Made by a program: the position numbers and the translations under genes. From the IMG/VR virus record IMGVR_UViG_3300034073_003542, positions 1 through 64,000 of that record: DNA of 64,000 nucleotides. One strand, written 5' to 3'. Shown here piece by piece: positions 1 through 64,000 of this stretch. Numbering within the stretch: the first letter of the stretch is position 1; every line of letters begins with the position of its first letter. The notes under the pieces are model-generated. The model searched no databases and was not told where the DNA came from. It saw only the letters and a list, made by a program, of their open reading frames with translations.

Positions 1-1
1 A

Positions 2-694
2 CCCGCGAGGATTGGGATAGACAGCCAGGGTGGAGGTGTGGCTATCGAGGAAGCTCTACATGATCCAGACAAAATGGGTGATGGTGAGGTTCCTATTTGG
101 CCCATTATTGATCCTATGAAAGAAAAAGACACGGACGACAAACAAGGATTGCATATCTTAGAATTGGTTCAATTTGCTAATGCCGATTGGACCGCCAAAG
201 CTAATCATGGCCTAAGAAAAGACTTAGAAGATAAAGCTTTACTATTCCCTAGATTCGATAATTTAACCTTGGCCTTCGCCCTAGAACACGAAGGAAAGAA
301 TGTGTTAAATGACGATTTTACGCCCCTTTATGATAGTTTGAGCGAATGTATTCTTGAAATCGAAGAACTTAAAAATGAACTAACAACCATTGTCATGACA
401 CAAACAAGTAACGGCCCCAATGCTCGTGATCGTTGGGATACGCCAGAAAAGAAGCTTACAGGTAACCGTAAAGGCAAAATGCGCAAAGACCGTTATAGCT
501 CTTTGATAATTGCCAATATGATCGCCCGCCAAATTTCCAGAGCAACTGGTGCAGTAGACTTTGGATGTATTGGAGCTAATGCCGCAAACGTAGTAACCAA
601 CAAAAAAGATAGTAACGATCTATATAAGGGTCCAGACTGGTACACAAGAAACGTGAATCAAGCCAACATTTTTCAGGGAATATATCGAAAATAA
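2..694 (+). CDS. terL: Terminase large subunit, C-terminal nuclease part (5'-truncated by window edge)
   Basis: Frame is open from nt 2 (PARIGIDSQGGGVAIEEAL...). IGIDxxGGG and terminal KDRYSSLIIA acidic motifs resemble the RNase H-like terminase domain. Lies directly upstream of the portal. Confidence 0.8.
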   Translation, partial: PARIGIDSQGGGVAIEEALHDPDKMGDGEVPIWPIIDPMKEKDTDDKQGLHILELVQFANADWTAKANHGLRKDLEDKALLFPRFDNLTLAFALEHEGKNVLNDDFTPLYDSLSECILEIEELKNELTTIVMTQTSNGPNARDRWDTPEKKLTGNRKGKMRKDRYSSLIIANMIARQISRATGAVDFGCIGANAANVVTNKKDSNDLYKGPDWYTRNVNQANIFQGIYRK

Positions 695-702
695 GCTATA
701 TT

Positions 703-710
703 TGTGTAAT
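703..710 (+). promoter_or_regulatory. Candidate late-promoter motif variant (TGTGTAAT)
   Basis: Similar to the GGTGTATA motif upstream of other structural genes; intergenic, about 75 nt before the portal ATG. Confidence 0.35.
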
Positions 711-783
711 TGATAGATGATTAGATTACATTCCAATTAACTAAATTTGTCATTAAAAATCGCCCAAGAGAGACCAAAAAGTT

Positions 784-2982
784 ATGGCAAGACGCAAAAC
801 TAAAGAAGAAGTAATAAAGCCACAAAATATTGTGCCACCAGAAGCTTATGTAACATGGGGAGACGACAAAGAATCACAAGAAAAAGCATTTAAAACCCTG
901 GGTAAATCTTTAGATGAATATACCGTTATTCAAAGATCCGAAGGAAATATGCGTTATCGTACGGATTATTCAAACTTGGATGGTCCTACAGGCGGTCGTC
1001 CAGGATTAACAAAAGGAGATTATTACGCGTTTCGTCCAGAAGAAGCTCCTCCTTATTTAATCAAAAATATTTTACAGAGAAGCGATCAGATCTATCAAAA
1101 TAATGGATTGATTAAAAACGTTATAGATTTAATGGGCGATTTTGGAAGTCAAGGAGTAAGACTCGTTCATAGAAATAAAAAGGTTGAGCGATTTTATAAG
1201 AAGTGGTTTAAGAAAGTTAATGGGAAAGAAAGAAGTGAGCGATTCCTAAATAATTTATATCGTACTGGCAATATTGTGATTGATCGTCAAACAGCAAAGG
1301 TAAATGTAAAAGTAGCTAAACAGCTTTATCAATCTCTCGGAGAAAGCGATACACAACTCACAAATATAGATCCACTCATACAGAAAAAAGAAATTCCGTG
1401 GAAGTATACATTTATTGATCCAGTTTGTGTCGATGTGTGCGGAGGGGCATTAGCATCATTCCTACACGACAGATACTACGAAATAAAACTTCCTGCTAAA
1501 CTTCGTAAAACAATAAACAATCCAAAGAACGACGCCGAACAACTAATTGTTAATGGTCTTCCGCAAGTAATCAAAGATTCTGCAAAGACTGCAAAAGGAG
1601 TTATGCTTGATCCATCCAAAACTTTAGTATTCCATTACAAAAAAGATGATTGGCAAACCTGGGCTTTCCCTATGGTTTATTCAATCATGGATGATATTGC
1701 TATTGTGGAAAAGTTAAAGTTGGCTGATATGTCCGCGTTAGACGGAGCTATTAGCAACATTCGTATTTTTAAGATTGGTAATCTAGAATGGAAAATTGCT
1801 CCGACACCAGAAGCTACTGCTCGTTTAGCAGCAATTCTTGGAAATAATGTGGGCGGCGGAACAATGGATCTTATTTGGGGTCCAGATATTGAGTTGATTG
1901 AAAGCAACACTAATGTTCATAACTTTTTGGGTGAGAGTAAATATATTCCACATTATAATGCTATTTATGCTGGTCTTGGTATTCCTCCAACTTTAACAGG
2001 TACATTCGGAGCAGCAGGAACAACTAATAATTTTATTTCTCTAAAGACTTTAACACAAAGACTTCAATATGGTCGTGAGGTTTTAACAAAGTTTTGGGAA
2101 GATGAAATTGCTTTAGTACAAAAAGCTATGGGCTTTGCTCATCCGGCTAAATTAGAATTTGATCGTATGGATTTAAGTAATGAAGACGCAGAAAAGGCGT
2201 TACTAATTCAATTAGCTGATCGCAATATTGTTAGCGATGAATTTATTCAGGCTCGTTTTGGGGCTGATAACGAGATTGAAAATACTAGACTTAATAGAGA
2301 AACTAAGGCCAGAAAATCTGGGCGTATGGTCAAAAAGGGCGGTCCTTGGGCTAATCCAGAATTTGATAATGATCTTAAAAAGATTGCTCTACAACTTGGT
2401 ATTGTAACTCCATCAGAGGTTGGTTTAGAGCTAGAAGAAAAGAAGAAGGGCGAATCTAATCTTATTGAAATGAAAGACAAATTAGATAAAGAAAGTCTAA
2501 AACTCAATATAAAAAATAAAGAAATCAATAAACCTTCAGGTGTTCCAGGGCAAGGTCGTCCAAAAAACGCAACAGATACTAAGAAAAGAAAAACAAAAAC
2601 ATTCAGCCCACAAACTGGTGCAGAGTTAATTGTATGGGCGACTAAGGCACAAGATAAGATTAGTGAATTAGTCAATCCTATCTTATTAGATTTCTACAAA
2701 AAGAAAAACGTAAGAAGTCTTACACAAGCTGAATATAAAGAATATGACATAATAAAATCGAAGATTTTATTTGGATTAGAACCATTTTCATCAGTAACTC
2801 AAAACTCGGTAGCGTCTATGCTTGAAAAAATTAATGATCCAAAACTAAATAAAATGACAATTTTATTTGAGAAGTACCAAAAATCGCTATCGGCTAAACT
2901 TAATGATGAACTTGTAGCAACAGATAATAATGCAGCAAAAGCTTCATTTTACTATTTGGTGTATAATCAAAAAGCACAATAA
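784..2982 (+). CDS. Portal protein
   Basis: 732 aa between terminase and prohead protease. Helical protein with portal-like segments (IKNVIDLMGDF, YAGLGIPPTL) and a basic C-terminal extension containing GRP. Confidence 0.8.
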   Translation: MARRKTKEEVIKPQNIVPPEAYVTWGDDKESQEKAFKTLGKSLDEYTVIQRSEGNMRYRTDYSNLDGPTGGRPGLTKGDYYAFRPEEAPPYLIKNILQRSDQIYQNNGLIKNVIDLMGDFGSQGVRLVHRNKKVERFYKKWFKKVNGKERSERFLNNLYRTGNIVIDRQTAKVNVKVAKQLYQSLGESDTQLTNIDPLIQKKEIPWKYTFIDPVCVDVCGGALASFLHDRYYEIKLPAKLRKTINNPKNDAEQLIVNGLPQVIKDSAKTAKGVMLDPSKTLVFHYKKDDWQTWAFPMVYSIMDDIAIVEKLKLADMSALDGAISNIRIFKIGNLEWKIAPTPEATARLAAILGNNVGGGTMDLIWGPDIELIESNTNVHNFLGESKYIPHYNAIYAGLGIPPTLTGTFGAAGTTNNFISLKTLTQRLQYGREVLTKFWEDEIALVQKAMGFAHPAKLEFDRMDLSNEDAEKALLIQLADRNIVSDEFIQARFGADNEIENTRLNRETKARKSGRMVKKGGPWANPEFDNDLKKIALQLGIVTPSEVGLELEEKKKGESNLIEMKDKLDKESLKLNIKNKEINKPSGVPGQGRPKNATDTKKRKTKTFSPQTGAELIVWATKAQDKISELVNPILLDFYKKKNVRSLTQAEYKEYDIIKSKILFGLEPFSSVTQNSVASMLEKINDPKLNKMTILFEKYQKSLSAKLNDELVATDNNAAKASFYYLVYNQKAQ
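2958..2966 (+). promoter_or_regulatory. Candidate phage late promoter (GGTGTATAA)
   Basis: Same core at 6215 and 16100, each 47-65 nt before a structural-gene start. Confidence 0.5.
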
Positions 2983-3004
2983 ACAACAATAATGCGGAGA
3001 AATT

Positions 3005-4618
3005 ATGGAAATTGAAATTTTCCCACAAGAGCGTGCCGACAATTTATACGACAGAATACTGTCGAATACATCCGTTTCTTATAGTAGTCTAGCAGAGCCT
3101 TGCTCTAGTGACCACTTAAGAGACTTTAATATTTCACATACTGTAGCATCATTAAATGATTATGATCTATATCATGTGCAGTCAATACTAGTTAGTACTA
3201 TTTGGAATAAGAATGACGATGTTTTTGATGCCTTAGAAACATGGCTCGCTCGTCATAGTCCAGAACATAAACCAGCAAATCTTAATCATGACGAAAAAGA
3301 AATTGTTGGACATATTATATCAAATATTCCAGTTACAGTTGATGGTGGAATTATTCCAGAAGATATAAATACTAGTGAATTACCTGTAAAATATCATATT
3401 TTAACTGGTTCTGTAATCTATTTAGCTTATCGTGAAGAAGATCTAAAGGCTAGAGCATTAAAACTTATAGATGAAATTAAGGCTGGTGAAAAGTATGTAA
3501 GTATGGAATGTTTATTTAAGAATTTCGATTATGCTTTAAAGCCTATTAATGCTGGCCCAGAAACTGAATATAAAATTATCACAAGAAATAAAGATTCTGC
3601 TTATTTAACAAAATTTTTGAGAGCTTATGGCGGTAATGGTGAATATAATGGATATAAAGTAGGTAGATTATTAAGACAAATTACTTTTAGCGGAAAAGGA
3701 TTTGTTGATAAGCCTGCTAATCCAGATAGTGTTGCTTTTATTATTAGTGATTACGAAGCCGAACCAGACATTGAAATCTCGATAAATAATCAAGTTGCCG
3801 CAAACGATATTAAAAAAAATGATGAAAAAATCGACGATATAGAGAATTTGTGTGTATCTAATAATCAGACCCAAAACAACGAAACGGAGAATATTATGAC
3901 AGACCAAGACCTTAATGATATCAAATTAACTCTAGCTGAAATCAAAAACGTCTCAGTTGCCAAGAAAGATTGGGAAGAAGAGATGAAGAAGAAGGACGAA
4001 AAGAGCAAGGCTCAAGAAGAAACTATCGCTGAATTAACAGCTAAGGTTTCTGCTGCTGAAGCCGCTCTTGAAGTTGCTAAGGCTGAACTTGATAATATTA
4101 AGCAAGTTAATGAAGCTAGTGTTTCGGCTCTTAATACAAGTATTGCCGAAAAAGAAACTGTCATTACTGAAAAAGAAGCAGCTATCGCCGAATTAACTGC
4201 TCAACTAACCGCTGCAAATGAAGCCATTGCTGCTTACAAGAATAAAGAAGATGAAATGGCTAAAAAAGAAAAAAGTATGAAAAGAACTGCTAGTTTAATT
4301 GAAAATGGTGTAACATCAGAAGTAGCAGTAACATATGCTGAAAAGTTCTGTGACCTAGACGATGAAACATTCGATAGTGTTACAAGTTTATTAGCAGCAA
4401 AAAAGACTGTTGCAGAAACGGTAGCAGAACCAGTTGTTGAAGAACCAGTTGTGGAAAATTCAACAGTTGCTAATGCTGACGAAAGCATTTTGGAGAACGT
4501 AGAAGTTACTTCAGAAGTAAATTTGGCAGTAGCATCGGAAGTTGAAGATCCAATCGCTACTACTCGTGAAGCATTAGTTAATTTCGTATCCAGCAAATTA
4601 GTAAAATCAAAGAAGTAA
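3005..4618 (+). CDS. Prohead maturation protease fused to coiled-coil scaffold
   Basis: N-half has NLNHD, VSMEC and VDKPANPDS motifs typical of phage prohead proteases. C-half is an Ala/Glu/Lys-rich coiled coil. GGAGA RBS; sits between portal and capsid genes. Confidence 0.75.
   Translation: MEIEIFPQERADNLYDRILSNTSVSYSSLAEPCSSDHLRDFNISHTVASLNDYDLYHVQSILVSTIWNKNDDVFDALETWLARHSPEHKPANLNHDEKEIVGHIISNIPVTVDGGIIPEDINTSELPVKYHILTGSVIYLAYREEDLKARALKLIDEIKAGEKYVSMECLFKNFDYALKPINAGPETEYKIITRNKDSAYLTKFLRAYGGNGEYNGYKVGRLLRQITFSGKGFVDKPANPDSVAFIISDYEAEPDIEISINNQVAANDIKKNDEKIDDIENLCVSNNQTQNNETENIMTDQDLNDIKLTLAEIKNVSVAKKDWEEEMKKKDEKSKAQEETIAELTAKVSAAEAALEVAKAELDNIKQVNEASVSALNTSIAEKETVITEKEAAIAELTAQLTAANEAIAAYKNKEDEMAKKEKSMKRTASLIENGVTSEVAVTYAEKFCDLDDETFDSVTSLLAAKKTVAETVAEPVVEEPVVENSTVANADESILENVEVTSEVNLAVASEVEDPIATTREALVNFVSSKLVKSKK
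3896..4618 (+). CDS. Putative internally initiated scaffold protein (240 aa, same frame as the protease)
   Basis: GGAGA (3886-3890) lies 5 nt before in-frame ATG 3896 at the start of the coiled coil; TGTGTATC motif at 3851. Confidence 0.55.
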   Translation: MTDQDLNDIKLTLAEIKNVSVAKKDWEEEMKKKDEKSKAQEETIAELTAKVSAAEAALEVAKAELDNIKQVNEASVSALNTSIAEKETVITEKEAAIAELTAQLTAANEAIAAYKNKEDEMAKKEKSMKRTASLIENGVTSEVAVTYAEKFCDLDDETFDSVTSLLAAKKTVAETVAEPVVEEPVVENSTVANADESILENVEVTSEVNLAVASEVEDPIATTREALVNFVSSKLVKSKK

Positions 4619-4650
4619 TCACTTAACAATAACATATAGGGAGAAACAAC

Positions 4651-5103
4651 ATGGCTCTTAAAACAGATCGTATCGTATTAGACACTGACGTATCATTCTT
4701 CATGAACACAGACGAAGAACGTGGTGGTGTTGCTTGCGTTGTAACAGCTGGTAGTGGTGTTAGCATGGACGATGCCAATGCTGTTGTTGAATATGCTGCT
4801 GCTGTTTCTGGTTCAAAACCAATTGGAATTTTAATGAATGACGTTGTTGATATTGACGTAACTCGTCAACATATCAACTTCCAGAAAGACGAAGTTCTAG
4901 TTGGTAACAAGGTTTGCTTACTTCGTAAGGGCCAAGTTACTACCAATATGATCGTTTCTGGTGCTACTCCTTCTGCTGGCGATGACGCTTATGTTGGCGT
5001 TAGCGGTTTGATTGGTACAAGCGCAACTAATGCCGTTAAGATCGGACAATGGTTGAGCAGCAAAGATTCCGATGGTTATGCAAAAATTGCCGTAAATCTA
5101 TAA
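4651..5103 (+). CDS. Capsid decoration/stabilising protein
   Basis: 150-aa beta-rich Gly/Ala/Val protein directly before the major capsid gene; strong GGGAGA RBS. Confidence 0.65.
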   Translation: MALKTDRIVLDTDVSFFMNTDEERGGVACVVTAGSGVSMDDANAVVEYAAAVSGSKPIGILMNDVVDIDVTRQHINFQKDEVLVGNKVCLLRKGQVTTNMIVSGATPSAGDDAYVGVSGLIGTSATNAVKIGQWLSSKDSDGYAKIAVNL

Positions 5104-5134
5104 TTTAAAAATCTAACACAATAGGGAGAAAAAC

Positions 5135-6142
5135 ATGTCACGTATCGAAAAATTTCAACCAACTCCAGAGTTAACAGACCTTCTTAAAAAGAGCGGCAGT
5201 GCTAACCAGCAAGAATCCTTGGCTGCTAGTGCAGAAATCGCCAAGGCTATCACTGTTCCTCTACGTAAGGGTGTTATCAGTGGTGAAAATACTGGCGGCA
5301 TCTTTACTCCCGTTAAGTTAGAACCAGGCGCAAGTCCAGAGTTTCCTCTTGACTTCCTATCTCCTGGCTCAGAACGTGATCACGTTGCTTACACAATTCC
5401 TAATCATGGCTACATTCCACAACGTAGTGTTGAAGGCGACTACGTTATGGTTCCAACCTACGACGTAGGTTCAAGTATCGACATGAACTTGAAGTACGCT
5501 CGTGACGCTCGTTGGGACGTTGTTGGTCGCGCAATGGAAGTTCTTAACGGAAGCTTCGTTAAGAAGATGAATGATGATGCATGGCACGTTCTTCTAGCTG
5601 CTGGTGTTGGTCGTAACATCGTTGTATACGATAGTGACGCTGCTGCTAATCAGTTTACAAAGCGTCTTATCAGTTTGATGAAGACTGTTATGCGCCGTAA
5701 TGGTGGCGGAAATAGCACAAGCCAGAATCGTGGCACTTTGACCGACCTATATCTAAGTCCAGAAGCTATCGAAGATATGCGTAACTGGAATGTTGATCAG
5801 GTTGATGAAGTTACTCGTCGTGAGATCTATACCGCTGCTGATGGAACGTTGAATCGCGTGTTTGGCGTTAACCTTCACGACCTCGACGAACTCGGGGTTG
5901 GTATGGAATATCAGTTGTTCTATGAAGACGTTCTTAGCGGAACTCTTCCTGGTGGCGACAGCGAAATCGTTGTTGGTCTTGATCTATCGAAGGATGATGC
6001 CTTCATGATGCCTGTTCGTGAAGAAGTTAGCATCTTCGAAGATCCAACCCTTCATCGTCAACGTCGTATGGGATGGTATGGATTCGGAGAATGGGGTTTC
6101 GGCGTTCTCGACAATCGCCGTGTCATTCTTGGTTCTCTATAA
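5135..6142 (+). CDS. Major capsid protein (HK97-like fold)
   Basis: 335 aa, strong RBS, canonical position, followed by an intrinsic terminator; C-terminal GWYGFGEWGFGVLDNRRV pattern. Confidence 0.85.
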   Translation: MSRIEKFQPTPELTDLLKKSGSANQQESLAASAEIAKAITVPLRKGVISGENTGGIFTPVKLEPGASPEFPLDFLSPGSERDHVAYTIPNHGYIPQRSVEGDYVMVPTYDVGSSIDMNLKYARDARWDVVGRAMEVLNGSFVKKMNDDAWHVLLAAGVGRNIVVYDSDAAANQFTKRLISLMKTVMRRNGGGNSTSQNRGTLTDLYLSPEAIEDMRNWNVDQVDEVTRREIYTAADGTLNRVFGVNLHDLDELGVGMEYQLFYEDVLSGTLPGGDSEIVVGLDLSKDDAFMMPVREEVSIFEDPTLHRQRRMGWYGFGEWGFGVLDNRRVILGSL

Positions 6143-6173
6143 TTCTGATTGTCCTACAATCAAACAAAGATCT

Positions 6174-6201
6174 AAGGCTGCTTTCGCAGCCTTTTTTCTT
6201 T
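6174..6201 (+). terminator. Rho-independent terminator after major capsid gene
   Basis: AAGGCTGC-TTTC-GCAGCCTT stem-loop followed by TTTTCTTT. Confidence 0.85.
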
Positions 6202-6214
6202 GGTATAGGGAAAC

Positions 6215-6222
6215 GGTGTATA
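6215..6222 (+). promoter_or_regulatory. Candidate phage late promoter (GGTGTATA)
   Basis: Immediately downstream of the capsid terminator and 49 nt before ATG 6264. Confidence 0.5.
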
Positions 6223-6263
6223 CTTTATTGACCTGTCCTTCCGACACATAAGATGAGGTATAT

Positions 6264-6794
6264 ATGTACTGGGAACCAGAACTACTAATTATGATCAGGG
6301 TTTTAATTAACGATCTAGAAAGTCCATCTACATATTCTGATGCAAGAATAACTCAATTAGCTGTTGTTTCAGCAAAATATGTGCTACAAGATGCTACTTT
6401 AGCAACTAGTTATACTATTGACGTTGTTAATGAGACAATTACTCCAGATCCAGCAGACCCAAATACTAGAGACGAAGTTTTCTTAGGTTTAATAGGAATG
6501 AAAAGTGCTTGTTTATTAGATCACAGTACTTATCGTACTAAAGCGGCCCTGGAAGGCATTAGCACGCGATTGGGGCCAGCAGCATTAACAATTGGAGGGA
6601 ATCTATCTGGATATAAAACCTTGCTTGAAACAGGTCCGTGTGCCTTATATGATCAACTTATACTTGATAATAATATGGGTAATGTGTTGACTGTTCGAGC
6701 CGTATTAAGTCCATTTGTTGGAAATAATTTTGATCCAATAAATATACTTGGAAATCGTGGATCTTTTGGGTTAGGTGATCCTAATAGATATTAA
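6264..6794 (+). CDS. Head-tail adaptor/connector protein
   Basis: 176 aa, helical N-terminus (IRVLINDL...YSDARITQL), first gene after the capsid gene. Confidence 0.6.
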   Translation: MYWEPELLIMIRVLINDLESPSTYSDARITQLAVVSAKYVLQDATLATSYTIDVVNETITPDPADPNTRDEVFLGLIGMKSACLLDHSTYRTKAALEGISTRLGPAALTIGGNLSGYKTLLETGPCALYDQLILDNNMGNVLTVRAVLSPFVGNNFDPINILGNRGSFGLGDPNRY

Positions 6795-6811
6795 GAAATT
6801 TTGGGGGTTTT

Positions 6812-9376
6812 ATGTCATCGATAAATTTTTCTGCCCTCCAAAATTTATACAATACACAAATAGATATGTTGTTAGCGAGTACCGGTTTAACAACTAGATG
6901 TCAACTAAATTATGGTATTACTAAGTTAGATATTTGCCCAAACTGTATTTATGACGCTAATCTAAAAAAATCTTCTGGTAAATATAAAACCGGAGGCCCA
7001 ATACCTTTTATATTAGGTAGAATATGTCCATATTGTAATGGTAATGGATATTATGGCGAAGAAAAATCTGAATCTGTTTATTTAGCAATTATTTGGGATT
7101 ATAAAAGTTGGATAAATCCACCACCAGATATTAAAAATCCAGATGGATATATTCAAACAATTTGTGATAAAACCCTCCTTTCTAAAATTAAAAAAGCAAA
7201 AGATATAACTATAGTATATCACGAAAACAATACTAATCCAGTTTTTCAGTTATATGGAGAGCCAAATCCAGTTGGTTTAGGAGACAATAAATATCTCTTT
7301 TGTATATGGCAAAAAACTGGCAATATGAAGATGGTTGCTAATATTGAGGACGAAGGAGAAGATCCTAATCCCAGCAGTAGCAGCACAAGCGGAAGCAGCA
7401 GTAGCAGCACAAGCGGAAGCAGCAGTAGCAGCACAAGCGGAAGCAGCAGTAGCAGCACAAGCGGAAGCAGCAGTAGCAGCACAAGCGGAAGCAGCAGTAG
7501 CAGCACAAGCAGTAGCAGCACAAGCAGTAGTTCAAGTAGCACAATCATAACAGAAGCAGAATATGCCAACTTTATGAATGTAGCCTCTTGGAACGGATTA
7601 GATGGAAATGTTACAACAGTTGGAACTAACGGAATTTCTAGTTACTACGGAACATACGATCAATCCGGAAATCTTTTTGAAAGAATGGAAAATTCATTTG
7701 TTAGAGGGGGAGCGTTTAACACAACAACCACACTAGGAATATCTAAAGCATATAGAACAAATTGGAGCAGAGGAAACGCTAATCTAGCTGTTGGCTTTAG
7801 AGTAGCCACACAAACAAATCCTAATTCTTTTGATAACTTTGTTGCTGTCGGAAATCCAGGAAATAGTAACGATACCTCTGGTTGGGGACAAGTAAATTAT
7901 TCATATGAGATTAATCAATTTTTAGCTACTAATGAAGAATACACAGAATTTTTAAATAGTATCGCCGAAACAGATACCAATGGCGCATATAATATCAACA
8001 TGGCTATATCCCCAGCGGGAGGTATAGTTAGATCAGGCTCTAGCGGATCTTATACATATGCAACAAAAAGTTGTATGGCAGATAAGCCGGTAAATTTCGT
8101 TACATGGTACAACGCAGCAAGATACTGTAATTGGTTACACAACAATAAACCAACAGGTGACCAGACAGGTTTTACTACAGAAAATGGAGCGTATACATTA
8201 ACTGGAAATACTGGATCGCCAACCAGAAATCCATCTGCTAAATACTATCTACCTAACGAAAATGAATGGTATAAGGCCGCATACTATAATAGCGCTTTAG
8301 CTTATTACTTTACCTATGCTACACAAAGTGACGTAGCTCCTTTATCTGTATGTGCAACTTGTTGTGGAGATGCTACTTTGGATTGTGATCAAGATTGTGG
8401 TAGTGATAGTGGTAGCGGAAGTGGTAGTGAAGAAAGTGGTAGTGAGAGCGGCAGCGAAGAAAGTGGCAGTGGTAGCGAAGAAAGTGGTAGTGGTAGTGGT
8501 AGCGAAGGAAGTGAAAGTGGTAGTGGTAGTGGTAGCGAAGGAAGTGAAAGTGGTAGTGGTAGTGAAGAAAGTGGTAGCGGATGTTTAGATTGTATATCAG
8601 AATATATTACAATATCTTGGTGTGAAGTAGGTAGTGGTAGCGAAGAAAGCGGAAGTGAAGGCAGTGAAGAAAGCGGTAGTGAAGAATCAGGTAGTGAAAG
8701 CGGAAGTGAAGAATCAGGTAGCGGAATTGGGAGTGAAGATAATAGTGGCGGCAATGACGGAAGCGGTAGCGGAAGCGGTAGCGGTAGTGGTGAAATACCC
8801 CCAATACCATTACCTCCATCAGAGCCAGATCAACATTTTAGATGGCCGCCATATAGATTTAGCCCAGAAGATGGGTCGTTTGAAGAAGTTCGTGGATTAT
8901 TCGATGAAAATCTAGCTATTGGAGACCCAGATGGATTATGGACATTAGCTTATATTGAAAAACTTTATGAGGATACTATGCTAGAAGGTCAAACACAAAT
9001 ATCTGCAATTTGGGTTAAACGCGTAAGTCCAAGATTATGGCCCACAGCTAATTTATTTGCTGGAGAATATCATATTGTAGGTAGTCCTATTGGTATAGAG
9101 GCTGATTTTGCTAGCTGGACTACAAGAGCGTTTTCAGGAGCAACATTCTCTATGCAAATAGAACCAAAATTTATATCAAATGAATTACCCAATATAGAAG
9201 CGATTGGTGGTTATTTTATAGATATAATGAAATGGATTGGTGATAACAAAGACACCATTGACAATTCTTATAGAAACATGGGAGCGGGTGTAACTACATT
9301 CGGCAGTGACTTCTATACTGTTAGTGGAAGCTATACTACAGAACAACTAGATGATCTCACAGAGGGATTAATATAA
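6812..9376 (+). CDS. Multidomain virion protein: head-closure-like N-domain (two CxxC), Ser linker, circularly permuted FGE-sulfatase/C-type-lectin-fold domain, SGSEE linker, unknown C-domain
   Basis: CPNC and CPYC in the first 80 aa. FGE-family motifs YGTYDQSGN, RGGAF, GFRVA, VGNPGN, PVNFVTWYNAARYCNWL and LPNENEWYKAAYY. Confidence 0.6.
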   Translation: MSSINFSALQNLYNTQIDMLLASTGLTTRCQLNYGITKLDICPNCIYDANLKKSSGKYKTGGPIPFILGRICPYCNGNGYYGEEKSESVYLAIIWDYKSWINPPPDIKNPDGYIQTICDKTLLSKIKKAKDITIVYHENNTNPVFQLYGEPNPVGLGDNKYLFCIWQKTGNMKMVANIEDEGEDPNPSSSSTSGSSSSSTSGSSSSSTSGSSSSSTSGSSSSSTSGSSSSSTSSSSTSSSSSSTIITEAEYANFMNVASWNGLDGNVTTVGTNGISSYYGTYDQSGNLFERMENSFVRGGAFNTTTTLGISKAYRTNWSRGNANLAVGFRVATQTNPNSFDNFVAVGNPGNSNDTSGWGQVNYSYEINQFLATNEEYTEFLNSIAETDTNGAYNINMAISPAGGIVRSGSSGSYTYATKSCMADKPVNFVTWYNAARYCNWLHNNKPTGDQTGFTTENGAYTLTGNTGSPTRNPSAKYYLPNENEWYKAAYYNSALAYYFTYATQSDVAPLSVCATCCGDATLDCDQDCGSDSGSGSGSEESGSESGSEESGSGSEESGSGSGSEGSESGSGSGSEGSESGSGSEESGSGCLDCISEYITISWCEVGSGSEESGSEGSEESGSEESGSESGSEESGSGIGSEDNSGGNDGSGSGSGSGSGEIPPIPLPPSEPDQHFRWPPYRFSPEDGSFEEVRGLFDENLAIGDPDGLWTLAYIEKLYEDTMLEGQTQISAIWVKRVSPRLWPTANLFAGEYHIVGSPIGIEADFASWTTRAFSGATFSMQIEPKFISNELPNIEAIGGYFIDIMKWIGDNKDTIDNSYRNMGAGVTTFGSDFYTVSGSYTTEQLDDLTEGLI
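7373..7540 (+). repeat. Coding tandem repeat, 24-bp unit AGCAGTAGCAGCACAAGCGGAAGC (Ser/Thr/Gly linker)
   Basis: Five perfect copies plus degenerate partial copies; no spacers. Confidence 0.95.
8398..8790 (+). repeat. Coding low-complexity (SG)n/SEE repeats
   Basis: Two blocks of GGTAGT/AGCGAAGAA-type repeats encoding SGSEESGS, separated by a short Cys-containing segment. Confidence 0.9.
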
Positions 9377-11088
9377 TGCCATTTACAACATATACTAATG
9401 AACAAATGATAGTTATAGCTTGTAATTATGCACAAGCAGTATATAAAAACACTGCATCAGAAACAAGCGATGCTGGAATTCTAGACGTATGTTATCTTTG
9501 TGCAAAAAACACTAATGATCCAGTTTATACAGACCCAATAGATGCTGAACCACTACTATCTTTACCTTCTCCAGATCCATTTACTTTAGCTCAAATTTTA
9601 AGTATCTTAGCAGATATTTTCTTTTCTTGGGATGGTTGTGAGCCACGCGCAGATATTTTGGAAGGTATTTTTCCTGGTGGTATAGGTAGACCAGCTAGTG
9701 AATTATGTCCTGTTTTCCCAGAAGCAACAGGAACAGCAGATCAAATTTCTCTTAAACAAAATATTGGATATTATCATCATTTATTATGGGCTAGAACATA
9801 TTATTTTGATTTATGTAAAATGTCCCAATTATATATTTCATATAAAAAATATTTAGATTCCGATTTAATGGATTTAACTGCATTGATTGAAGATTATGTA
9901 ATGGATGATGGAACAAATATAGTCAATGGTGTAAACCCAACTAATTTATTAAACGAATGGAAAAATACTACTGCTCCTGAAGGTAAAATAACTTTTAGCC
10001 AATGGCTTTATACTCCACAAGAAAGAGATTGTACGGCTTTAACTTTAGATGATGTTCTAATTTGTATGAAGGGCGTTGCGGATTGCAATAATTTTACAGA
10101 AGATGATTCTTGGTGGAAATTAAATGAGTATGGATCAGCAGTACCTATATCTGCTAATTTAGGAATAGACACTAATTATATAGGAATAAACGAAACTAGA
10201 CATATAACATATAATGACGCAGCTACGGCGGTATTAAGAGTGTCATGGGAAGACCTATGGACTCCATTTGCTGGTGGATCAGATTTGGTTACATTTTCTC
10301 AATATGTTAGTGGATTAACTGTACACGGCCCAACAGTTGTATCTAGTCCAGGAGGATCACAAATATGTTTGGCAGTCGGAGCTTGTTGTACAATTGATGA
10401 TTGCACGGAAAACACTCTTGCTTGTCATTGTAGTGGTGTTGCTAATAGTTGGTGGAAAGAAGCGGAGCCTTGTGGTAATTGCATAATTCCATATTCTATT
10501 AATGCAGTATCTGATATTTATTTAAGTGGAACAGATCTAGAACAAGAACGAATTAGTATAGACGTATTAGAAGAAGTTGGATCATACACAACAACACTAG
10601 CTCTATTAGCCTCATGTAGCGGGGCTGCGCCAGACTTATTGACTGACGCTTCTGGTGTAACGAACGTTAACGACAATATCGCCGCCCTGCCTTTCTTGTG
10701 TAATGACACAATATCTATTGTAACAGACGTAACTTTAGACCAAGATAATCTTAGAGTTGAAAAAACAACCGTTAAAGTATTAGCTATTAAGGCACCTATT
10801 AGTGATTCCAATATAGATTCTTTTGTTGCTTGTGCAGGAACAAACATTGCAAACAATATTACTCCAGTAGATTTAACTACTACTATTTGTGGTGGAGATG
10901 TTTATACAGATCCCAATGTTACAGACGTTGTTGTTGTTACAGACGTTTATATAGAAAGCGAAATACTAAAACAAAGAAAGGCCACTATTACAGTGTTAGC
11001 TCACAGCCCTCCACCTGTAACAAATTCAATTATTTCAACCGATGATTGTGCCAGTTCAAGCTCTTCTTCGAGTTCAAGTTCTTCATAA
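9376..11088 (+). CDS. Acidic Cys-rich putative virion (neck/fibre) protein with GACC module, three beta repeats and poly-Ser tail
   Basis: TAATG coupling. GACC...C...C module; repeats INAVSDIYL/ISIVTDVTL/VVVVTDVYI each followed by I/V-x-VL; ends in CA plus poly-Ser. Confidence 0.5.
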   Translation: MPFTTYTNEQMIVIACNYAQAVYKNTASETSDAGILDVCYLCAKNTNDPVYTDPIDAEPLLSLPSPDPFTLAQILSILADIFFSWDGCEPRADILEGIFPGGIGRPASELCPVFPEATGTADQISLKQNIGYYHHLLWARTYYFDLCKMSQLYISYKKYLDSDLMDLTALIEDYVMDDGTNIVNGVNPTNLLNEWKNTTAPEGKITFSQWLYTPQERDCTALTLDDVLICMKGVADCNNFTEDDSWWKLNEYGSAVPISANLGIDTNYIGINETRHITYNDAATAVLRVSWEDLWTPFAGGSDLVTFSQYVSGLTVHGPTVVSSPGGSQICLAVGACCTIDDCTENTLACHCSGVANSWWKEAEPCGNCIIPYSINAVSDIYLSGTDLEQERISIDVLEEVGSYTTTLALLASCSGAAPDLLTDASGVTNVNDNIAALPFLCNDTISIVTDVTLDQDNLRVEKTTVKVLAIKAPISDSNIDSFVACAGTNIANNITPVDLTTTICGGDVYTDPNVTDVVVVTDVYIESEILKQRKATITVLAHSPPPVTNSIISTDDCASSSSSSSSSSS

Positions 11089-11098
11089 GGAATAAGTT

Positions 11099-12556
11099 AT
11101 GACACAGTTTTATGTTTGCTCCATATACGATGTTTTTAATGAAGAGACTGGATATTTTACGCAACAAGCAGAGTGTAGACTTTGGGATGAAGAAATAGAC
11201 GGAATTTATGATGGACCAAAGTATGATACTTTAGAGCAATGCAAAGCTAATACAATTTGTAATCAATTAGCTGCACAAAATATCCTTCCAGTAGTTTTAA
11301 ACGAAGAAAGCAATAATTATTGCAATATCAATTTTGAATCTGTAGAGCTTTTAAGTATTGATGGATCTAGTATAGAATTAGGACTAATTTTATCAGATGA
11401 GTATTATGACACATACTTAGAATATGTATTATTAGATAGTGAAGATAATTTGTTAACACCAGAACCAATACGTATAACAGACACCCCAAATCCATTGCCA
11501 GCATTATTTAATAGAACAATACCGTTAATTGATGGAGCATGTCAAATAAAAATACGATTAGTTAAACCTTGTGATATAGGATCTGGTGAATCATCTGGTT
11601 CTGGTAGCGAAGAAACTGGGTCTGATAGTGGAGACAGTGGCAGCGGAGGAATATTATCTGAACAACTATTTGATGAATCTTCATGGGCAGGATTGGTTGG
11701 ATCAATACCAATAGAAGAATATTTGAATGAAGCCGCTGCTAGCTGGAACAGCATGGTAAGATATAGTGATGTAGTATTTAATGCCTATAAAGAAGCAAAT
11801 CCTACATGGAATGGTTTAGCTCTAACAAATTATACTGAAATTTATGATCCAGACGGATGGATTGCTGCTTGTGGTCCGTTGTTGGGGGTTAATATTATAG
11901 ATAATGATCCCAACAATATTAAACAGAATGCTACAACATTTCAACTATTTATTAATACATATTTTGATGGTCCGCCTTGGAATTTTACTGCTAGCGATTG
12001 GATAAATACTATAGCTCATGAACTTGGTCATGCTTTAGGTATAGGCATTTATTGGGATGTAAATCCAGACTACTGGCTTGATGGAACAAAGTATCAAAAT
12101 TCAAGTCTCGCTTATAATGAAATTATTGGTGATTTATCTAATACTAGAGGATTATTACCAGTTGAAGATAGCGGCGGTATTGGTACAGAGTCTGCTCACT
12201 GGGAAGATAATGGTCGATTAATAGCTTATCCAAATTCGGATGGATATAATTATCCTGGTTGTGATTTTGATATTATGGTTGGATTTTATGAAGTTGGTAA
12301 TCCATTGCCTATATCAAATTTATCTAAGCAGTTGTTAATAGATATGGGATATGAAGATGTAGGTAATAACACTTTTCCTACACCACAACTTAAAATTAAG
12401 AGTTTGACAATTTCTAGTCCTGAATCACATAATATGAATATGTATATAGATAAAAGCAAAAAATGTGGAACGGCACATCAATGTGGGTGTGATACACATC
12501 ATATTGAAGGAACTATAGATCTTAAAAATAATACATTTATCAAAAAGGAAGAATAA
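11099..12556 (+). CDS. Zinc metallopeptidase (metzincin, leishmanolysin/M8-like) with N-terminal Cys-containing domain and Ser/Gly linker
   Basis: HELGHALG at 12017, downstream PVEDSGGIGTESAHWE (third His) and DIMVG Met-turn. Confidence 0.75.
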   Translation: MTQFYVCSIYDVFNEETGYFTQQAECRLWDEEIDGIYDGPKYDTLEQCKANTICNQLAAQNILPVVLNEESNNYCNINFESVELLSIDGSSIELGLILSDEYYDTYLEYVLLDSEDNLLTPEPIRITDTPNPLPALFNRTIPLIDGACQIKIRLVKPCDIGSGESSGSGSEETGSDSGDSGSGGILSEQLFDESSWAGLVGSIPIEEYLNEAAASWNSMVRYSDVVFNAYKEANPTWNGLALTNYTEIYDPDGWIAACGPLLGVNIIDNDPNNIKQNATTFQLFINTYFDGPPWNFTASDWINTIAHELGHALGIGIYWDVNPDYWLDGTKYQNSSLAYNEIIGDLSNTRGLLPVEDSGGIGTESAHWEDNGRLIAYPNSDGYNYPGCDFDIMVGFYEVGNPLPISNLSKQLLIDMGYEDVGNNTFPTPQLKIKSLTISSPESHNMNMYIDKSKKCGTAHQCGCDTHHIEGTIDLKNNTFIKKEE

Positions 12557-13869
12557 TGTCCACAAATCAATATTTTTTAGAACTAATGAAAAAAACAAAT
12601 ATGTGGATAGATAAATTATCTTTTCCTCCGTCTAATTATCCAGATAATTGGGCTGGATTAAAAGAGGTCCAGCTAGCACATATTTATATGATGGATACTC
12701 TACTAGAAAAAGAGTTTATAGCTCCAAAGTATAAATATGAAAGAGGAATTGTTGTTGGTGCGGGAGGAGCGAAGTATTTTGGGTGTGGTTTTGCTTGTTT
12801 TTATATCTTAAGAAAACTTGGATGTACTCTTCCAATAGAATTTTGGTATTTAGATGAGTATGAAATGGACAATAAAATGAAAGAATTGTGTGATGTTTAT
12901 GGAATCAGATATATAAATGCGACAAAATATTGTGAAGAAAACAACATAAAACCCAGAATACTTAATGGATGGGAATTAAAATCTTTTTCTACTTTACACT
13001 CTAATTTTAAAGAAGCTTTATATTTAGACGCAGATAATATACCTGTAAAAGATCCTACGTATCTATTTGATGATCAAAGATACAAAGAATTAGGAGCTAT
13101 TTTTTGGCCTGATTTACCTCCACACAAAAGAAAAGAGTGGCTACCAGAAATTTGTTGGAATAATGTTGGATTAGAATATAGGGATGAAGTGGATTTTGAA
13201 ACAGGGCAATACTTGATTAATAAAGAAAAATGCTATAAAGAACTTAGTCTAACAATGTGGATGAATGAACACTCTGATTGGTTCTATAAATTTGTTTATG
13301 GAGATAAATCTACTTTTCATTTAGCATGGAGAAAATGTGGATCTGATTATTGTATTCCATCAAAACCAGCGGGATGGAAACGTCCATGTATTCTTCAATA
13401 TGATCTAGATGGTAAACTAGCTTTTCAGCACGCTTGTCAAGGTAAAGAAGTTATGTTTAGTGGAGAAGGCCCAACTAATCAATTTAATCATAGTTTGATT
13501 AAAGAGGCTTATGAAAAAAGAACAAAATATTGGTCTGGTGTAATATATTCTTGGCAAGAAATGAATGAAGAAGAACAGAAATACGCCAAACAATATATTG
13601 GAACATTCAAATATACCAGAATAGGTTTAGATAATAGAAATATAGAGCTATTAGATAATGGAGAAATCGGCGAAGGCAAAGCTAAATGTGAAAGAAGATG
13701 GAGCGTGAGAGTAATAGATGGAATTCCGACAATTATAGTTATTGGAGCCGCACATAAAGATTCAGAAATAGCCATGTTTTTTGCCAAAGATAATGGTGAC
13801 GGAAAAACATTTACTGGTCAGTGGACAGCTTTTGAAAGATGTATGGTAACACTAGAAAGACTAGGGTGA
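12556..13869 (+). CDS. Alpha-mannosyltransferase-like glycosyltransferase (Mnn2/GT71-like)
   Basis: RGIV, LRKLGCTLPIE, LYLDADN (DxD), FWPD, ETGQ and YGDKSTF motifs of the Mannosyl_trans3 family. Confidence 0.75.
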   Translation: MSTNQYFLELMKKTNMWIDKLSFPPSNYPDNWAGLKEVQLAHIYMMDTLLEKEFIAPKYKYERGIVVGAGGAKYFGCGFACFYILRKLGCTLPIEFWYLDEYEMDNKMKELCDVYGIRYINATKYCEENNIKPRILNGWELKSFSTLHSNFKEALYLDADNIPVKDPTYLFDDQRYKELGAIFWPDLPPHKRKEWLPEICWNNVGLEYRDEVDFETGQYLINKEKCYKELSLTMWMNEHSDWFYKFVYGDKSTFHLAWRKCGSDYCIPSKPAGWKRPCILQYDLDGKLAFQHACQGKEVMFSGEGPTNQFNHSLIKEAYEKRTKYWSGVIYSWQEMNEEEQKYAKQYIGTFKYTRIGLDNRNIELLDNGEIGEGKAKCERRWSVRVIDGIPTIIVIGAAHKDSEIAMFFAKDNGDGKTFTGQWTAFERCMVTLERLG

Positions 13870-13872
13870 TAT

Positions 13873-14490
13873 ATGCCACATTTTAGACCAAATACATGGG
13901 ATGAAAATATTTGGAATGATATAGTAAACAAAAATGAATACGGTGTTCATGATCAATGGCCTCACAATCTAATAGATATTGGTGGACACATAGGTTCTTT
14001 TAGTTATAAAATGTTATCAAAACATAATACAAAAAAGGTTGTTATTGTTGAACCCAATACTGAAAACTACAATCTATTAAAAATTAATCTTGCAGAATTT
14101 ATAAGAGAAAATAAAGTAATAACCCTAAATAGGGGGATCGGTCGCCCAGAAACAAAACTAGATATGAGTGATGAAACACTAGGAACTAATACTGGTGGGT
14201 GTCCTTATTTTGAGTCAAAGTCTGGCAGAATAGATTCTATCTCTCTAGACTCGATTATTGATATGATCGACGACGGAGATTCGATATTACTAAAAATAGA
14301 CTGTGAAGGATGTGAGTACGAGGCTTTGTCTTCTTGTACAAAATTATCCAAAATTAATTGTATAGTAGGAGAATTTCATGATATAGATGAAGTTAGAAAT
14401 ATTGGACTTATAAGAGATATTTTAAAAGAATACAATTTTAGTTATCACTATAAATCGCATCATTTAGGTTTGTTTGGGGCGCACAAATAA
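13873..14490 (+). CDS. FkbM-family SAM methyltransferase
   Basis: IDIGGHIG SAM motif, VEP, LKIDCEGCE, GEFH. Confidence 0.85.
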   Translation: MPHFRPNTWDENIWNDIVNKNEYGVHDQWPHNLIDIGGHIGSFSYKMLSKHNTKKVVIVEPNTENYNLLKINLAEFIRENKVITLNRGIGRPETKLDMSDETLGTNTGGCPYFESKSGRIDSISLDSIIDMIDDGDSILLKIDCEGCEYEALSSCTKLSKINCIVGEFHDIDEVRNIGLIRDILKEYNFSYHYKSHHLGLFGAHK

Positions 14491-15125
14491 TGAAACTTTC
14501 ACTCAAAATATTAGAATCTAATGCGCAAATAAATAAACTGGTACTAGAAGCACTAGTTCCAGAAATAGCTAATTATATGAGCGCAAGCATAAAAAAACTA
14601 AGAACTAATATACCAAAAATTATTTCAGAAACTATAAAAAATAGTCCAGAATATGACTCAATAATGTCAGGTCAACTAAAATATGAATTAGGTATACCAG
14701 ATCCACAGACTAAATTAGCAGGAATAATAGAAATCTGGACTAATAATATTTATACAGAATATCATAAACCAACTATTTCAGCTGGAAAAATTAAAACATC
14801 ATTTAGTATGAGTTTGATAAGATCAGATTTTGCTGACGTATTATCATCAGATTTTAGTATAGTAGTAGACGCAGCCAGAGGATATAATCTACAGTGGTTA
14901 GAATGGTTACTTCTTGACGGAAATAAAGTTATTGTTCCAAAACACGAGGTTATATTTCGCAATAGTAGATTTTCTCGTACTGGCGCAGCATTAATGAAAG
15001 AATCAACACAATCATGGAGAGTTCCATCACAATTTAGTGGAACAATCACAGATAATTGGATTACTAGAGCAATAGATTCCGCCCAAACAAAAATATCAGA
15101 CACAATAGAAAAGGCATTTAACTAA
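14490..15125 (+). CDS. Putative tail completion/neck protein
   Basis: Precedes the tail terminator and tube genes; C-terminal NWITRAI resembles HK97 gp10-like ends. Confidence 0.45.
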   Translation: MKLSLKILESNAQINKLVLEALVPEIANYMSASIKKLRTNIPKIISETIKNSPEYDSIMSGQLKYELGIPDPQTKLAGIIEIWTNNIYTEYHKPTISAGKIKTSFSMSLIRSDFADVLSSDFSIVVDAARGYNLQWLEWLLLDGNKVIVPKHEVIFRNSRFSRTGAALMKESTQSWRVPSQFSGTITDNWITRAIDSAQTKISDTIEKAFN

Positions 15126-15126
15126 A

Positions 15127-16077
15127 ATGAGTTGTCCAGTAAACAAAACATTCAAAGGCGTAACAAATATCGGCCACGATTTCCTTCTAAATATACTAGA
15201 AAGTAATTTCAAAATGTATTTAGATTGGAGTTTTTTGAGTATTGGGGCGTGGTTTGATGTTAGACTCAATAACGAAACAATTTACGGAGTTAATGTACCA
15301 AGTAAGCTTATTCCTGTATTAGATCCATCTTATGAAGAAGGACAAGTTTGGCAAAGCATTCGTAAAGATTGGGTTTGGGAAAGAAATGTAACACATGAAG
15401 ATATATCACCACTAGCAATATCTTCTGCAACAATTAATGGGGTTACTACCGCTAAAAGCGGTAATTTTTCTGTCAATTATGCTCTTGGTAGAATTATACT
15501 AAATACGTCAATAAATATAACATCAGAAGTTTTATTAGAATATAGTTATAGATTTGTTCAAGTGTACAGAAGCTGTGATGTTCCGTGGTTTAATCTTTTG
15601 CAGTATGGTTCTTTTGATACAAGCAATCCAGATATCCAAAGAAGCGAAGACGGAGACTATACTATTGGGCCACATCAAAGAATACAAATGCCCTGTATAA
15701 TAATTGATGCTGTTCCACGAGCTAGATCTTTTCCGTATGAGTTAGGTAACGATAATTTAAGAATAGAACAAGATATAGTTTTTTATGTTTTGGCGGAGAC
15801 AAAAAATGACAGAAATAAGCTATTAGATATACTTAGACTTCAACAAGACGGTTTTTTGTATCTATTTAATACAAACGAGTTAGTCCAAAACCAAGAATTT
15901 CCATTAAATTATTTGGGCGATTTAATACCATATAATTTAGAATATCCTGAAATAATAGATAATTATAAGTGGAGAAAATGTTGGATAAAAACGGCAAATC
16001 TAATAGAAATGGGTTCCGTACACCCAAATTTATACCAGGGCGCAGTTAGATTTACAACAGAAATAATTTCGCACTAA
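15127..16077 (+). CDS. Putative tail terminator protein
   Basis: Immediately upstream of the tail tube; C-half pattern QMPCIII...YELG...QDIVFYVLAE..RNKLLDIL. Confidence 0.5.
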   Translation: MSCPVNKTFKGVTNIGHDFLLNILESNFKMYLDWSFLSIGAWFDVRLNNETIYGVNVPSKLIPVLDPSYEEGQVWQSIRKDWVWERNVTHEDISPLAISSATINGVTTAKSGNFSVNYALGRIILNTSINITSEVLLEYSYRFVQVYRSCDVPWFNLLQYGSFDTSNPDIQRSEDGDYTIGPHQRIQMPCIIIDAVPRARSFPYELGNDNLRIEQDIVFYVLAETKNDRNKLLDILRLQQDGFLYLFNTNELVQNQEFPLNYLGDLIPYNLEYPEIIDNYKWRKCWIKTANLIEMGSVHPNLYQGAVRFTTEIISH

Positions 16078-16099
16078 AAAGTCGATTTTTGTAATATTG

Positions 16100-16108
16100 G
16101 GTGTATAA
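16100..16108 (+). promoter_or_regulatory. Candidate phage late promoter (GGTGTATAA)
   Basis: Intergenic, 65 nt before the tail tube ATG; identical to the motif at 2958. Confidence 0.5.
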
Positions 16109-16164
16109 GATATATGTCGTACAACTCTATAGCCAACCAAGTCTAAAACCGGAGATTAATTAAA

Positions 16165-17268
16165 ATGGCAAACAATCGTATTTACTACGCTATTCAGCAA
16201 GTAACCCTAGGAAGCCCTCGTGTTCCAGTTCACGGCCTACAAAGCGCAGGACTAACAACTAATTTCAATCTAGAACAAGTATTCGAAATTGGTCAGCTTG
16301 CTATTTACCAAAACATCGAAAATATCCCAGAAATTGAACTTTCTCTTAATAAGGTTCTTGACGGATATCCTCTTATTTATACTCTTGCTACTGAAGCTGG
16401 TACAGCGATTTCCGCAAGTTTAGTCGCTAGTGGACCAGACATTTCGGGTCGTCAAAACGCTCGTTGCGATATGGAGTTGAGCATTTATCCAGACACACAA
16501 AGCTCTGCTGCTGGTAATACTGGATTTAGCAAGGTTTCATGTCAGGGTATGTATGTAAATTCGGTTTCTTATACATTCCCAGTAGACGGATCAGCTACAG
16601 AAGATGTTACGCTTGTTGGCAACGACAAGATTTGGGGAACTACAGCATCTGGTTTCTTTAATGATAACAACGACTCTCCTGCTGCTCTTGCTGGTGTTGT
16701 TCGTCGTCAGCATTTTGATATGTCAGAATCGTTATTCCCAACCCAAATCCCTGGTATTGATAGCAATGGTTTGAATCAACCTATTGGTGAAGGTTCTGGT
16801 AACGCTGTCCACTTCCAAAACGTAACTGTTAGTTGTGATCTTGGTCGTGAAGCTCTGTTCGAGCTTGGAACAATGGTTCCTTATCATCGTTATGTTACAT
16901 TCCCAGTCGAAGTAACAAGTGAATTTGAAGTTATCGCTGTTAGTGGCGACGGAATTAATGCTACTGAAAGTGGTTACTATACTGGTGACTATACTTATGG
17001 TGGTACTGTAACGGTTGCTACTGGTACTGATCCTTGCTTACCTCGCTTTAACTTGCTTGATCAAAGAATTTATATCAAGACTTGCGAAGGAACAAAGATT
17101 CATCTTGGCGACAAGAATAAGCTAAGTTCAGTTAATTACGGTGGTGGTGATACTGGTGGTGGTAACGTAACAGTTACATACAGCTATACCAACTTCAATG
17201 ATTTTGTTGTTGCTCATAGCGGTGGAGATTTCTATGCTAACGTTGACGAAAACGGTTACACTCCTTAA
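16165..17268 (+). CDS. Major tail tube protein
   Basis: GGAGA RBS, beta-rich, own terminator, upstream of chaperones and TMP. Internal duplication: LEQVFEIGQ / REALFELGT. Confidence 0.75.
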   Translation: MANNRIYYAIQQVTLGSPRVPVHGLQSAGLTTNFNLEQVFEIGQLAIYQNIENIPEIELSLNKVLDGYPLIYTLATEAGTAISASLVASGPDISGRQNARCDMELSIYPDTQSSAAGNTGFSKVSCQGMYVNSVSYTFPVDGSATEDVTLVGNDKIWGTTASGFFNDNNDSPAALAGVVRRQHFDMSESLFPTQIPGIDSNGLNQPIGEGSGNAVHFQNVTVSCDLGREALFELGTMVPYHRYVTFPVEVTSEFEVIAVSGDGINATESGYYTGDYTYGGTVTVATGTDPCLPRFNLLDQRIYIKTCEGTKIHLGDKNKLSSVNYGGGDTGGGNVTVTYSYTNFNDFVVAHSGGDFYANVDENGYTP

Positions 17269-17300
17269 TTTTAGTTGATATAGATAATGGATTAACAACT

Positions 17301-17327
17301 TAGCTCCTTCGGGAGCTATTTTGTTTT
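17301..17327 (+). terminator. Rho-independent terminator after tail tube gene
   Basis: TAGCTCC-TTCG-GGAGCTA stem (cUUCGg loop) followed by TTTTGTTTT. Confidence 0.85.
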
Positions 17328-17345
17328 GTGGATAGTGGAAATAAT

Positions 17346-18404
17346 ATGAATGATAAAAAAGAACAATCATTATACTTGAATAGAATATTAAGTGGGCGAT
17401 TCTCGTTTATATATGGAGATAAGCAATATTGCTTGCTATATCCAGATATAGACACTAAATATCGCGCAGAACTTTATGCTCAAAATGAGTATGAAAAGAA
17501 TAAGTTTAATGAATGGATTCAGGATGAAGATATTCTTTATTGGTTAATTGATGCTGGATTATGGAATCCACATATGGATAAGCAGTTGGAAGCCCTAGAA
17601 AAACAAATAGAAAATCTAAAAATTGATCTATACAATAGTTTTTTGAATCCAGATAAACAAAAAAAGATTAGAAGAACCCTGGAAAGCATAAGAAAACAAT
17701 ATAATAAATTTTACGGAATCAGACATAGTTTTGATCACTTGACAGTTAGCGGATATTGTGACGGATTAAAAACACAAATTATTCTTATTGAAGGATTAAG
17801 GGACAGTAATAATAATAAGATTTTTAGCTTAGATGATCTTAATGATGGAAATAGTGGATTATTTTACAATTTAGCGCAATATATTAATGAACACACAATT
17901 GATATTTCTATGTTCAAAGCTTTGGCCCGTGGAGATATGTGGAGAAGTTATTGGAGCGCTAATAAAGATTATGTTTTTGATAAACCTGTTACAGAATGGA
18001 CAGATGAACAAAAAACACTTGTTGTATTAACTAAAATGTATGATAGTGCATATGAACACCCTGAATGTCCAGACGATAAAGTTATTGAAGATGATGATAT
18101 GTTTGATGGATGGATGCTTGTACAAAGAAAAGAAAATGAAGAAAACAAAAAGAAACGTCGTAGCGAAAAATTATTAGAGGGCAAAAATCTTGGTAATGCT
18201 AAAGAGGTATTTTTAGTAGCAAGTAGTAAAGAAGAAGCGGAAAATATTTATAACTTGAATGATGGTGGCTCTAGAAATACTATAAAAGAAAGACAGGCGC
18301 TAATTAATCGCGCAGGTAAGGATATTAAGGAAGCAGATTTACCAGACGTTCAAAGAGATTTGGTAATGCAACAGACTCAAATGATGAAACAAAACAAGAG
18401 ATAA
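17346..18404 (+). CDS. Hypothetical protein, probable tail assembly chaperone region
   Basis: Between tube and TMP. ATG 17346 preferred over the GTG start at 17328, which abuts the terminator U-tract. Confidence 0.45.
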   Translation: MNDKKEQSLYLNRILSGRFSFIYGDKQYCLLYPDIDTKYRAELYAQNEYEKNKFNEWIQDEDILYWLIDAGLWNPHMDKQLEALEKQIENLKIDLYNSFLNPDKQKKIRRTLESIRKQYNKFYGIRHSFDHLTVSGYCDGLKTQIILIEGLRDSNNNKIFSLDDLNDGNSGLFYNLAQYINEHTIDISMFKALARGDMWRSYWSANKDYVFDKPVTEWTDEQKTLVVLTKMYDSAYEHPECPDDKVIEDDDMFDGWMLVQRKENEENKKKRRSEKLLEGKNLGNAKEVFLVASSKEEAENIYNLNDGGSRNTIKERQALINRAGKDIKEADLPDVQRDLVMQQTQMMKQNKR

Positions 18405-18416
18405 CTAGGAAACAAT

Positions 18417-18707
18417 ATGAACCAACAAGATAAACAAATTATCAAAAAAAGAATTCAGACAACTATGATTGGCGCACTTTATGAGTTTGAGGAAAATTTT
18501 GGTTATTTATGGGGTTTAGACAAGGAAGAATCTCAATTGACAGAAAAAGAATTAAGATTTCGTGATCAATGGGAAGACGCCCGAAACAACATATTAAACA
18601 AAGGAAATAATCAGTTGCGACAATGTTTGAGTGAATTAGAAAAATCACACGGACAAGTTAGATATAATTACAGATTTAAGAAAGGAAACCAAGATAATGA
18701 AAACTAG
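18417..18707 (+). CDS. Small hypothetical protein
   Basis: AGGA RBS, tightly packed with neighbours. Confidence 0.6.
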   Translation: MNQQDKQIIKKRIQTTMIGALYEFEENFGYLWGLDKEESQLTEKELRFRDQWEDARNNILNKGNNQLRQCLSELEKSHGQVRYNYRFKKGNQDNEN

Positions 18708-19566
18708 AAATTTTACTGTTAAGATCGACGATAAGGACGTAGAGTTTGTTGTTAAAAGCCCAAGTTTACAAGATCAGAGGGAAGCTACCAAGGTTTATAA
18801 TCAGGCCTTTACAGAGGCTCTAAAGAGCAAAGCTGTGGTTCGAGCAAAATTAGACGATTTGCTTGTTGAGCAAGGTTTGTGGGACGAAGCAAAACAACAA
18901 AAATTTGCTGCCCTACAGGACGAAATTCTTGATGGCGAAAAGAAGTTAAGTAAGGGTGGTATTTCTCTAAAAGCAGCTAAAGATGTTGCTCTAAATATGC
19001 GAGTAAAAAGAGCAGAATTGCGTGATTTAATTAGTGTCAAAACAAATCTTGATACTCATACAGCAGAAGGCCAAGCTGATAATAGCAAATTTAATTATCT
19101 AGTTTCTGCTTGTGTGGTGTATAAAGATAGTAATAAGCCTTATTTTAAGGACTACGAAGACTATAACAACAGAGCATCTGATGTTGTAGCTCTTTTAGGC
19201 GCCCAAAATTTGGCTAATATGCTTTATGGTCTAGATAATGACTATGAAGATAAGCTACCAGAAAATAAGTTTTTGAAACAGTATAAATTTGTTGATGATA
19301 AATTGCGTCTTGTTAATAAAGATGGTCATTTAGTTGATAGCGAAGGAAGGCTAATTGACGAAAATGGTCGTTATATTAACGAGAAGGGTGAGTTCGTTGA
19401 TAAAAACGGAAATCTTGTAGACAAAGAAGGAGACTATATAGTAGAATTCCAGCCATTCTTAGATGATGATGGAAAACCTGTAGTTTTAGAGGACACAACC
19501 AAAAATGAAGAATCAACACCGCCAGAAGAAAGTAAATCAGAAGAACCTGTTGCAGCCACAGTGTGA
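18697..19566 (+). CDS. Probable tail assembly chaperone with 7-aa D/N-x-x-G repeats
   Basis: Last gene before the TMP; repeat array VNKDGHLVDSEGRLIDENGRYINEKGEFVDKNGNLVDKEG. Confidence 0.5.
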   Translation: MKTRNFTVKIDDKDVEFVVKSPSLQDQREATKVYNQAFTEALKSKAVVRAKLDDLLVEQGLWDEAKQQKFAALQDEILDGEKKLSKGGISLKAAKDVALNMRVKRAELRDLISVKTNLDTHTAEGQADNSKFNYLVSACVVYKDSNKPYFKDYEDYNNRASDVVALLGAQNLANMLYGLDNDYEDKLPENKFLKQYKFVDDKLRLVNKDGHLVDSEGRLIDENGRYINEKGEFVDKNGNLVDKEGDYIVEFQPFLDDDGKPVVLEDTTKNEESTPPEESKSEEPVAATV

Positions 19567-19597
19567 TAAATTTTTTCACGGCGTTTCGTCATACAAT

Positions 19598-19637
19598 ATC
19601 CCTTATATTCCATGTGAGTATATGGGATTTTGTTTTT
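19598..19637 (+). terminator. Imperfect hairpin plus U-tract before the TMP gene (possible attenuating terminator)
   Basis: ATCCCTTATATTC-CATGT-GAGTATATGGGAT followed by TTTGTTTTT. Confidence 0.55.
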
Positions 19638-19651
19638 AATAAGGATCAACT

Positions 19652-22600
19652 ATGGCTAGTAAATTCAATCTAACAGCAGAACTTAATCTACGTGGACCAG
19701 CAAATCTACGTACTGTTGTAGCTGATATACGCCGTCAATTAAGTGGCGTAAAGGTTGATGTTGGCGTTAATGTTGCAAAAAATGCTGGTCGTAATATTGA
19801 CAATATAACAAATCGTCTAAATCAACTTAATGCCTCATTAGTACAAGCTCGCACTAGTACCGATCAACTAAACGCTTCTTTTGGTCAATTAGCGGCTATT
19901 GCTAGATCAATAGATACGGTCAATGTTAAAGCGTCTCAATCGACTAAACAACATGCTGACTCGATAAATCAAACAGCAAAAGCTGCTGCTGTAGCTTCTA
20001 GTAGAGTAGAAGAGTTTGGTAAGCAAAGCGCCCTTGCTATTAAGAGATTTGCGGCTTTTAGTTTACCTACTGTAACATTTTTTGCTTTAGGAAGAGCTGT
20101 TCAGTCTGGTATCGAGTCATTTATTGATTTTGATAAACAGATGGTAAAGTTGGAGCAGATCACTGGAAACACAAGAACTCAGCTAAAAAGTTTGAGCGGT
20201 GAAATAACTCGTCTTTCTACAACTATGGGTGTTAGTAGTTCAGAATTAGCTAAAGTCGCCGAAACCCTAGCTCAAGCTGGTTTGAGCGCAAAAGATACTA
20301 CTACTGCTCTTCAAGCTCTAGCTAAAACAGATTTAGCTCCATCATTTGATAATTTGACCCAAACAACAGAAGGCGCTATTGCTGCTATGCGTCAGTTTGG
20401 TTTAGAAGCCAAAGATTTAGAGCGAGCACTAGGATCTATTAATGCTGTTTCTGCTGCGTTTGCTGTTGAATCAGGAGACATTATCGCTGCTATTCAGCGT
20501 ACCGGTGGTGTATTTGCAAGCACAAGTAAGGGCGTAAGTGAAGGCACCGATGCTCTTAATGAGTTTGTTGCTGTGTTCACCAGCGTTCGTGCTACAACGC
20601 GTGAAAGCGCCGAGACAATTGCGACTGGTTTACGTACTATTTTTACGCGTATTCAAAGAGCTGGAACAATCAATCAATTAAAAGACTACGGCATTCAATT
20701 ACAAGACTTAGAAGGTAAATTCGTTGGACCTTATGAAGCAGTAAAGAGATTAAGCGAAGGACTCAAATCTCTCGATCCAAGAGATATTCGTTTCTCTAGC
20801 ATTATCGAAGAGCTTGGTGGATTTCGTCAAATTGGTAAAGTGTTGCCATTAATTCAACAATTTGCTACTGCTCAAGAAGCTCTTAAAGTAGCTCAAAGAG
20901 GACAAGGAAGTTTAACAGACGCCCAAATCAAGGCTCAACAAAGTCTTTCAAACCAATTTTCTAAAGTTCGCGAAAATTTCTTGGCTCTTATGAGAGATAT
21001 TGGTAATAGCACAGCTTTTCAAGGTTTAGCGAAAATTGTTTTGGTTCTATCAAATAGTTTAATTGGTTTAGTTGGGGCCTTTAAACCAGTACTACCTATT
21101 TTGGCTGTTATTGGAGCTATTAAGGGAATTAGCGCTATTGGCAGTTTTTCAAAAGGATTTTTTGGAAGTAAAAAACAAGCAAAGCCATCATTATTTGCTG
21201 GTGCAGCTGGCGAAGACCCAAAAGAAAAAGCTACGCGAGAAAGAAACGAAGCTACTGCTAGAGCAGCAGAAGCTTTAAGGATTAATACAGACGCCCTTAA
21301 TAAATTAACTGGCGCAATTACGGCCCTTGATGCTACTATTCAAAGTAGACCCACCTCAACTTTTAGTAAGGGTGGCAAGGTTCTTGGATTTAACACTGGT
21401 GGTATTGTTCCTGGTAATGGTGGTGGCGATAGAGTTCCAGCTCTTTTAGAGGGTGGTGAAGTAGTCATCAACAGAAGGGCTGCTCAAAGACATGGTAAGC
21501 ATAACATAAATAAATTAAATAGATATGCTTATGGAGGCTTAGTAGACGCCAATATTGTTAATAGTAATGATCAATATATTGGATTAAAAAAAAATGATGG
21601 GACAGCAAAAGAGGATACATTTGATATTAAAACTAAAAGACAATATATTACATTAAAAAATGTTGATAGATATGCTGGAAAAGCAATAGCAGATGGTGAA
21701 GTTGTTAACTTTGATGCTCAAGGATACAAACAAAGAGCCAAAACACCAGGATGGAAACAATTTGAACAAATAATTGAACAATTAGGATATAAAGACTTAA
21801 ACAAATCCACAAAGAGAAACAATTACCCCATTGACTTTACTAAAGGTGGTGAATGGTACGATGCAAAAAACGTATCCTCACCAGTTCCAGATAGGGAATT
21901 AGCAAGAAAGGCTTTACATCATATCTTAACGGAAACATATAAGAACTATGATTATCTCACACCACACAAAAAAATAAAAACTAGAGACGAAAACAGTCTA
22001 CTAAAATATACAAATAAACCTATTACTGTAGGTGGAGATGAGATTGAAGCCACTAGAACTATTACTCAACTTATTCCTAGATATGAAGTAGATAATAATC
22101 AAAAAAATATAGATAAAATACAGGGTGCTATAACTGGTACAAGTAAACAAAAAGGAACACTAAGTCGTAATGCCAATAAGGCTTTACAGCAAGATCTACA
22201 AGACTTACAAACAGATAATACAGTAGGAACATTAGGGGCGCGCAAAATATTATCAGCTAGTAATAGACTTAGTAGTAATTTTACATTAGGTGGATTAGTT
22301 CAAAGCTTTGCGGAAGGTGGTCGTATTGGATATATTGATTCAGACGTTATTAAAGAACAACTCGCTGGACCAAAAGAAAAATCTATAGTCGACGCTATGG
22401 CTAGTTTGGGATTAGGAAAAAATAAGAAAAAAGTAAATACTTATGTTGCAAAACTTATTGATTTAGCTAAATCTTCTCGTGGAGCAGAAGAAGCTTCTGT
22501 TAAGAAGTTGAGTGTGCTTTTTGGTTCTGCTGGTAGTGGCAAGTCTTCTATCCTAACAGGAGCAGCGGGTATTCCAGGAAGATCCCCTTTTACTGGAAGT

Positions 22601-25600
22601 AAACCAATTTTAACGCCTAAAGATATAGATGACGTAGAAGAAGTTGTAATAGCTACAAGTACAGTAACTCCAGATAAAATCAAGAGATTTATTTCTGATG
22701 CAGATGAAGTGTACGCTATTAGTGCTACGACACAAGCAGAACAAGAAAGAATTAAACAAAATAGAAAATCCAGAGATGAAACGGGATTAGGATCTTATGG
22801 GCGTAAAGCTGGGGCCACAAAAACCGCAAAAATTGATACTGTATTTGAAGAAGCTTTATTACTAGAACTACAACAACAAAATCAAGCGCGAGGCAAATCA
22901 CAAAAACTATCTATTTTTGGAAGAAGCGATAGCGATGAATTTAGAGAAAAAACTGGAACAGAACTACCTAGTTTTAGAAGAGAAAAAATTAGCATTGCGA
23001 GAGGTAGCTTTGGACCATTTACCGCTGGTCACGAATATCTACAACAATTTGCCCAAGAAGAATACGGAATCCCACCACAAGCTTTTGCTTATTTGGTTGC
23101 TCCAGACGAAGGAATAGATATTGGGCGAGAAATAACTAATCACGATATTAGAACAGCTATCTTAGATCAATCTATTCGTGAAGCTGTAGTTCAATTAACT
23201 TCTAGAAAAGGCAAGAGCTATAATGTTGGAGCTACTGGTCGTGGAGATAGAAGTATACCACAAGGAATAGAAATAACCAAATCTGGAGCAGCGCAAAGAT
23301 CGGTTCTATTACCTGGTGCCGGTAGCATCAATATTGTTTCTAAGGCTGATGCATCGGCTAAAAAATTAGCTAAACTAGAAAAAGCTTCCCAAGAAGCCGG
23401 ATATAAACTGGTGGATATTCCTCGATTTGAAGGTATTTCTGGATCGCAAGTTAGAGAAGCTATCGAAACTGGAGATCTAACCACTCTACAATATGCTCTT
23501 AATCCCACTTCATATGCTATAATGAAGAAAAATTTACAAAATATTCAAAATAGAATTAGGGCCGTTCCAGAATTAATTACCAAAAATAGAGCAACATTAA
23601 CATCAGAATTAGATCCAATAGACGAGAAGATTCGTGAACTAGGACCAGATCCAGCCAACTTCAAAGAAGTAAATGAGCTTAAAAACCAAAGATATGATAT
23701 CATATCATCATACTCATACTCTTTACATAAATCGTTACAAGAATTAGCTTCACAAGATCCAGTTAATTTTGCTATTGACACAAATATTTCCGACGAAGAA
23801 CTATCCTCTGCTCGACTAGATATAGCCAATAGAGCGCCCTTAAAACAAAGATCAATTGAAGAAGCGGTTTTAGCAACACAACCTAGAGTTTTAGCTGAAT
23901 CTGTTCCAGCTTTCGCAAACAAGAAGAAAAAAACTAGTACTGGTAGAGGTAGACAATATAATATAGAAAGAGAACCTACTTTAAATGAACTTCAAGATTC
24001 TTCTGGACCTTTTTCAGAACTAGCTCAGTTAACAGTTAAAGATCCACAAGAAGTTCAGGCTAAAATTAAAGACTGGCAAGAATTTGTAAAAAAAACTATT
24101 AGAGATGCTGGATTAGATGAATATGGTGGCTTTAAAGCTTTAGATGGAAATTCTGGTCCAGCAACTATTGCTAGTATTTTTGACCAAAAAGCAGGTAAAG
24201 CAAAACCAATAACAAAAAAAGTACCAATATTAGATCCAAACGGTAATCCTACCGGTAAATATCGAGATACAGGAGAAATAATTGGATATCAAAAATCTAA
24301 ATCAAAAAAGGGTCGCACAAAAGAAGATCAAGCAGTTATAGACGCTGTTATTAAAACAGCAAGAGAAGCTAGAGAAAAACTTGTTGACAAATACAAAGAA
24401 GGAAAAAGAGAGTCTTATAGCTTTATAAAGCCAGTAGATGCTACTGAAACATTAGATTTCAAAAAACAAGGACTATTATTTGCGGGAGTTGGTATTAATG
24501 GAGAGCCATATAGCCCAAAAAGATTATCTTTAGGCTCTGGTTTAGATGTTTTAGTTGGAGGATATATATTAAACGATAAAGATACTCGTAAAGAAATTGA
24601 ACAATATTCTGAAAACACAATAAGAGCAGAAAAAACAGCCGCAGAGAAAGGACAAGCTGGTGTGGCTGCGTCTTATCTAAAACGTGGTAAAAAATTAGCA
24701 CTAGATTTTGATAAAACATTAGTTACTGGAGCGGATCTTCATGGCGACGATTTAGATGCGTTTGCTGATATAGATAAAGTAAAGGCTAGTTTAGAAAATC
24801 CTCAAACTAAATTAACAATATTAGGAGAGAAATTAAGAAGAGTATTGGCTAGTCAAAAAGCTCAAGCTACAAAAACTGATTTATTATCTAGAATGAGAGT
24901 TGTAACAGCAAGACCTCATCATACTGTTGGAATTTTAGGAAATTGGTTAGCTCAACAAGGTATACCTATAACAGATATTAAGGGTGTTGGAGGAAAAGGA
25001 TTATCTGATCAACAAGTTGCAGAAGCTAAAGCCGCTTTATTAGATTTAGAGTCATTATTTATTGATGATAATGAAACTAATGTGAGAGTTGCCAAAGAAC
25101 AAGGCTTTAATGCAATTAGATATGGTGCTGCTGAATTCGACGAATCTGGAGAAAGATTACATAGAGGACAAGACGTTATTGAAGGACTATTTCTTCAAAA
25201 TATAATCAAAAGATTTAGCGGTAGACAAGCTGTTGGCGGAATCAATAATACTAGTATGGATTTTCCAACAGGGCTTGGATTAGCAGCAGAATTATTTCCT
25301 GGTTTAGATCCAGATATTCCCACAGACGCAAAAAGAACCTTACGTGGAGCCTCCGACTTAAAGAGTAATATTACAAATTATCTTAAGAAAGAAGGAAGAT
25401 TTAATACAAAATCAGTAGGAGCAGCGCAAGGTCAATTAGAGCCAGTTGGATTTGCTGGCGGAGGTATTGTTCAGCGATTTTCAAAAGCTGGACAAGTAGA
25501 TTACGATCCCAAAACTAAAAGAGTAATGAATATTCTTGGGAAAATTAAAAGTCCAACTGGAACAATAGATCCTAGCAAATTAAGTGAAGCTGAATTAGGT

Positions 25601-28600
25601 ATATTATCTAGTCTTGGCGGAACATCGCAAATAGGTTCTCGTTTATTCGAGGCTCCTGGTGTTGGAGAGATGAATAAATTTGTGAGAGAAAATGAAGCAG
25701 ACAGAGGAAGATACGCAGCTGAAATTAAGACCAAAAATGCTCCAGTAAGAGAATCTCGTGCAGCAGAACAAAGAGCCAGACGAGCAAGAAAAAGTGAAAT
25801 AAGGGAGATGAGTGAAACAAGACTCGCCCAAATGAATCTATTTGGTGGTATGACGGAACTAGATCCAGAAATTATCGAAGGTATTGATAAACCAAATCCA
25901 GAAGATATTTTTGGGGCTTTAAGAGAAGCTTTTGCTGAAACAACAGATAGAGGAAAAGCTTTAGCAGAAGAGGGTGGGGGATTTTTAAGTAAGTTCCGCG
26001 AAGGAATCAAAAAGAAAAAATTTATTTCTGCGACAGAATTCGTAGGAAGTTTACCTAATGCCGAAGAACAAATCAAGTCTGCTCGTAGAGAATTACAATC
26101 ACAGTCAGCCAGCACAAAAGATTCAAAAATACAAAAAAGTCTAGCGGATCAATTAGGAAAATCTTCTATAGGACTAGAAGAATTGGCTGCTTATCGTGGG
26201 GGTGCATTGCCAGCTAATGCTAGCAGAGCGACAAAATTTGCGTGGACAATGAGCCAAATGGTTGAAGGAGCTAATGAGTTAGCTAAAGGTGGAATAGTTG
26301 GATTTGCTAATGGAGGAAACGCAGATTATTATTCTTTAGAGAAGAATAGTGGGTTTAAATCTGGAGAGTTTGATGAATTAGTGCGATTTGCTAAAACTAA
26401 TGGATTCACATTGCCAGAATTTCAAAAATATTTAACAAAAAGACTAGCCGAGAAAAAAACTAATAGTCAGTTAATGATGGACCCATTACAATTGGCTCAA
26501 GCATTGATATCTCATACTCCAACGCCAACAGATGCCCAACGTAAATTAGCTGATTCATTAAAAGGAGGGCCAATAGACGCCCAATATAATCCTAAATATG
26601 ATAGGGTTGTTAAAGGTTTTGCTAGTGGTGGATTGGCCGAACACACAGACTCTATGGCTGGATTGATGCGCGACCTATATGGCAATAGATCAAGCGAAAC
26701 ACCAACCAAAAAACAAAAGAATTTTGGACAAATTGCCTTAAGAACAGGAAATAGAATACAAGCAAATTATTTTGACGGCCCCGATAGAACAGGTTATGTT
26801 ATAGCAGATAAAATGGGAGATATATTCGCTGTTCAATCCTCTTCAGCTACAAGTGGTTATGGTCCAAAGCTATACGATATTGTAATGGAAGCAGCTACAG
26901 AACAAGGTTCGATGCTTACATCTGACAGAAAAAGTGTAAGTAAAGAGGCTAAGGCTGTTTGGGACTATTATTTTAATAAAAGATCAGATGTTAAGAAAAT
27001 ACCATTAGATCCGATTGATTGGGTCTCTAATAACAGACTACTAGATGAAAAACTATATGGACCTCCAGATACATGGCCTCCATATAATGATCCTGCTTGG
27101 GTACTGCAAACAGGGTATCAAAAGAATCCGTCAGATATTAATAATCCAGACTTAGTCCAAAGATTAGCTATTGGTGGATCTGCCTCGTTTGCTAGTGGAG
27201 GAATAGTACCAGCCCGAGTATCAAACGGAGAAGGATTTGTTCCTCCTGCTCAAGCTAAGAGTATTGGATATGGCACCTTATCTAAAATGAATCAAGCAGA
27301 TCGTATTGGTGGATTTGCTAGTGGTGGAAGTATTAGCAGATTTAGTGGGCCAGGTAGCGGAACCAGTGACTCTATTGGGCCTGTTGGTCTACCAGTAGGA
27401 AGTTTTGTAATTCGTAAGAAGGCTATGGATGCTATGGGGTATGCTAAGGGAGGAGTTGTTGGATTAGCTGCTGGTGGTGTTTTAGATAAAGAAAGACTTG
27501 ATTATCTTGACTATTTAGCCAAAGAAAGAGGACAAACAGTAGCCCAATATCAAAGAGCAGAAGCTGGAAATGTAGTTAAAAGAGCTAATGAAATTCAATC
27601 AGAAAGCAAACAAGCTAAAAGAAATCTAACTCTGTTAGGAACATCACAAAGGAAAAATTTGGGCGGAGTTAATGTAGCGGCCACAATAAAAGCAGGCACA
27701 ACAGACGCTAATTTTGCAAAAGTAAATGCTGCTGTAGAAGCTTTTACTAATCAGATACAAAAAGCTGATCCAACACTATCTTACGATAAAGCTAGAGCTG
27801 CTGCTATAGGTATGGCAGATGCCTTGGCTAGAGGTGAGACCTCTGCTGATTCTGTAGCTGTAGCAAATAAGACTCTTAAAGGAAAATTAGATATAACTGT
27901 CACTAGCACTGAAGCCCTTATAAAAGCTGCCGATGATGCTGGTGTCGCTTTAGAAGACTTAGGGGCCGAAGTAACTACAGATGCTACTGGTAAGATAGTA
28001 GGTATTAAAAATAAAGGTTCGGCCTTAACAGATCAAGAATTTCTACAATCTCGTGCTGGGCAAAGATTTGGGGCGCTTGGAAATATACTACCAGCAAGAG
28101 CATTACAAGGATTTGCTGAATCTGGATTTGGTAAGGTGTTAGGTTCTGGTGCCGATTTTATTGAAGGTAAGAGCGGCGGAAGATTTGGTAACCTAAGTAG
28201 AGGTTTTGCTGCTCTTGGTGGATTTCAAGGAATAGGAACTGGATTAGCTGGAGCAAGTGAAGGAATTAAAAGCTTGTTGCCTGTTGGAGTTACTGATGAT
28301 CCCGGTATTGCTGGTACTTTTGGCGGATTAACTGGAGCTGGTACTGGAGCTGCTGTTGGAGCACAATTAGGTTCTTTTGCTGGTCCAATAGGAACATTAA
28401 TCGGAGGTATTGGTGGGGCTATCGTTGGTGGAATTAAAGGATATTTTGAAGCTAGTAATCAAGCAGTACTAAAAGGCGCTTTTGATAAACTTTCAAGCTC
28501 AACATCAAAACTAGACGACGCCTTTAAGCGTCTAGATAACGAATTTACTAAAGATAATTTTAGCGAAACAACAAAAACTTTACGACAAGTTGCCCAAGAC

Positions 28601-31600
28601 AATGTAGCTATCGGTAAAATAGCTACTGAGGAAAAAACTTTTAGTAATTATTTTACAAGACCAAGCGATGCTGTAAGACAAGAAGCTCTAACAGGCTTTA
28701 TATCTCAATCAAGAAATATAGCTACATCAAACGTTAAACTTGGACAAATACAAGCATCCAAATTAGCAACAACAGGCCAATTGGATAATGCAAGCTTTAG
28801 TCCTATTTTAGAGCAGTTTGCTACGCAAGATCAGAAAAACGAAGCGGCAGTTTCTGCATATGTAGCTAAGATGTCAGAAGCTGGAGCAAGCGAAGAACAA
28901 ATAGGGAAAATACTAACAACAAATAGAACACTAGCTATTAAAAAAGGTCTAGAGTTTATCGCAGCAGAAGACGCCCTTATCAAAAAGAATGAACTTACAG
29001 TAAGGGGAATAAAAGAAGTAGAAAGAGCCACATTTAGATTATTAGATGTTTATAGAAAAGCAGGAGCCAACGCCCAAAGATACGGAGACGAACTAGAAAA
29101 TGTTACAAATCGTATTGCTGGATATATAGGAGATTTAACTGGTGCCGCGCAGCTACAAAACGTCAATAGAGAAAATGAACAGGTATTTGCTAATATATCA
29201 GCATATTCAAAAGATGAAATTCGCGCCGCAGCCGAGCAAGTTTCTGGGTTTTCTGGAAATACGCCAGAAACAAAAGAATTAGCTGGGCAAGCAATAGTTG
29301 CCAAAGTATTAACAGATGAATTACCTGGATTGATTTCTAGATCTGGTGGAGATAAAGGAGAAATAATTAAAGGACTAACAGCCGCTTTTGAGGCACAAGG
29401 AATTAAGGGTAGAGGAGTTAATGAAATATTAAGTCAAATTGAAAAAGTCATTGATGACAATAACGATAAAGGAACAGGCTCTGGATCTCTACTAGAAGAT
29501 TTAGATAAGAGTGGGGTTTACACAAAAGCGTCCAAAACTGCCGAAGAAGCAGTTAAGACACTAGGAACCCTGCAAAAACAATACAATGATACCTTGCAAA
29601 AACTTATTGATTTTTCAAACCAAAGAAACCAAATCATACTTAAACAGAACGGCCTATTACGCAAAGCAGAACAAACTAGACTTAAAGCAGAATTAGAACT
29701 AGCTGATGTTTTAGGTAAGAGTATATCATTAGATAAACTTAATAAGCCGTTCGAGACCGAAATAAAATCTCTAACTTCTAGTATTGCTGGCGCTGGATTT
29801 TTAGATGGGGAAACATTAGATCCAACAAAAATTGGACAAGCTATACAAGGAGCTGCTTCTAGAAATAAGGATTTAGAGCAAGCTATTCTTAATGAAAAAG
29901 CACAGTTCAATAATGCTACTACAGAAGAACAAAAAAATCAAATTAATCAAAATATTAGAGGATTCCAAGAAGAACTAGCTAAGAATAAATTAGGGATTAC
30001 AGAAGCAACAGAAGCTCTAGAAAAATTGGCTGACGACGGAACTCGTGCCGCTAATGCTTTAACTAAAATTCAAGAAAAGCAACAAAGAGGTAAAGCTACT
30101 ACAGATAAGATTTTTGAAGCTTTTACATTAGATCCACAACAAGTAATAGAGCGTAATTTTCAAGCCGGTATTTTAGGAAACATACTAAGTGGAGACAGAA
30201 CAGCCCTAGCTACTTCACAAGGTCGTGGTGCTGCTGTTGCTGGATTAGAACAATTTAATGGAATATTACCAAAACAACTATATAATGAATTAAGATCGCA
30301 GTTATTAGAAGCATTTTTAAGATCCACTGGGGGATTAACAGAAGCACAAATTCAACAACAGGTTGAGTCTGTGAAAAATGAGGGCATCGACCCAAATGAT
30401 CCTTTAATTCAAGCTTATAAAGAAGCTTCTAGCAATTCTATTGATGCTATGAATGCTTTAAGGCTATCACAAGATGCAGCAAGAGAAGAACTTACTAAAG
30501 AAATGAGAAATTTGAGCATTAGCTTAAATGGAGTTGGAAATATATTTCAAGGAGCCTTAGGTAGTTCACGCGGACCTGCTCCAGACGAAAAGGCTAGTGG
30601 TGGTAGAATTAGATTATCTAAAGGAGGTAAAGCTGTTCCTGTTAGAGTTTCTAATGGAGAAGGTGTTTTTAACCGAGCAGAAGCTGCAAAAATAGGATAT
30701 AGTAGACTTCAAAAAATGAACCATGCTGATAAAAATGGGCACCAGTATGATGGAGATATTAATCGGTTCAATGGTCCTGGTACTGGAACTAGTGATAGCA
30801 TATTTACACAATTAGAGGAAGGCAGTTATGTTATTAGAGCTAAGGCAATGGAGGCTATGCAGACAGCAGCTAATGGTGGTAAAATTCAAAGATTAGGTGT
30901 CGGCGGAATTACAATTAATGGAAATTATTATCCGGCTAGCGATAAAGAAAACGAATGGAATCCAGAAAAAGAATTAGCAGAAATAAATAGAAGAGCAGAA
31001 GAGCGACAAAAAGAAGCAACTAATAGAAAAGCCGATTACGATAAACAGATGGTTGAAAGATTTGGAACAAAAGAAGATCGTGAGGCCTCTAGAGTAGAAG
31101 CACAAAGAAAGAAAGCCGATGCACAAGCTAGATTAGATGAGGCAACAGCAAAAAGAGAGGCTTCTATTCAGGCTCTTTTAAATCCTGTTCAGGTTTCTGA
31201 AACAAGAACACCAGAAGAAATACAAACAGTAATCAACAATAGAGCTAAACAAATTGAAGATAGATTAACACAAGAAAGAAAAGGTAGAAGCTTGGCCTTA
31301 AAGGGCTTAGATCCTAATTATGAACAGCTAAAAGCAGATAATGCGCCAGCAACAGCAATAGGTAAGCTTAGAATATCGGACAATTTAAAAACTTTTGAAT
31401 CACTAGTGAATGAAGGAGATGAATTAGCGATATACGCTAAGAAATTTGGTCTAGAATCAGCTTTTAGAAAAGAAATAGAAAATAGATATAAATATTCTAA
31501 TAATTTGCCTAGTCGTAGAACTAGATCTATAATACGAGATAAAGACGGAAAAAATCCAGAGTATGTGACCTCTGATAAAACTGAGATACGAAATATTTTA

Positions 31601-34600
31601 AGAAAATTATTTAATGAAAGAATGCGAGCAGAACGAGAAGCTGATCGTAAAGTTCAAGAAGCTAATCCTAATTTAAACAAAAATAATTTCTTAGTTGGTC
31701 TTAAAGCTGCTGGCGAAAATTTAGCTAACAATCCAGTAGCAGGAGCACTAAATAGAGGATATAGAGGAACTATTGGGGCGGGCTTAAATGCTATAGGGGG
31801 CGGACTTGGAACTCTTGTTGGTTTAGGAGCCAAAGGATTAGGATTTAATGATTTTGGAAACGATCTAGTTGAAAGAAGTGGCAACTTAATAGGTGCAGCG
31901 GGAAGAGATGTTATAGACATTTTTAATGCAGATAGACATCAAGCCCAAGGAAGAAATCTTTTAAATCTTTTACAGGGTAATTTTAATTTTGAAGAACAAA
32001 CCAAAACATTTACTGATCAACAACTAGAAAAAAATGTACAAGATTCTGGAAGTTTGGCCCCATTTACCCAGGCCGCACAATTAACATCTGATATTGCCGG
32101 AGGATCATTGTTTGATTCTGGTAATGTGGTTAAAAAATTGGCAACTAGATCCGTATCTAATCTTGGTGAGATTGCTACTAATGTTGGTAAAAGAATAGCA
32201 AGAAATCCATATGTATCTAGAGGAGTACAAAACGCATATAATATATCTGCTAAATATACAGATTTTGTCTCTGGTTTGGGGCCAAATTTAATTAATAGCG
32301 GGAAAAGAAGTATAGCTAATTTTCCTAATGTAATAGGTAAAATAGGTACTTTTACTAAAGATATTGTTGGAGATATCCAACCATTAGATTATTTAAGATA
32401 TATACAAAATAGTATTTCTAATAAAAGTAAAAATATAACAGACACAATCTATAATAAAGTTCCACAATTTGTTAAACAGTTTATAGAAGACCAAAAAAAT
32501 AAAATAAATTTTACTAGACAAAATTTTAAACTACCAAAATTACCACAAAAAAATACGGTATCAAAATCTTTAACTTTTAAAGAAGTTACTGCTAGTGGAT
32601 TTGCTAACTCTGGTGATGCGTTTGAAGCTAGTAATAGATTAAGAGAAGCTCAGTTAAAAGCCAGAGATATTATAGCCGAATATGCAAGTTCTCCAGAAAA
32701 AGCTAGAGAGCTTTTATCTAAAAATAATTTATTTGACGTTGACGTTTTAGAACTAGATCCATCTTTAAGTCAGAAAGTTAATGCTCTTTCAGGAAAAACT
32801 GGTGGGATTGGAGCACAATATTCTCCAATCAATAAAGCTGTTACTATACCTAAAAAAGATTCAGGAATGGGATTACTGATTCATGAAATATTACACGCTT
32901 TTCAACATAATGTCGGAATAGCGTCTAACGCAAAAGATCCTTTTAGATTTTTACAAGCTAAATCTTTAAGCGGAACAAAAGCGTTAAGAAAACAAATGGA
33001 AGATTTTTTGCAACCAGGAGGAGCATATGAAAAATTAGTTTCTGATTTACGCGGAAATGCTAATGGTGCTGGGTTTTATGATAGTAAGAAAATTTTAGAT
33101 CAAGGAAATTTTGAGTTACTTACTAATTTGGGTCAAGCTGCTGATACTGACGCTTTTAAGAATAATCAAGCAGCACAAGACATGTTAAAAGCTATTATAA
33201 AACATATGGGATTCAAGAATGGAGGTCCAGTATACGCTAACTCAGGCGGATTAATGAGCAAATTCTTTAAGCCAAAGGGGGCAGACAAGATTCCAGCTAT
33301 GCTTTCTGAGGGAGAGTATGTTATTAATCCAAAAGCTACTAAAGAAAATTTTAGGTTATTAGAGGCTATAAATAATAATAAAGTAGGTTCCTATAATAAG
33401 GGAGGATTAATTGAAGAGCTTGAAAATCAAGGAAGAGAATACGTAGACAGAGAAATTGATGCTGACGATAGATATCAAATCGCATCTAATTTTCATATAT
33501 TTCAAAGAGAAGGAACAACAAAAGATAATTTACTACAGCTCGCCGCACGCGCTGCTTCAAATAGAAGAGACAAAACCAACGAAGCGCTTAATAATCCACG
33601 AGGTATTCCTTGGGAAGAGTTATCAGACAAAGAAAGAGACGAATTAATAAAACCAGAATTAGATCGTCTTAATTCAATTGCAAACGAATATCAACAAAAT
33701 CCAGAAGAATTCAAAAAGAATAATACGTTTCAAAATTTTTCAGACGCTCTAGATACAAGAATTAATCATGGTGAGTTAGTCAGACTCGCCAAAGAAAAAG
33801 GAACAGATAATTTAGAAGAGACTGCTGGTCAAGCTGGCAAAATGGGTGTTGCTGGATTTGGGCTGGAAAAGGGCTATAAAAAAACAAAAGAGCGTGGAAC
33901 ATTTGATAGACCAAGATTACCTACTAGACAAAAACAAGAAGAGTCGGCACCACAGACTACTTTACAATCCTCATCCGTACAAAATAGTCAACCTTTACCA
34001 AAAGTTAAGCCTAAGTCTATGTCTGAATTTTTTGGAGTAAAAAATATTACTCCAGAAAAAATGCCGTCATACAAAGAAAGAAAAGCACAACAAGCAACTA
34101 ATACTAAACAAAATATTCATAGTCAAGCAGCGAAAAATCCAAAAAGTTTAGCTGGATCTAGATCAAATCTAATTAAAAAAGCCGAAGCAGAAAAACAAGC
34201 ACGAAAAGATAGGGCGGCAGAAAGAATTCGAGAAAAAGTAAAATTAGGTACAGCAACAGCAAATCAACAAGAAATATTAAGTACGTATGATAATCAACAA
34301 AAATATGGATCTCCTGAAGCTCAAGCTCAATTAGCTCAAGGAATACAATCAATTCAAAATACAGGATCTTTTATTGGCGGCATGGCCTCTAATTTATATT
34401 CTGGAGCAAGTAATGCTGTTGCGTCTGCTGGATCTATGTTTGGACAAAATAAACCAGCGACACAAAGAGGTCTTCAGACTCCTACATCTCCAATACCAAT
34501 AGCTTCAGCTACTAAATCCTCTACATCAACAACATTAGCTAATTCTACTCCGATTCCTGCTTCTGGTACTGTATCTCCAGACGCATCAACCGCTAGTGCC

Positions 34601-34960
34601 AGTGCTTCCTCAATAGATATTTCTGGTTTAACTAGTGCTTTTGATATATTTGGTAAACATGTTGCTACTTTTGGAGAACATGTTAATACTTTTGGAACAC
34701 ATACTACTGCGTTTGGTGGATATGTTGATAAACTTCAGACAGCTATTACCGATGCTAAAATTGAGCTTGTAGGAAATTATAAGGTTGACGTTAATATAAC
34801 TGGAGCAGAAAGTATTGGAAAACTAGAAGAAAAAATGAAGGAGTGGGCTACAGAAATTGTAACTTCAAAAGTCAATGAGTTACAATCAAAAGTATCTGAT
34901 GCAACACGCGGAGCGGTAAAGCCTCCAGCCACACAAGGAAAAACTAATAAAGAAAGATAA
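19652..34960 (+). CDS. Giant tape measure protein (5102 aa) with inserted enzyme domains
   Basis: N-terminal TP901-type TMP region (FDKQMVKLEQITG...LAQAGLS...GLRTIFTRI), hydrophobic Gly-rich segments and DxVPAxLxxGExV motifs. Internal P-loop, TAGH nucleotidyltransferase, HAD, GNAT and HExxH motifs. Confidence 0.9.
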   Translation: MASKFNLTAELNLRGPANLRTVVADIRRQLSGVKVDVGVNVAKNAGRNIDNITNRLNQLNASLVQARTSTDQLNASFGQLAAIARSIDTVNVKASQSTKQHADSINQTAKAAAVASSRVEEFGKQSALAIKRFAAFSLPTVTFFALGRAVQSGIESFIDFDKQMVKLEQITGNTRTQLKSLSGEITRLSTTMGVSSSELAKVAETLAQAGLSAKDTTTALQALAKTDLAPSFDNLTQTTEGAIAAMRQFGLEAKDLERALGSINAVSAAFAVESGDIIAAIQRTGGVFASTSKGVSEGTDALNEFVAVFTSVRATTRESAETIATGLRTIFTRIQRAGTINQLKDYGIQLQDLEGKFVGPYEAVKRLSEGLKSLDPRDIRFSSIIEELGGFRQIGKVLPLIQQFATAQEALKVAQRGQGSLTDAQIKAQQSLSNQFSKVRENFLALMRDIGNSTAFQGLAKIVLVLSNSLIGLVGAFKPVLPILAVIGAIKGISAIGSFSKGFFGSKKQAKPSLFAGAAGEDPKEKATRERNEATARAAEALRINTDALNKLTGAITALDATIQSRPTSTFSKGGKVLGFNTGGIVPGNGGGDRVPALLEGGEVVINRRAAQRHGKHNINKLNRYAYGGLVDANIVNSNDQYIGLKKNDGTAKEDTFDIKTKRQYITLKNVDRYAGKAIADGEVVNFDAQGYKQRAKTPGWKQFEQIIEQLGYKDLNKSTKRNNYPIDFTKGGEWYDAKNVSSPVPDRELARKALHHILTETYKNYDYLTPHKKIKTRDENSLLKYTNKPITVGGDEIEATRTITQLIPRYEVDNNQKNIDKIQGAITGTSKQKGTLSRNANKALQQDLQDLQTDNTVGTLGARKILSASNRLSSNFTLGGLVQSFAEGGRIGYIDSDVIKEQLAGPKEKSIVDAMASLGLGKNKKKVNTYVAKLIDLAKSSRGAEEASVKKLSVLFGSAGSGKSSILTGAAGIPGRSPFTGSKPILTPKDIDDVEEVVIATSTVTPDKIKRFISDADEVYAISATTQAEQERIKQNRKSRDETGLGSYGRKAGATKTAKIDTVFEEALLLELQQQNQARGKSQKLSIFGRSDSDEFREKTGTELPSFRREKISIARGSFGPFTAGHEYLQQFAQEEYGIPPQAFAYLVAPDEGIDIGREITNHDIRTAILDQSIREAVVQLTSRKGKSYNVGATGRGDRSIPQGIEITKSGAAQRSVLLPGAGSINIVSKADASAKKLAKLEKASQEAGYKLVDIPRFEGISGSQVREAIETGDLTTLQYALNPTSYAIMKKNLQNIQNRIRAVPELITKNRATLTSELDPIDEKIRELGPDPANFKEVNELKNQRYDIISSYSYSLHKSLQELASQDPVNFAIDTNISDEELSSARLDIANRAPLKQRSIEEAVLATQPRVLAESVPAFANKKKKTSTGRGRQYNIEREPTLNELQDSSGPFSELAQLTVKDPQEVQAKIKDWQEFVKKTIRDAGLDEYGGFKALDGNSGPATIASIFDQKAGKAKPITKKVPILDPNGNPTGKYRDTGEIIGYQKSKSKKGRTKEDQAVIDAVIKTAREAREKLVDKYKEGKRESYSFIKPVDATETLDFKKQGLLFAGVGINGEPYSPKRLSLGSGLDVLVGGYILNDKDTRKEIEQYSENTIRAEKTAAEKGQAGVAASYLKRGKKLALDFDKTLVTGADLHGDDLDAFADIDKVKASLENPQTKLTILGEKLRRVLASQKAQATKTDLLSRMRVVTARPHHTVGILGNWLAQQGIPITDIKGVGGKGLSDQQVAEAKAALLDLESLFIDDNETNVRVAKEQGFNAIRYGAAEFDESGERLHRGQDVIEGLFLQNIIKRFSGRQAVGGINNTSMDFPTGLGLAAELFPGLDPDIPTDAKRTLRGASDLKSNITNYLKKEGRFNTKSVGAAQGQLEPVGFAGGGIVQRFSKAGQVDYDPKTKRVMNILGKIKSPTGTIDPSKLSEAELGILSSLGGTSQIGSRLFEAPGVGEMNKFVRENEADRGRYAAEIKTKNAPVRESRAAEQRARRARKSEIREMSETRLAQMNLFGGMTELDPEIIEGIDKPNPEDIFGALREAFAETTDRGKALAEEGGGFLSKFREGIKKKKFISATEFVGSLPNAEEQIKSARRELQSQSASTKDSKIQKSLADQLGKSSIGLEELAAYRGGALPANASRATKFAWTMSQMVEGANELAKGGIVGFANGGNADYYSLEKNSGFKSGEFDELVRFAKTNGFTLPEFQKYLTKRLAEKKTNSQLMMDPLQLAQALISHTPTPTDAQRKLADSLKGGPIDAQYNPKYDRVVKGFASGGLAEHTDSMAGLMRDLYGNRSSETPTKKQKNFGQIALRTGNRIQANYFDGPDRTGYVIADKMGDIFAVQSSSATSGYGPKLYDIVMEAATEQGSMLTSDRKSVSKEAKAVWDYYFNKRSDVKKIPLDPIDWVSNNRLLDEKLYGPPDTWPPYNDPAWVLQTGYQKNPSDINNPDLVQRLAIGGSASFASGGIVPARVSNGEGFVPPAQAKSIGYGTLSKMNQADRIGGFASGGSISRFSGPGSGTSDSIGPVGLPVGSFVIRKKAMDAMGYAKGGVVGLAAGGVLDKERLDYLDYLAKERGQTVAQYQRAEAGNVVKRANEIQSESKQAKRNLTLLGTSQRKNLGGVNVAATIKAGTTDANFAKVNAAVEAFTNQIQKADPTLSYDKARAAAIGMADALARGETSADSVAVANKTLKGKLDITVTSTEALIKAADDAGVALEDLGAEVTTDATGKIVGIKNKGSALTDQEFLQSRAGQRFGALGNILPARALQGFAESGFGKVLGSGADFIEGKSGGRFGNLSRGFAALGGFQGIGTGLAGASEGIKSLLPVGVTDDPGIAGTFGGLTGAGTGAAVGAQLGSFAGPIGTLIGGIGGAIVGGIKGYFEASNQAVLKGAFDKLSSSTSKLDDAFKRLDNEFTKDNFSETTKTLRQVAQDNVAIGKIATEEKTFSNYFTRPSDAVRQEALTGFISQSRNIATSNVKLGQIQASKLATTGQLDNASFSPILEQFATQDQKNEAAVSAYVAKMSEAGASEEQIGKILTTNRTLAIKKGLEFIAAEDALIKKNELTVRGIKEVERATFRLLDVYRKAGANAQRYGDELENVTNRIAGYIGDLTGAAQLQNVNRENEQVFANISAYSKDEIRAAAEQVSGFSGNTPETKELAGQAIVAKVLTDELPGLISRSGGDKGEIIKGLTAAFEAQGIKGRGVNEILSQIEKVIDDNNDKGTGSGSLLEDLDKSGVYTKASKTAEEAVKTLGTLQKQYNDTLQKLIDFSNQRNQIILKQNGLLRKAEQTRLKAELELADVLGKSISLDKLNKPFETEIKSLTSSIAGAGFLDGETLDPTKIGQAIQGAASRNKDLEQAILNEKAQFNNATTEEQKNQINQNIRGFQEELAKNKLGITEATEALEKLADDGTRAANALTKIQEKQQRGKATTDKIFEAFTLDPQQVIERNFQAGILGNILSGDRTALATSQGRGAAVAGLEQFNGILPKQLYNELRSQLLEAFLRSTGGLTEAQIQQQVESVKNEGIDPNDPLIQAYKEASSNSIDAMNALRLSQDAAREELTKEMRNLSISLNGVGNIFQGALGSSRGPAPDEKASGGRIRLSKGGKAVPVRVSNGEGVFNRAEAAKIGYSRLQKMNHADKNGHQYDGDINRFNGPGTGTSDSIFTQLEEGSYVIRAKAMEAMQTAANGGKIQRLGVGGITINGNYYPASDKENEWNPEKELAEINRRAEERQKEATNRKADYDKQMVERFGTKEDREASRVEAQRKKADAQARLDEATAKREASIQALLNPVQVSETRTPEEIQTVINNRAKQIEDRLTQERKGRSLALKGLDPNYEQLKADNAPATAIGKLRISDNLKTFESLVNEGDELAIYAKKFGLESAFRKEIENRYKYSNNLPSRRTRSIIRDKDGKNPEYVTSDKTEIRNILRKLFNERMRAEREADRKVQEANPNLNKNNFLVGLKAAGENLANNPVAGALNRGYRGTIGAGLNAIGGGLGTLVGLGAKGLGFNDFGNDLVERSGNLIGAAGRDVIDIFNADRHQAQGRNLLNLLQGNFNFEEQTKTFTDQQLEKNVQDSGSLAPFTQAAQLTSDIAGGSLFDSGNVVKKLATRSVSNLGEIATNVGKRIARNPYVSRGVQNAYNISAKYTDFVSGLGPNLINSGKRSIANFPNVIGKIGTFTKDIVGDIQPLDYLRYIQNSISNKSKNITDTIYNKVPQFVKQFIEDQKNKINFTRQNFKLPKLPQKNTVSKSLTFKEVTASGFANSGDAFEASNRLREAQLKARDIIAEYASSPEKARELLSKNNLFDVDVLELDPSLSQKVNALSGKTGGIGAQYSPINKAVTIPKKDSGMGLLIHEILHAFQHNVGIASNAKDPFRFLQAKSLSGTKALRKQMEDFLQPGGAYEKLVSDLRGNANGAGFYDSKKILDQGNFELLTNLGQAADTDAFKNNQAAQDMLKAIIKHMGFKNGGPVYANSGGLMSKFFKPKGADKIPAMLSEGEYVINPKATKENFRLLEAINNNKVGSYNKGGLIEELENQGREYVDREIDADDRYQIASNFHIFQREGTTKDNLLQLAARAASNRRDKTNEALNNPRGIPWEELSDKERDELIKPELDRLNSIANEYQQNPEEFKKNNTFQNFSDALDTRINHGELVRLAKEKGTDNLEETAGQAGKMGVAGFGLEKGYKKTKERGTFDRPRLPTRQKQEESAPQTTLQSSSVQNSQPLPKVKPKSMSEFFGVKNITPEKMPSYKERKAQQATNTKQNIHSQAAKNPKSLAGSRSNLIKKAEAEKQARKDRAAERIREKVKLGTATANQQEILSTYDNQQKYGSPEAQAQLAQGIQSIQNTGSFIGGMASNLYSGASNAVASAGSMFGQNKPATQRGLQTPTSPIPIASATKSSTSTTLANSTPIPASGTVSPDASTASASASSIDISGLTSAFDIFGKHVATFGEHVNTFGTHTTAFGGYVDKLQTAITDAKIELVGNYKVDVNITGAESIGKLEEKMKEWATEIVTSKVNELQSKVSDATRGAVKPPATQGKTNKER

Positions 34961-34962
34961 TT

Positions 34963-36660
34963 ATGACCTATAATCCAAAAGTCAAGTTATATTATTACAA
35001 TGGAACTGATACAGCAGACGAAACAAATCGTCTTGTGCCAGCGCCCTTAATATCTATTGCTCCAGAATATTATTATGCTAACGATACTGTAATTGGTTAT
35101 ACTAATCAAATTACCCTAAAGGGATATGTTACATCACTAGATTTGCGAGATACACCAACTTCTAATCCTGGTTTTAGTGGTGTTTTAGAATCTATTAAAA
35201 CAACAAAGAATATCTTGAATAGAAATGGTGGAACTCTTGAGGTCGTTGATGCGGAAGGAACCCTATTAAAAGCCACGGGCGGAATCATTCGTGAACTAAA
35301 CTTTGATCAAGGAAGCAATAACTGGAATAATTACGGCGAATATTCTGCATCGATAGAATTTAATGAAGTGCAATATGGAGATTGTTTGGGCGAGGGTTCG
35401 ATAATTTCTTGTTCGGGAATTCCAGAAGGATATACCGATTCTCCACTTCTTCTAGATATGAAACAATATCGCGTTAAATCGATGAATGATAACTGGACTT
35501 TTAATGTTAATGAGGATGCCTATAATACTTATGATGGAATTAAAAATGAATTTATACAGATAACATATACAGTTTCAGCACAAGGAAAACACTATTGGAA
35601 TGGTGAAAATCTGATTCCAGCATGGGAACAAGCTAAAAACTTTTGTCAGTACAGAGTACATCAACAAGTAACTAGATTAATAGGAGGTATACTAAAAAGA
35701 ACAGCGGATACTGCTTGTGGTACTGGTGGTACTTTATCTACAATTTTTGGAGCTGGTCCAGATGGTTTATTAGATGGGCTAGATAACGCAGACTATAACA
35801 TATATAATGAGACTATAACGTGTAATACATCTGAAAAAGAAGGAAATTTTGAAGCAACATATAGCGCAATTTTAAAAAGGGATTATTCTTTTTCTTTTAA
35901 TAATCCGGATACTATTCACACTTTTACTGTTAATAAAACTGTAGTTAATGACGGAAAACAAAAAAACACACAAATTGGAGTAGAGGGTAATATTAGAGGT
36001 TTAATACCAGGAGGATTAATACAACAATCAGGAATAGTAAGTTTTCCTAATACTGGTACTATCTTAGTAACTGGTTCACCCTCCACAAATCGCTATGACA
36101 ATGCTTCTACAGGATATGATTTAATAGGAACAAGACGTTCCTTAAATGATGATTTTTTGGCTTATTTGGGCGTTAATAATGCTTCTTTGGGGGTTTCTGG
36201 TGTGTGTATTGATCCTAGTGGAATACCAGAACCTATTAGTCATAATTTAGTTCATAATTATGTAGAAGGTAGTATTAATTATAGTAGTTCATATGACACA
36301 ATTAGCGCTGGTAGAAAAGCTAAGCCTTATCAAAATCTAACAATTAATGTACAAGAAAAAACACCAATTATAGCAGAATTTATTGTTCCTGGCAAAAGTG
36401 GTGGACCAGTTATTCAAAATTTGAATTGTTATAATCCAAAACGTGTAACGATAAATATGGATGGATTATTACCGGCTTCAGGATGTTGTGATTCTCCTGC
36501 GGATTTAGTGAATGCTGCTTGTGCTCAATTAATTGCTTTTAGTGGTATACCAGATATTACTTTACCTAATTCAAAATTAACAGAAAATAAATACACAAAA
36601 GGAACGGATGGATCATTCAGTATTACAAAATCCTTTGTAATATATGATACTGGTCCTTAA
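34963..36660 (+). CDS. Tail tip/distal-tail-like protein (paralog A)
   Basis: First gene after the TMP, beta-rich; colinear similarity to 36675..38339. Confidence 0.55.
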   Translation: MTYNPKVKLYYYNGTDTADETNRLVPAPLISIAPEYYYANDTVIGYTNQITLKGYVTSLDLRDTPTSNPGFSGVLESIKTTKNILNRNGGTLEVVDAEGTLLKATGGIIRELNFDQGSNNWNNYGEYSASIEFNEVQYGDCLGEGSIISCSGIPEGYTDSPLLLDMKQYRVKSMNDNWTFNVNEDAYNTYDGIKNEFIQITYTVSAQGKHYWNGENLIPAWEQAKNFCQYRVHQQVTRLIGGILKRTADTACGTGGTLSTIFGAGPDGLLDGLDNADYNIYNETITCNTSEKEGNFEATYSAILKRDYSFSFNNPDTIHTFTVNKTVVNDGKQKNTQIGVEGNIRGLIPGGLIQQSGIVSFPNTGTILVTGSPSTNRYDNASTGYDLIGTRRSLNDDFLAYLGVNNASLGVSGVCIDPSGIPEPISHNLVHNYVEGSINYSSSYDTISAGRKAKPYQNLTINVQEKTPIIAEFIVPGKSGGPVIQNLNCYNPKRVTINMDGLLPASGCCDSPADLVNAACAQLIAFSGIPDITLPNSKLTENKYTKGTDGSFSITKSFVIYDTGP

Positions 36661-36674
36661 ATTAGGAGCTTAAA

Positions 36675-38339
36675 ATGCCAGACTTTTATTATGGGCCAAA
36701 TAATACTTTTACTTCTCCTTATAAGGTGGAACCCGCGCCCAATATCTCTATACAAACACAATTAGTTTATGGTAACGATACAGTTATTGGATATTCTTAT
36801 ATCATATCTATTAATGGAACCGCCCTACAACAAGACCAAATTGGAGATATGCGTTTTGTTACAGAAGCTATAGATAATATTAGAAAGATCTTTGCGCGAA
36901 ATGGTAGTGATTTAACTATAAGAGACGGTTCCACAAATATGTTAAGGGCAAAAGGCGGAACCCTAAAGTCTATAACATTCGATAATAGCTCTAATAACTG
37001 GACAAGCACAGCGCCCTATCAAATTCAGATAGAATTCAACGAACTTGAAGTATTAGGAGAAACGTTCGGATGTGCCGCTGGTGGATTTTTAGATATATCA
37101 ACAAACACGATTGATCTTATTGATATTGACGACTATAAAATTAAAGACTTTCAAGACGGATGGACTTTTGAAGTTAACGAAGCCACCCACAACCATCTTT
37201 TTGGACACACTCTAGGAATAAACAATTCAGAAATCGCCCTAACATATTCTATATCTGCAACAGGGAAAAACTATTTTACTAACGGCAATTTAGCTCCTGC
37301 TTGGATGCAAGCTAAGAGGTTTGTACAGGATAGACTATATGATCAGACACGCGATTTATCTAAAGTATTATCACTAGAAGGAAATTCTTGTGAATCTACC
37401 AAAACTCTTGCAAATTTACACGAAAATACTGCTGGTGAAGGCATACTAACTGGTATAGCATATAACATATACAACGAAACCCTAACGTGTTCTGCATCAG
37501 AAAGTGACGGAACATTTAGTGCCGAATATTCTTGTATCTTAAAAAATGGTACGAGTGGAGATTATCATGCTTCAAATGTTAAGCATACTGTAAATAAATC
37601 TACAGGAACAACATTAACTGGCGCAAAATATACGAATAATATCAGTATTGCTGGAGAAATTACCGGATATTGTGAAGGAGGAATTTTGCAAAACGCTGGA
37701 GCTTTTCAGTTTCCTAGTACTGGAACTATATTACAAGCAAATTCTACGTCCACTAAATATAGTAATGCTGCGTCATTTTTATCTCAAATTATTGACGGCG
37801 ATGATTTAACTAGTGCTTTTAAGACAGATTTAGGTATTACTTATGACGAATTAGAAATTCCTGGTGGAGATTGTGGAGATTCTACTCTTAAACCAGTGAC
37901 ATTTAATATAACTCATAATTACATGAATGGTGTAATAACTTATAACGCGGAATATAATACAGATAGAAGTTGTGTTCAGGAATTTGCGGACGGAACAGTA
38001 TTTTCTACATCAATAGACGTAGAGGAACCAGTACCAGTATTAGCTGAATTTATTGTTCCTAATGGAAATTTTATTATACAAGACATAGGGACTGTTACTG
38101 CCAGAAAAGTAAGCGTAACTTCTCAAGGAAGAAAAAATATGACATATTGTTATGATACAGATTTAGGTGCTTTTATAGAAGAGATAGCAACTAGTAGTAT
38201 TTCTGGCTTATTTCCGTTTTTAGTATTACCAGATGAGGAAATATATACTTTGACAACTAAGAATTTTAATTATAATATCTTAGATGGATCGTATACAGTG
38301 AATTTGTCATATATTTGTCAGTCAGGATGTCCATTATAA
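36675..38339 (+). CDS. Tail tip/distal-tail-like protein (paralog B)
   Basis: Shares PAPxISI, NDTVIGY, SNNW, IEFNE, PAWxQAK, YNIYNET and AEFIVP with 34963..36660. Confidence 0.55.
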   Translation: MPDFYYGPNNTFTSPYKVEPAPNISIQTQLVYGNDTVIGYSYIISINGTALQQDQIGDMRFVTEAIDNIRKIFARNGSDLTIRDGSTNMLRAKGGTLKSITFDNSSNNWTSTAPYQIQIEFNELEVLGETFGCAAGGFLDISTNTIDLIDIDDYKIKDFQDGWTFEVNEATHNHLFGHTLGINNSEIALTYSISATGKNYFTNGNLAPAWMQAKRFVQDRLYDQTRDLSKVLSLEGNSCESTKTLANLHENTAGEGILTGIAYNIYNETLTCSASESDGTFSAEYSCILKNGTSGDYHASNVKHTVNKSTGTTLTGAKYTNNISIAGEITGYCEGGILQNAGAFQFPSTGTILQANSTSTKYSNAASFLSQIIDGDDLTSAFKTDLGITYDELEIPGGDCGDSTLKPVTFNITHNYMNGVITYNAEYNTDRSCVQEFADGTVFSTSIDVEEPVPVLAEFIVPNGNFIIQDIGTVTARKVSVTSQGRKNMTYCYDTDLGAFIEEIATSSISGLFPFLVLPDEEIYTLTTKNFNYNILDGSYTVNLSYICQSGCPL

Positions 38340-39979
38340 TGGGAACAACAACAGAACTACAGAATGTTTTTGATTCGCCAGGAGCTTTGAAGTTTTTGGG
38401 CGCTTCTGTACTTTCTTTCAATAGCAATCTAGGAATTGGTTCTGGAAGCGAAAGTACTTTAACAGTTGAGTTAGTAGAAGACTGTGACGAAGGAGACATA
38501 TTTCAACCTAATATTGGAACTGTGGAGGTTGGATACCCAGTATATTTTGACACAACAACTGTTGGTGCAACTTTTATGTTTGGGGGTGTTTTAACAAACT
38601 GGACAAAAAATCGCTCATCAGGTGGAGATACATTCAGTGCAACAGTAACCGATCCAAGACAGTTATTACAAAATGTAAGTGTTGTTGTTGATAGTTATCT
38701 TGGTAGTCCAGTTAACGGAAATAATAACTATGTTAATGCTTATGCGTATTTTGAGGGCGATGTATTAAATGGTAATTGTGCTGTTTTTGGTGACTCATTT
38801 AGTAATGAAAGAGGAATGCCGTATGGTAAAGTTATAGAAGCATTAACAGCTATTAATCCAACAGTTTATGCTCCTACTGGTTATGGATATACAGTTAATT
38901 GGGCTTCTTTACCTGGAGGATTACCAGAATACTATAGGGTTGCTGGTCCACAAACTTTACTACAATTAATTCAAGATGTTTGTGATGCAACAGGTAATAT
39001 GTTTTATTGTTATCTTATGCCTGGAGATATTATCAACATAGGATTAATTGATCTAAAAGTCGCCCCGACATCTTTTTCTGCTATTATTGACGAATTTGAT
39101 GGATACGCTACTGAACTATCTTATGGACAAGAATTACGCAATGATGTTACTAAAGCAGTTATTTTTGGTGAATATCAACATTATTTAACATATATCAATG
39201 ACTTCAAATTTTATTTTGGTGAAGACCTGGATACTAACACCGGAGAATATTATCCAGTTGTTGGAGAAAATGGAACAAATAATCTTTTTTGGATTAATAA
39301 GAAAATCACTGATCTAAACAGTCAACTTATAGTTCCTTTTGCAAATGATGGGCCTTATGAGTTCTGTGAGCTAGAGCTTTTAGCTGCACAAGCTGGTAGA
39401 GAAATGTGGATGATGTATACTTTTTGTAATAATGCTGTTAACGGAGCTAATGAGTTTAGCGATTTAGTTAAAACTAGATATACTGATAATTCAGAAAACA
39501 TTAAGACTTTATTAAATAATCTTGTTGCTGCATATGATGCCACTCCAGATCCAGAGAAAAAAACATCGCTTGCTAAAAATTTTATTACTAGAATAAGGTC
39601 AGCTAGAGAAGCAAATGTATTACAACTAACTCAGGAAGATCAACATGATTTAGATACTATATATAATTTTGTATTAAATCTAGCAAATACATATTACGGA
39701 AAACAGTTTTTATGTCCCTTAAATGAAAAAATTTGTGGTTATTTTGGTGACGATTTTCAAGAAAAAATATTCTCTAGTGTTCCTACGAGTGCTGGTGGTT
39801 GGGTTGAGCAGAATGAGCCGTTGATAGGTTTAAGTGATCCAGATTTAGGTTTATTTAGATCAGACGATAATAGAGTTACGTCTTTTGCTTTATTTACTTT
39901 GGATGGAACAACTGAAGGAGATTCTGGCACTGATGATACTAGCGATGCTAGTCCTGGAGAAATGGGAGAGGGAGAATAA
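38339..39979 (+). CDS. Tail tip/baseplate hub-like protein
   Basis: TAATG coupling gives a start at 38339. Hub-like N-terminus (SFNSNLG...STLTVELVED...FGGVL...VTDPRQLL). Confidence 0.5.
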   Translation: MGTTTELQNVFDSPGALKFLGASVLSFNSNLGIGSGSESTLTVELVEDCDEGDIFQPNIGTVEVGYPVYFDTTTVGATFMFGGVLTNWTKNRSSGGDTFSATVTDPRQLLQNVSVVVDSYLGSPVNGNNNYVNAYAYFEGDVLNGNCAVFGDSFSNERGMPYGKVIEALTAINPTVYAPTGYGYTVNWASLPGGLPEYYRVAGPQTLLQLIQDVCDATGNMFYCYLMPGDIINIGLIDLKVAPTSFSAIIDEFDGYATELSYGQELRNDVTKAVIFGEYQHYLTYINDFKFYFGEDLDTNTGEYYPVVGENGTNNLFWINKKITDLNSQLIVPFANDGPYEFCELELLAAQAGREMWMMYTFCNNAVNGANEFSDLVKTRYTDNSENIKTLLNNLVAAYDATPDPEKKTSLAKNFITRIRSAREANVLQLTQEDQHDLDTIYNFVLNLANTYYGKQFLCPLNEKICGYFGDDFQEKIFSSVPTSAGGWVEQNEPLIGLSDPDLGLFRSDDNRVTSFALFTLDGTTEGDSGTDDTSDASPGEMGEGE

Positions 39980-42636
39980 TGCCAGATATTCAAGTACAAT
40001 GCGGTAAATTTGATCTGAATAGTGTGTCCATGGATGATGTTATCTCAACACAATCTAAAACATGGATTAAAGCAGATGTTGAAGAAAAGATTATATTTTA
40101 TGATGGTGGTGATGGAATTAGACCACATGTAGTTATTAAATTGGGTGGTCCTATTGGTGTTGGTTTTTGTGAAGATACCAAAGAACTAAATAGATCATTA
40201 GCTATGCTTTTTGCTGCTTTTTATGGTAATGATCCCGTTAGCTCTCCTGGGGGCGGAGGAGGAAGATCTCCATCAGTTTTTGTTAATCAATCAATACCAG
40301 CAGGTCTTACAACAGCTTTACGCCAGGCCGGATCAGCGATAGATAAAAATAACATCAACGTTTTGGGATTTAAAACGCCTCCATTAGTGCCCACAGAAGC
40401 TGTAGTTGCTATGAAAAGCAATGTTAGGGTTTATGGGCCTTATGCTTCTTCTAATTTTAATGTACAGGGTGGTGGTGTTAGTATAGAAACTAATCCTGAT
40501 CTTTGTCCTTGGGTATTGGGTTCCTATGCAAATATGCATGCTATGGGTAATACATTAGTTAATAGTAAGGCTGCTGGGTTATTAAAGGCAGAAAATGGTA
40601 GTGCTACAGTTCCTGGCTTACCTATGTTATTTACTCGTTTAGGAGATCAGCTTGGAGGTACTGGACCTAATGTTAGTAATGTAAGTTTTAGTTTTGGTAG
40701 TAATGGTATTTCTACTACTTATCAATTTAGTACATTTACTCCAAAATTTGGGTCATTAGCCAATAGTCAAATGGATAAACTCAAGAGTGTTGCCAAAAAT
40801 CGCCAAGAACAACTTAAGTTTTTAAGAACACAAGCAATACATCAAAATAGAATAGAAAGACAGATACGCCGAAGAAACGAATTAAACGGAGGAAATAATG
40901 GAAATGGAGCTAGGGGAGAGAACCCACACAATAAACCTACTCCACACGGCATAATAATTGGAGAAATGCTTAAATTTTCTGATACTAGTGATCCAGATTT
41001 AACTAAAGTTATTACAGACACAGTAGATGAAACTAAGACTATGATGATAGATGACTACGAAACAAGAGCATTTATGAGCTTTGACGGTCTTTTTGGTCCT
41101 GTGTCTATTAACGGGGACGGCGAGTTACCAAAATTTATCATAGCCTATACAGCAAATCATCAAAGCTCCCCAATTCAAGCACAGCCACCATTTGATTTAG
41201 GATACTGCAATACTACCGCTGCTCCAACTACACACCCACAAAATAATGTAATAGTGAATAATTCAGGACTAAATCCATTACAAGATGGTCACGTTATAGA
41301 TGTTGTGGGGCGCGAAACATCTGTGCCAGGTTCCGGTATTAACACAAGTTGTTATGATCCAGGAGATCCGTCGAGATACAGCGCAGACTATAGATTCCTT
41401 GGATTAAGAGGACCACTTGTTCTTCATGCTTGGGGATATGATGTTGACGGAAAGCCTGTTCCTAACTATATCGATACTGAGGAAGATGCAACAGATGGAG
41501 TTTTTAAAGGACAAGGCAATTATGCCGAATCAGAGGGACTCAAGGATCAATTTTTAGACAACTGGTTACAAAAACCAAAAACATGGCCTGTTGGTCCTGT
41601 TGATTTGAGATGGGATAGAGAGCGAGGAGTATGGGTTGCTCCTCAACCATTTAAAATTGTTACTGCTAGAGTGATATCAGAAGTAGCGGCTTATGGTGCT
41701 GGTGTCGGGGCTATTATTAATGATGGCATAAAACGATACGGAAGAAAACTATACAATAACGATGGCGAACCAGTAGAAGAACAAGATGTTTGTTATACTG
41801 ATACCAACGATGCTCCTGGAACAGTATGGATTTTAGTAAATGTAGGAGGATGTCCTCCAGATAGCAGTAGCAGTAGCAGTAGTAGCAGTAGTGGGGATTC
41901 TGATACTATAAGTGTTGTTACTAGTCTTGACTCATTAACTGTATCTGGTACAACCATAACACTGGGATATACAAAGAGATCAATTACAGTCCTATCTTTA
42001 GGAGCAACAACTACTGATTCTTTAGTTATTGAAGGAGATAGTTGTGCTAGTAGTAGTTCAAGTTCAAGTGGTGGAAGTTCTAGTAGTAGCGATAGTAGCA
42101 GTAGCAGTAGTAGTAGTAGTAGTGCGCCGGTTGGAGCATGTTGTATAGGCGGAGTATGTTATGATCCATATACAGAAGCAGATTGTATTGCGAACGAGGG
42201 AGTTTGGATGGGGGCTGACACAACATGTGACCCAGATCCTTGTGCTAGTAGTTCGAGCAGTAGTTCAAGTTCTAGCTCCAGTGAAGAGCCATCTAGCTCA
42301 AGTAGTGCTTCTCCTTCTGAGACTCCTATTATACGTTTAGTTGATAGAATAGGTAATAGATATCATAAGAATGCTATGGTATATGCTTATTATGATACAT
42401 ATACGCACGAATACGTAGTTTTAGAAGCAACTCATAATAATACGATGGCTTATGGATATCTATATACAAATAGCTCTGCATATATTGAAGGATGTAGTAG
42501 TGATGTTGAAAATATTATAGGCGACACTATTGAGTTTTCTAATCCTCTTGGACTAGATGTACCAACTACAGAACAAATAGAAAATGGATGTTATGCTTAT
42601 GTTATTTTGTCTAAGATGAATATTGCTGTTGTTTAA
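39979..42636 (+). CDS. Tail tip/central fibre-like protein with poly-Ser tracts and GACC Cys module
   Basis: TAATG coupling, last late gene, three poly-Ser runs (about 41863-42305), GACCIGGVC...C...C module at 42133-42243. Confidence 0.5.
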   Translation: MPDIQVQCGKFDLNSVSMDDVISTQSKTWIKADVEEKIIFYDGGDGIRPHVVIKLGGPIGVGFCEDTKELNRSLAMLFAAFYGNDPVSSPGGGGGRSPSVFVNQSIPAGLTTALRQAGSAIDKNNINVLGFKTPPLVPTEAVVAMKSNVRVYGPYASSNFNVQGGGVSIETNPDLCPWVLGSYANMHAMGNTLVNSKAAGLLKAENGSATVPGLPMLFTRLGDQLGGTGPNVSNVSFSFGSNGISTTYQFSTFTPKFGSLANSQMDKLKSVAKNRQEQLKFLRTQAIHQNRIERQIRRRNELNGGNNGNGARGENPHNKPTPHGIIIGEMLKFSDTSDPDLTKVITDTVDETKTMMIDDYETRAFMSFDGLFGPVSINGDGELPKFIIAYTANHQSSPIQAQPPFDLGYCNTTAAPTTHPQNNVIVNNSGLNPLQDGHVIDVVGRETSVPGSGINTSCYDPGDPSRYSADYRFLGLRGPLVLHAWGYDVDGKPVPNYIDTEEDATDGVFKGQGNYAESEGLKDQFLDNWLQKPKTWPVGPVDLRWDRERGVWVAPQPFKIVTARVISEVAAYGAGVGAIINDGIKRYGRKLYNNDGEPVEEQDVCYTDTNDAPGTVWILVNVGGCPPDSSSSSSSSSSGDSDTISVVTSLDSLTVSGTTITLGYTKRSITVLSLGATTTDSLVIEGDSCASSSSSSSGGSSSSSDSSSSSSSSSSAPVGACCIGGVCYDPYTEADCIANEGVWMGADTTCDPDPCASSSSSSSSSSSSEEPSSSSSASPSETPIIRLVDRIGNRYHKNAMVYAYYDTYTHEYVVLEATHNNTMAYGYLYTNSSAYIEGCSSDVENIIGDTIEFSNPLGLDVPTTEQIENGCYAYVILSKMNIAVV

Positions 42637-42638
42637 GA

Positions 42639-43415
42639 TTATTTGCCTTCTTCAATCATAGCTTTTTTGCTTCTCATCGCGTGTACTATATCAGGATTAA
42701 TCGATTTTCTTTTTCCTGTCATATATTCTTCAAATATCCAAGGTTTACCATCTGGTAATTTGTCTTTAAAAGATCCAATCCATTCACTGGCCCAATAATC
42801 TAAATATTGGGTATGAAAACGGCTTGTATAGTTTTTGCTAAATAAATGAGCAAATACAGATACAGCAACCTCTTCTGGTAAATTTAATCCTTTATTTTTT
42901 TGAAAATCTTTGAATAATAATGCTGTATTTTTTGCATGATCTATAAAATCTCTTTTACACATCCAAAAACCACCATTACTATTATATATAGTTTTTTGAT
43001 TAACTCCAAATTCTCTATAAAGGTTAACCATATCACTATTTTTAATTCCCCACCAATCACCCCTCTTAGTTTCTAAAGAATTTATTGGGGATTCTAGAAA
43101 AGAATGCCAAGGATCGTCACCAATAATATCTTTAAATTCGATACTAGGTTTTCTTACAAAATAATGATCACTATCAATAAAAACAAATAAATCATAATTA
43201 TATTTAGCTAATTTTTCTAAATAATAAAACTTCCAATATTGTTTAAAGTCTAGCTCTATAGATTTATCTAAATTATACGATATGCAGTTTTTTAGTTGCT
43301 TATCTGAAAAAATCATTATATCTATATCTATATCATTATTTCTTATAGAGTTAATTAAAGATTGTAGCATATAGGAGTAATCACCCCAGGCCACAGACCA
43401 TATTAAAGTTTTCAT
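42639..43415 (-). CDS. GT-A fold glycosyltransferase
   Basis: FVFIDSD (DxD), YNSNGGFW, PEE, terminal VH. Confidence 0.65.
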   Translation of the reverse strand: MKTLIWSVAWGDYSYMLQSLINSIRNNDIDIDIMIFSDKQLKNCISYNLDKSIELDFKQYWKFYYLEKLAKYNYDLFVFIDSDHYFVRKPSIEFKDIIGDDPWHSFLESPINSLETKRGDWWGIKNSDMVNLYREFGVNQKTIYNSNGGFWMCKRDFIDHAKNTALLFKDFQKNKGLNLPEEVAVSVFAHLFSKNYTSRFHTQYLDYWASEWIGSFKDKLPDGKPWIFEEYMTGKRKSINPDIVHAMRSKKAMIEEGK

Positions 43416-44446
43416 TGAGTCTCCACAAAATTTAGTAGTGAGTTAAATTTATTAATAGCAGTTTCCTTATCGCACCATACTTCTTTCGTGCAATAACTAG
43501 CACATCGCCCCATTTTATTTCTAAATCTATAATCTGATAAATCCGACATTATATCTTGTAGCTCTTCTAGATTATTCCACAAAAATCCAGTTCTTTTATC
43601 CCATATCATATTTGGGAAATTCCATATATTTGGTGCCACAACAGGACATCCTGTTAACTGGGCCTCAATAATAGCTCTACTTTGATTCTCTATAAACTTA
43701 TGATTACAGTTATATAGAAATATGTCTATTGATTGTAGAAATTCTCTGGTGTCTTTTGCATTAGGTTTTAAAAATTCCCATCTATCATCAAATTTATACC
43801 ATGAATATTTATTAGTAAGCTTTTCATCCCAACCCATTATTTTAAATTCTGAGTTTGTTTTGGCGCAAGATGATTCGTAGAATATTGGAAAATTTTCCGA
43901 GAACTTCATAGTGTCGTTTCTACTAACTTTTCCACAAACCATAGTTCTTTCTGGTCTATTCATATGTGGCCAAGAATCAGCGTCAAAATAGTTTTCTAAT
44001 ATAAATGTTTTTTGTTCTGGGTTAATTTGTTGTATTTTAGGATTTAAAATGCTTTTATGGAACTCAGAAGTAAACAAACAGCAATCCACTTTGTTTTCTG
44101 CTATAGAACTTAACTCCTCTCCACTAGTCCACATCATATCATTGGACCATAAAAATTTAAGCCCAGAGTCTTTTATAAAGTTTATTCTATTTTTTTCTTT
44201 AAATAGTCGAAAATTACAGTTTGCATAAGCATAACCCTCCAAGTTTTTAGGTAAATCTTCTAAAGAACAGTACTTTATTCCATGTAAGTCTAAAAATTCA
44301 GTATTACGCTTTTCTTTTAGCCTAAAATCATCGTTTGGAATACAGGTTATACTAAAATTATTTTTCAGTAATATCAGAAGCTCTTTGAGCCTGGTATCTG
44401 CTCCGCCTAAATCAGAAATCCATTGAAAAATGTATATATTATTCAT
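43412..44446 (-). CDS. GT-B (GT4-like) glycosyltransferase
   Basis: GGADTR N-motif; ENQSRAIIEAQLTGCPVVA (E-x7-E); TGFL. Confidence 0.8.
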   Translation of the reverse strand: MNNIYIFQWISDLGGADTRLKELLILLKNNFSITCIPNDDFRLKEKRNTEFLDLHGIKYCSLEDLPKNLEGYAYANCNFRLFKEKNRINFIKDSGLKFLWSNDMMWTSGEELSSIAENKVDCCLFTSEFHKSILNPKIQQINPEQKTFILENYFDADSWPHMNRPERTMVCGKVSRNDTMKFSENFPIFYESSCAKTNSEFKIMGWDEKLTNKYSWYKFDDRWEFLKPNAKDTREFLQSIDIFLYNCNHKFIENQSRAIIEAQLTGCPVVAPNIWNFPNMIWDKRTGFLWNNLEELQDIMSDLSDYRFRNKMGRCASYCTKEVWCDKETAINKFNSLLNFVETQ

Positions 44447-45086
44447 ATAGATTATTTTTAAATAAGATATCTATTTGAGAAAGATCGTCATAATGATTAC
44501 CAGGAACTATATTTGCGTAATGACAGTTCCAAATATCTATCATCTGAAAATCAATACTATCTAAAAAAACTAAAAGATCTTTAATTAATGGAGCATTTAG
44601 ATTATAATTAGTAATGGATGATTCAACCAGTAAATATTTAGCATTTTTAACTATATCAATACCCCCTTTTATAATATCTATTTCAGATCCTTGAGTATCT
44701 AATTTTATAAAATCAAAATTTTTATATCCTAATAAATTTGTTAAAGTATTTGTTTGTATATGATTTATAATAACATTTTCTGGACTATAAAAACTAGTAT
44801 TCTCTAAATACAAACTTGCTCCACTTGGAATTTTTTCTATTTTATTAGTATAATAAATAGTATTTTTTATACTATCTGATAATGTACTAATATAGTAATT
44901 ATTGCTTCTTTTTTTTAGTTCTGGTTCACACACACTATTAGCTTCTATCATTGTTATTTCAGATTTCGGCCAAATTTGTTTAACTATATCAAAAAAATGG
45001 CCGACACAAGCCCCTATATCTAGTATATTTTTAGGATAAAAGTTATGATTTTTTTTTAGATGCTGAATTCTTTGTAGCCAAAGCAT
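44439..45086 (-). CDS. FkbM-family SAM methyltransferase
   Basis: ILDIGACVG, IEAN, IKLDTQGSE, QIDILF. Confidence 0.85.
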   Translation of the reverse strand: MLWLQRIQHLKKNHNFYPKNILDIGACVGHFFDIVKQIWPKSEITMIEANSVCEPELKKRSNNYYISTLSDSIKNTIYYTNKIEKIPSGASLYLENTSFYSPENVIINHIQTNTLTNLLGYKNFDFIKLDTQGSEIDIIKGGIDIVKNAKYLLVESSITNYNLNAPLIKDLLVFLDSIDFQMIDIWNCHYANIVPGNHYDDLSQIDILFKNNLYE

Positions 45087-45088
45087 AG

Positions 45089-46486
45089 TTAACCCCTTAC
45101 TGGTATATTTAGTTTTCTCATAAAGTCTCGTTTTCTTTGATGTTTGTCATTTCCTTGACAGTGTAATATGTATGGTTGACTAGACTTATTATTAAAAAAT
45201 AATCTATTGTCAATAATATCAAAATATTTATCAGGAATATTATGAGTAGAAACAGATAATAGTCCTTTTTCATCAATAACTATATATTGATTTAATTCTG
45301 TAGAAAATAAACATAACTGATAATAGGTTTGATCATTAGGAGAACCCCACCCAATCGTCTTATATTCTTCAAAATTATTATACAAAAATAATACGTGATC
45401 AAATAATCTGTTAACAAAATCTTTTCTAATAGCTATTACTCCAGAGTTTAAATATCTATTTATAGATTTTGAAGTATATAATCCATTTAATTGTTTAATA
45501 GGATAACATTCTGACTCACCAGAAAAAATAATAGGCCTATTAAATGAGTTAAGAATATCTAAAATTTCTACTTCATTAAAGTTTCTTAATATTAAAGAGT
45601 CATTAGAGTCTAAAACTATAACCCAATCATAATTATTTTCATTAATTTTTAAAAATTCATAAACTTTTTCTATTTTAGCATGGATATAGTGCTTCATACA
45701 TTCTCCTCTACCCAAATAATTGATATTCCAATTAGTGTTTATTTCCATTGAAGCCTCTAAATCTCTTATTATTTCATTACTGTTAGAAAATGCTGGCGAT
45801 ACTACTATTATTTTTTTGAATTCTTTTTGACGTATCATATATTCCTCTTTTACTAGTTTAATTGGATGTTTTATGTTGCCGTTTGAGTTACAGTTTTGAA
45901 ATGGCTGAATGCTATTTTTGTCAACTGATTTAATGTTGGCCCCAATTATATTGGCGCATGTAGATAGTCTTAATTCATTCATTTGATTACGCCATAAATT
46001 ATTTTCTTTTTTCATATATTCTAAACTACTTAATAAAACATCACCTTGTATCAAAATACCACAAAACGGAGTAATTCCAAGTAATTTAGTTTTATATTTG
46101 CGATACAGTTCTGTATTTTTTTTAGCGTGATTAAACCATTGCCATGATTGGTTAGATTGCTCTGTATGTATTTGTGTTCCAGAAATATCATCATTCCACA
46201 CTTTTTCAAAATATTTATCAACAGATTCTAAACACAGAGTATCCCAATCAAACCAACAATATCTTTTAGCTTTGATAAAATTATTACTTTCTATCCAATT
46301 ATATATCATAGTATCATTATACATCCACATATTATCATAGTTCCAAAGATTAGATTTTGGCGAAGATTCTGGTGTTAATGGAACTATTTTATAGTGAGGA
46401 TTATGTTTTTCAAACATCTTCAAATGATAATTAGTGACTGTATCATCTTTATGATGCAGAAATAAAATAACACATTCTTCAATCAT
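45089..46486 (-). CDS. Two-domain glycosyltransferase: DWD/NELR domain plus PLOD (procollagen lysyl hydroxylase)-type GT domain
   Basis: N-half WFDWDTL...NELRLST. C-half VLDSND, IIFSGESECYP, YLNSG, NDQ, LHCQG. Confidence 0.65.
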   Translation of the reverse strand: MIEECVILFLHHKDDTVTNYHLKMFEKHNPHYKIVPLTPESSPKSNLWNYDNMWMYNDTMIYNWIESNNFIKAKRYCWFDWDTLCLESVDKYFEKVWNDDISGTQIHTEQSNQSWQWFNHAKKNTELYRKYKTKLLGITPFCGILIQGDVLLSSLEYMKKENNLWRNQMNELRLSTCANIIGANIKSVDKNSIQPFQNCNSNGNIKHPIKLVKEEYMIRQKEFKKIIVVSPAFSNSNEIIRDLEASMEINTNWNINYLGRGECMKHYIHAKIEKVYEFLKINENNYDWVIVLDSNDSLILRNFNEVEILDILNSFNRPIIFSGESECYPIKQLNGLYTSKSINRYLNSGVIAIRKDFVNRLFDHVLFLYNNFEEYKTIGWGSPNDQTYYQLCLFSTELNQYIVIDEKGLLSVSTHNIPDKYFDIIDNRLFFNNKSSQPYILHCQGNDKHQRKRDFMRKLNIPVRG

Positions 46487-47154
46487 AGTATCTTATTTTC
46501 AACTCCATGATATATTCCTGGTTCCGCTAAAGGTATTATATTATCAAATCTAACATAGGGCAAGTTAATCTCTCCCACTCTAGCTCCCTCTAAATGGGCT
46601 ATGGTAGGAAGCCTTAATTCGTTCTGAATAGATCGCTCATAAACCTCATCCCATCGCTCATTTAAAATACTACCCAGTACATGCCGCCTACATAAATAAA
46701 ACCCCATAGAAACCAACCCAACGCCTTCCTGGGCCGCATTAAGCCCCATAAGTTGTGTTTCGGGCCACCACCACCAATTATCTGGTGTCCAAGTAGGATC
46801 AGCCATACGTTTGCGTTGCCATTTTCCCCTAATCTTAATATTCTCCCTATAACAGAATCTTGAAGCTAGATCCAAATGATCGGGTAATTGGGGTAAGGGT
46901 TGGGTGATAAGAGTATCCCATTCGATAATAGCTACAATATCGTTATCAATTTTGCTAAAATTTTCTTTTAGCCATAATCTTAGTTGTTGATCGCTATTTT
47001 TCCAATCATAATATTTACCTCTACCAGAATCTTTACCGACAATGATATGAATTTGGGTGTTGGGATTAGATTTTTGAAGATGGTGCAGATGAGGGAGTTT
47101 GGGGGCATTTTGGATGGGATCGATATAAGTCATTAACAAGACAGTTTGGGACAT
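46483..47154 (-). CDS. Putative glycosyltransferase (EWD/NELR family)
   Basis: IIEWDTL and QNELRLPT motifs shared with neighbours. Confidence 0.5.
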   Translation of the reverse strand: MSQTVLLMTYIDPIQNAPKLPHLHHLQKSNPNTQIHIIVGKDSGRGKYYDWKNSDQQLRLWLKENFSKIDNDIVAIIEWDTLITQPLPQLPDHLDLASRFCYRENIKIRGKWQRKRMADPTWTPDNWWWWPETQLMGLNAAQEGVGLVSMGFYLCRRHVLGSILNERWDEVYERSIQNELRLPTIAHLEGARVGEINLPYVRFDNIIPLAEPGIYHGVENKIL

Positions 47155-47155
47155 T

Positions 47156-47716
47156 TTATTTCATTTCATAGTTAAGTAATTCAAAATCTTTTTGATAAAA
47201 ATTATTAATCAGTTCTATTGTAACATTATCTAAATCCACTATATTTAGAATTTTGGTATTACTAATTTTTTGTTTAATGTTGAGTTTAATGTTCAGTCCG
47301 TATTGACTCATAAGATTATTGAAGTCTATATCAATATTTTCATAGCGTAATATGTGTGTTGTGCTTATATTGCTTATATATTTATATTGTTCATAGTAAT
47401 GGTATTCTTTTTTATGTTGTGAGAGTATATTTTGTCTAATTATTTTATTAAAATCTTTTTTAGAGACAGTTTTATTGTATGGAGGTATACCAAAAAAATA
47501 AAATTCAGATATTATTCTATCATAAGGATTTCTAACAACCGTAAACCAATCATACTTAGATTGCACCAATTGTTCTATTTCTATTAATGGTTGATGCCAA
47601 TGTATCCCATATTCTTTATGAAATCTGCCCCAGGCTAAATTCATTTGTTTTTTTGCACAGGTTTCTATAGAAGTGCCGCTTGTTCTGGTTATGTGGGCGA
47701 ATTTCAGTTCTTTCAT
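47156..47716 (-). CDS. Sulfotransferase (Sulfotransfer_2-like)
   Basis: FAHITRTSGTSIE (5'-PAPS loop), VVRNPYDRIISEF (3'-PB motif), LRYENI. Confidence 0.8.
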   Translation of the reverse strand: MKELKFAHITRTSGTSIETCAKKQMNLAWGRFHKEYGIHWHQPLIEIEQLVQSKYDWFTVVRNPYDRIISEFYFFGIPPYNKTVSKKDFNKIIRQNILSQHKKEYHYYEQYKYISNISTTHILRYENIDIDFNNLMSQYGLNIKLNIKQKISNTKILNIVDLDNVTIELINNFYQKDFELLNYEMK

Positions 47717-48360
47717 TTTTTGAAATATTTTTGGATTGCTTGTTGTCTAGATATTTTATGGTCTTTTTCTCTCATTAATGCGTATGGTTGCGGCAATTCC
47801 ATAAAAGCCCCATAATATGATGCAGGAATAATCTTGCTTGTTAGTTTACTAGATAGGATAATATCATCTTCTATTCTATAGTTGTTAGCTTTTTGTTCAT
47901 TAATCCAGTCAACACGGCCCACATTTTCTTTTGTTGTTATAATAAACCTACCTTTAATAATATCAACTTCTTGATCTTTCATTGGGTGCGGAGCGATATG
48001 TTTAGATCTCCAATAGTCTAAATTACTATTTAGCTGAACGCCCGTATATCCAAGAGCTTCATACTTACAATTCTCTATAAAATTAATAGATCTCTCTAAT
48101 AAATCTGGCCTAGTAATCATAAGGTCGTCATCTAGACTAAAAACATATTTGGTATCCGCAAAAGCCCCCATTAACCATCTAGGCGAACACATTAAATTCC
48201 GCCCACTATTTATCTGCATATCTGCATCAAATTTAGTAATGTCTTGTATATTATTGTTCCATACAAAAATTGTGACTGGTATACTTTGTTGGCGTAAACC
48301 AGTAATGATTCTGATTAGATTATACGGGCGTTTCCAGTTAAGTAGAAGGGCTGTTATCAC
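47713..48360 (-). CDS. GT-A glycosyltransferase (GT2/GT64-like)
   Basis: LLNWKRP, VWNN, FSLDDD, EDDIILS. Confidence 0.7.
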   Translation of the reverse strand: MITALLLNWKRPYNLIRIITGLRQQSIPVTIFVWNNNIQDITKFDADMQINSGRNLMCSPRWLMGAFADTKYVFSLDDDLMITRPDLLERSINFIENCKYEALGYTGVQLNSNLDYWRSKHIAPHPMKDQEVDIIKGRFIITTKENVGRVDWINEQKANNYRIEDDIILSSKLTSKIIPASYYGAFMELPQPYALMREKDHKISRQQAIQKYFKK

Positions 48361-49210
48361 TGTCTTTATCTCGATTTTTCTTAGCTGATTTAATCGCTCT
48401 ATTTAATATTATTTTAGCTATAGTTTTAGAGAAGATTAATTTACGTTTTGTGGCTTCTTCTTCTAGCCATCCTATGATAGTGTCTTTGTTTGACTCACAC
48501 CACTCTATTCCATTTTTATCCATTATTTTTGCTTTTTTTTTGCATGAGCAATTTGGCGTGGATTTAATTCCAAAAGCTTCTAGTGTTTTAGAAAGTTCTG
48601 TTCCCACTCCACCAACTAATTTACTTAGATCTTGTTTTTGTGAAGATATTTTTTGTGAATTATTTATAAGAGTAGGTAATTTTATCTCACCAATTTTTGC
48701 TCCACATAATAAAGCAACTGTAGCAAATCTCAGTTCGTTTTGTATTGTTTTTTTATAAACGTTATCATATTTAGGATCACATATAGCATCTAACACCCAC
48801 CTTCTTACTATATAAAATCCAAAACTACTTATACCAATAGGTTCTTTATCTCCTAATATTGAAGATAATTGATTTGCTTCTCTCCACCATACCCACTTTG
48901 GATTAGCTTCTATAGTTTGAACAACTTTTCCTGCTAAATCTAGATTGCCTGGCAGTTTAGGTAAGTCACCATTGACAATTTTTTTGTATTCTGTAATATA
49001 GATAATTTCATCTTTAATATGTTGTTTATTTTCTAGCCACCAATCTCTTAGTTCTCTATCGCTATTTTTCCAATTTCCTGATAAACTTCTTTTTTCGCAT
49101 TCAACGACAACAATTTCTTGAGTTTTGTAATATTTGTCTCGCATACCATAATGGAGAGATATAATTTCTGTATCTATTAAATTTTTAGGAACTTGTATTA
49201 ATAGGCTCAT
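48338..49210 (-). CDS. Degenerate EWD/NELR GT-like domain fused to a GVGTEL..CSC..WC domain
   Basis: WKNSDRELRDW and QNELRFAT shared with 46483..47154; the acidic motif reads EYK. ATG 49210 preferred. Confidence 0.5.
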   Translation of the reverse strand: MSLLIQVPKNLIDTEIISLHYGMRDKYYKTQEIVVVECEKRSLSGNWKNSDRELRDWWLENKQHIKDEIIYITEYKKIVNGDLPKLPGNLDLAGKVVQTIEANPKWVWWREANQLSSILGDKEPIGISSFGFYIVRRWVLDAICDPKYDNVYKKTIQNELRFATVALLCGAKIGEIKLPTLINNSQKISSQKQDLSKLVGGVGTELSKTLEAFGIKSTPNCSCKKKAKIMDKNGIEWCESNKDTIIGWLEEEATKRKLIFSKTIAKIILNRAIKSAKKNRDKDSDNSPST

Positions 49211-49520
49211 ATTTTGAATACCATGAATCAACTAAATTTTGAAAAGAATCCTGTATATTTATTCCTAAGATCTCAAGGATTTTATTTTGAACATCATCCT
49301 GCGAATAATTCCCAATTTCATCATACTCATAATCTCTCCATAATACTATATGATCAGATAACATATTTGTAAAACGAACAATAACTATTTTTTTGCCTGG
49401 ATCGTCTATAGTAATATATGGTATATTGATGAATTTTTTTGTTTTGGAGGGTATAGGTGTTCCATTTGGAGCAATCACTGCTGGAAAATTAATTGTTATA
49501 GGTTCGCTGAATTGCAACAT
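49185..49520 (-). CDS. Small hypothetical protein
   Basis: AAAGGAA RBS, directly downstream of a sigma70-type promoter. Confidence 0.6.
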   Translation of the reverse strand: MLQFSEPITINFPAVIAPNGTPIPSKTKKFINIPYITIDDPGKKIVIVRFTNMLSDHIVLWRDYEYDEIGNYSQDDVQNKILEILGINIQDSFQNLVDSWYSKYEPINTSS

Positions 49521-49557
49521 AAAATTCCTTTCATTTGTGCTGGTGTTCCGTTGTCTT

Positions 49558-49586
49558 ATTATAGGTTATCTCACAGAGAGGTGCAA
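49558..49586 (-). promoter_or_regulatory. Sigma70-type promoter TTGCAC-N17-TATAAT facing the glycan cluster
   Basis: -35 at 49586-49581, -10 at 49563-49558, 17-nt spacer, intergenic. Confidence 0.7.
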
Positions 49587-49590
49587 GAAA

Positions 49591-50256
49591 ATGAAAGAGT
49601 GTGCTCTTATTTTAACGCGATCTAATAATAGTTATGTTGATTATTTGTCTAAAAATCTAGAATTAGATTCATATATAATATCTGATACAGATATAAGTGA
49701 TGAGAGTGCCATTAGTCGAAACTTTATTAATGCGACATCTAAAAAATTAAAGAACCCTAATAGTTGGGATAAAAGTTTTTTGTTTATCCAAGATAATAGT
49801 CTACTTAATAAGTACGACAATATTTGGTTTTTGGAAGATGATGTATATTCAAGAAATATAAAAATCATTAATTCCTTTATATCTAAAGTTTCTAAAGAAA
49901 ATTATGATTTATGTTACTATAAACATTGGTATTTTAATACAGCTCCAATTTGGGTTAAGGATACTATATTTCTGAAAGATTTTGTACAAAATGGATTCTA
50001 TCAATCATATAATCAATTTTCTAGACTATCCAATAGACTAGTAAATCAAATATTCAACATACATCAATCCTATAATTCTTTATTTTTTCACGAATATATG
50101 TTTCCTAATTTAGCTAGATATCAGGGATACAAAATATTACAATTTGTTGATCAAATCCAATATAGAAATTTTTTTGGAAAATTTTATTGTGGTAGATCAA
50201 TACCTAAACAAAATATCCAAACAGATAAAATATATCATCCTGTTAAGGACAGGTAG
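49591..50256 (+). CDS. Putative glycosyltransferase-like protein (lone + strand gene)
   Basis: GAGAGG RBS before ATG 49591; SWDK, WFLEDDV and FHEYMFP motifs. Confidence 0.55.
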   Translation: MKECALILTRSNNSYVDYLSKNLELDSYIISDTDISDESAISRNFINATSKKLKNPNSWDKSFLFIQDNSLLNKYDNIWFLEDDVYSRNIKIINSFISKVSKENYDLCYYKHWYFNTAPIWVKDTIFLKDFVQNGFYQSYNQFSRLSNRLVNQIFNIHQSYNSLFFHEYMFPNLARYQGYKILQFVDQIQYRNFFGKFYCGRSIPKQNIQTDKIYHPVKDR

Positions 50257-51070
50257 TTGGAGTGGCACTAAAAGAGATATTCCAGGTAGCTGTTGAATCA
50301 GAGCTATAGGCCAGAAGACACGATTCTCTATTGTCGCAGTCGCATTGTATAAGCGGGTCTATAGGTTCATCACAGTATGGGTAAGTAGCCTCCTGCCACT
50401 CATTATCAATAGAACTATCTCCAGACGAAGAATAAGAATTAGTATGATTACCATAAGTTATATTTGTAGATATCCCACAAGAAGTACTATACCCCGTCCC
50501 ACCAGGATAAGTTAAACCATCAGCACTACACGTAACACACAAACTACCAGTAAAATAAATGCCAATAGTCATGCAATATCCCATTCCGCCGTATTCTGTG
50601 CCACACTGAAAATCTCCATCACAAGTAGTTGGGGGGTTGCCAGCACCTATTGCTTCAACATTATTAGGATCCCAAAATATATTAGTAGAGCTAACAGGAG
50701 TACCGTCAATATCGTCAATGTTCCATGTTACAAATGTTTGATTGCCAGAAACCTCAAAGGTTCCAGAAAACGAACCCGCAGCCGCAAAAGTCTGAGTATC
50801 TGTCCCATCAGCATCAATACATTGATTTGGACAACCAGTAAGATAATCATTTACTGTCCAAGGAAATCCGTCGCACACAGTCCCAGTATATCCAGTCGCA
50901 CAACAAGGATCTGATCTATTAAATTCGTAATCTAGGCTCCATGTACAAGTAAAATCATAACATCCATCACTATAATTAGTGCATGGGTGATCGCAACAAC
51001 AATCTGTGCTAGTTGCTATCTTACCATCCCTGATAAGAATTTTTCCATTATGAATAATTATTGGAGACAT
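50243..51070 (-). CDS. Cys/Thr/Gly-rich acidic protein, possibly virion-associated
   Basis: N-terminal DCCCDHPC and many further Cys; composition like the tail-tip proteins. Confidence 0.5.
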   Translation of the reverse strand: MSPIIIHNGKILIRDGKIATSTDCCCDHPCTNYSDGCYDFTCTWSLDYEFNRSDPCCATGYTGTVCDGFPWTVNDYLTGCPNQCIDADGTDTQTFAAAGSFSGTFEVSGNQTFVTWNIDDIDGTPVSSTNIFWDPNNVEAIGAGNPPTTCDGDFQCGTEYGGMGYCMTIGIYFTGSLCVTCSADGLTYPGGTGYSTSCGISTNITYGNHTNSYSSSGDSSIDNEWQEATYPYCDEPIDPLIQCDCDNRESCLLAYSSDSTATWNISFSATPTTCP

Positions 51071-51409
51071 TTAATCTTTCTCTTCTGTTCCAGGAATATA
51101 TTTATGCCATCCCTTATTTTTGAGATAGTTCCCTTCTTTGTCTTTACGTTTAGGAAATAGGGTTCCATTCTTCTTATGTTGACCAAAAGCTAGAATAGCC
51201 CCACAACCAGGACTTTGACAACGTAATTCGTAGTAATCATTATCATCAACATTTCTTACTACAAATCTTATATGATCCTTATTACACATTCCACAATGTG
51301 TTTCACCAAATATTTCCTGGATAACAGCTAATTCCTTAAAAACCTCTTTTTGTCCGCTTCCTTCGAGTTCAAACTCCAATTTGTCAGCAATTTTATACTT
51401 CAATTTCAT
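51071..51409 (-). CDS. Zinc-ribbon protein
   Basis: CGMC and CQSPGC pairs; GAGG RBS before ATG 51409. Confidence 0.6.
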   Translation of the reverse strand: MKLKYKIADKLEFELEGSGQKEVFKELAVIQEIFGETHCGMCNKDHIRFVVRNVDDNDYYELRCQSPGCGAILAFGQHKKNGTLFPKRKDKEGNYLKNKGWHKYIPGTEEKD

Positions 51410-51464
51410 CGTACACCTCAACTTCTTGTGTTATTGCCAACCTTTGCGAAGCTTTACAAAAGCA

Positions 51465-52202
51465 TCACTTCCAATTGGCGTCATATCCAATTAGTTCGGC
51501 AGGAACATTATTGCTGGCTTGATACTCCGTCAAAACCTGTAATACTGAAACTGCGTCACTATGTTCAATATTATAAGCATTTGCCCTCTTAATTGCAAGT
51601 TGATCTAATAGCTTATTTATGTTGATGTCTAGTCTCTTAGCTAATACATCAATAAAATTCAATTGTGTATTATTTATCTTAGTTGCATTTGTGCCATCAA
51701 CATTATCTTCGATATGTTCCACAACTTCTTCTGCGGCAATAACCTTACGAAGACGCAAAGCTCTACGCAAAGCTCGACCCTCGGCACGAGTTTCAGCAAC
51801 GGCGACGGGATGATTTCGGTAAATCTTGTCACAATTGCCCCAATAAACGTCCGCAGAGCCTGTTACAGACCTAAATGCTGTGTCGGGGTCTGTGCAGTCC
51901 TTGAGTTTAAATGAGAGCGTATGAGTGACTGTCGCCCTCTTCTCGTTTTGCGGACAAGGACTTTGATCGACCTCAGAATCAGAAGCGACCAAATCACAAT
52001 TCATGACTACTTCAAAAATTCGACGCAATCCATCAGTTGTGGGATTTCCCTTGATTTTTTCATCATCCTCTAAGTGCGAAAGAACAAAATCTGTCCAACC
52101 AGTATCATGAATAGTTGGAGTTTTTTCTTCCACAAGAGTTCCTTCCGCCGTTACTTCAATAGCTTGACTTGTTTCAACATCTACCTTTTTTGGTCGTCCC
52201 AT
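51465..52202 (-). CDS. Putative single-strand annealing protein (Rad52/Sak-like)
   Basis: ATVT...VTGSAD...AVAETRAEGRALRRAL pattern; AGGAGA RBS; replication/recombination context. Confidence 0.55.
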   Translation of the reverse strand: MGRPKKVDVETSQAIEVTAEGTLVEEKTPTIHDTGWTDFVLSHLEDDEKIKGNPTTDGLRRIFEVVMNCDLVASDSEVDQSPCPQNEKRATVTHTLSFKLKDCTDPDTAFRSVTGSADVYWGNCDKIYRNHPVAVAETRAEGRALRRALRLRKVIAAEEVVEHIEDNVDGTNATKINNTQLNFIDVLAKRLDININKLLDQLAIKRANAYNIEHSDAVSVLQVLTEYQASNNVPAELIGYDANWK

Positions 52203-52226
52203 TTAATATCTCCTATTTCTTAGTTT

Positions 52227-52280
52227 GCGATACTTTGTTAAAGACTTATTATCGAACAAGAATCTTCAATAAAGTATCAC
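52227..52280 (-). promoter_or_regulatory. Long intergenic RNA hairpin (possible RNase III processing or stability element)
   Basis: Minus-strand GUGAUACUUUAUUGAAGAUU pairs with AGUCUUUAACAAAGUAUCGC using G-U pairs; no U-tract. Confidence 0.5.
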
Positions 52281-53065
52281 TCTCCTATTTTGATTAACTT
52301 ACCAGAATTTACAGTTCCTGCTTCTATTTCTACTAATTTAGCTTTAAGTTCCTGATACAATAACCATCCACGAGCCACACTAAAGTCCTTGCTCTGTACT
52401 AATCTAATAAGATACAAACCCTTTCCTAGCAAGAGGCCCGTTTTCTTATTATCATACTTTTGGTTCTTTTTTAACGCATCTTCTCCCCAAACAGGTTCAA
52501 AATGAGAAGGTCCGTCAACTTCTATTGCAACATTAAGTTTGGGTATAAAAATATCAATTTGAAGCTTAGTATTTAAGATACTTTGCTCTTTATGAAACTC
52601 CACTTTATATCCATCGCTAAGTAGTTTTGATAGAAGAAATTTTTCTAATTTACTACCTGTCTTACTAGCTTCTCGCACAGCTTGATGGGCGCTATTAAGA
52701 ATATTCTGTTTTTCGTCGTCACTCTTATTTTCCCAATTCTTACGAGCTTTATCTTGTCTTTGTTTTAGTTCTTTAGCAGAAAGATTGTCCCAATTTTCCA
52801 AAACTTTAGACCCAATCTTCTGCTTAACTTCTTCTGGTCTTTTAGTTCCTTTTGTTGGATGTTTGGCTTTTCCATTAGCTAGAGCGTTTTTTTGGGCCTG
52901 ACTTTTATCTCGTATTTTTACTCCTAGTCTTATTGCGTCCCTACGGATTTTGTTACCATAGCTACCATATTTTTCACCAATCGCAGCAAAACTAATCCCC
53001 TTGCCGTGATATTCTTTTTCGATAAGGTCTCTTTTTGCTTTGTCGTTTAGTTTGTCGTATTGCAT
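52277..53065 (-). CDS. Endonuclease with HTH/NUMOD3-like N-terminus and DUF559/Vsr-like nuclease domain (homing-endonuclease-like)
   Basis: KGTKRPEEVKQKIG; SKLE...IDIFIPKLNVAIEVDGPSHF...D..K. Confidence 0.7.
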   Translation of the reverse strand: MQYDKLNDKAKRDLIEKEYHGKGISFAAIGEKYGSYGNKIRRDAIRLGVKIRDKSQAQKNALANGKAKHPTKGTKRPEEVKQKIGSKVLENWDNLSAKELKQRQDKARKNWENKSDDEKQNILNSAHQAVREASKTGSKLEKFLLSKLLSDGYKVEFHKEQSILNTKLQIDIFIPKLNVAIEVDGPSHFEPVWGEDALKKNQKYDNKKTGLLLGKGLYLIRLVQSKDFSVARGWLLYQELKAKLVEIEAGTVNSGKLIKIGE

Positions 53066-53391
53066 AATTCTATAATCCTTATGTGTTTTAGGTCGTTTAG
53101 TTCAAGTTGTTGTGATAAAACTTCTTGTGCTGTTGTAGCTACATATACTGTATTTGATGGAGCTATATCTTTATTTAAGAGAAAATCTTCTAGGTTCATA
53201 AAAACCAAATCTGTTTTAGTAAATCCCATATAAAAAGAGCTAATCTTAGCAAAGTCTTTAACCCATATATCTTTGTCTGATACAACAAAAATGTCGTTAT
53301 AGTTTTGTTGTTTTATTTGTGGGCAGTTTCTAATTTGTTCGACAAACGATAGTTGTTCTTGACTATCGACAAAAATAGCTAGTGAATTCAT
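53047..53391 (-). CDS. Hypothetical protein
   Basis: Tightly packed ORF in the minus-strand operon. Confidence 0.55.
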   Translation of the reverse strand: MNSLAIFVDSQEQLSFVEQIRNCPQIKQQNYNDIFVVSDKDIWVKDFAKISSFYMGFTKTDLVFMNLEDFLLNKDIAPSNTVYVATTAQEVLSQQLELNDLKHIRIIELCNTTN

Positions 53392-53393
53392 TA

Positions 53394-54005
53394 TTATTCT
53401 TTAATGTTGTGTGTTTTTATTATAGAATCTTGTTCTATGATCTTATTTAAGATTTCAAACAAAAAACAGTTTTTGTTACTGTCAACCCCTATTAACTTTT
53501 GCAGCTTTAGTGAGTCGTCCTTATTAATATAGTAAATATCCGATATATAGTTCTGCAAGCCAAAGCTTATATTAGAAACAATTTTATTATTCACCACACA
53601 ACCAATACTTGTTTCTTTATTTGTAACAAAGACCTGTGAATAGATTTTGTCTAAACTATCGAAAGTCACCATAGATGGTGTTATATATCCAGATACTATA
53701 ATACATGAATCATTTAGATATTCTTTAGCTATATTTAAGCTTTGTACATCATTGAATCGTTCATAATCTGTATTTTTTAGTACGACTATTTTTTTGTCTT
53801 GATAGTTTTTTTTAATGAAATGTCGCAATCTCTTACAATCATATCCAGCAACATATATGATTTCGCAATTTGGAAACTTCTGATTGAAAACATGGTACTG
53901 TTTATCAAATATTGTAGATCTGTCTCCATTAGCTCTGATTAAACCAGGACAACCCTTAGACTTTAATCCTTTTTTAAATCTATCTCCAAGTATTATGATG
54001 CGCAT
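53394..54005 (-). CDS. Sugar/choline-phosphate nucleotidyltransferase-like protein (LicC/MobA-like, degenerate)
   Basis: Start at MRIIILG (54005, 2 nt after the upstream stop); IIYVAGY, NTDYERFNDVQSL, CIIVSG. The canonical G-x-G-x-R motif is not intact. Confidence 0.55.
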   Translation of the reverse strand: MRIIILGDRFKKGLKSKGCPGLIRANGDRSTIFDKQYHVFNQKFPNCEIIYVAGYDCKRLRHFIKKNYQDKKIVVLKNTDYERFNDVQSLNIAKEYLNDSCIIVSGYITPSMVTFDSLDKIYSQVFVTNKETSIGCVVNNKIVSNISFGLQNYISDIYYINKDDSLKLQKLIGVDSNKNCFLFEILNKIIEQDSIIKTHNIKE

Positions 54006-54007
54006 AT

Positions 54008-54784
54008 TTATTCGACTATTGTTTGCAGTTGTTCGTCTGTAAAAACGTCTCTTTTGTCGATCATTAAACAATATCTATAGTTTGGAGCACTAAATAATAA
54101 GCTTGATTTGTCTTTATTGATATATGAAACAAAACTTGCTAGATCCTCGTATACAGTTTTATTTGCTGTGTGAACTAAGTTCTCAAAGTCTCCAAACCTA
54201 TTAACAGATAAAACAAATCTATATTTTTTATTGACATTAATGACTTCATGTAAAACATTATAGTATGGTGAGTCAACAACCATTGTTTTTACTTCCCATA
54301 AATTTTTATAGTTACTATCTTTGATTATTTTTTCGATATTGAAATAGCTATGACGTTGATCTTTATCTTGATATCTTACAAAGATAAGTTTTTGCGGTTG
54401 AATTGATAGATTCTTTATCTTATCTCCAATTTGTGTTAATTCATCAGAAGACATATCTTTTAGATTAATAACCATAAGATATTGAATAAAATTTGTTTGG
54501 TGGAATGTATTAATTTTTTCTTCTATTGTAGAATCTTCTGGAAAAAATGAATTTTCACGATATCCCAAACATTTCTTTTTATTAATAATGAAGAATTCTA
54601 GTTCATCGTCATAAGCTTCTAATATATCAACATTATGATTTTTATATTTATCGATATAGTTTAAATGGCATCCTTTTTGTGTGCGATCTTCATATATAGC
54701 AAATGCGCACTTTTTACATGGAGTATGTATTTTATCTATTGTTGGTAAAATAGGTTCTTCTATTTTTTGTTCGGTGTTTGACAT
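54008..54784 (-). CDS. Hypothetical protein with N-terminal Cys cluster
   Basis: CKKC...C...C; coupled to the GT4 gene. Confidence 0.55.
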   Translation of the reverse strand: MSNTEQKIEEPILPTIDKIHTPCKKCAFAIYEDRTQKGCHLNYIDKYKNHNVDILEAYDDELEFFIINKKKCLGYRENSFFPEDSTIEEKINTFHQTNFIQYLMVINLKDMSSDELTQIGDKIKNLSIQPQKLIFVRYQDKDQRHSYFNIEKIIKDSNYKNLWEVKTMVVDSPYYNVLHEVINVNKKYRFVLSVNRFGDFENLVHTANKTVYEDLASFVSYINKDKSSLLFSAPNYRYCLMIDKRDVFTDEQLQTIVE

Positions 54785-57627
54785 GTTAAATAATTCTCCG
54801 GTAATAAACGTTCTGGATGATGTCTAATTTCTTCGTGTAGAATTTTTTCATTCATTATTTGTTCTAGTATTTCAACCGCTTCTTTATAAGAAAAACCAGA
54901 AATCTTACCTCGTCTAGCAACAATTCTTTGTGACATATCTTTAATCAAACATTGTATATTTGAGGTTTTTAATAGAAAGGGGTCATTAATAACATTAACC
55001 ACTATATATTCTACAAATTCTCGCGGAGATAAGTTAGATGGTACTGAAATATTTTCGTGGTTTGTCTTAAATATAGTTGGATCATTCCATGCTACTTTTT
55101 TAGTAATATCTATTGTATCAAATACTTCATCCCAAACTTTGAATGTATGATCCCATGTATACATATCAATACATTTTTTTCTGGTTTCTTCCCCCAGTCT
55201 CCTACGTTCATTATGGTCTTTCTTGAAGAAATCATACAAAAACTGAGATGTAAAATCATTATCTGGATAAACTCTATCTGCGTTTGTTTCTAGTTCTCTA
55301 AATTTTTTCTGTATTGGAATAAGTGTTCCTCCAACATTCTCGCAAATTTCTGTCATGGCACTATAATCAACACTTGCTATAGGAACACCAGCACTAGCAG
55401 CTTCTAGTTGTGGCATACCGAACCCCTCGCACTGAAATGTTGCTCCTATTTTAGTAGTCATAGTATGGTCGTCTTCTACGGTAACGCACCAAACATCATC
55501 TTTATAGTTAGATTCTTGAATTCTTTTAATTTTTATTAAATGGTAATTCTGATAATAAACATTGTTAGTTCCGTTGCGTTTGGTTGAGAAATCACCTTTT
55601 TTAATATTACATCCATAAATTTCAAAACTATAACAATCTAATCTGTTTTTCTGGTCTGTTGTATTGTGTTCTACTCTATTGATTTTTGATACCGAAAATG
55701 GTATTCTTAGTCTTCTTAAGATGTGTTTTATTTGTTCTGCAAGTGTGATAGAGATTGTACTAATTTGAGAATAATTTTTTTCTTCACAATAGTGTCCATC
55801 ACCCATAAACATCCCTACTAAAATTTCTTTTTGTTTTTCTATAGGTAGATACAAACACCAATTTGGCAAACATTTATCTTCTTTGCTTCCAAACCAAGTA
55901 AAAAAAAGATTTCCATGTAGAGATGACCATAGAGAATTATCTTGAGCTAATCTATCTCTGTATGGTCTGATTGATTCTACGTTTGATATACTTAATTGTT
56001 TAAAGGCGTTCGATGCAACATAGTGGTTTTCTGTTTCTTTTATATGTGAAGTTATTTTTAGTCCTTTAGCTGTCGAATTTGCCGCATGTCCATCGGCAAC
56101 AAAAAGACCCATAAATCTACAAAAATCTTTATCTATATTAATATATCGTGGATAGGAATAACCACCAATAACCTCTATATAGTCTTCTTTAGTTATATAT
56201 GTATCATTGATTTCTTTGGCAATATCTATTTGTTCTATATCTTTAATCGTATCGTCTATTGGAAAACATAACATATCTCCTGATTTTAATTCATTTAACT
56301 CATATTTTCCTGGTTCCGGCAGTTTTTTTTCTTCTCTTAATTTGTCTCCAATTTTTTCTCTAACTGTTCTCGATTTGTCGTTTTTAATTTCTGTTTGCGT
56401 ATAAGCCGGAAATTCATGATTTTCTGTAGCTATTAATGTTTCGTAGTCTCCATGAATAGACAGTTCTAATATTTTTTTATTGTGACTTTTTGTTAGATTT
56501 TTCCATATGTTAGTAATTGGCTTCCATCTATTTTTATGGGTCCATGCTTCATCTCCAATTTTTGTTTTAGAAATAGGTATCCATAATATCTCGTTATTTC
56601 TTTTAATTCTAATTTCTTCATTTTTACCAAGACATATTGAATATTGTATATATACGTCAAATAGATTATAGACCTCATTCAGTTGTTCATTATTTAAGCC
56701 ATTAGATGTAGTTATAAAAGCTGCACTGTTACGAATACTACAATGAGGGCAATCAACTATTCCGCTACTATATTTATTTGCGCACCATTTAAGACACTTG
56801 TTACACTTATATGTAAAATATACTTTGTCTAATAACTGAAACTCTAGTAATAAAGCAGGAATATCCCAACCAGCTTCTTCTGGATATGATGTGTGAAAGT
56901 AAAGAACGGTATTATCTGCCATTGGATCATTTTCTGTTTTGAGTCTATCAAGATATTTACGAAATACCCGTAGAAGATCTGGCATAAGTTTTCGTTTTTG
57001 GTTTCTCATTACGAAACCCACAACATTAACATCACGACCAAAAGTTTTTATTTGATGTTCTTTTTTGTCGTTTATTGGATAAAATTCATTAGCGTTGATG
57101 CCAGCATTAACAATCTTAGGAAAAATATTTAACTTATCAGCTCCCTCGTTAGTTAAAGTATTTTTGGCCCATTGAGTATAGGGAACAACAATATCAGCAT
57201 TAGCATAAGTATAATACCATTCTGTTTTTTGTGGAGAGGAATCTACTGTCGGCATTATTACCCAATGAAAATGTCTACGATATGGACTCATTTCTTGATA
57301 AGAACTCATCCAATAATCTCTGACATCAAAAACTATATGGGGCTTAAAATCAAGAATAGCTCGATTAAATCTCCAGTTTCCAAATTCATTAATTTTTTGT
57401 GTCTGGTATAGTTTTATTTTTTGTTCATCTTTAAGAGACGGATTATTTGGATATATCTTCCAAACACACTCTTGTACCCTAGCATTATCTTCTGCACAAT
57501 AACATGCTAGTTCTGCAATCTCATACTTACCAGAATTGTGTAGTCTAGTTAGTAGTTCTTTGCCGTAAACCCCATAACCACTTGAAATATAGTGCGCATC
57601 GTTAACGATAAATAATTTTTTTTTCAT
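54760..57627 (-). CDS. GT4 (GT-B) glycosyltransferase with Zn-ribbon insert, interrupted by an intein
   Basis: SGYG, RNQKRK, CNKC/CPHC. Removing the intein restores FDVYIQYSI-CEGFGMPQLEA (E-x7-E); spliced product about 554 aa. Confidence 0.85.
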   Translation of the reverse strand: MKKKLFIVNDAHYISSGYGVYGKELLTRLHNSGKYEIAELACYCAEDNARVQECVWKIYPNNPSLKDEQKIKLYQTQKINEFGNWRFNRAILDFKPHIVFDVRDYWMSSYQEMSPYRRHFHWVIMPTVDSSPQKTEWYYTYANADIVVPYTQWAKNTLTNEGADKLNIFPKIVNAGINANEFYPINDKKEHQIKTFGRDVNVVGFVMRNQKRKLMPDLLRVFRKYLDRLKTENDPMADNTVLYFHTSYPEEAGWDIPALLLEFQLLDKVYFTYKCNKCLKWCANKYSSGIVDCPHCSIRNSAAFITTSNGLNNEQLNEVYNLFDVYIQYSICLGKNEEIRIKRNNEILWIPISKTKIGDEAWTHKNRWKPITNIWKNLTKSHNKKILELSIHGDYETLIATENHEFPAYTQTEIKNDKSRTVREKIGDKLREEKKLPEPGKYELNELKSGDMLCFPIDDTIKDIEQIDIAKEINDTYITKEDYIEVIGGYSYPRYINIDKDFCRFMGLFVADGHAANSTAKGLKITSHIKETENHYVASNAFKQLSISNVESIRPYRDRLAQDNSLWSSLHGNLFFTWFGSKEDKCLPNWCLYLPIEKQKEILVGMFMGDGHYCEEKNYSQISTISITLAEQIKHILRRLRIPFSVSKINRVEHNTTDQKNRLDCYSFEIYGCNIKKGDFSTKRNGTNNVYYQNYHLIKIKRIQESNYKDDVWCVTVEDDHTMTTKIGATFQCEGFGMPQLEAASAGVPIASVDYSAMTEICENVGGTLIPIQKKFRELETNADRVYPDNDFTSQFLYDFFKKDHNERRRLGEETRKKCIDMYTWDHTFKVWDEVFDTIDITKKVAWNDPTIFKTNHENISVPSNLSPREFVEYIVVNVINDPFLLKTSNIQCLIKDMSQRIVARRGKISGFSYKEAVEILEQIMNEKILHEEIRHHPERLLPENYLTCQTPNKK
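55432..56634 (-). mobile_element. Intein (401 aa) with LAGLIDADG homing endonuclease, Gln-terminated
   Basis: Block A CLGKNEEI, block B ATENHEF, LAGLIDADG motifs FMGLFVADG and LVGMFMGDG, block F VWCVTVEDDHTM, end GATFQ followed by +1 Cys. Confidence 0.9.
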
Positions 57628-57655
57628 TATCTTCAGAGTCTTTCTAGTTATTTAA

Positions 57656-57688
57656 GTAAAAGAAAAGCCCCTTTCGGGGCTATTCTCT
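57656..57688 (-). terminator. Rho-independent terminator after ssb
   Basis: Minus strand AGCCCC-GAAA-GGGGCT followed by TTTCTTTT. Confidence 0.85.
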
Positions 57689-57710
57689 TACTCACATTTG
57701 ACGCCGTTTA

Positions 57711-58130
57711 TTAGAACGGCATTTGATTTCCACCATCTTCTACAGATGATGCAGCAACAGCTTCTGCTGGCTCTGTTTGCTTACGCTTAGAGCGAATTAA
57801 CTTAGCAAAGTTGTTAATACGAACCTTATAACTACTATGCTTTACTCCATCCTTTTCCCAGTTGTCGTTCTTTAATTGTCCTTCTACCAAAACAGCTTCG
57901 CCCTTTTTAAAGTTCTCTGCAATGTTTTGTGCAGCAGTATCCCAGGCTTCACAACGAACAAACGTAGTTTCTTCGTCTTGTGTTCCATCGGCGCGAGTAA
58001 AGCGACGAGAAGTTGCGACAGTAACGGTAACAACAGCGGTCTGACTACCATTATTTCCATTGATATAGCGAACTTCTGGATCACGGACCAAATTACCACT
58101 CAACATAACTGTATTCATATCATTCTCCAA
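57711..58130 (-). CDS. ssb: Single-stranded DNA-binding protein
   Basis: NTVMLSGNLVRDPEVRY, FVRCEAW, KKGEAVLVEGQL, acidic tail ending in PF. Confidence 0.95.
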   Translation of the reverse strand: MENDMNTVMLSGNLVRDPEVRYINGNNGSQTAVVTVTVATSRRFTRADGTQDEETTFVRCEAWDTAAQNIAENFKKGEAVLVEGQLKNDNWEKDGVKHSSYKVRINNFAKLIRSKRKQTEPAEAVAASSVEDGGNQMPF

Positions 58131-58171
58131 TTCTCAAAAAAGTAAACTTACCTAAAACTGACCAACGTACT

Positions 58172-58200
58172 ATTATAACAGGTGGGGAGGTCTGTGTCAA
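58172..58200 (-). promoter_or_regulatory. Consensus sigma70 promoter TTGACA-N17-TATAAT (with extended -10 TG) for ssb
   Basis: -35 at 58200-58195 overlaps the dnaE-C stop; -10 at 58177-58172. Confidence 0.85.
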
Positions 58201-59834
58201 GTCTTGGCAACGTAAACCTTATCAACTATGAGAGAATCTCCCTTTTGTGACCTATTTCCCATAATTACGACAATATTGCCCAAAAACAAGGCTTGTCGGT
58301 ATTGTTTATAAGTCTCCGGAAAAACAATAACATTGTCGAGAACACCTGTATTGTCTGATATCTCCAAAAATGCCATTTCTTGCCCAGCGGTCTTACCCTT
58401 TTTGGTTTTTGTAACATTGACATTCTCGATTTCCCCGCCCAAAACAATATTTTTATTGGCAAAGAAGGAAGTAATAGGGTTTTGATTAGCTTTCTTGAGT
58501 TCTTTACATGTTACATTCGTCATGCTAATGTCATACGCGTCCACTTTCGAGCAACTAACACTAGTACCAAGAATATTGTACTCTGCATCACTTAACCAAT
58601 CAATAGTATCACTCAAAGAATAAGGTGGATTCTTAAATAGCTTCAACTTATCTTGTACTGCCGCAACTCTTTTAGTTTGTACTTTTCCGCTTTCTAGTAG
58701 TGCCGTTAATAGTTCGCCCAAGGTTTTATAATGCAGATTTGCATTACAGAATTTGAGTTCACCACCAGATAAATCCGATATTAACTGAAACTCATATAAC
58801 ATAGACGATCTAGACTTATTGATATAAGATATTGCTCCACACTCTATAATAGCTTTTGCTGCTGTGGAATTGATATCGTTTAGAACTAGAAATAAGGTTT
58901 CTAGCCAATTTAATTCACCAATAGGCTTTGGTAATTTTTCTTGGATTTTAATCAACTTCTTATATACAGAATCGCCCAAACTCTTAATGTCCCTCAATCC
59001 AAAATAGATATCTCCATCATGAATAAAGAAATACTCGTTCATCATTCTTAAATCTGGAAGACGAACAGTAATATCCATTTCTGTGGCATTTTGGAAAAGC
59101 CCCTTTATCTCTGCATGAGGATCAATCTTATCACGAGCAAATTTGAGATACGCCTTGAAAAACATCTTGGGAAAGTGAGCTTTAGCATATGCTGATAAGT
59201 ATGAATTCATAGCATATGACACAGCATGTGAGTGATTGAATGAGTAGCGTTGACTTTTTTCGATCCATGCAAATATCGTTTCTGCTTCACTTTCGTTTAC
59301 AATTCCTAGTTTTTTACATCCTTCCATAAAAGCAGTTTTTACCTTAGCCATTTCATCAGCTTTCTTTTTGCCGATAGCTTTTCGTAAATCGTCAGCTTGT
59401 TGAGGAGTAAATCCAGCAATACGAACACAAATATCCATCGCTTGTTCTTGATAGATCATTTCGCCGTAACTATCTTTTAGGGAAGGCTCTAGAGCAGGAT
59501 GAAAATAGTCAATACTTTCTTCTCCATTTTTTCTATCGATATAGTGTTGAGTAACACTTTTATTATCACGGATACTTTCGAGGCACCCAGGTCTAACTAT
59601 CGATAATAAAGCAGAAAGATGTTCTATGATTTCTGGTTTTAGTTTTTTAGCAATACTGCGACCTAATCTGGACTCTAGCTGAAAAACTCCCTTAGTATTT
59701 CCGCTGCCAATAAGTTTCCATGTTCTTGGACATTCCAGATTAATATTTTCGATATCTGGATCAAATATGACTCGTCTATTCTTATCTAGATTAAACTGGC
59801 AGCCACATGGGAATTTTATAATCTGATTAGACAT
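58197..59834 (-). CDS. dnaE: DNA polymerase III alpha, C-terminal part (fingers, HhH, OB fold)
   Basis: TKGVFQLES, RPG, IYQEQAM, ADDLRKAIGKK, YSFNHSHAVSY and MAFLEISDNTG OB motif. Confidence 0.9.
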   Translation of the reverse strand: MSNQIIKFPCGCQFNLDKNRRVIFDPDIENINLECPRTWKLIGSGNTKGVFQLESRLGRSIAKKLKPEIIEHLSALLSIVRPGCLESIRDNKSVTQHYIDRKNGEESIDYFHPALEPSLKDSYGEMIYQEQAMDICVRIAGFTPQQADDLRKAIGKKKADEMAKVKTAFMEGCKKLGIVNESEAETIFAWIEKSQRYSFNHSHAVSYAMNSYLSAYAKAHFPKMFFKAYLKFARDKIDPHAEIKGLFQNATEMDITVRLPDLRMMNEYFFIHDGDIYFGLRDIKSLGDSVYKKLIKIQEKLPKPIGELNWLETLFLVLNDINSTAAKAIIECGAISYINKSRSSMLYEFQLISDLSGGELKFCNANLHYKTLGELLTALLESGKVQTKRVAAVQDKLKLFKNPPYSLSDTIDWLSDAEYNILGTSVSCSKVDAYDISMTNVTCKELKKANQNPITSFFANKNIVLGGEIENVNVTKTKKGKTAGQEMAFLEISDNTGVLDNVIVFPETYKQYRQALFLGNIVVIMGNRSQKGDSLIVDKVYVAKT

Positions 59835-59841
59835 CTATATT

Positions 59842-60528
59842 TTATACCTTAAATGAATCTCTAAACTTAACTTTACTACCAAGATTTCTGAATAACTTCA
59901 TGAAACGAATCATTATTTCTGCTGTGTCTTTAACGTCTTTAATAGCATCATGCGCTCCGTCTTTACTAATTCCAAGATATTCGCGCAAATTATCCATAGA
60001 ATAACTTTTGAGGTCGCTATTACTTTCAAACCAATAAAACACAATATTCATAACATCAACCACATCGCGTGGATAGAAAATATTTGTTGTATTATCTTTA
60101 TTGGTCTGTCCATATTTTTTACTCAAACGATCAACAATACGTAAATCAAAACGATTGATATTATATCCAGCAGCAATAGGAGCACTAAATTGGCTTTTGC
60201 GACTTCCTCGGCTATGATATTTATCAAGATAATTTACAAACATATTCCAGCTTTGTTGCTGTATTGGATATTTTTTCCATTCTTCTAGAACAGCAGCTTC
60301 TGAACAGCCCTTAACTTTACCGTGGAAACTTAATATGTCTGTAGTATATGTATAGTTATCATCTGCTTCCAGAACTTCTGGTTTGAAATTTACATTAAAT
60401 TCTGATCCTTTAACTATTTCTAATTTAACTGGGTCAACAATAACAGCAGCAATTTGTACAGGAGAACAAGTTTCTGGATTATTGCCGTCTGTCTCAAAGT
60501 CAAATACGCAAATTGGATTTTTGTTCAT
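59842..60528 (-). CDS. DEDDh 3'-5' exonuclease (DnaQ/epsilon-like)
   Basis: VFDFETDG, GYNINRFD, AHDAIKD. Confidence 0.9.
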   Translation of the reverse strand: MNKNPICVFDFETDGNNPETCSPVQIAAVIVDPVKLEIVKGSEFNVNFKPEVLEADDNYTYTTDILSFHGKVKGCSEAAVLEEWKKYPIQQQSWNMFVNYLDKYHSRGSRKSQFSAPIAAGYNINRFDLRIVDRLSKKYGQTNKDNTTNIFYPRDVVDVMNIVFYWFESNSDLKSYSMDNLREYLGISKDGAHDAIKDVKDTAEIMIRFMKLFRNLGSKVKFRDSFKV

Positions 60529-60533
60529 CTAAA

Positions 60534-60716
60534 TTATTCCTCAATTTCTACACTTACCAATGGTTTAATCATAATCTTTGTATCAGGATTATCGACTTCT
60601 GCTGCGTTCAATGTTTTACAGCAGCTTACTTTTTGATCTGTTACTCTTGTGTATTGTTTTCCGTTGTAAGTAAAAACTTGTCCAACACTCAATGTCTTAA
60701 ATAATACAGCCTTCAT
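60534..60716 (-). CDS. Small beta-rich protein with SCC motif
   Basis: GGAGA RBS; fills the gap between dnaE-N and the exonuclease. Confidence 0.6.
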   Translation of the reverse strand: MKAVLFKTLSVGQVFTYNGKQYTRVTDQKVSCCKTLNAAEVDNPDTKIMIKPLVSVEIEE

Positions 60717-62629
60717 TTGTTATCTCCGTTTCTAATAAGGTTTCTTGAATATCCATAATTTTATCTAGATATGCTATACCTAAGATATCAAGTTTAATTA
60801 CCCCGATAGCTTCTAGATCTTGCATTTCCATACCAGCAATAAGTTGTTTGTTCTTACTATCATAAATCATTGGGCAGATTTCTGCAAGCGGATCAGAGCT
60901 AATAGCTATTCCAGCAGCGTGTTTTGATTGATTGCTTTTTGTTCCTTCAAGCCTAATAGCCTGTTCAAAGCGTTTTGCTAATGGACCCTCTAATTCGCCC
61001 GCTTCATTATAGAAACAATAATCTCTAAGATGATCAGCCATATTTTCTAGGCTCCATCCTAAAATAGACGCTTCTCCCGTTTCCTCTTTCATTGTCTGTA
61101 GTTCGTCGGAAATCTTAGATTCTTCTGGAATATTTTTGGTAATTTTATTCATTTCTTCAAATGATACATTACCATATACTCTTAGAACATCTTTGAGGGC
61201 GGCACGACCTTTGATTGTATTAAATGTAATCATTTGTGAAACATTTTTATGACCATATTTATCTTTGATATATTGTATAACGTGTTCACGCTTTTCAATA
61301 GGAACGTCAACATCAATATCTGGTAGACTTATATGATCAGCAGTATTTCTTCCTTCGTTATAAAATCTTGAAAATAATAGATTGTATTTGATCGGATCTA
61401 TTTGTGTAATACCAATTAAATAAGATACTAAACAACCGGCACTCGACCCACGGCCAGGGCCGGGAAGCCAGCCGCTTCTTCTAATAAAATCTAAAATATC
61501 CGACACAATTAAAAAATAACTACTAAGACCAGCTCCCTGTAGAATATCCAATTCACTTTTAATTCTGTCAATATATATTTGATGTTGATCTTGTGGAATT
61601 TTGTCTTTGATTTTTTTAACCCAACCCTTACGACAAAGTTCGCGCAAATACTCGTCCTCATTAAATCCGTCAGGACAAGGAAATTTGGGAAGTCTTGGTT
61701 TGCTTAGAATAGAATATTCCTCAACCATATCGTTAACAATATTTGTATTAGCTATCTCTTCTTCGGTATGGATTGCCGCCATTTCTTCTTGTGAAGGAAT
61801 ATGATAACAATCGCTCTTAAAGAAACACCCAAGTGGCACATCTTCTCCGCGAGATAATTTATCACTAATTTCGCTAAATGTTGTTTTCAGATTATTGCAC
61901 AACAAAATACGCTGATCTTCACAATCAGATCGTTCACAATAATGCGCATCAGGAGTACATATTACTTTAACGCCCGTCTTCTTTCCAATTTCCCTAATAG
62001 CATTAGTAAGATCAACTTGAATAGGAAGATTGTCCTTATCAATTAGCTGGGCCTCAAGAAATAGCTGACTACCGAAAATCGTCTTGAGATATTCAACGTG
62101 TTTCACGCCTAGCTCTAACCAGTTTTCTCGCAATCGCCCATAGTCTTCAACAATTTCATCTGCTAAACTTGATCCTAAATGACCAGTTATACCTATTAGA
62201 TTTCCACTATTCAATTTCTTAATGGACTCAAAATCTAGTCTTGGTTTATAATAGAAATTTTCAGGTAAATTACTTGTGGAAACAATTTTAATCAGATCTT
62301 TCCATCCTTGTAGGTTTTTGCATAAAACTAAGAAGTGAGACAAACTTTTATTTGATTCATCTTGAATTGTTGGATCATTTTTACATATATATAACTCGCA
62401 ACCCAAAATAGGTTTGATTTTTGCTGCTTTTAAGCTCTTATAGAATTTTACAACGCCCGCTATGGAGCCGTGGTCGGTAATAGCACAAGCTGTTGCTCCG
62501 ATAGCTTTGCATCTTTGAGCAATTTTGTCTGTTTTGCTGAGTCCGTCAAGCAAAGAAAAATGCGATTTACGAATGGACGTGTAGCGGCACATACCTGGCC
62601 GACACGTCCAAAATTTTCTCCTCTGTCAT
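60697..62629 (-). CDS. dnaE: DNA polymerase III alpha, N-terminal part (PHP + palm); reading frame interrupted by a 7-nt gap at 62569-62563
   Basis: ATG 62629 frame reads MTEEKILDVSARYVPLHVHS-stop; the next frame continues HFSLLDG...AITDHG...GPGRGSSAG...PDIDVD...KLDILG. Joined product 641 aa. Confidence 0.85.
62574..62610 (-). promoter_or_regulatory. GC-rich mRNA stem-loop immediately 5' of the dnaE coding gap (candidate recoding signal)
   Basis: UGGACGUGU/ACACGUCCA 9-bp stem plus CGGC/GCCG 4-bp stem, 2-nt bulge, 9-nt loop. Confidence 0.7.
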
Positions 62630-62631
62630 AA

Positions 62632-63678
62632 TTATTCTATTGTTCCTGGAGCCTTATAATGAGCAACACTATAGTCTTTTGGTTGATATTTCTTGATGGT
62701 ATCATTCATACCCATTAGATTAATATCGTGTCTGATTTGTTCACACATAGTCATTGGTGATCCGTTCTCGCATACTTGACCGTCGCGGTACTCTATAATA
62801 GGCAGAATTGTGGGATGTCCAACAAACGTGTTTTTACCGAAATAGCAAAACTTCTTACATCTCCACGATTTAGAAAGTTTTGGTTTCTTGCATCTTTTAA
62901 TTGCCTCAAATTTAACACGAAGCATTTCTTCGGTTTCGGCCAAATCATCCTTGCTAAAACACACAGAAAAAGGTCCGCCATCATTAATAAAATTGATAGT
63001 CACAATAATATGTTCATATTGAGGATACATTTTACTAATAGCATAATGATATATTCTTAATTGAGGGTCTTTGTAGAGTTTGGCTAAGGTTTTTTCTTCT
63101 CCTGTCGCCCAATCTTTTCTTCTTCCTGTTTTTAAATCGATAATTTCTAATGTATCTTTATTTTCCTGTACTATAAGGTCTATTGTTCCTTTGATTCCTA
63201 ATTTTCCCCTAATTTTTCCTTCAGGTAAATCGTACTCATAATTCGCCCATTCTTTATCAATAATGATATCAAAATGTCCCTCACTACTAAAGATGTTTCT
63301 GTTGCGTGGATCAAACATCCCATTGTGTGATGTGAGCATCGTATTGACCCATTTGAGGCATTCTTTTAAATCTTTGGGTGTCCAGACAAGGTTTTTAGAT
63401 GCGGCCGTGTAATGATCGTATATGGATTTGGTCAATTTTTCGACATTATACTTTTTAATATCAATCTTGCCAATCATATCATCTGTATAAGATTTTGTAC
63501 CATTTTGTTCACATAATTTAATTTCGGCCAAAATTTCCATAACCTTATGGCAAATACTACCTTTATCTGCTGCTTTTCCTGATGGGCTTTTAATACCAAT
63601 ATTATATTCAAGAAAATAGGCGTGTTCACAGAGGCTATGTGTGTTATATGATGAACTTCTGAGATATGTTATTATCAT
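62632..63678 (-). CDS. PD-(D/E)xK exonuclease, Cas4/RecB/AddB-like
   Basis: SSYNTHSLCE, GSICHKVME, GTIDLI, IIDLKTG, QLRIY, plus Cys in CKKFC...C. Confidence 0.85.
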   Translation of the reverse strand: MIITYLRSSSYNTHSLCEHAYFLEYNIGIKSPSGKAADKGSICHKVMEILAEIKLCEQNGTKSYTDDMIGKIDIKKYNVEKLTKSIYDHYTAASKNLVWTPKDLKECLKWVNTMLTSHNGMFDPRNRNIFSSEGHFDIIIDKEWANYEYDLPEGKIRGKLGIKGTIDLIVQENKDTLEIIDLKTGRRKDWATGEEKTLAKLYKDPQLRIYHYAISKMYPQYEHIIVTINFINDGGPFSVCFSKDDLAETEEMLRVKFEAIKRCKKPKLSKSWRCKKFCYFGKNTFVGHPTILPIIEYRDGQVCENGSPMTMCEQIRHDINLMGMNDTIKKYQPKDYSVAHYKAPGTIE

Positions 63679-64000
63679 AATTTTCCTTGTAAAAATTTTC
63701 TTATCATATTATTCCGGTCTTCAATACTTAGCTCACCAGGAATAATACAATCAAATATAGATTGATCACATTGATCTGGATCTAAACCTCTTTCGCTCAT
63801 AGCCTGGGAATTAAAAGGATTTCTTTCCAATTTTATAATGATTCCTCCGCGATTCTTGACGGCAGCGCCCTCATTAGCACCAAACCTTAAATCGTTTATC
63901 AAGGCAATAGCTGGTCGGTCTTTATCTATAAGTTTTAGCGTAGCATCAACCCAAACATCTTCATACATACGCCTAAAAATGCCCGTACCAACAAATTCCA
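63675..64000 (-). CDS. Deoxynucleoside monophosphate kinase, C-terminal part (truncated by window edge)
   Basis: Frame open to the edge: EFVGTGIFRRMYEDVWV, INDLRFGANE, GGIIIKL, SERGLD. Confidence 0.75.
   Translation of the reverse strand, partial: EFVGTGIFRRMYEDVWVDATLKLIDKDRPAIALINDLRFGANEGAAVKNRGGIIIKLERNPFNSQAMSERGLDPDQCDQSIFDCIIPGELSIEDRNNMIRKFLQGKL

Follow-up and report, generated by a model that had tools for sequence, protein, structure and literature searches.

Serine-tract neck and tail proteins encoded beside putative glycosyltransferases in an uncultured 210-kb phage and in unrelated phages

Glycosylation of phage particles has so far been described for mycobacteriophages, in which phage-encoded glycosyltransferases are reportedly encoded with the structural genes and glycans are reported at the C-termini of virion proteins, the carriers being the capsid and tail-tube subunits (Freeman et al. 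2023, as cited in PMC12619734). In Gram-positive bacteria, serine-rich repeat proteins (SRRPs) with SASASAST-type repeats are glycosylated in the cytoplasm by dedicated, co-encoded transferases (GtfA/GtfB, GlyE and others; PMC6973325). Fungal GT71 mannosyltransferases (Mnn1/Mnn2/MNT2; PDB 7xjv) are type-II Golgi membrane proteins, and the characterised enzymes elongate existing glycans rather than initiate on protein. GT60-type polypeptide alpha-GlcNAc-transferases of Trypanosoma cruzi and Dictyostelium initiate mucin-type glycans on Thr (PMC3769586). Collagen-like glycoproteins such as Bacillus BclA carry Gly-X-Y repeats.

We examined a 64,000-nt stretch (the window; positions 1 to 64,000 of IMG/VR record IMGVR_UViG_3300034073_003542) of a 209,847-bp phage genome. 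The original prediction, made from sequence alone, was that three proteins with Ser-rich tracts are followed in a tightly packed operon by a GT71-like mannosyltransferase and an FkbM methyltransferase, that the last tail gene has further poly-Ser runs and abuts a minus-strand transferase cluster, and that the tracts are mucin-like linkers on neck and tail appendages carrying a methylated, perhaps sulfated, glycan for shielding or adhesion. The observation was confirmed: translation placed all five Ser-rich tracts in frame where they had been noted (Table 1), and a scan of the whole genome found such tracts in these four ORFs only. The interpretation is supported in its central inference, that the tracts are substrates of the co-encoded transferases, although the modification itself is only inferred. 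The tracts had been placed between genes labelled head-tail adaptor and tail completion; these labels remain those of the prediction, as only the N-domain of S1 could be placed, weakly, among neck/head-closure proteins. The structural character of the tail protein is supported by synteny.

Table 1. Features of the neck island, the last tail gene and the convergent transferase cluster (window positions)
Position	Strand	Size	Feature	Supporting observation
5135-6142			Major capsid gene	No Ser tract
6174-6193	+		Terminator-like hairpin after the capsid gene; likely start of the transcription unit holding the neck island	8-bp stem, 5 GC, T-run
6812-9376	+	854 aa	S1
6812-7336	+	aa 1-175	S1 neck (head-closure/stopper-like) N-domain, weak assignment	Stand-alone gene of about 170 aa in relatives; best fold hits T4 gp14 and other phage neck proteins (E about 4e-3, TM about 0.4)
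7373-7540	+		S1 (SSSSSTSG)n tract	Tandem DNA repeat, 24-nt period at 7372-7527
7886-8323	+	aa 359-504	S1 FGE-sulfatase/C-type-lectin-like domain	PF03781, E 3.2e-11
8398-8790	+		S1 SGSE-type tract
8804-9373	+		S1 C-terminal domain
9376-11088	+	570 aa	S2, Cys-rich	No family match
11053-11085	+	11 Ser	S2 C-terminal poly-Ser, after Cys-Ala
11099-12556	+	485 aa	S3; N-domain, linker, protease-like domain
11579-11650 (about)	+		S3 SGS linker after a Cys
11651-12418	+	aa 185-440	S3 leishmanolysin-like (Peptidase_M8) metalloprotease domain	Atlas structural TM 0.70-0.74 to Peptidase_M8 clusters; feature score 0.94-0.95
12017-12031	+		HELGH of the S3 protease-like domain
12556-13869	+	437 aa	GT71-like retaining-type GT-A glycosyltransferase	PF11051 Mannosyl_trans3, E 6.7e-34, 117.9 bits (cut-off 22)
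13027-13035	+		DxD motif (D158-A159-D160)	Invariant in 18 homologues
13873-14490	+	205 aa	FkbM-family SAM methyltransferase	PF05050, E 1.9e-13, 51.4 bits (cut-off 22.7)
15447	+		Next terminator-like site comparable to 6174-6193
39979-42636	+	885 aa	Last gene of the tail block
41863-42305	+		Three poly-Ser runs of the tail protein	Two directly after Cys
42639-43415	-	258 aa	ORF, first gene of the convergent cluster	No family match
43412-44446	-		GT4-type glycosyltransferase	GT1/GT4 domain (Glycos_transf_1)
44439-45086	-		Second FkbM-family methyltransferase	PF05050, E 1.6e-10, 41.8 bits
45089-46486	-		GT-A-type glycosyltransferase-like protein	PLOD GT domain; weak DUF6492
46483-47154	-	223 aa	ORF within the cluster	No family match
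47156-47716	-	186 aa	Sulfotransferase	Sulfotransfer_2, E 2.5e-7, 31.6 bits (cut-off 22)

The genes from 6812 to 15125 overlap or lie at most 10 nt apart and are bracketed by the two terminator-like sites, so co-transcription is plausible but not shown (among public sequencing runs only DNA runs were found to hold the region, and promoter-like sites were at the chance level). The tracts are very unlikely to be artefacts of assembly or of low-complexity DNA. Public short-read contigs do break at the repeats (7372-7570, 8500-8565) and one minor variant skips 8504-8762, so exact tract lengths are uncertain. However, all tracts are in frame inside long ORFs with conserved domains on both sides, they recur at homologous positions in independent metagenomes and relatives, and several runs hold the sequence.

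A sequence search of S3 against PDB found nothing, and the protease assignment rests on Atlas structure and feature matches; homologous domains lie in the same island of three relatives (loci L002, L003 and L005). For the lectin-like domain of S1 we considered an origin as a diversity-generating (DGR) variable protein, but rejected it because BLASTN of 7501-8500 against the whole genome found no template repeat, only the internal Ser-tract repeats. Homologues of the tail protein in GT71-bearing relatives also carry a Cys-then-Ser tract, whereas those in complete relatives without GT71 are 1782-2144 aa long and have no tracts.

The best stretch of the PF11051 match covers profile positions 2-143 of 273 (two stretches in all). 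The AlphaFold model (pLDDT 94) is a confident GT-A fold, and its best PDB match is MNT2 (7xjv, E 1e-11), although identity is about 12% and TM only about 0.44; the profile searched against PDB gave 2.1e-5. Glycogenin and GlyE of the pneumococcal SRRP pathway are also among its nearest folds, which thus include protein- or glycoprotein-modifying enzymes. In contrast to the type-II topology of the fungal enzymes, no membrane-spanning segment was found (maximum 19-aa Kyte-Doolittle mean 1.27), and the protein is a member of a soluble bacterial/phage subfamily with an extra C-terminal beta-rich domain that is conserved in the phage subfamily. The FkbM domain is adjacent to the GT71-like domain or, in many homologues, fused to it in one polypeptide.

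To ask whether tract and enzyme belong together, we collected 69 viral loci with a GT71-like gene (GC 27-71%, mostly unrelated 30-60 kb phages). In 50 of 64 a Ser/Gly tract lies within 2 kb upstream on the same strand, against 0 of 48 within 2 kb downstream. This holds in 16 of 23 enzyme clusters at 70% identity and in 7 of 12 at 50%; the loci are phylogenetically related, so the raw counts and Fisher values overstate independence. The tract proteins form at least 14 BLASTP-unrelated groups, so the link is to the tract and not to one protein family. In 14 of the 64 loci no tract was detectable, and 46 of 61 bacterial loci with homologues have none. As negative controls, 80 capsid-related loci without the enzyme (1.15 Mb) contain only 2 long Ser tracts, and two complete relatives, G002 and G004, lack these transferases and have no comparable tracts, only one or two short Ser-rich windows of 12-20 aa (G004 also lacks GT60, GT2 and FkbM).

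The original prediction would have been contradicted by relatives that keep the Ser tracts without any glycosyltransferase, and no relative examined keeps Ser tracts without a transferase beside them. Non-homologous enzymes appear instead of GT71: in the relative G001 the Ser-tract gene is followed by a GT25-sulfotransferase fusion and a methyltransferase, and in small-phage relatives it is followed by GT4 plus GT2. The GT4 that directly follows Ser-tract fibre genes in small high-GC phages is homologous end to end to that of the window (25% identity over 325 aa, E 9e-23, to locus L268). This GT4 family is less tightly tied to tracts, as 46 of 80 of its loci show none within 6 kb. The type of linker also tracks the enzyme family: GT60-type (PF11397) loci have Thr-Pro tracts in 50 of 80 and Ser tracts in 2 of 80, whereas GT71-like loci have them in 5 of 69 and 52 of 69, respectively. 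The S1 homologue with a (TP)n linker sits next to a PF11397 enzyme, which parallels the eukaryotic use of this family on Thr-rich mucins. The GT60-type enzyme is absent from the window's genome, and the PLOD-GT-like protein is not related to it.

An alternative is that the tracts are unmodified flexible linkers and the transferases act on host envelope polysaccharide (superinfection exclusion or lysogenic conversion), phage DNA or a small molecule, lying beside fibre genes only because the end of the structural module is a common site for accessory genes. In one temperate locus (L092) the GT71-like/FkbM pair indeed lies about 2 kb from an integrase, a typical place for conversion genes; the many bacterial homologues without a tract nearby point the same way. 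DNA and host-serotype modification are listed as the usual roles of phage glycosyltransferases (PMC12619734). Every jumbo relative, including the tract-free G004, carries core GT1-family genes, so a transferase does not by itself imply tract glycosylation. We consider this alternative unlikely, because it does not explain the near restriction of tracts to genomes or loci with these accessory transferases, their position upstream and never downstream, the replacement of one transferase family by another beside Ser tracts, or the pairing of Ser tracts with GT71-like and Thr-Pro tracts with GT60-type enzymes.

Because characterised GT71 enzymes elongate, either the phage enzyme has a new acceptor or an unseen initiating enzyme is needed. 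The appendage proteins might therefore be glycosylated in another way: the GT71-like enzyme may only extend a glycan started by a host or other phage enzyme (the window has further transferases that could initiate), or its true acceptor may be the Cys-rich domain or the Cys at the tract boundary, the Ser tract being only a spacer. A Cys lies within 4 residues of the tract start in 38 of 92 distinct tracts, against 13% expected, and several of the tract-less viral loci still have a Cys-rich protein (7-9% Cys) directly upstream of the enzyme. On the other hand, in most small phages the GT71-like/FkbM pair is the only transferase set near the tract gene, and the window's tracts follow very different domains, which argues against one folded acceptor domain. 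This possibility also appears doubtful.

The explanation that we favor, with moderate confidence, is a phage-encoded system for O-glycosylating virion appendages. Late in infection, the structural operon would make a neck protein extended by Ser-rich linkers carrying a lectin-like domain (S1), a Cys-rich protein with a poly-Ser tail (S2) and a protein that presents a leishmanolysin-like protease on an SGS linker (S3). The soluble transferase, working in the host cytoplasm with a host nucleotide sugar (GDP-mannose by analogy with GT71), would put hexose on the serines of these disordered tracts, and the methyltransferase would then O-methylate the sugar. The poly-Ser runs of the tail protein would be modified by this pair or by the abutting convergent cluster. 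The product would be stiff, hydrophilic, protease-resistant mucin-like stalks that hold the binding and enzymatic domains away from the neck and tail. The domain identities, the gene order and the comparative co-occurrence are what the analysis establishes; in the absence of biochemical data of any kind, the attachment of sugar, its identity as mannose and GDP-mannose-dependent transfer, its sulfation (inferred only from the presence of a sulfotransferase), the assignment of enzymes to tracts, and a role in shielding or adhesion remain inferences.

Compared with mycobacteriophages, the carriers here are neck and tail appendages with long internal low-complexity tracts rather than the capsid and tail-tube subunits, only S2 has a C-terminal Ser tail, the enzyme set differs (GT71-like plus FkbM, with a sulfotransferase), and the hosts would be uncultured aquatic or subsurface bacteria. 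With the SRRP systems the locus shares long Ser-rich repeats encoded beside putative transferases; GT8-clan GT-A enzymes are also present, as is a GT4-type enzyme, a possible rather than an established counterpart of the initiating GtfA/GtfB-type GT4 pair. However, the repeat units differ (poly-S, SSSSSTSG, SGSEE), the lead enzyme is GT71-like with a methyltransferase partner, and the product would be assembled into a virion without an accessory Sec system or cell-wall anchor; SecA2/SecY2 export and anchoring domains, which are not expected for a virion protein, were not seen in the ORFs scanned. A collagen reading was rejected for the window's tracts, which have an 8-residue period or are homopolymeric and lack a Gly-X-Y period. 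It applies only to one family of relatives, the Planctomycetota-type small phages, in which the tract is (G-S-S)n, preceded by Cys-Cys, next to sugar-modifying enzymes (locus L125, Pfam Collagen E 6e-12).

If this reading is right, virion glycosylation is widespread among uncultured phages, including jumbo phages and relatives with the same gene order in Planctomycetota genomes, its gene sets are modular and exchangeable, and the low-complexity tract can be read as the substrate, which would give a rule for spotting glycosylated virion proteins from sequence. It would also point to a possible new acceptor activity for a GT71-like enzyme, namely direct transfer to serine in the bacterial cytoplasm, and it bears on how phages stiffen, protect or disguise their receptor-binding and enzymatic appendages. 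Cultured Planctomycetota with complete genomes (CP197422, CP197409 and CP197414) carry related loci with the same three-gene order, namely the (G-S-S)n gene, the GT71-like gene and the FkbM gene, so the idea is directly testable. A more far-reaching possibility, which we regard as tentative, is that many aquatic and soil phages carry a modular system in which linker and enzyme travel together: cytoplasmic, phage-encoded initiating protein O-glycosyltransferases from families otherwise known from eukaryotes would each be matched to a linker chemistry (GT71-like for Ser/Gly, GT60-like for Thr/Pro) and, with methyl- and sulfotransferases, would build bottle-brush stalks on virion appendages. In the Planctomycetota-type phages, glycosylated (G-S-S)n tracts nucleated by a Cys-Cys knot would then form sugar-stabilised collagen-like fibres.

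Literature searches on GT71 or PF11051 in phages, on polyserine with phage glycosyltransferases and on Planctomycetes prophage fibres found nothing relevant, and the description of the 'moraphage' lineage notes core glycosyltransferases but no link to tracts (PMC12619734). Searches against PHROGs gave nothing useful for the island, the tail genes or a representative small phage. No tRNAs are in the window. GenBank phages gave no DNA match and no match to the GT71-like protein, and the nearest cultured relative of the capsid protein is Bacillus phage G at 19.5% identity.

The window is the first 64 kb of a single 209,847-bp contig with 35% GC that belongs to an uncultured large phage. Its + strand carries a structural module, in which the cement-type minor capsid gene and the capsid gene were recognized by weak PHROG and Pfam hits, and the tail block ends at 42636. 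GenBank phages gave no DNA match, and the nearest cultured capsid is that of Bacillus phage G at 19.5% identity, whereas IMG/VR contains more than 599 capsid relatives at about 75% identity. The public sequencing runs in which the sequence was found are subsurface and soil metagenomes, all of them DNA. A single very long ORF sits in the tail module, and relatives have ORFs of 5389 aa (complete genome G001) and 6454 aa (complete genome G002) at the same place; no tape-measure gene was identified.

Coordinates of the features discussed in the text (phage genome unless another sequence is named)
Feature	Coordinates	Strand	Remark
Cement-type minor capsid gene	4651-5103	+
Capsid gene	5135-6142	+
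Gene on one side of the S1 N-terminal backbone gene in relatives	6264-6794		position of the homologue
S1	6812-9376		Ser-tract ORF
S1 repeat, end of short-read contigs	7372-7570
S1 FGE-sulfatase/C-type-lectin-like domain	7565-8380		aa 252-523
S1 repeat, end of short-read contigs	8500-8565
Stretch skipped in a minor contig	8504-8762
S2	9376-11088		Ser-tract ORF
Short Cys-rich motif in S2	about 10390-10450		begins G-A-C-C
S3	11099-12556		Ser-tract ORF
S3 leishmanolysin-like (Peptidase_M8) domain	11651-12418		aa 185-440
Gene on the other side of the S1 N-terminal backbone gene in relatives	14490-15125		position of the homologue
Very long ORF of the tail module	19652-34960	+	5102 aa
Tail protein	39979-42636		Ser-tract ORF
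Short Cys-rich motif in the tail protein	about 42130-42240		begins G-A-C-C; between two poly-Ser runs
ORF with a sub-threshold Glycos_transf_1 signal	54760-57627	-	955 aa; signal at 55312-55434
Long diverged repeats outside the window	about 88.6-90.3 kb, 99.7-101.8 kb and 102.0-103.1 kb		array at 102.25-103.05 kb
Further GT1- and GT2-family genes outside the window	112361-112789, 118624-119118, 126784-127733
GT25-sulfotransferase fusion and following methyltransferase in G001	G001:28056-30603 (L168:8056-10603)		directly after a Ser-tract gene

The original prediction had placed Ser-rich tracts in three proteins directly upstream of a GT71-like enzyme and a methyltransferase, and in a last tail gene abutting a minus-strand transferase cluster, and this observation holds: translation puts every tract at its predicted position. 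A scan of the whole genome found such tracts in only four ORFs (S1, S2, S3 and the tail protein), and their serines are encoded mainly by AGC/AGT in tandemly repeated DNA. Pfam confirmed the GT71-like enzyme (PF11051, E 6.7e-34) and, directly downstream of it, the FkbM methyltransferase. On the minus strand, starting 3 nt after the stop of the tail gene, Pfam identified a GT4-type enzyme, a second FkbM, a GT-A (PLOD-GT-like) protein and a Sulfotransfer_2 protein. The tract lengths should be regarded as approximate, because short-read contigs break inside the two long S1 repeats and a minor contig (depth 5 against 22) joins 8504 to 8762 with 20 other letters, which suggests tract-length variants in the population. 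The genes from 6812 to 15125 overlap or are at most 10 nt apart, and a strong terminator follows the capsid gene, with none of similar quality before 15447.

The first 175 residues of S1 form a conserved backbone gene, which in several relatives is a stand-alone protein of about 170 aa. Its structural model (pLDDT 74) matches phage neck and head-closure proteins best, namely T4 gp14, the P1, XM1, phiKZ and SPP1 connectors, and BFVD entries named "neck protein" or "head closure knob", although the scores are weak (E about 4e-3, TM about 0.4). Behind the first Ser tract lies an FGE-sulfatase/C-type-lectin-like domain, for which no DGR template repeat was found and whose homologous domains occur in relatives as part of other proteins in the island after the capsid gene (loci L038, L044 and L045 and contig G009); an SGSE tract and a C-terminal domain follow. 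S2 is Cys-rich, has no family match and ends in Cys-Ala-Ser11. It shares a short Cys-rich motif with the tail protein that may be a small disulfide- or metal-bound module. S3 carries a leishmanolysin-like metalloprotease domain with an HELGH motif behind an SGS linker (Atlas TM 0.70-0.74); this domain is duplicated in relatives, recalls flagellins that carry an inserted M8 protease, and may be a virion-displayed protease. We therefore read the island as a set of neck appendages that display binding and enzymatic domains on low-complexity stalks. The region after the capsid gene is a hot spot for such insertions in relatives: between the capsid gene and the homologue of 6264-6794 it is hypervariable, and relatives (loci L013, L014, L020, L034, L047 and L074) carry 5-9 kb of different large ORFs there, some with Thr-Pro or Gly-rich tracts.

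Eighteen homologues of the GT71-like enzyme share an invariant L-D-A-D motif. Its structural model is confident (pLDDT 94), and the best solved match is yeast MNT2 (GT71), followed by UGGT, LARGE1, XXYLT1, glycogenin and the pneumococcal SRRP enzyme GlyE. The protein has no membrane anchor and carries a conserved C-terminal beta-rich domain. Among 408 database homologues, many at 45-48% identity are fused to an FkbM domain, and in unrelated phage contigs the two genes are adjacent; we therefore infer that the two activities work together.

Whether tracts and transferases co-occur across related genomes had been proposed beforehand as a check. A profile search retrieved 69 viral loci with a GT71-like gene, with GC from 27 to 71%. 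In 50 of the 64 loci with enough sequence, a Ser/Gly tract starts within 2 kb upstream on the same strand, whereas none of 48 has one within 2 kb downstream. The pattern holds in 16 of 23 enzyme clusters at 70% identity and in 7 of 12 at 50%. The remaining 14 of the 64 loci lack a tract, and several of these have only a Cys-rich protein upstream. The tract proteins fall into at least 14 BLASTP-unrelated groups, and their repeat units vary (poly-S, (SG)n, (GSS)n, (SGPSS)n and (GSAS)n). A Cys sits at the tract boundary in 38 of 92 tracts, against 13% expected, and the same is seen in the window. In a group of small-phage fibre-like proteins (loci L113, L125, L130, L132 and L133, and the bacterial loci L295, L297, L299 and L303 of Pirellulaceae), three N-terminal repeats each end in Cys, a Cys-Cys pair comes next, directly followed by (G-S-S)n that matches Pfam Collagen, and a Cys-rich C-domain follows, which looks like a cystine knot plus a collagen-like helix made almost entirely of Ser and Gly.

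The 80 capsid relatives without the enzyme (1.15 Mb) contain only two long Ser tracts. One lies in G001, in which the Ser-tract gene is directly followed by a single protein that fuses a GT25 glycosyltransferase domain to a Sulfotransfer_3 domain, and then by a Methyltransf_24 protein, a strong hint of a sulfated glycan in a relative. The other (locus L085) runs off the end of its contig, so that its neighbours do not enter the comparison. The complete relatives G002 and G004 lack every window transferase and have no comparable tracts, only one or two short Ser-rich windows of 12-20 aa, and G004 also lacks GT60, GT2 and FkbM. In the small-phage lineage, five of the six relatives without GT71 keep a Ser tract; there the next genes are GT4 and GT2 enzymes, and that GT4 is homologous to the window's (E 9e-23). 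The sixth (L273) has neither a tract nor a GT71-like gene. The GT4 family as a whole is less closely tied to tracts, as 46 of 80 loci, mostly low-GC large phages, show none within 6 kb; by contrast, 23 of the 32 most distant loci, 22 of them high-GC small phages, have the tract gene ending at the GT4 start or within about 2 kb upstream. GT71-bearing jumbo relatives also have a Cys-then-Ser tract in the tail-gene homologue and a GT4 homologue in the convergent cluster.

Linker chemistry tracks the enzyme family. The S1 homologue on contig G009 has a long (TP)n linker in place of Ser and is followed by a GT32-like/FkbM protein and a PF11397 enzyme (E 3.4e-75). PF11397 is the family of polypeptide alpha-GlcNAc-transferases. 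In Trypanosoma cruzi such transferases start mucin-type glycans on Thr (PMC3769586). G002 has many TP tracts, a PF11397 gene and no long Ser tracts. Across the locus sets Fisher values are extreme, but they treat related loci as independent and so overstate the case.

Thr-Pro and Ser tracts by locus set
Locus set	Loci	With Thr-Pro tract	With Ser tract
PF11397 (GT60-type)	80	50	2
GT71-like	69	5	52
Capsid control	80	11	3

The interpretation in the original prediction, that Ser tracts on neck and tail appendages are glycosylated by the co-encoded enzymes, is supported by these comparisons, and we hold the mechanism with moderate confidence. Domain matches, gene order and co-occurrence come directly from the analysis, whereas it is inferred that sugar is attached to the tracts at all, and the enzymes of the window cannot be separated as to which of them would serve which tract. 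Known GT71 enzymes elongate glycans and do not initiate on protein. In bacterial genomes, homologues occur mainly in Planctomycetota, Verrucomicrobiota and Acidobacteriota; only 15 of 61 such loci have a tract, and tract presence correlates with FkbM. The inferred system would work like mycobacteriophage virion glycosylation, as reported in papers citing that work, and like the cytoplasmic glycosylation of serine-rich repeat adhesins (PMC6973325), but it shows neither set of defining features in full: the predicted carriers are appendages and not capsid or tube subunits, no accessory Sec system was seen among the ORFs scanned, and the lead enzyme is a soluble GT71-like protein paired with a methyltransferase. 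Literature searches found no description of a phage Ser-tract/GT71-like module. Methylated O-glycans are documented on a planctomycete S-layer protein (PMC5088730). Complete genomes of cultured Planctomycetota carry the same three-gene arrangement, which opens the idea to direct testing.

Further GT1- and GT2-family genes lie elsewhere in the phage genome, outside the window. The GT1 genes are conserved in all complete relatives, including the tract-free G004, and all jumbo relatives have such core GT1 genes whether or not they have tracts, so they probably serve another purpose. Within the window, the N- and C-terminal parts of the minus-strand ORF with a sub-threshold Glycos_transf_1 signal are conserved in relatives, where the homologous ORFs are only 539-551 aa long. 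Outside the window, the genome also contains long diverged tandem or dispersed DNA repeats of 66-83% identity, including an array with a period of about 90 nt.

Follow-up and report, generated by a model that had tools for sequence, protein, structure and literature searches.

A giant phage tape measure protein with polymorphic enzyme-like cassettes and a reiterated hairpin/helix module

Several phages whose tape measure protein (TMP) is cut have been described. In lambda, gpH is converted to gpH* by a cut in a glycine-rich region after tail assembly. In T5, a cut at R1127 of pb2 frees a metallopeptidase domain, and the 43 residues of pb2* that precede this cut dock between hub subunits. For JBD30, a predicted 'hook' made of a hairpin plus helices was proposed by the authors to hold the TMP in the baseplate once it has been cut. 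Polyvalent proteins, by contrast, were proposed to be delivered together with DNA and then processed into units; they are described as packaged in the head or delivered by conjugation, and tape measure proteins are nowhere mentioned in that study (Iyer, Burroughs, Anand, de Souza and Aravind, 2017). Here, we analyzed a window of 64,000 nucleotides (positions 1 to 64,000 of IMG/VR record IMGVR_UViG_3300034073_003542) encoding a giant TMP that can be compared with both.

The giant tape measure protein and its backbone

The ORF of this protein (Table 1) contains no internal stop codon and no cysteine across 15.3 kb. An earlier note on this DNA had called the product a TMP, which was borne out by matches to Pfam PhageMin_Tail (PF10145, aa 184-377, E 1.7e-25), TIGR01760 (aa 144-463, E 4.8e-29) and PHROG TMP families (aa 27-642). 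As judged by these profiles, it is a TP901-family TMP of an uncultured phage. The note had placed TMP-like sequence at aa 1-570 and about 2610-3645, in agreement with these ranges and with a glycine zipper found in the central region (aa ~2890-2935). The N-terminal core, which has a hydrophobic segment at aa ~450-500, was kept at 50-66% identity in all relatives (34/34), and the C-terminal ~160 aa would be the expected hub-docking end by analogy with the structures of T5, lambda, JBD30 and Douge. Giant TMPs of this kind form a large class in metagenomes and were shown to have a common backbone composed of the TP901-type N-terminal core, the central helical/glycine-zipper region and the C-terminal end.

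The unusual size, and nothing else, could point to an assembly or gene-calling artefact, such as a chimeric contig or several fused genes. This is highly improbable considering that three independent IMG/VR contigs (including those of 160 kb and 210 kb) carry this sequence at 100% identity, that the frame stays open throughout, that gene order around the TMP is the same in dozens of relatives and that there are more than 150 representative giants.

Table 1. Features of the giant TMP in the window
Feature	aa	Position	Strand	Remarks
Giant TMP, single ORF	5,102 aa	19652..34960	+	aa i = nt 19652+3(i-1)
N-terminal TMP core, TP901 family	1-570	19652..21361	+	PF10145, TIGR01760, PHROG TMP families
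Module 1	571-632	21362..21547	+	double-GG, hairpin/helix unit (aa 587-624), YAYGG; cluster of 33 alignment ends (aa 624-644)
Block S1, nuclease-like	632-876	21545..22279	+	YPID...DAK (PD-(D/E)xK-like) motif
Bare double-GG linker FTLGGLVQSFAEGG	877-890	22280..22321	+	28 alignment ends at aa 864-884
Block B, P-loop kinase-like + HIGH-superfamily nucleotidyltransferase	887-1386	22310..23809	+	
Region C, low-confidence, possibly disordered spacer	~1395-1666	23834..24649	+	
Block D, HAD phosphatase, Pnkp-phosphatase-like	1666-1826	24647..25129	+	DFDKT, TAR, K, DD
Double-GG linker FAGGGIVQRFSKAG	1934-1947	25451..25492	+	second half degenerate
Double-GG linker LAKGGIVGFANGG	2210-2222	26279..26317	+	
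Block F, small helical bundle	~2223-2322	26318..26617	+	in 21/51 relatives
GNAT cassette	2323-2512	26618..27187	+	FASGG at both ends
Module 2	2505-2609	27164..27478	+	two hairpin/helix units (aa 2515-2548, 2567-2599), four GG motifs
Central TMP-like helical/hydrophobic region	~2611-3645	27482..30586	+	shared backbone
Module 3	3646-3752	30587..30907	+	two hairpin/helix units (aa 3657-3691, 3709-3740)
HExxH block	~4330-4520	32639..33211	+	HEILH at aa 4411; HExLHxxQ in P0019, P0023
Module 4	4521-4585	33212..33406	+	FKNGG, hairpin/helix unit (aa 4541-4575), YNKGG
C-terminal ~160 aa	~4940-5102	34466..34957	+	conserved, common to many relatives

Glycine motifs and the reiterated hairpin/helix module

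The pattern [FYL]xxGG matched the protein 21 times, compared with 6.25 +/- 2.4 expected (maximum 15; 500 residue shuffles). The earlier note had listed 22 coordinates, 18 of which are exact, whereas four are degenerate variants (25478 FSKAG, 30590 (K)ASGG, 30866 AANGG and 33236 (Y)ANSGG). Three exact matches were absent from its list, each inside another element: a hairpin (21443), the nuclease-like block (21836) and the HExxH block (33008). Pairing of the motifs 8-9 aa apart is real, as GG-x5-8-GG occurs 11 times vs 1.3 +/- 1.1 in shuffles, and 220 copies from relatives yield the double-GG consensus phi-x-x-G-G-x-[VI]-x-x-[FL]-A-x-G-G.

Such motifs border two kinds of element: a reiterated module of ~75 aa, which runs from a double-GG strand through a beta-hairpin (DTVPAMLTPGEFV) and a helix to a second double-GG strand, and bare double-GG joints. 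Six hairpin/helix units are present here at four sites in addition to four bare linkers, whereas lambda gpH has one module copy and no enzyme cassettes. Related giant TMPs contain 2-12 copies (150 copies in 35 proteins), in which D, PA, L, GE, V, L, N and GG are invariant or near-invariant. AF2 confidence for the module was low (pLDDT 35-58). The previous view of the motifs as linkers that delimit enzyme domains holds insofar as cassettes lie between them; however, the motif marks the border of a more extensive, conserved TMP module, and the cassettes so bounded are multi-domain, with no motif separating the kinase, nucleotidyltransferase and HAD phosphatase (aa 887-1935).

A profile built from 42 copies (A6) matched Douge gp16 (E 9e-11, two copies) and lambda gpH residues 732-786 (E 1.3e-5), and module 4 matched the TMP family phrog_25241. 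In the JBD30 TMP, gp46, a profile of six copies (A1) matched residues 1015-1057 with E 0.05, while the A6 match at 1015-1065 (E 0.4) was not significant; this region overlaps the predicted hook. Profile comparison thus shows that the module and the glycine-rich C-terminal part of lambda gpH are homologous, and the module appears to occur in ordinary TMPs as well (lambda gpH, Douge gp16 and JBD30 gp46). Module-profile searches detected no match in T5 pb2, for which the analogy is only positional. The lambda match takes in both flanks (FATGG and YATGG) as well as the GEFV hairpin, and the gpH cut, calculated from a 14-kDa fragment to lie near aa ~726, would be at the N-terminal edge of the module. 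A functional link to gpH processing may be suggested from this homology, which lends indirect support to the idea of cleavage at the GG motifs.

Enzyme-like cassettes and their polymorphism

The earlier note had proposed six enzyme-like domains in this protein. The assignments of the kinase, nucleotidyltransferase, HAD phosphatase and GNAT are supported by predicted structures and motifs, whereas the HExxH and nuclease-like assignments are based on conserved motifs only. Block B contains Walker A GSAGSGKS (aa 958), GPFTAGH (aa 1121), ISGSQVR and HIGH_NTase1_ass (aa ~1238-1346). AF2 models were confident for this block (aa 887-1386, pLDDT 80-90) and for block D (aa 1666-1826, pLDDT 85-95). Foldseek matched block B to zeta-toxin kinase, PPAT, NMNAT and cytidyltransferase-like viral proteins, and block D to AphA (E 9e-4), T4 Pnkp phosphatase (TMt 0.63) and viral PNKP phosphatase (TMt 0.61); the top matches of the GNAT cassette were almost all GNAT acetyltransferases. 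The Foldseek E-values were modest, between 1e-4 and 1e-2, and HAD and GNAT fall short of significance by sequence profiles alone. The predicted structures show that four cassettes have recognizable enzyme folds. The YPID...DAK motif of block S1 was kept in L025, P0030 and P0034. The HExxH block, a candidate zincin-type peptidase by its motif, matched no Pfam peptidase family, and a search of the genes neighboring the TMP found no detectable peptidase. Region C had no homolog in any relative.

The relatives (2,862-7,872 aa) have the backbone in common and differ in their cassettes, as seen in mosaic BLAST maps. The 604 inter-motif segments formed 160 families, including 114 singletons, and cassette presence was patchy across 144 representatives. 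Alignment ends fell within 10 aa of a motif in 33.5% of 11,670 cases vs 6.9% expected; this enrichment (about 5-fold, seen in 51/51 proteins) is partly inflated, as Gly-rich, indel-prone joints break alignments without shuffling and related sequences represent pseudo-replication. The GNAT cassette is present in this protein, L022 and L025 but precisely absent in L005 and L007, between two FASGG motifs whose nucleotides (26615-26632 vs 27311-27328) are identical at 17/18 positions. The sequence xGGxIQKFxxGG almost always precedes the kinase cassette although the sequence farther upstream differs, and linker FTLGGLVQSFAEGG precedes this cassette here and in almost all of ~30 relatives. Cassette gain and loss had been expected to break at the GG motifs; this is seen at many junctions and in the exact GNAT indel, but the HAD block has a flanking motif upstream in only 7/23 relatives and downstream in 8/23, and some alignment ends (aa 1376, 1679, 1901 and 3615) are away from motifs. 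The alignments show that cassette polymorphism is real and that many junctions are at motifs. Recombination at the joints is plausible only via microhomology, at most 17/18 nt.

Both the breakpoint enrichment and the exact GNAT indel would also be explained if the double-GG joints were simply flexible, mutation-tolerant indel spacers, with microhomology possible and no role in processing or delivery. We consider this quite improbable, since the full module is conserved far beyond the needs of a spacer and is also present in the cassette-free TMPs of lambda, Douge and JBD30.

The module is carried by 30,242 representative proteins, the best 150 of which are 2,122-7,872 aa in length with 4-12 copies, and unit copy number rises with protein length (r = 0.75), as a periodic structural element would give. 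The protein might then be a pure ruler with passengers: 5,102 aa would set a tail of great length (~0.75 um, taking 1.5 A per residue), the modules would serve as register or docking elements for the tube, chaperone or hub and not for cleavage or recombination, and the enzyme-like domains would be relics or have the envelope as their only target. Ordinary TMPs contain one or two copies of the module, and very long TMPs and tails are known, such as those of Gordonia phages with 9-kb TMP genes and 500-nm tails. However, the catalytic motifs (Walker A, HIGH-type, ISGxxVR, HAD I-IV and HExxH) are kept among relatives at only 30-40% identity, which argues for selection on enzyme activity. The cassette folds include no cell-wall hydrolase and are of cytoplasm type, needing ATP or acetyl-CoA, and high cassette polymorphism is typical of conflict proteins, not rulers. 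An explanation by length measurement is therefore unlikely.

Proposed role and comparison with known systems

We lean, with some caution, towards a backbone with inserted cassettes whose modules would be cut or docked in the hub and whose enzymes would be delivered ahead of DNA. The variable cassettes are nuclease-like, kinase/nucleotidyltransferase/Pnkp-like HAD, GNAT and HExxH, and the modules may be TMP cut and/or hub-docking sites, like lambda gpH, T5 pb2 and the JBD30 'hook'. The cassettes are bracketed by the N-terminal core, which would be DNA-proximal, and the hydrophobic region, which would form the channel. In transit they would therefore be unfolded inside the tail lumen, exiting via the TMP channel just before DNA; storage would have to be unfolded or extended because three folded domains abreast exceed the ~4-nm lumen. 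They might then regain their folds in the cytoplasm, which supplies ATP and acetyl-CoA, and act as early take-over or counter-defense enzymes.

On the other hand, the cytoplasmic cofactors that the enzymes need could be met in the producer cell. There, late in infection, a polyprotein might be cut at the GG modules, so that cassettes are released, only the backbone enters tails and nothing is injected. Globular domains suit the tail lumen poorly, disorder is predicted between cassettes and the modules are similar to a region where TMP processing is known. However, lambda and T5 cut after tail assembly and keep both fragments in the particle, the cassettes are flanked by two backbone parts needing register in the tube, and late release of kinase, GNAT or nuclease has no obvious gain over separate genes. 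Moreover, no stand-alone homologs of 272-865 aa were found for the kinase/nucleotidyltransferase block, suggesting adaptation to TMP life. We judge release in the producer cell to have a low probability.

Several known systems are comparable; no earlier description of this arrangement was found. Polymorphic toxins (Rhs and CdiA, with pre-toxin motifs such as VENN) also have a short conserved motif at the constant/variable junction and exchange modules; however, the cassettes here are internal, not C-terminal, and downstream of the TMP structural genes follow, with no immunity genes or orphan cassettes, so that this comparison may serve as a working analogy only. In hydrolase-bearing TMPs (mycobacteriophage, staphylococcal and T5), an enzyme domain is likewise embedded in the TMP and exits the tail at infection, but these domains act on the cell wall, whereas those in the giant TMP are cytoplasm-type, numerous and polymorphic; T5 and JBD30 have at most one envelope-acting enzyme domain each, in contrast to the arrays found here. 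Similar to polyvalent proteins, the giant TMP has many unrelated enzyme domains on one polypeptide and is encoded among late structural genes. Common domain types are GNAT, kinase, nuclease and phosphatase, together with the HExxH block (the Pfam MPTase family was not detected in the giant TMP) and, in its relatives, ADP-ribosyltransferase. The difference is that the carrier is the TMP itself and that copies of a TMP-specific module stand between the units. The arrangement can be regarded as a variation both on injected polyvalent proteins and on TMPs in which enzymes are embedded.

The giant tape measure gene and its surroundings

The protein under study is encoded by a single ORF on the plus strand that runs without a stop for 5,102 aa and contains no cysteine; its coordinates and those of its parts and neighbours are collected in the table. 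Residues ~40-560 form a TP901-type tape measure protein (TMP) core, matched by PF10145 (PhageMin_Tail; E 1.7e-25, aa 184-377) and TIGR01760 (E 4.8e-29, aa 144-463), and 13 TMP families of PHROGs match the query as well, which bears out the tape measure identity proposed in an earlier note on this DNA. Membrane-active segments typical of TMPs are also present, namely a Gly-zipper_Omp match at aa ~2890-2935 (E 4.5e-5) and hydrophobic stretches at aa ~450-500 and ~4020-4075. When six pieces of 1,000 aa and ten inter-motif pieces were searched against Pfam, PHROGs and NCBIfam, only the TMP core, HIGH_NTase1_ass and the glycine zipper were detected.

The motif [F/Y/L]xxGG was found 21 times in the query, compared with 6.25 +/- 2.4 times in residue shuffles (shuffle maximum 15). 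Among the 22 motif positions listed in the earlier note, 18 are exact; the other four hold degenerate forms of the motif, namely FSKAG (25478), (K)ASGG (30590), AANGG (30866) and (Y)ANSGG (33236). Its observation that the motifs come in pairs was confirmed, with 11 GG-x5-8-GG elements against 1.3 +/- 1.1 expected. Copies from relatives, 220 in all, give the double-GG consensus phi-x-x-G-G-x-[VI]-x-x-[FL]-A-x-G-G.

The TMP gene appears to lie within a structural module, and the order and sizes of the ORFs around it are kept in every relative fetched; the ORFs that flank it have no family matches. Immediately upstream, in the position of tail assembly chaperones, are ORFs of 96 and 289 aa whose sizes are kept in all relatives. 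The latter, in the +1 frame, shares 11 nt with the former; a chaperone frameshift was considered and rejected, as no obvious slippery heptamer is present. Further upstream, a capsid cement protein (E 2e-7) is directly followed by an ORF that probably encodes the major capsid protein, although it has no family match. Genes for a mannosyltransferase (E 7e-34; at the same place in the related locus L005), a methyltransferase and a protein with an FGE-sulfatase domain are also found inside the structural block and may serve virion glycosylation or modification. The coding strand changes from plus to minus at ~42600, where the sign of the GC skew flips, and no tRNA genes were found in the whole 64 kb.

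IMG/VR contigs 160 kb and 210 kb long carry DNA that is 100% identical, which excludes a chimera and points to a phage genome of jumbo size. Neither megablast with 24 kb nor tblastn with aa 560-2620 gave a match among 50,697 GenBank phages, and a cultured relative is absent from that set.

Features of the giant TMP and of its neighbourhood, with their occurrence among 144 representative proteins selected solely for having at least four hairpin/helix units
Feature	Residues (aa)	Position in the window (nt)	Representatives (of 144)
Capsid cement protein, XM1 gp53 / E217 gp24 type		4651-5103 (+)	
ORF of 335 aa, probable major capsid protein		5135-6142 (+)	
Protein of 854 aa with FGE-sulfatase domain		6812-9376 (+)	
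Mannosyltransferase (PF11051)		12556-13869 (+)	
Methyltransferase (phrog_8156)		13873-14490 (+)	
ORF of 96 aa		18417-18707 (+)	
ORF of 289 aa		18697-19566 (+)	
Giant TMP	1-5102	19652-34960 (+)	
N-core			126
Hairpin/helix units	587-624, 2515-2548, 2567-2599, 3657-3691, 3709-3740, 4541-4575		
Joints without hairpin, double-GG	877-890, 1934-1947, 2210-2222		
Joint without hairpin, single motif	2323		
Nuclease-like block	632-876		3
Kinase/nucleotidyltransferase block	887-1386		22
HAD block	1666-1826		38
Conserved tail following HAD	~1845-1930	25180-25440	
Helical bundle	~2223-2322		10
GNAT cassette	2323-2512		17
HExxH block	~4330-4520		2
Stretch without homologue	1390-1670	~23819-24661	0
Stretch without homologue	1950-2205	~25499-26266	0
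Stretch without homologue	3760-4310	~30929-32581	0
Stretch without homologue	4600-4900 (4600-5102 scored among representatives)	~33449-34351	0

Enzyme cassettes and their patchy distribution

The earlier note had also read enzyme domains between the motifs. Single-sequence phmmer searches of four blocks against PDB sequences gave essentially nothing, and profile searches with the kinase/nucleotidyltransferase, HAD and GNAT blocks gave sub-threshold hints only. Structures were predicted for two regions, aa 887-1935 (alignment of 21 sequences) and aa 2200-2625 (alignment of 17). The first model is confident (pLDDT 80-95) over the kinase/nucleotidyltransferase and HAD blocks and of low confidence at aa 1395-1666 and 1827-1935. 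Its Foldseek matches in PDB are the HAD phosphatases AphA (E 9e-4) and T4 Pnkp phosphatase (TMt 0.63), a P-loop kinase of the zeta-toxin type, and the nucleotidyltransferases PPAT and NMNAT (TMt up to 0.60). Among viral models the best match is a PNKP phosphatase domain (TMt 0.61), followed by cytidyltransferase-like and polynucleotide kinase/phosphatase proteins.

Motifs conserved at 30-40% identity agree with these folds. Relatives keep the kinase Walker A GxAGSGK[ST], and the nucleotidyltransferase motifs G-F-x-P-x-T-x-G-H and I-S-G-[ST]-x-V-R are kept in 21 sequences; together with PF16581 (HIGH_NTase1_ass, E 3.7e-8) and the Foldseek matches of the predicted structure, they place this domain in the HIGH superfamily. 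The HAD motifs DFDKT, TAR, K and DD, which represent motifs I-IV of the superfamily, are invariant in six sequences, and the predicted fold agrees; the sequence profile of this block alone was not significant. The second model comprises a confident helical bundle and a domain of moderate confidence (pLDDT 65-78) whose top 50 Foldseek matches are almost all GNAT acetyltransferases (probability 0.8-0.98, E ~1e-2), including the anti-CRISPR AcrVA5 (TMt 0.57). This domain carries a SGYGPxLYD segment where the acetyl-CoA-binding beta4-alpha3 motif of GNATs is expected, and has no match in Pfam or among PDB sequences. Predicted structures uphold the kinase, nucleotidyltransferase and HAD calls of the earlier note and make the GNAT call probable. 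The other two calls are candidates backed by conserved motifs: HExxH at aa 4411 is kept as HExLHxxQ in two relatives (three proteins in all; the block has no Pfam match at E <= 5), and the nuclease-like block has a YPID...DAK motif of PD-(D/E)xK type that is kept in three relatives.

As leads on function, the combination of a P-loop kinase and a Pnkp-like phosphatase suggests nucleic-acid end healing, and the nucleotidyltransferase resembles the TmcAL/UPF0348 group. A search of 5.8 billion proteins with the region at 22310-23791 (aa 887-1380) found no stand-alone homologues of 272-865 aa; this search was word-indexed and could miss distant relatives. Within its reach the block was found only inside giant TMPs, and the kinase/nucleotidyltransferase pair seems to exist only there. 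Behind the HAD block, the query and loci L004 and L007-L011 have a conserved tail with the pattern D[FY]PxGLG...F...P..IPT[DE]xKRT, which has several invariant positions in six sequences and was predicted with low confidence.

Whole-protein searches identified 34 related giant TMPs of 2,862-7,512 aa. Residues 1-~630 are common to all of them (50-66% identity), and the BLAST maps beyond are mosaic. A shared backbone consists of the N-core, module 2, the helical region at aa 2611-3625 and the C-terminal ~160 aa, and the shortest relatives, such as P0010 (2,893 aa), contain little else. Relatives P0009, P0026, P0029, P0031 and P0032 have additional Pfam domains (EF-hand, SNase PF00565, SHD1 PF03983, ADP-ribosyltransferase PF03496 and PF28597), which implies a wider cassette repertoire than that of the window. 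Cutting 51 proteins at the motifs gave 604 segments in 160 families, 114 of them singletons, and the occurrence of individual cassettes among the 144 representatives is patchy. It is near certain that the architecture is that of a giant TMP with cassettes, and the cassettes are polymorphic among relatives. For four stretches of the query, ~1,600 aa together, no homologue was found among the relatives or the representative giant TMPs; at least the first of them was predicted with very low confidence.

The claim that cassettes are gained and lost at the GG motifs was supported in part. The query and the related loci L022 and L025 have the GNAT cassette, bounded by FASGG at both ends, and L005 and L007 lack precisely this piece. 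The element xGGxIQKFxxGGxxxR precedes the kinase block in almost every relative, and the sequence further upstream differs. Alignments 150 aa or longer gave 11,670 ends in the 51 proteins, and 33.5% of these ends fall within 10 aa of a motif, compared with 6.9% expected; the enrichment (2.6-7.3 fold) was observed in every protein, and in the query the ends cluster at aa 624-644 (33 ends) and 864-884 (28 ends). This enrichment overstates true shuffling, because Gly-rich, indel-prone joints break alignments by themselves. What did not follow the claim is the HAD block, motif-flanked in only about a third of relatives and lying with the kinase and nucleotidyltransferase in one common inter-motif interval, and a set of end clusters off motifs at aa 1376, 1679, 1901 and 3615. 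The DNA at the joints offers microhomology only, at most 17/18 nt, which is too little for classical homologous recombination. One main rival explanation is that the joints are evolutionary seams and nothing else; the GNAT indel and the enriched ends are what such seams would leave, and the sequence conservation and lambda homology of the module at several joints have to be set beside them.

A repeated module related to lambda gpH

At several joints the motifs flank a unit of 36 aa with a consensus close to PGGGDTVPAMLTPGEFVINKKATKKIGLGKLNKMNK, a beta-hairpin followed by a helix. Six copies are present in the query and 2-9 per protein in each of the 34 relatives. The full module of ~75 aa consists of a double-GG strand, the hairpin, the helix and a second double-GG strand; four further joints lack the hairpin. 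In the second model, the units are of low confidence and show the expected hairpin-helix pattern.

A profile of 42 module copies was searched against PDB sequences and matched mycobacteriophage Douge gp16 (E 9e-11, two copies) and lambda gpH residues 732-786 (E 1.3e-5), with FATGG, GEFV and YATGG aligned, which establishes homology to lambda gpH residues ~730-790. JBD30 gp46 gave a weak match at 1015-1065 (E 0.4; E 0.05 at 1015-1057 with an earlier six-copy profile), and the T5 pb2 anchor no sequence match. In Pfam, no family covers the 42 copies, and Tape_meas_lam_C was undetected.

These regions have a known context. In T5, cleavage at R1127 liberates a metallopeptidase domain, and the 43 residues that precede the cleavage site are docked between subunits of the hub. 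For JBD30, residues 1022-1066 were predicted by the authors to form a hook of helices and a beta-hairpin; in their proposal, drawn by analogy with T5, this hook holds the TMP in the baseplate once the protein has been cut at 1066. The processing of lambda gpH to gpH* is known by a C-terminal fragment of ~14 kDa; the site was never mapped and the protease never found. Since 14 kDa corresponds to ~127 residues, the cut can be placed near residue 726 of 853, which would be the N-terminal edge of the module. A conserved Asn of the module was considered as a self-cleavage residue and rejected, as lambda lacks it in the alignment. The idea of a lambda gpK-like JAB or other peptidase cutting after GG was also dropped, none being detectable among the neighbouring genes.

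At E <= 1e-3, the module profile matched 30,242 representative proteins among 1.84 billion; the matches number 1,566 at E <= 1e-30. The best 150 of the 30,242 carriers are 2,122-7,872 aa long with 4-12 copies, and two further giants scanned with Pfam have a TMP core at the N terminus and are otherwise without matches. Unit copy number scales with protein length (r = 0.75). A second main rival, a pure ruler with docking repeats, would accommodate this scaling; it has to be weighed against the catalytic motifs kept in the cassettes.

Possible delivery from the tail and comparison with known systems

We lean slightly towards a combined reading of a cassette TMP with cleavage or docking and delivery, in which the delivery and cleavage part, argued by analogy, is about evenly balanced. 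From work on other phages it is established that a TMP has its C terminus in the tail hub and exits the tail before the DNA, and that the TMPs of lambda and T5 are cut near their C-terminal part, with both pieces staying in the particle. By analogy with the ejection of known TMPs, the cassettes may pass into the recipient cell together with the DNA. The modules would serve for processing and/or for docking in the hub. The position of the cassettes is between the channel-forming hydrophobic region, which would exit first, and the DNA-proximal N-core, which would exit last, so that they would enter the cell shortly before the DNA and fold again in the presence of ATP and acetyl-CoA. This model requires that they are stored unfolded in the tail lumen, an arrangement already put forward for the peptidase domain of T5. 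The remaining main rival is that the giant TMP is a polyprotein that is cut up inside the cell producing it. A stronger form of the delivery reading appears rather doubtful to us: the module would be a self-contained TMP processing element that contains the lambda cut site and has been multiplied in giant TMPs, each copy would set free or dock a single cassette during expulsion of the TMP, and the lumen of a siphophage-type tail would be a programmable magazine from which polymorphic cytoplasmic enzymes are injected before the DNA.

If delivery is true, long-tailed phages have, in addition to the capsid, another compartment from which proteins are injected, and the magazine form would be a new and, judging from the 30,242 representative module carriers, widespread route of phage protein delivery. 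The ~160 uncharacterised cassette families, the kinase/nucleotidyltransferase pair among them, are candidate enzymes of early take-over or counter-defence, and the giant TMP offers a natural scaffold by which phage tails could be loaded with proteins. The 50-year-old question of where and how lambda gpH is cut is now tied to a defined, conserved module, which is accessible to mutagenesis in lambda in E. coli K-12.

Cell-wall hydrolases embedded in TMPs are already known, and a survey of phage protein mosaicism reported a sequence signal in TMPs with no genuine case confirmed. In the literature searched, we found no description of TMPs with arrays of cytoplasm-type enzymes, nor of the reiterated module. 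Polyvalent injected proteins are known (Iyer et al., 2017), and their defining paper never mentions tape measure proteins. Such proteins unite 2 to 15 effector-type domains of unrelated kinds, and the giant TMP likewise combines several in a single chain. Polyvalent proteins use a zincin-like MPTase for self-processing; in the giant TMP the candidate for this role is the conserved HExxH, which has no Pfam match. In polymorphic toxin systems, the variable toxin is C-terminal and an immunity gene is adjacent, whereas the cassettes of the giant TMP are internal and the genes downstream are conserved ORFs of structural size rather than immunity genes or orphan cassettes. The resemblance to polymorphic toxin systems is one of logic: if the delivery reading is true, tail content is swapped cassette by cassette among relatives, as toxins are in those systems.

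Follow-up and report, generated by a model that had tools for sequence, protein, structure and literature searches.

Do the motifs of a kinase, a nucleotidyltransferase and a phosphatase, read from within a phage tape-measure protein (TMP), mark working enzymes, and if so what could these enzymes do? The window analysed here, 64,000 nt covering positions 1-64,000 (one strand) of IMG/VR record IMGVR_UViG_3300034073_003542, comes from a phage genome of roughly 210 kb and contains a plus-strand ORF, 19652..34960, encoding a giant TMP of 5102 aa. The protein is recognised by a PF10145 match at its N-terminus (E 1.4e-25) and by at least seven TMP PHROGs matching aa 27-640, and it has a glycine-zipper hydrophobic segment at about aa 2864-2938. 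Its conserved N-terminal domain (aa 1-570; 19652..21361, +) marks the phage lineage, with 318 relatives in IMG/VR, 50-65% identity to 39 homologues and a mean column identity of 68%. One GNAT-like and one HExxH domain are also found in the protein.

An earlier note had placed six enzyme motifs in one cassette of this TMP, and all six are indeed in frame within the uninterrupted ORF: the Walker A motif GSAGSGKS (aa 958; 22523-22546), GSFGPFTAGH (aa 1118; 23003, with TAGH at 23021-23032), ISGSQVR (aa 1262; 23435-23455), ALDFDKTL (from aa 1683 and nt 24698, nt 24704 being the first catalytic Asp, D1685), VVTAR (aa 1750; 24899) and FIDDNETN (from aa 1803 and nt 25058, with D1805 at 25064). The borders proposed for the cassette, 22322 and 25450, fall at Gly-rich linkers visible in the translation, ..GGLVQSFAEGG.. 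upstream (aa 880-895; 22289..22336, +) and ..GFAGGGIVQRFSKAG.. downstream (aa 1934-1950; 25451..25501, +). Model and alignment place the invariant GYIDxD that follows the upstream linker already within the kinase fold. The whole 3,129-nt cassette recurs with 100% identity in an independently assembled IMG/VR record, where the open frame is 5,105 aa. The motif set is far beyond chance, because the expected folds are confidently predicted, the motif residues are invariant in sets of 67 and 49 homologues, and the independent assembly is identical.

Homologues of the cassette (113 matches at 50% clustering) lie nearly all in proteins of 2,000-7,800 aa with a PF10145 N-terminus, the short proteins among them being partial ORFs. 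They were seen only within giant TMPs of one lineage, in soil and subsurface metagenomes, and the literature searched yielded no published description of such TMP enzyme cassettes.

Structure prediction and Foldseek searches, proposed in the earlier note for each domain, returned the expected folds, and models and structural matches agree on all three of its domain identities: a P-loop kinase type, a nucleotidyltransferase of the CoaD/NadD/cytidylyltransferase superfamily with the T/HxGH...ISxTxxR signatures, and a complete HAD phosphatase. The AF2 model of aa 891-1400 has a pLDDT of 92.1 and a pTM of 0.89, and a fixed two-domain unit is therefore predicted: a zeta-toxin-like P-loop kinase (K; aa 891-1106; 22322..22969, +) packs onto a HIGH-type nucleotidyltransferase that has a helical sub-domain at its C-terminus (NT; aa 1107-1393; 22970..23830, +). 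The best structural matches of K are zeta toxin 6epg_B (Z 9.4 over 162 residues) and AvrRxo1 4z8q (Z 7.1), and no other kinase ranks among the top matches; Foldseek ranks zeta toxin 6epi_F second, and language-model features put K near Zeta_toxin/AAA_33 clusters (0.89). These relatives, which are kinases acting on UDP-sugars and NAD, share with K a conserved Walker A and a downstream acidic residue, but K has no sequence-level membership of their families and is always fused to a nucleotidyltransferase. The HAD module (aa 1600-1933; pLDDT 89.8) opens with a three-stranded sheet and a long helix (aa 1600-1676; 24449..24679, +; pLDDT 88-96), kept with it in many homologues, and continues with a core (aa 1677-1827; 24680..25132, +) predicted to be a DxDxT HAD phosphatase, with motif I DFDKT (24704-24718), motif II T1752-A-R (24899-24913), motif III K1793 (25028-25030) and motif IV DD (25064-25069). 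A conserved end-piece (aa 1838-1925; 25163..25426, +; invariant G1845, D1870, G1874, L1875 and K1894) closes the cassette. Found in 21 of 26 related records, this end-piece follows nearly every complete HAD core, and it also occurs after HAD-less K-NT cassettes or before K.

Loss of the catalytic residues in homologues had been named beforehand as the outcome that would tell against these identities. Instead, those of K-NT are all invariant in 67 homologues: the GK of Walker A, D991 (22622-22624), D1018 further on and the lid residue R1051 (22802-22804) in K, and G1126, H1127, S1263 and R1268 in NT. All four HAD motifs are likewise kept in 49 sequences, with D1685, D1687, R1754, K1793, D1805 and D1806 invariant; homologues in both sets are 26-41% identical. 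We consider it highly probable that active enzymes are embedded in the TMP. The copy in the window is nevertheless atypical at five near-invariant positions (D974I, R979P, R983S, K1234A and Y1242L, family residue first), three in a poorly modelled kinase loop and two in NT, and these substitutions count against the explanation that we favour below.

The cassette had also been proposed as a single three-enzyme module, and this did not hold. Among 116 representative proteins, K-NT occurs alone in 49, HAD alone in 35, and the two together in 20; a further 11 records, mostly short partial ORFs, have only K or only NT. In all 69 proteins bearing both K and NT, NT comes immediately after K, and TMPs with K-NT do not carry HAD more often (20/69) than TMPs sampled by their N-terminus alone (11/26). 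Kinase and nucleotidyltransferase thus form a near-obligate fused pair, and HAD is an independent, separately mobile module. Between them, the stretch of aa 1394-1599 (23831..24448, +) is of low complexity, the K-NT model ending at aa 1400, and phmmer found no match to aa 1400-1600 in the 116 relatives.

Kinase plus HAD is the RNA end-healing pairing of T4 Pnkp, and kinase plus NMN adenylyltransferase is that of NadR; the earlier note had invoked both. In these proteins the Pnkp pairing does not form an obligate unit, because HAD is distributed independently of K-NT. T4 Pnkp and bacterial Pnkp1 (of the Pnkp1/Rnl/Hen1 RNA-repair complex) do have a DxDxT motif and a P-loop kinase in the same polypeptide, and the three top VIA matches of the HAD core are their 3'-phosphatases (T4 Pnkp 5uj0_B, Z 11.6; Pnkp1 4xrp_A, Z 11.0; T4 Pnk 1ltq, Z 10.0), with non-Pnkp matches at Z 9.1 or less and 5uj0_A as the best Foldseek match (E 2.4e-4). 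However, neither K nor HAD is a Pnkp member by sequence (HAD aligns over 23 columns, E 0.03; K shares the P-loop only), the cassette kinase and phosphatase are parted by NT and some 290 further residues, and the cassette HAD has the extra N-terminal sheet and helix as well as the end-piece.

The affinities of NT are divided. PF16581 matches at 32 bits against a cut-off of 26.7, and PF01467 matches 26 of the 67 family members. By structure, PPAT is the single best match (Z 12.9), next to NadD (12.7) and NMNAT (12.3-12.4), and TmcAL aligns over 207-215 residues, C-terminal helices included. The strongest PDB match of the NT profile is 3gmi (MJ0951, UPF0348; E 4e-8), over the ISGT motif and the helices that follow; with PF16581, with the CitC-family models that gave the nearest shapes in the ESM Atlas, and with AFDB clusters labelled 'citrate lyase ligase C-terminal domain' that span both domains (query residues 2-404), this points to acetate-activating enzymes of the CitC/TmcAL type as possible relatives. 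That match is nonetheless limited to the C-terminal half of NT, the N-terminal half being closer to PPAT and NadR. Scores from hhalign are equal for NadR (32.4), CoaD (33.0) and CitC (31.5; 78 columns, E 6.3e-4), but the CoaD match is confined to the N-terminal half and that of CitC to the C-terminal half. NMNATs of the NadR type alone align with the profile across the full catalytic domain: the phage NadR-like 9x6f (Bas30_86) covers profile positions 11-160 of 198 (E 2e-6), and E. coli NadR 147 columns (E 5.5e-4), a weak similarity with an hhalign probability of 30%.

NadR stands as the best functional analogy, and membership of its family is rejected: the domain order is reversed, the cassette having its kinase first, and K shares only the P-loop with the ribosylnicotinamide kinase of NadR. 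What the cassette has in common with NadR is that a single polypeptide holds both a P-loop kinase and an adenylyltransferase of the HIGH type, and a phage precedent exists in Bas30_86, the NARP3 enzyme that rebuilds NAD+ against an NAD+-depleting defence (PDB 9X6F/9X6H; PMC13464706). The cassette differs further in its setting, part of a virion tail protein instead of the product of a free early gene, and no PnuC partner accompanies it.

We propose that the cassette comprises two catalytically competent units built into the TMP. The first (aa 891-1393) would most likely act on a single small substrate of nucleotide type in two successive steps, each dependent on ATP: the zeta-toxin-like kinase would phosphorylate this substrate and the HIGH-motif nucleotidyltransferase would then adenylylate the new phosphate, an order of reactions suggested by the logic of NadR (NR -> NMN -> NAD+), reached here with another kind of kinase and with the two domains in reverse order. 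This two-step logic is the best-fitting mechanism by analogy; a substrate of the NAD type is our leading guess, and a doubtful one. The second unit (aa 1600-1925) would be an independently shuffled DxDxT HAD phosphomonoesterase, with a core closest to the 3'-phosphatase domains of polynucleotide kinase-phosphatases, followed by the end-piece. The genome context does not discriminate between candidate chemistries. The phage carries an apparent NARP1 pair (Nampt-like and Prs-like genes), an Rnl-type RNA ligase and RtcB, and no PnuC-like transporter; in G022, a complete relative, K-NT and HAD occur without Nampt, RNA ligase or RtcB.

The phosphatase core invites a reading as an RNA or DNA end-healing kit, which we regard as unlikely. 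K would phosphorylate 5'-OH ends and HAD strip 3'-phosphates, as in T4 Pnkp and Pnkp1, while NT would act on RNA, by adenylylating 5'-phosphates or by a TmcAL-like tRNA modification, so countering anticodon nucleases at the moment of entry. The three best matches of the HAD core, all polynucleotide 3'-phosphatases, agree with it, as does the Zeta_toxin/AAA_33 neighbourhood of K, to which the T4 Pnk kinase presumably also belongs; the best sequence match of NT is to the UPF0348/TmcAL family, which acts on tRNA, and TmcAL extends over its C-terminal helices. Among the phage genes, moreover, the Rnl-type RNA ligase and RtcB occur without any Pfam-recognisable PNK kinase or PNK3P phosphatase. Against this, the kinase and the phosphatase are unlinked and have no significant sequence relation to T4 Pnkp, we know of no HIGH-type nucleotidyltransferase that adenylylates RNA ends, and the TMP HAD does not track RNA ligase, which occurs in two of 26 relatives, one with HAD in its TMP and one without; G022 has both modules and neither ligase nor RtcB.

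Other small-molecule chemistry is rather improbable, though less so than end healing. NT could be a PPAT paired with a 3'-kinase, giving CoA, and PPAT leads the structural matches, CoaD has the hhalign score of 33.0, and NT has the TxGH motif of PPAT. It could instead be a ligase of the CitC/TmcAL kind that adenylylates carboxylates, with a kinase as its partner, as the ESM Atlas and AFDB shapes and the CitC alignment would suggest. Or K, with zeta toxin and AvrRxo1 as the only kinases near the top of the structural matches, could poison the host by 3'-phosphorylating a UDP-sugar, or NAD made by NT, and so arrest its metabolism. Yet neither CoaD nor CitC matches the whole of NT in sequence, PF06414 and PF08218 are not in the 25 families most often matched by members, the gain for a phage from injected CoA synthesis is unclear, and a toxin leaves the constant K-NT fusion unexplained.

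TMPs exit the tail during infection, and the enzymes of the proposed two-unit cassette would therefore reach the host as pre-made protein, before expression of any phage gene. Delivery would require folded domains of about 500 aa to fit the lumen of the tail tube, which is unlikely, and this difficulty favours a role in the producing cell or the virion (tail modification or assembly), or as silent structural spacers that lengthen the TMP; the neighbour genes are uncharacterised. We nonetheless judge such roles very improbable. Catalytic residues that stay invariant across homologues of 26-41% identity argue for retained catalysis, and cassettes that are optional, mobile (the start of K ranges from aa 14 to aa 2016) and quicker to diverge than the N-terminal domain (26-41% identity, compared with 50-65%) fit conflict-type cargo better than structural parts. 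Any anti-defence role is conjectural. The explanation as a whole, combining TMP-borne enzymes, kinase-then-adenylyltransferase logic and delivery into the host, is tentative, and we rate it somewhat short of an even chance.

The nearest parallel lies in the polyvalent proteins of phages and conjugative elements, huge virion-associated proteins that string together unrelated enzymatic domains and presumably act at the very start of infection (Iyer et al. 2017, PMC5512222). GNAT-like and HExxH domains, typical of that class, are both carried by this TMP. A term search of that article returned no passage on a HIGH-type nucleotidyltransferase, a P-loop small-molecule kinase or a HAD phosphatase, and no occurrence of 'tape measure'. 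The present cassettes differ in their TMP carrier, their Gly-rich linkers and their recurrent end-piece. If its enzymes are delivered, this TMP would be a tail-borne counterpart to the injected effectors of the polyvalent class.

A single uninterrupted open reading frame (ORF) of 5,102 aa (19652..34960, + strand) spans the whole cassette (22322-25450) and is a phage tail tape-measure protein (TMP). Its N-terminus matches PF10145 (E 1.4e-25), at least seven TMP PHROGs align over aa 27-640 (phrog_28, E 3.7e-30), and a glycine-zipper hydrophobic segment lies downstream (E 5e-5). An earlier note had proposed a kinase, nucleotidyltransferase and HAD phosphatase module within this protein; the six motifs that it listed are all present and in frame on the + strand: GSAGSGKS at aa 958, GSFGPFTAGH at aa 1118, ISGSQVR at aa 1262, ALDFDKTL at aa 1683 (the coordinate quoted being that of the first Asp, D1685), VVTAR at aa 1750 and FIDDNETN at aa 1803 (quoted at D1805). 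The borders assigned to the cassette match two Gly-rich linkers (aa 880-895 and aa 1934-1950). The source record is a 209,847-bp IMG/VR virus rated complete by CheckV, and the 3,129-nt cassette recurs with 100% identity in an independently assembled 159,970-bp record, where the open frame has 5,105 aa; it was found in subsurface and soil metagenome runs. Gene order around the TMP is uninformative on the tail block, because the large neighbouring ORFs have no Pfam or PHROG match apart from one of 854 aa. The latter (window 6812-9376) precedes the tail genes and has a domain of the FGE-sulfatase (formylglycine-generating-enzyme-like) type (E 3e-11).

With aa 891-1933 as query, an exhaustive HMMER search matched 113 proteins clustered at 50% identity, nearly all of them 2,000-7,800 aa long; the few short ones are incomplete ORFs from short contigs, and each bears the name 'hypothetical protein'. 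Two blocks, aa 891-1380 and aa 1600-1916, can be separated among the matches. When sub-domains were mapped on 116 relatives, also clustered at 50% identity, a P-loop kinase domain (K, aa 891-1106) directly preceded a HIGH-type nucleotidyltransferase domain (NT, aa 1107-1393) in all 69 proteins having both; 11 more records had only K or only NT, the majority being short partial ORFs. K-NT occurs without the HAD module in 49 proteins, HAD without K-NT in 35, and both together in 20. Nor is HAD enriched with K-NT, being present in 20 of the 69 K-NT-bearing TMPs against 11 of 26 TMPs sampled by their N-terminus only. K-NT is a near-obligate fusion, predicted to form a single rigid body, and HAD is a module independent of it.

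The position at which K starts ranges from aa 14 to aa 2016 of the TMP, and identity among homologues is 26-41% in K-NT versus 50-65% in the TMP N-terminus; on these sequence comparisons the cassettes thus resemble inserts that move about and evolve fast within a conserved carrier. After nearly every complete HAD core comes a conserved end-piece of about 85 aa (aa 1838-1925; window 25163-25426), which also terminates K-NT cassettes devoid of HAD and sometimes sits ahead of K. This end-piece, in which G, D, GL and K are invariant, occurs in 21 of 26 related TMPs and may have a role in cleavage, in docking or in folding. Neither the cassette DNA nor a tblastn search gave a match among 50,697 phage records, and a PHROGs scan of the cassette gave none. 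An NT-only profile retrieved no stand-alone NT relative at E <= 1e-3; a K-NT profile extended to E <= 10 returned no stand-alone K-NT relative, only UvrA P-loop noise; and a pattern search derived from the K-NT alignment and keyed on Walker A found two loci only. In the searches made here, K-NT and HAD were found in giant TMPs of one lineage only, a lineage with 318 relatives in IMG/VR.

An AlphaFold2 model of K-NT (aa 891-1400), built with homologue alignments, reached a pLDDT of 92.1 and a pTM of 0.89. Its NT part (model residues 220-410) superimposes on PPAT (4nah, Z 12.9), NadD (2h29, Z 12.7), NadM (Z 12.4) and archaeal NMNAT (1f9a, Z 12.3), and also on NadR (Z 10.2) and TmcAL (Z 10.1, C-terminal helices included); Foldseek gave a probability of 1.00 to the matches with the PPAT/NMNAT-type fold. 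The two signatures are strictly kept, with G1126 and H1127 of TAGH (aa 1124-1127) and S1263 and R1268 of ISGSQVR (aa 1262-1268) found in 67/67 sequences, as are R1167, R1176, R1258 and R1301. The window's NT scores 32.0-32.7 bits against PF16581 (cut-off 26.7), a family matched by 60 of the 67 members, and PF01467 is matched by 26 of 67 (best E 5.5e-7). NT is a bona fide HIGH-signature (class I aaRS-like) nucleotidyltransferase.

At the level of subfamily, the sequence evidence is split. Among solved structures, the best match of the NT profile is MJ0951/UPF0348 (E 4e-8), limited to the ISGT motif and the next helix, and the sole whole-domain match is 9X6F (E 2e-6), the structure of Bas30_86, the NadR-like enzyme with which the phage NARP3 pathway rebuilds NAD+ (PMC13464706). 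A comparison by hhalign with four Escherichia coli enzymes produced no clear winner: NadR aligned over the whole domain (score 32.4, 147 columns, E 5.5e-4, probability 30%), CoaD over the N-terminal half (33.0, 56 columns), CitC over the C-terminal half (31.5, 78 columns) and NadD at the C-terminal end (19.6, 31 columns). Searched by shape, the ESM Atlas and the AFDB clusters gave CitC-family proteins as first matches, some of them aligned over K and NT both.

The kinase domain (model residues 1-216) is closest in fold to zeta toxin (Z 9.4) and AvrRxo1 (Z 7.1). Language-model features lead to Zeta_toxin/AAA_33 clusters (0.89, a lead only), and PF06414 is outside the 25 Pfam families most often matched by K-NT members. 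Invariant K residues in the 67 sequences are G958, G963 and K964 of Walker A, D991, D1018 and R1051; D991 is a candidate for the catalytic Asp that kinases of this type have after strand 2. The NadR pairing named in the earlier note serves as an analogy, and K-NT is not a member of that family by its kinase: NadR has an NMNAT followed by a C-terminal RNK kinase, whereas K is N-terminal, has zeta toxin and AvrRxo1 as structural neighbours, and shares with the NadR kinase the P-loop alone (20 columns aligned by hhalign, nothing more). The window's own copy deviates at five near-invariant family positions. D974I, R979P and R983S (family residue first) fall in the post-Walker A loop (aa 971-987, window 22562-22612), the sole poorly modelled stretch, and K1234A and Y1242L fall in NT. 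With its loop lacking the family's D, R and R, this K copy may have an altered or weakened acceptor site.

For the HAD module (aa 1600-1933), AlphaFold2 gave a pLDDT of 89.8 and a pTM of 0.77. The three best matches of its core (model residues 78-228) were the T4 Pnkp phosphatase (Z 11.6), Pnkp1 (Z 11.0) and full-length T4 Pnk (Z 10.0), against Z <= 9.1 for generic HADs, and the Foldseek ranking agrees on Pnkp phosphatase as top match; most of the structures matched are HADs. D1685, F1686, D1687, A1753, R1754, K1793, D1805 and D1806 are invariant in 49/49 sequences, T1689 is present in 48/49, and residue 1752 is either T or S throughout. With all four superfamily motifs and a Rossmannoid core, the module belongs to the HAD phosphatase superfamily. 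No Pfam HAD model matched any of the 49 members at E 0.1 or better, the hhalign alignment of the HAD profile with T4 Pnkp (23 columns, E 0.03) was not significant, and PF08645 had no match in the phage genome. The analogy with T4 Pnkp drawn in the earlier note is retained for the HAD fold, and abandoned for kinase homology, as the alignment of K with the T4 Pnk kinase is confined to the P-loop, and for coupling: kinase and phosphatase are joined in T4 Pnkp and Pnkp1, whereas K and HAD are distributed independently (49 versus 35 proteins with one unit alone). That same note had held that its proposal would fall if the catalytic residues varied among homologues; they are invariant in 67 K-NT and 49 HAD sequences. 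Both enzyme units of the cassette have kept their active sites intact and are under purifying selection.

Because the kinase is always fused to an alpha-phosphate nucleotidyltransferase, the most economical scheme for K-NT would take a single nucleotide-type substrate through two successive ATP-dependent steps. NadR provides the known precedent for such logic, to which K-NT would have come with another kinase and with its domains in reverse order. On this scheme, and with the whole-domain matches to NadR and Bas30_86, a NAD-type substrate is the leading guess, though less likely than not. The fold and profile matches that spread to PPAT and CoaD, to CitC and TmcAL, and, for the kinase, to zeta toxin and AvrRxo1 point elsewhere: a PPAT/CoA-type reaction, a CitC/TmcAL-type acyl-adenylation or a zeta/AvrRxo1-type poisoning, which, taken jointly, we consider slightly less likely still; the CoaD and CitC alignments each cover half of NT. 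RNA end-healing would agree with the Pnkp-like fold of HAD, and we judge it unlikely, K and HAD lacking the coupling seen in T4 Pnkp.

The rest of the genome did not discriminate between these readings. Outside the window, a Nampt-like gene (NAMPT_N and NAPRTase), a NADAR-domain gene and a PRPP-synthetase (Prs)-like gene adjoin, NADAR in the middle (G000:C1:108564-112148 of the source genome; locus L003 8564-12148), an arrangement whose Nampt-like and Prs-like members resemble the NARP1 NAD+-reconstitution pair, Namat and Adps. An IMPDH/GMP-reductase gene lies near this cluster. An RNA-repair-flavoured cluster, also outside the window (G000:C1:160695-170409, locus L004), holds an Rnl-type RNA ligase with a PHA02142 OB domain and RtcB. 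A calcineurin-like phosphoesterase (metallophosphoesterase) and a thymidine kinase belong to it too, and two LAGLIDADG homing-endonuclease-like ORFs are interspersed among these genes. At the Pfam level, the phage genome has no CTP_transf_like, AAA_33, PNK3P, NUDIX or PnuC gene. Reading the Nampt-like gene, with no Pfam-level NMNAT elsewhere, as support for a NAD role was rejected, because this gene, two genes from the Prs-like one, is placed as in the NARP1 pathway, which requires no NMNAT (PMC13728456), and Nampt occurs in 0 of 26 large related records, among them the only one bearing K-NT (G022, complete, 238 kb). The parallel argument for a repair role, from an RNA ligase and RtcB with no PNK, was also rejected, because ligase presence among relatives does not go with HAD: RNA ligase occurs in 2/26 records, one with and one without HAD, and full HAD in 11/26, while G022 carries K-NT and HAD and lacks Nampt, RNA ligase, RtcB and PnuC. 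A PnuC partner as in NARP3 is lacking too: the source genome, G022 and a further record (G028) have no PnuC-like transporter.

The same TMP carries other candidate cassettes. Language-model features place aa 2330-2510 (window 26639-27181) in phage-only clusters at 0.95, some with GNAT acetyltransferase families (a lead only), and this GNAT-like cassette recurs in many related giant TMPs. A second region (aa 4300-4530, window 32549-33241), with HEILH at aa 4411 (32882-32896), has features that weakly match phage 'peptidase family', M90 and lethal-factor-like clusters (peptidase-like, 0.89, a lead only) and is shared by just 2 of the 116 relatives; it may be a zincin metallopeptidase hub typical of polyvalent proteins. 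Because both regions share the TMP with K-NT and HAD, the protein resembles, in its multi-domain make-up, the injected proteins that Iyer et al. (PMC5512222) call polyvalent; their article has no mention of tape-measure proteins, and a search of its terms gave no passage on the K, NT or HAD domain types. Like those proteins, the enzymes would be delivered together with the TMP when a cell is infected. The family's commonest repeated element is a repeat of about 100 aa with GPG(S/T)GTSDSI and ..VSNGEG.., present in 2-3 copies here (window 27347-27376 and 30773-30802, lying within the units aa 2510-2610 and aa 3655-3755, and a shorter related stretch at aa 4520-4590) and in up to eight in relatives.

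Taken as a whole, these features would be compatible with a scenario that we regard as speculative and, in its entirety, rather unlikely. In a widespread lineage of large soil/subsurface siphophages, the giant TMP would be a modular delivery vehicle with swappable cassettes bounded by linkers and end-pieces (K-NT, found nowhere else, a Pnkp-like phosphatase, GNAT-like and metallopeptidase-like units), so that finished enzymes would enter with the TMP at DNA injection. K-NT would then act as a convergent NadR-like synthase of NAD+, or of another dinucleotide, pre-empting NAD-depleting immunity before phage transcription.

Injected multi-enzyme proteins as a concept and phage NadR-like counter-defence have been described before; what is new, as a variant of these, is the carrier, together with its domain families and the way its cassettes are organised. 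The full-text literature searches made here yielded no description of kinase, nucleotidyltransferase or HAD domains in tape-measure proteins. Two enzyme families unnamed in public sources ('hypothetical protein') are identified, with 77 and 68 matching proteins among 116 relatives. The finding also raises a physical puzzle, namely the storage in, and exit from, the tail tube of a 5,000-residue TMP with folded domains of 300-500 aa. If confirmed, the cassettes would offer a ready set of components for protein cargo that phage tails deliver. To our knowledge, the known phage routes of NAD+ rebuilding (NARP1-3) and RNA repair depend on gene expression after entry; a pre-made enzyme borne by the tail would act earlier, when abortive-infection systems fire.
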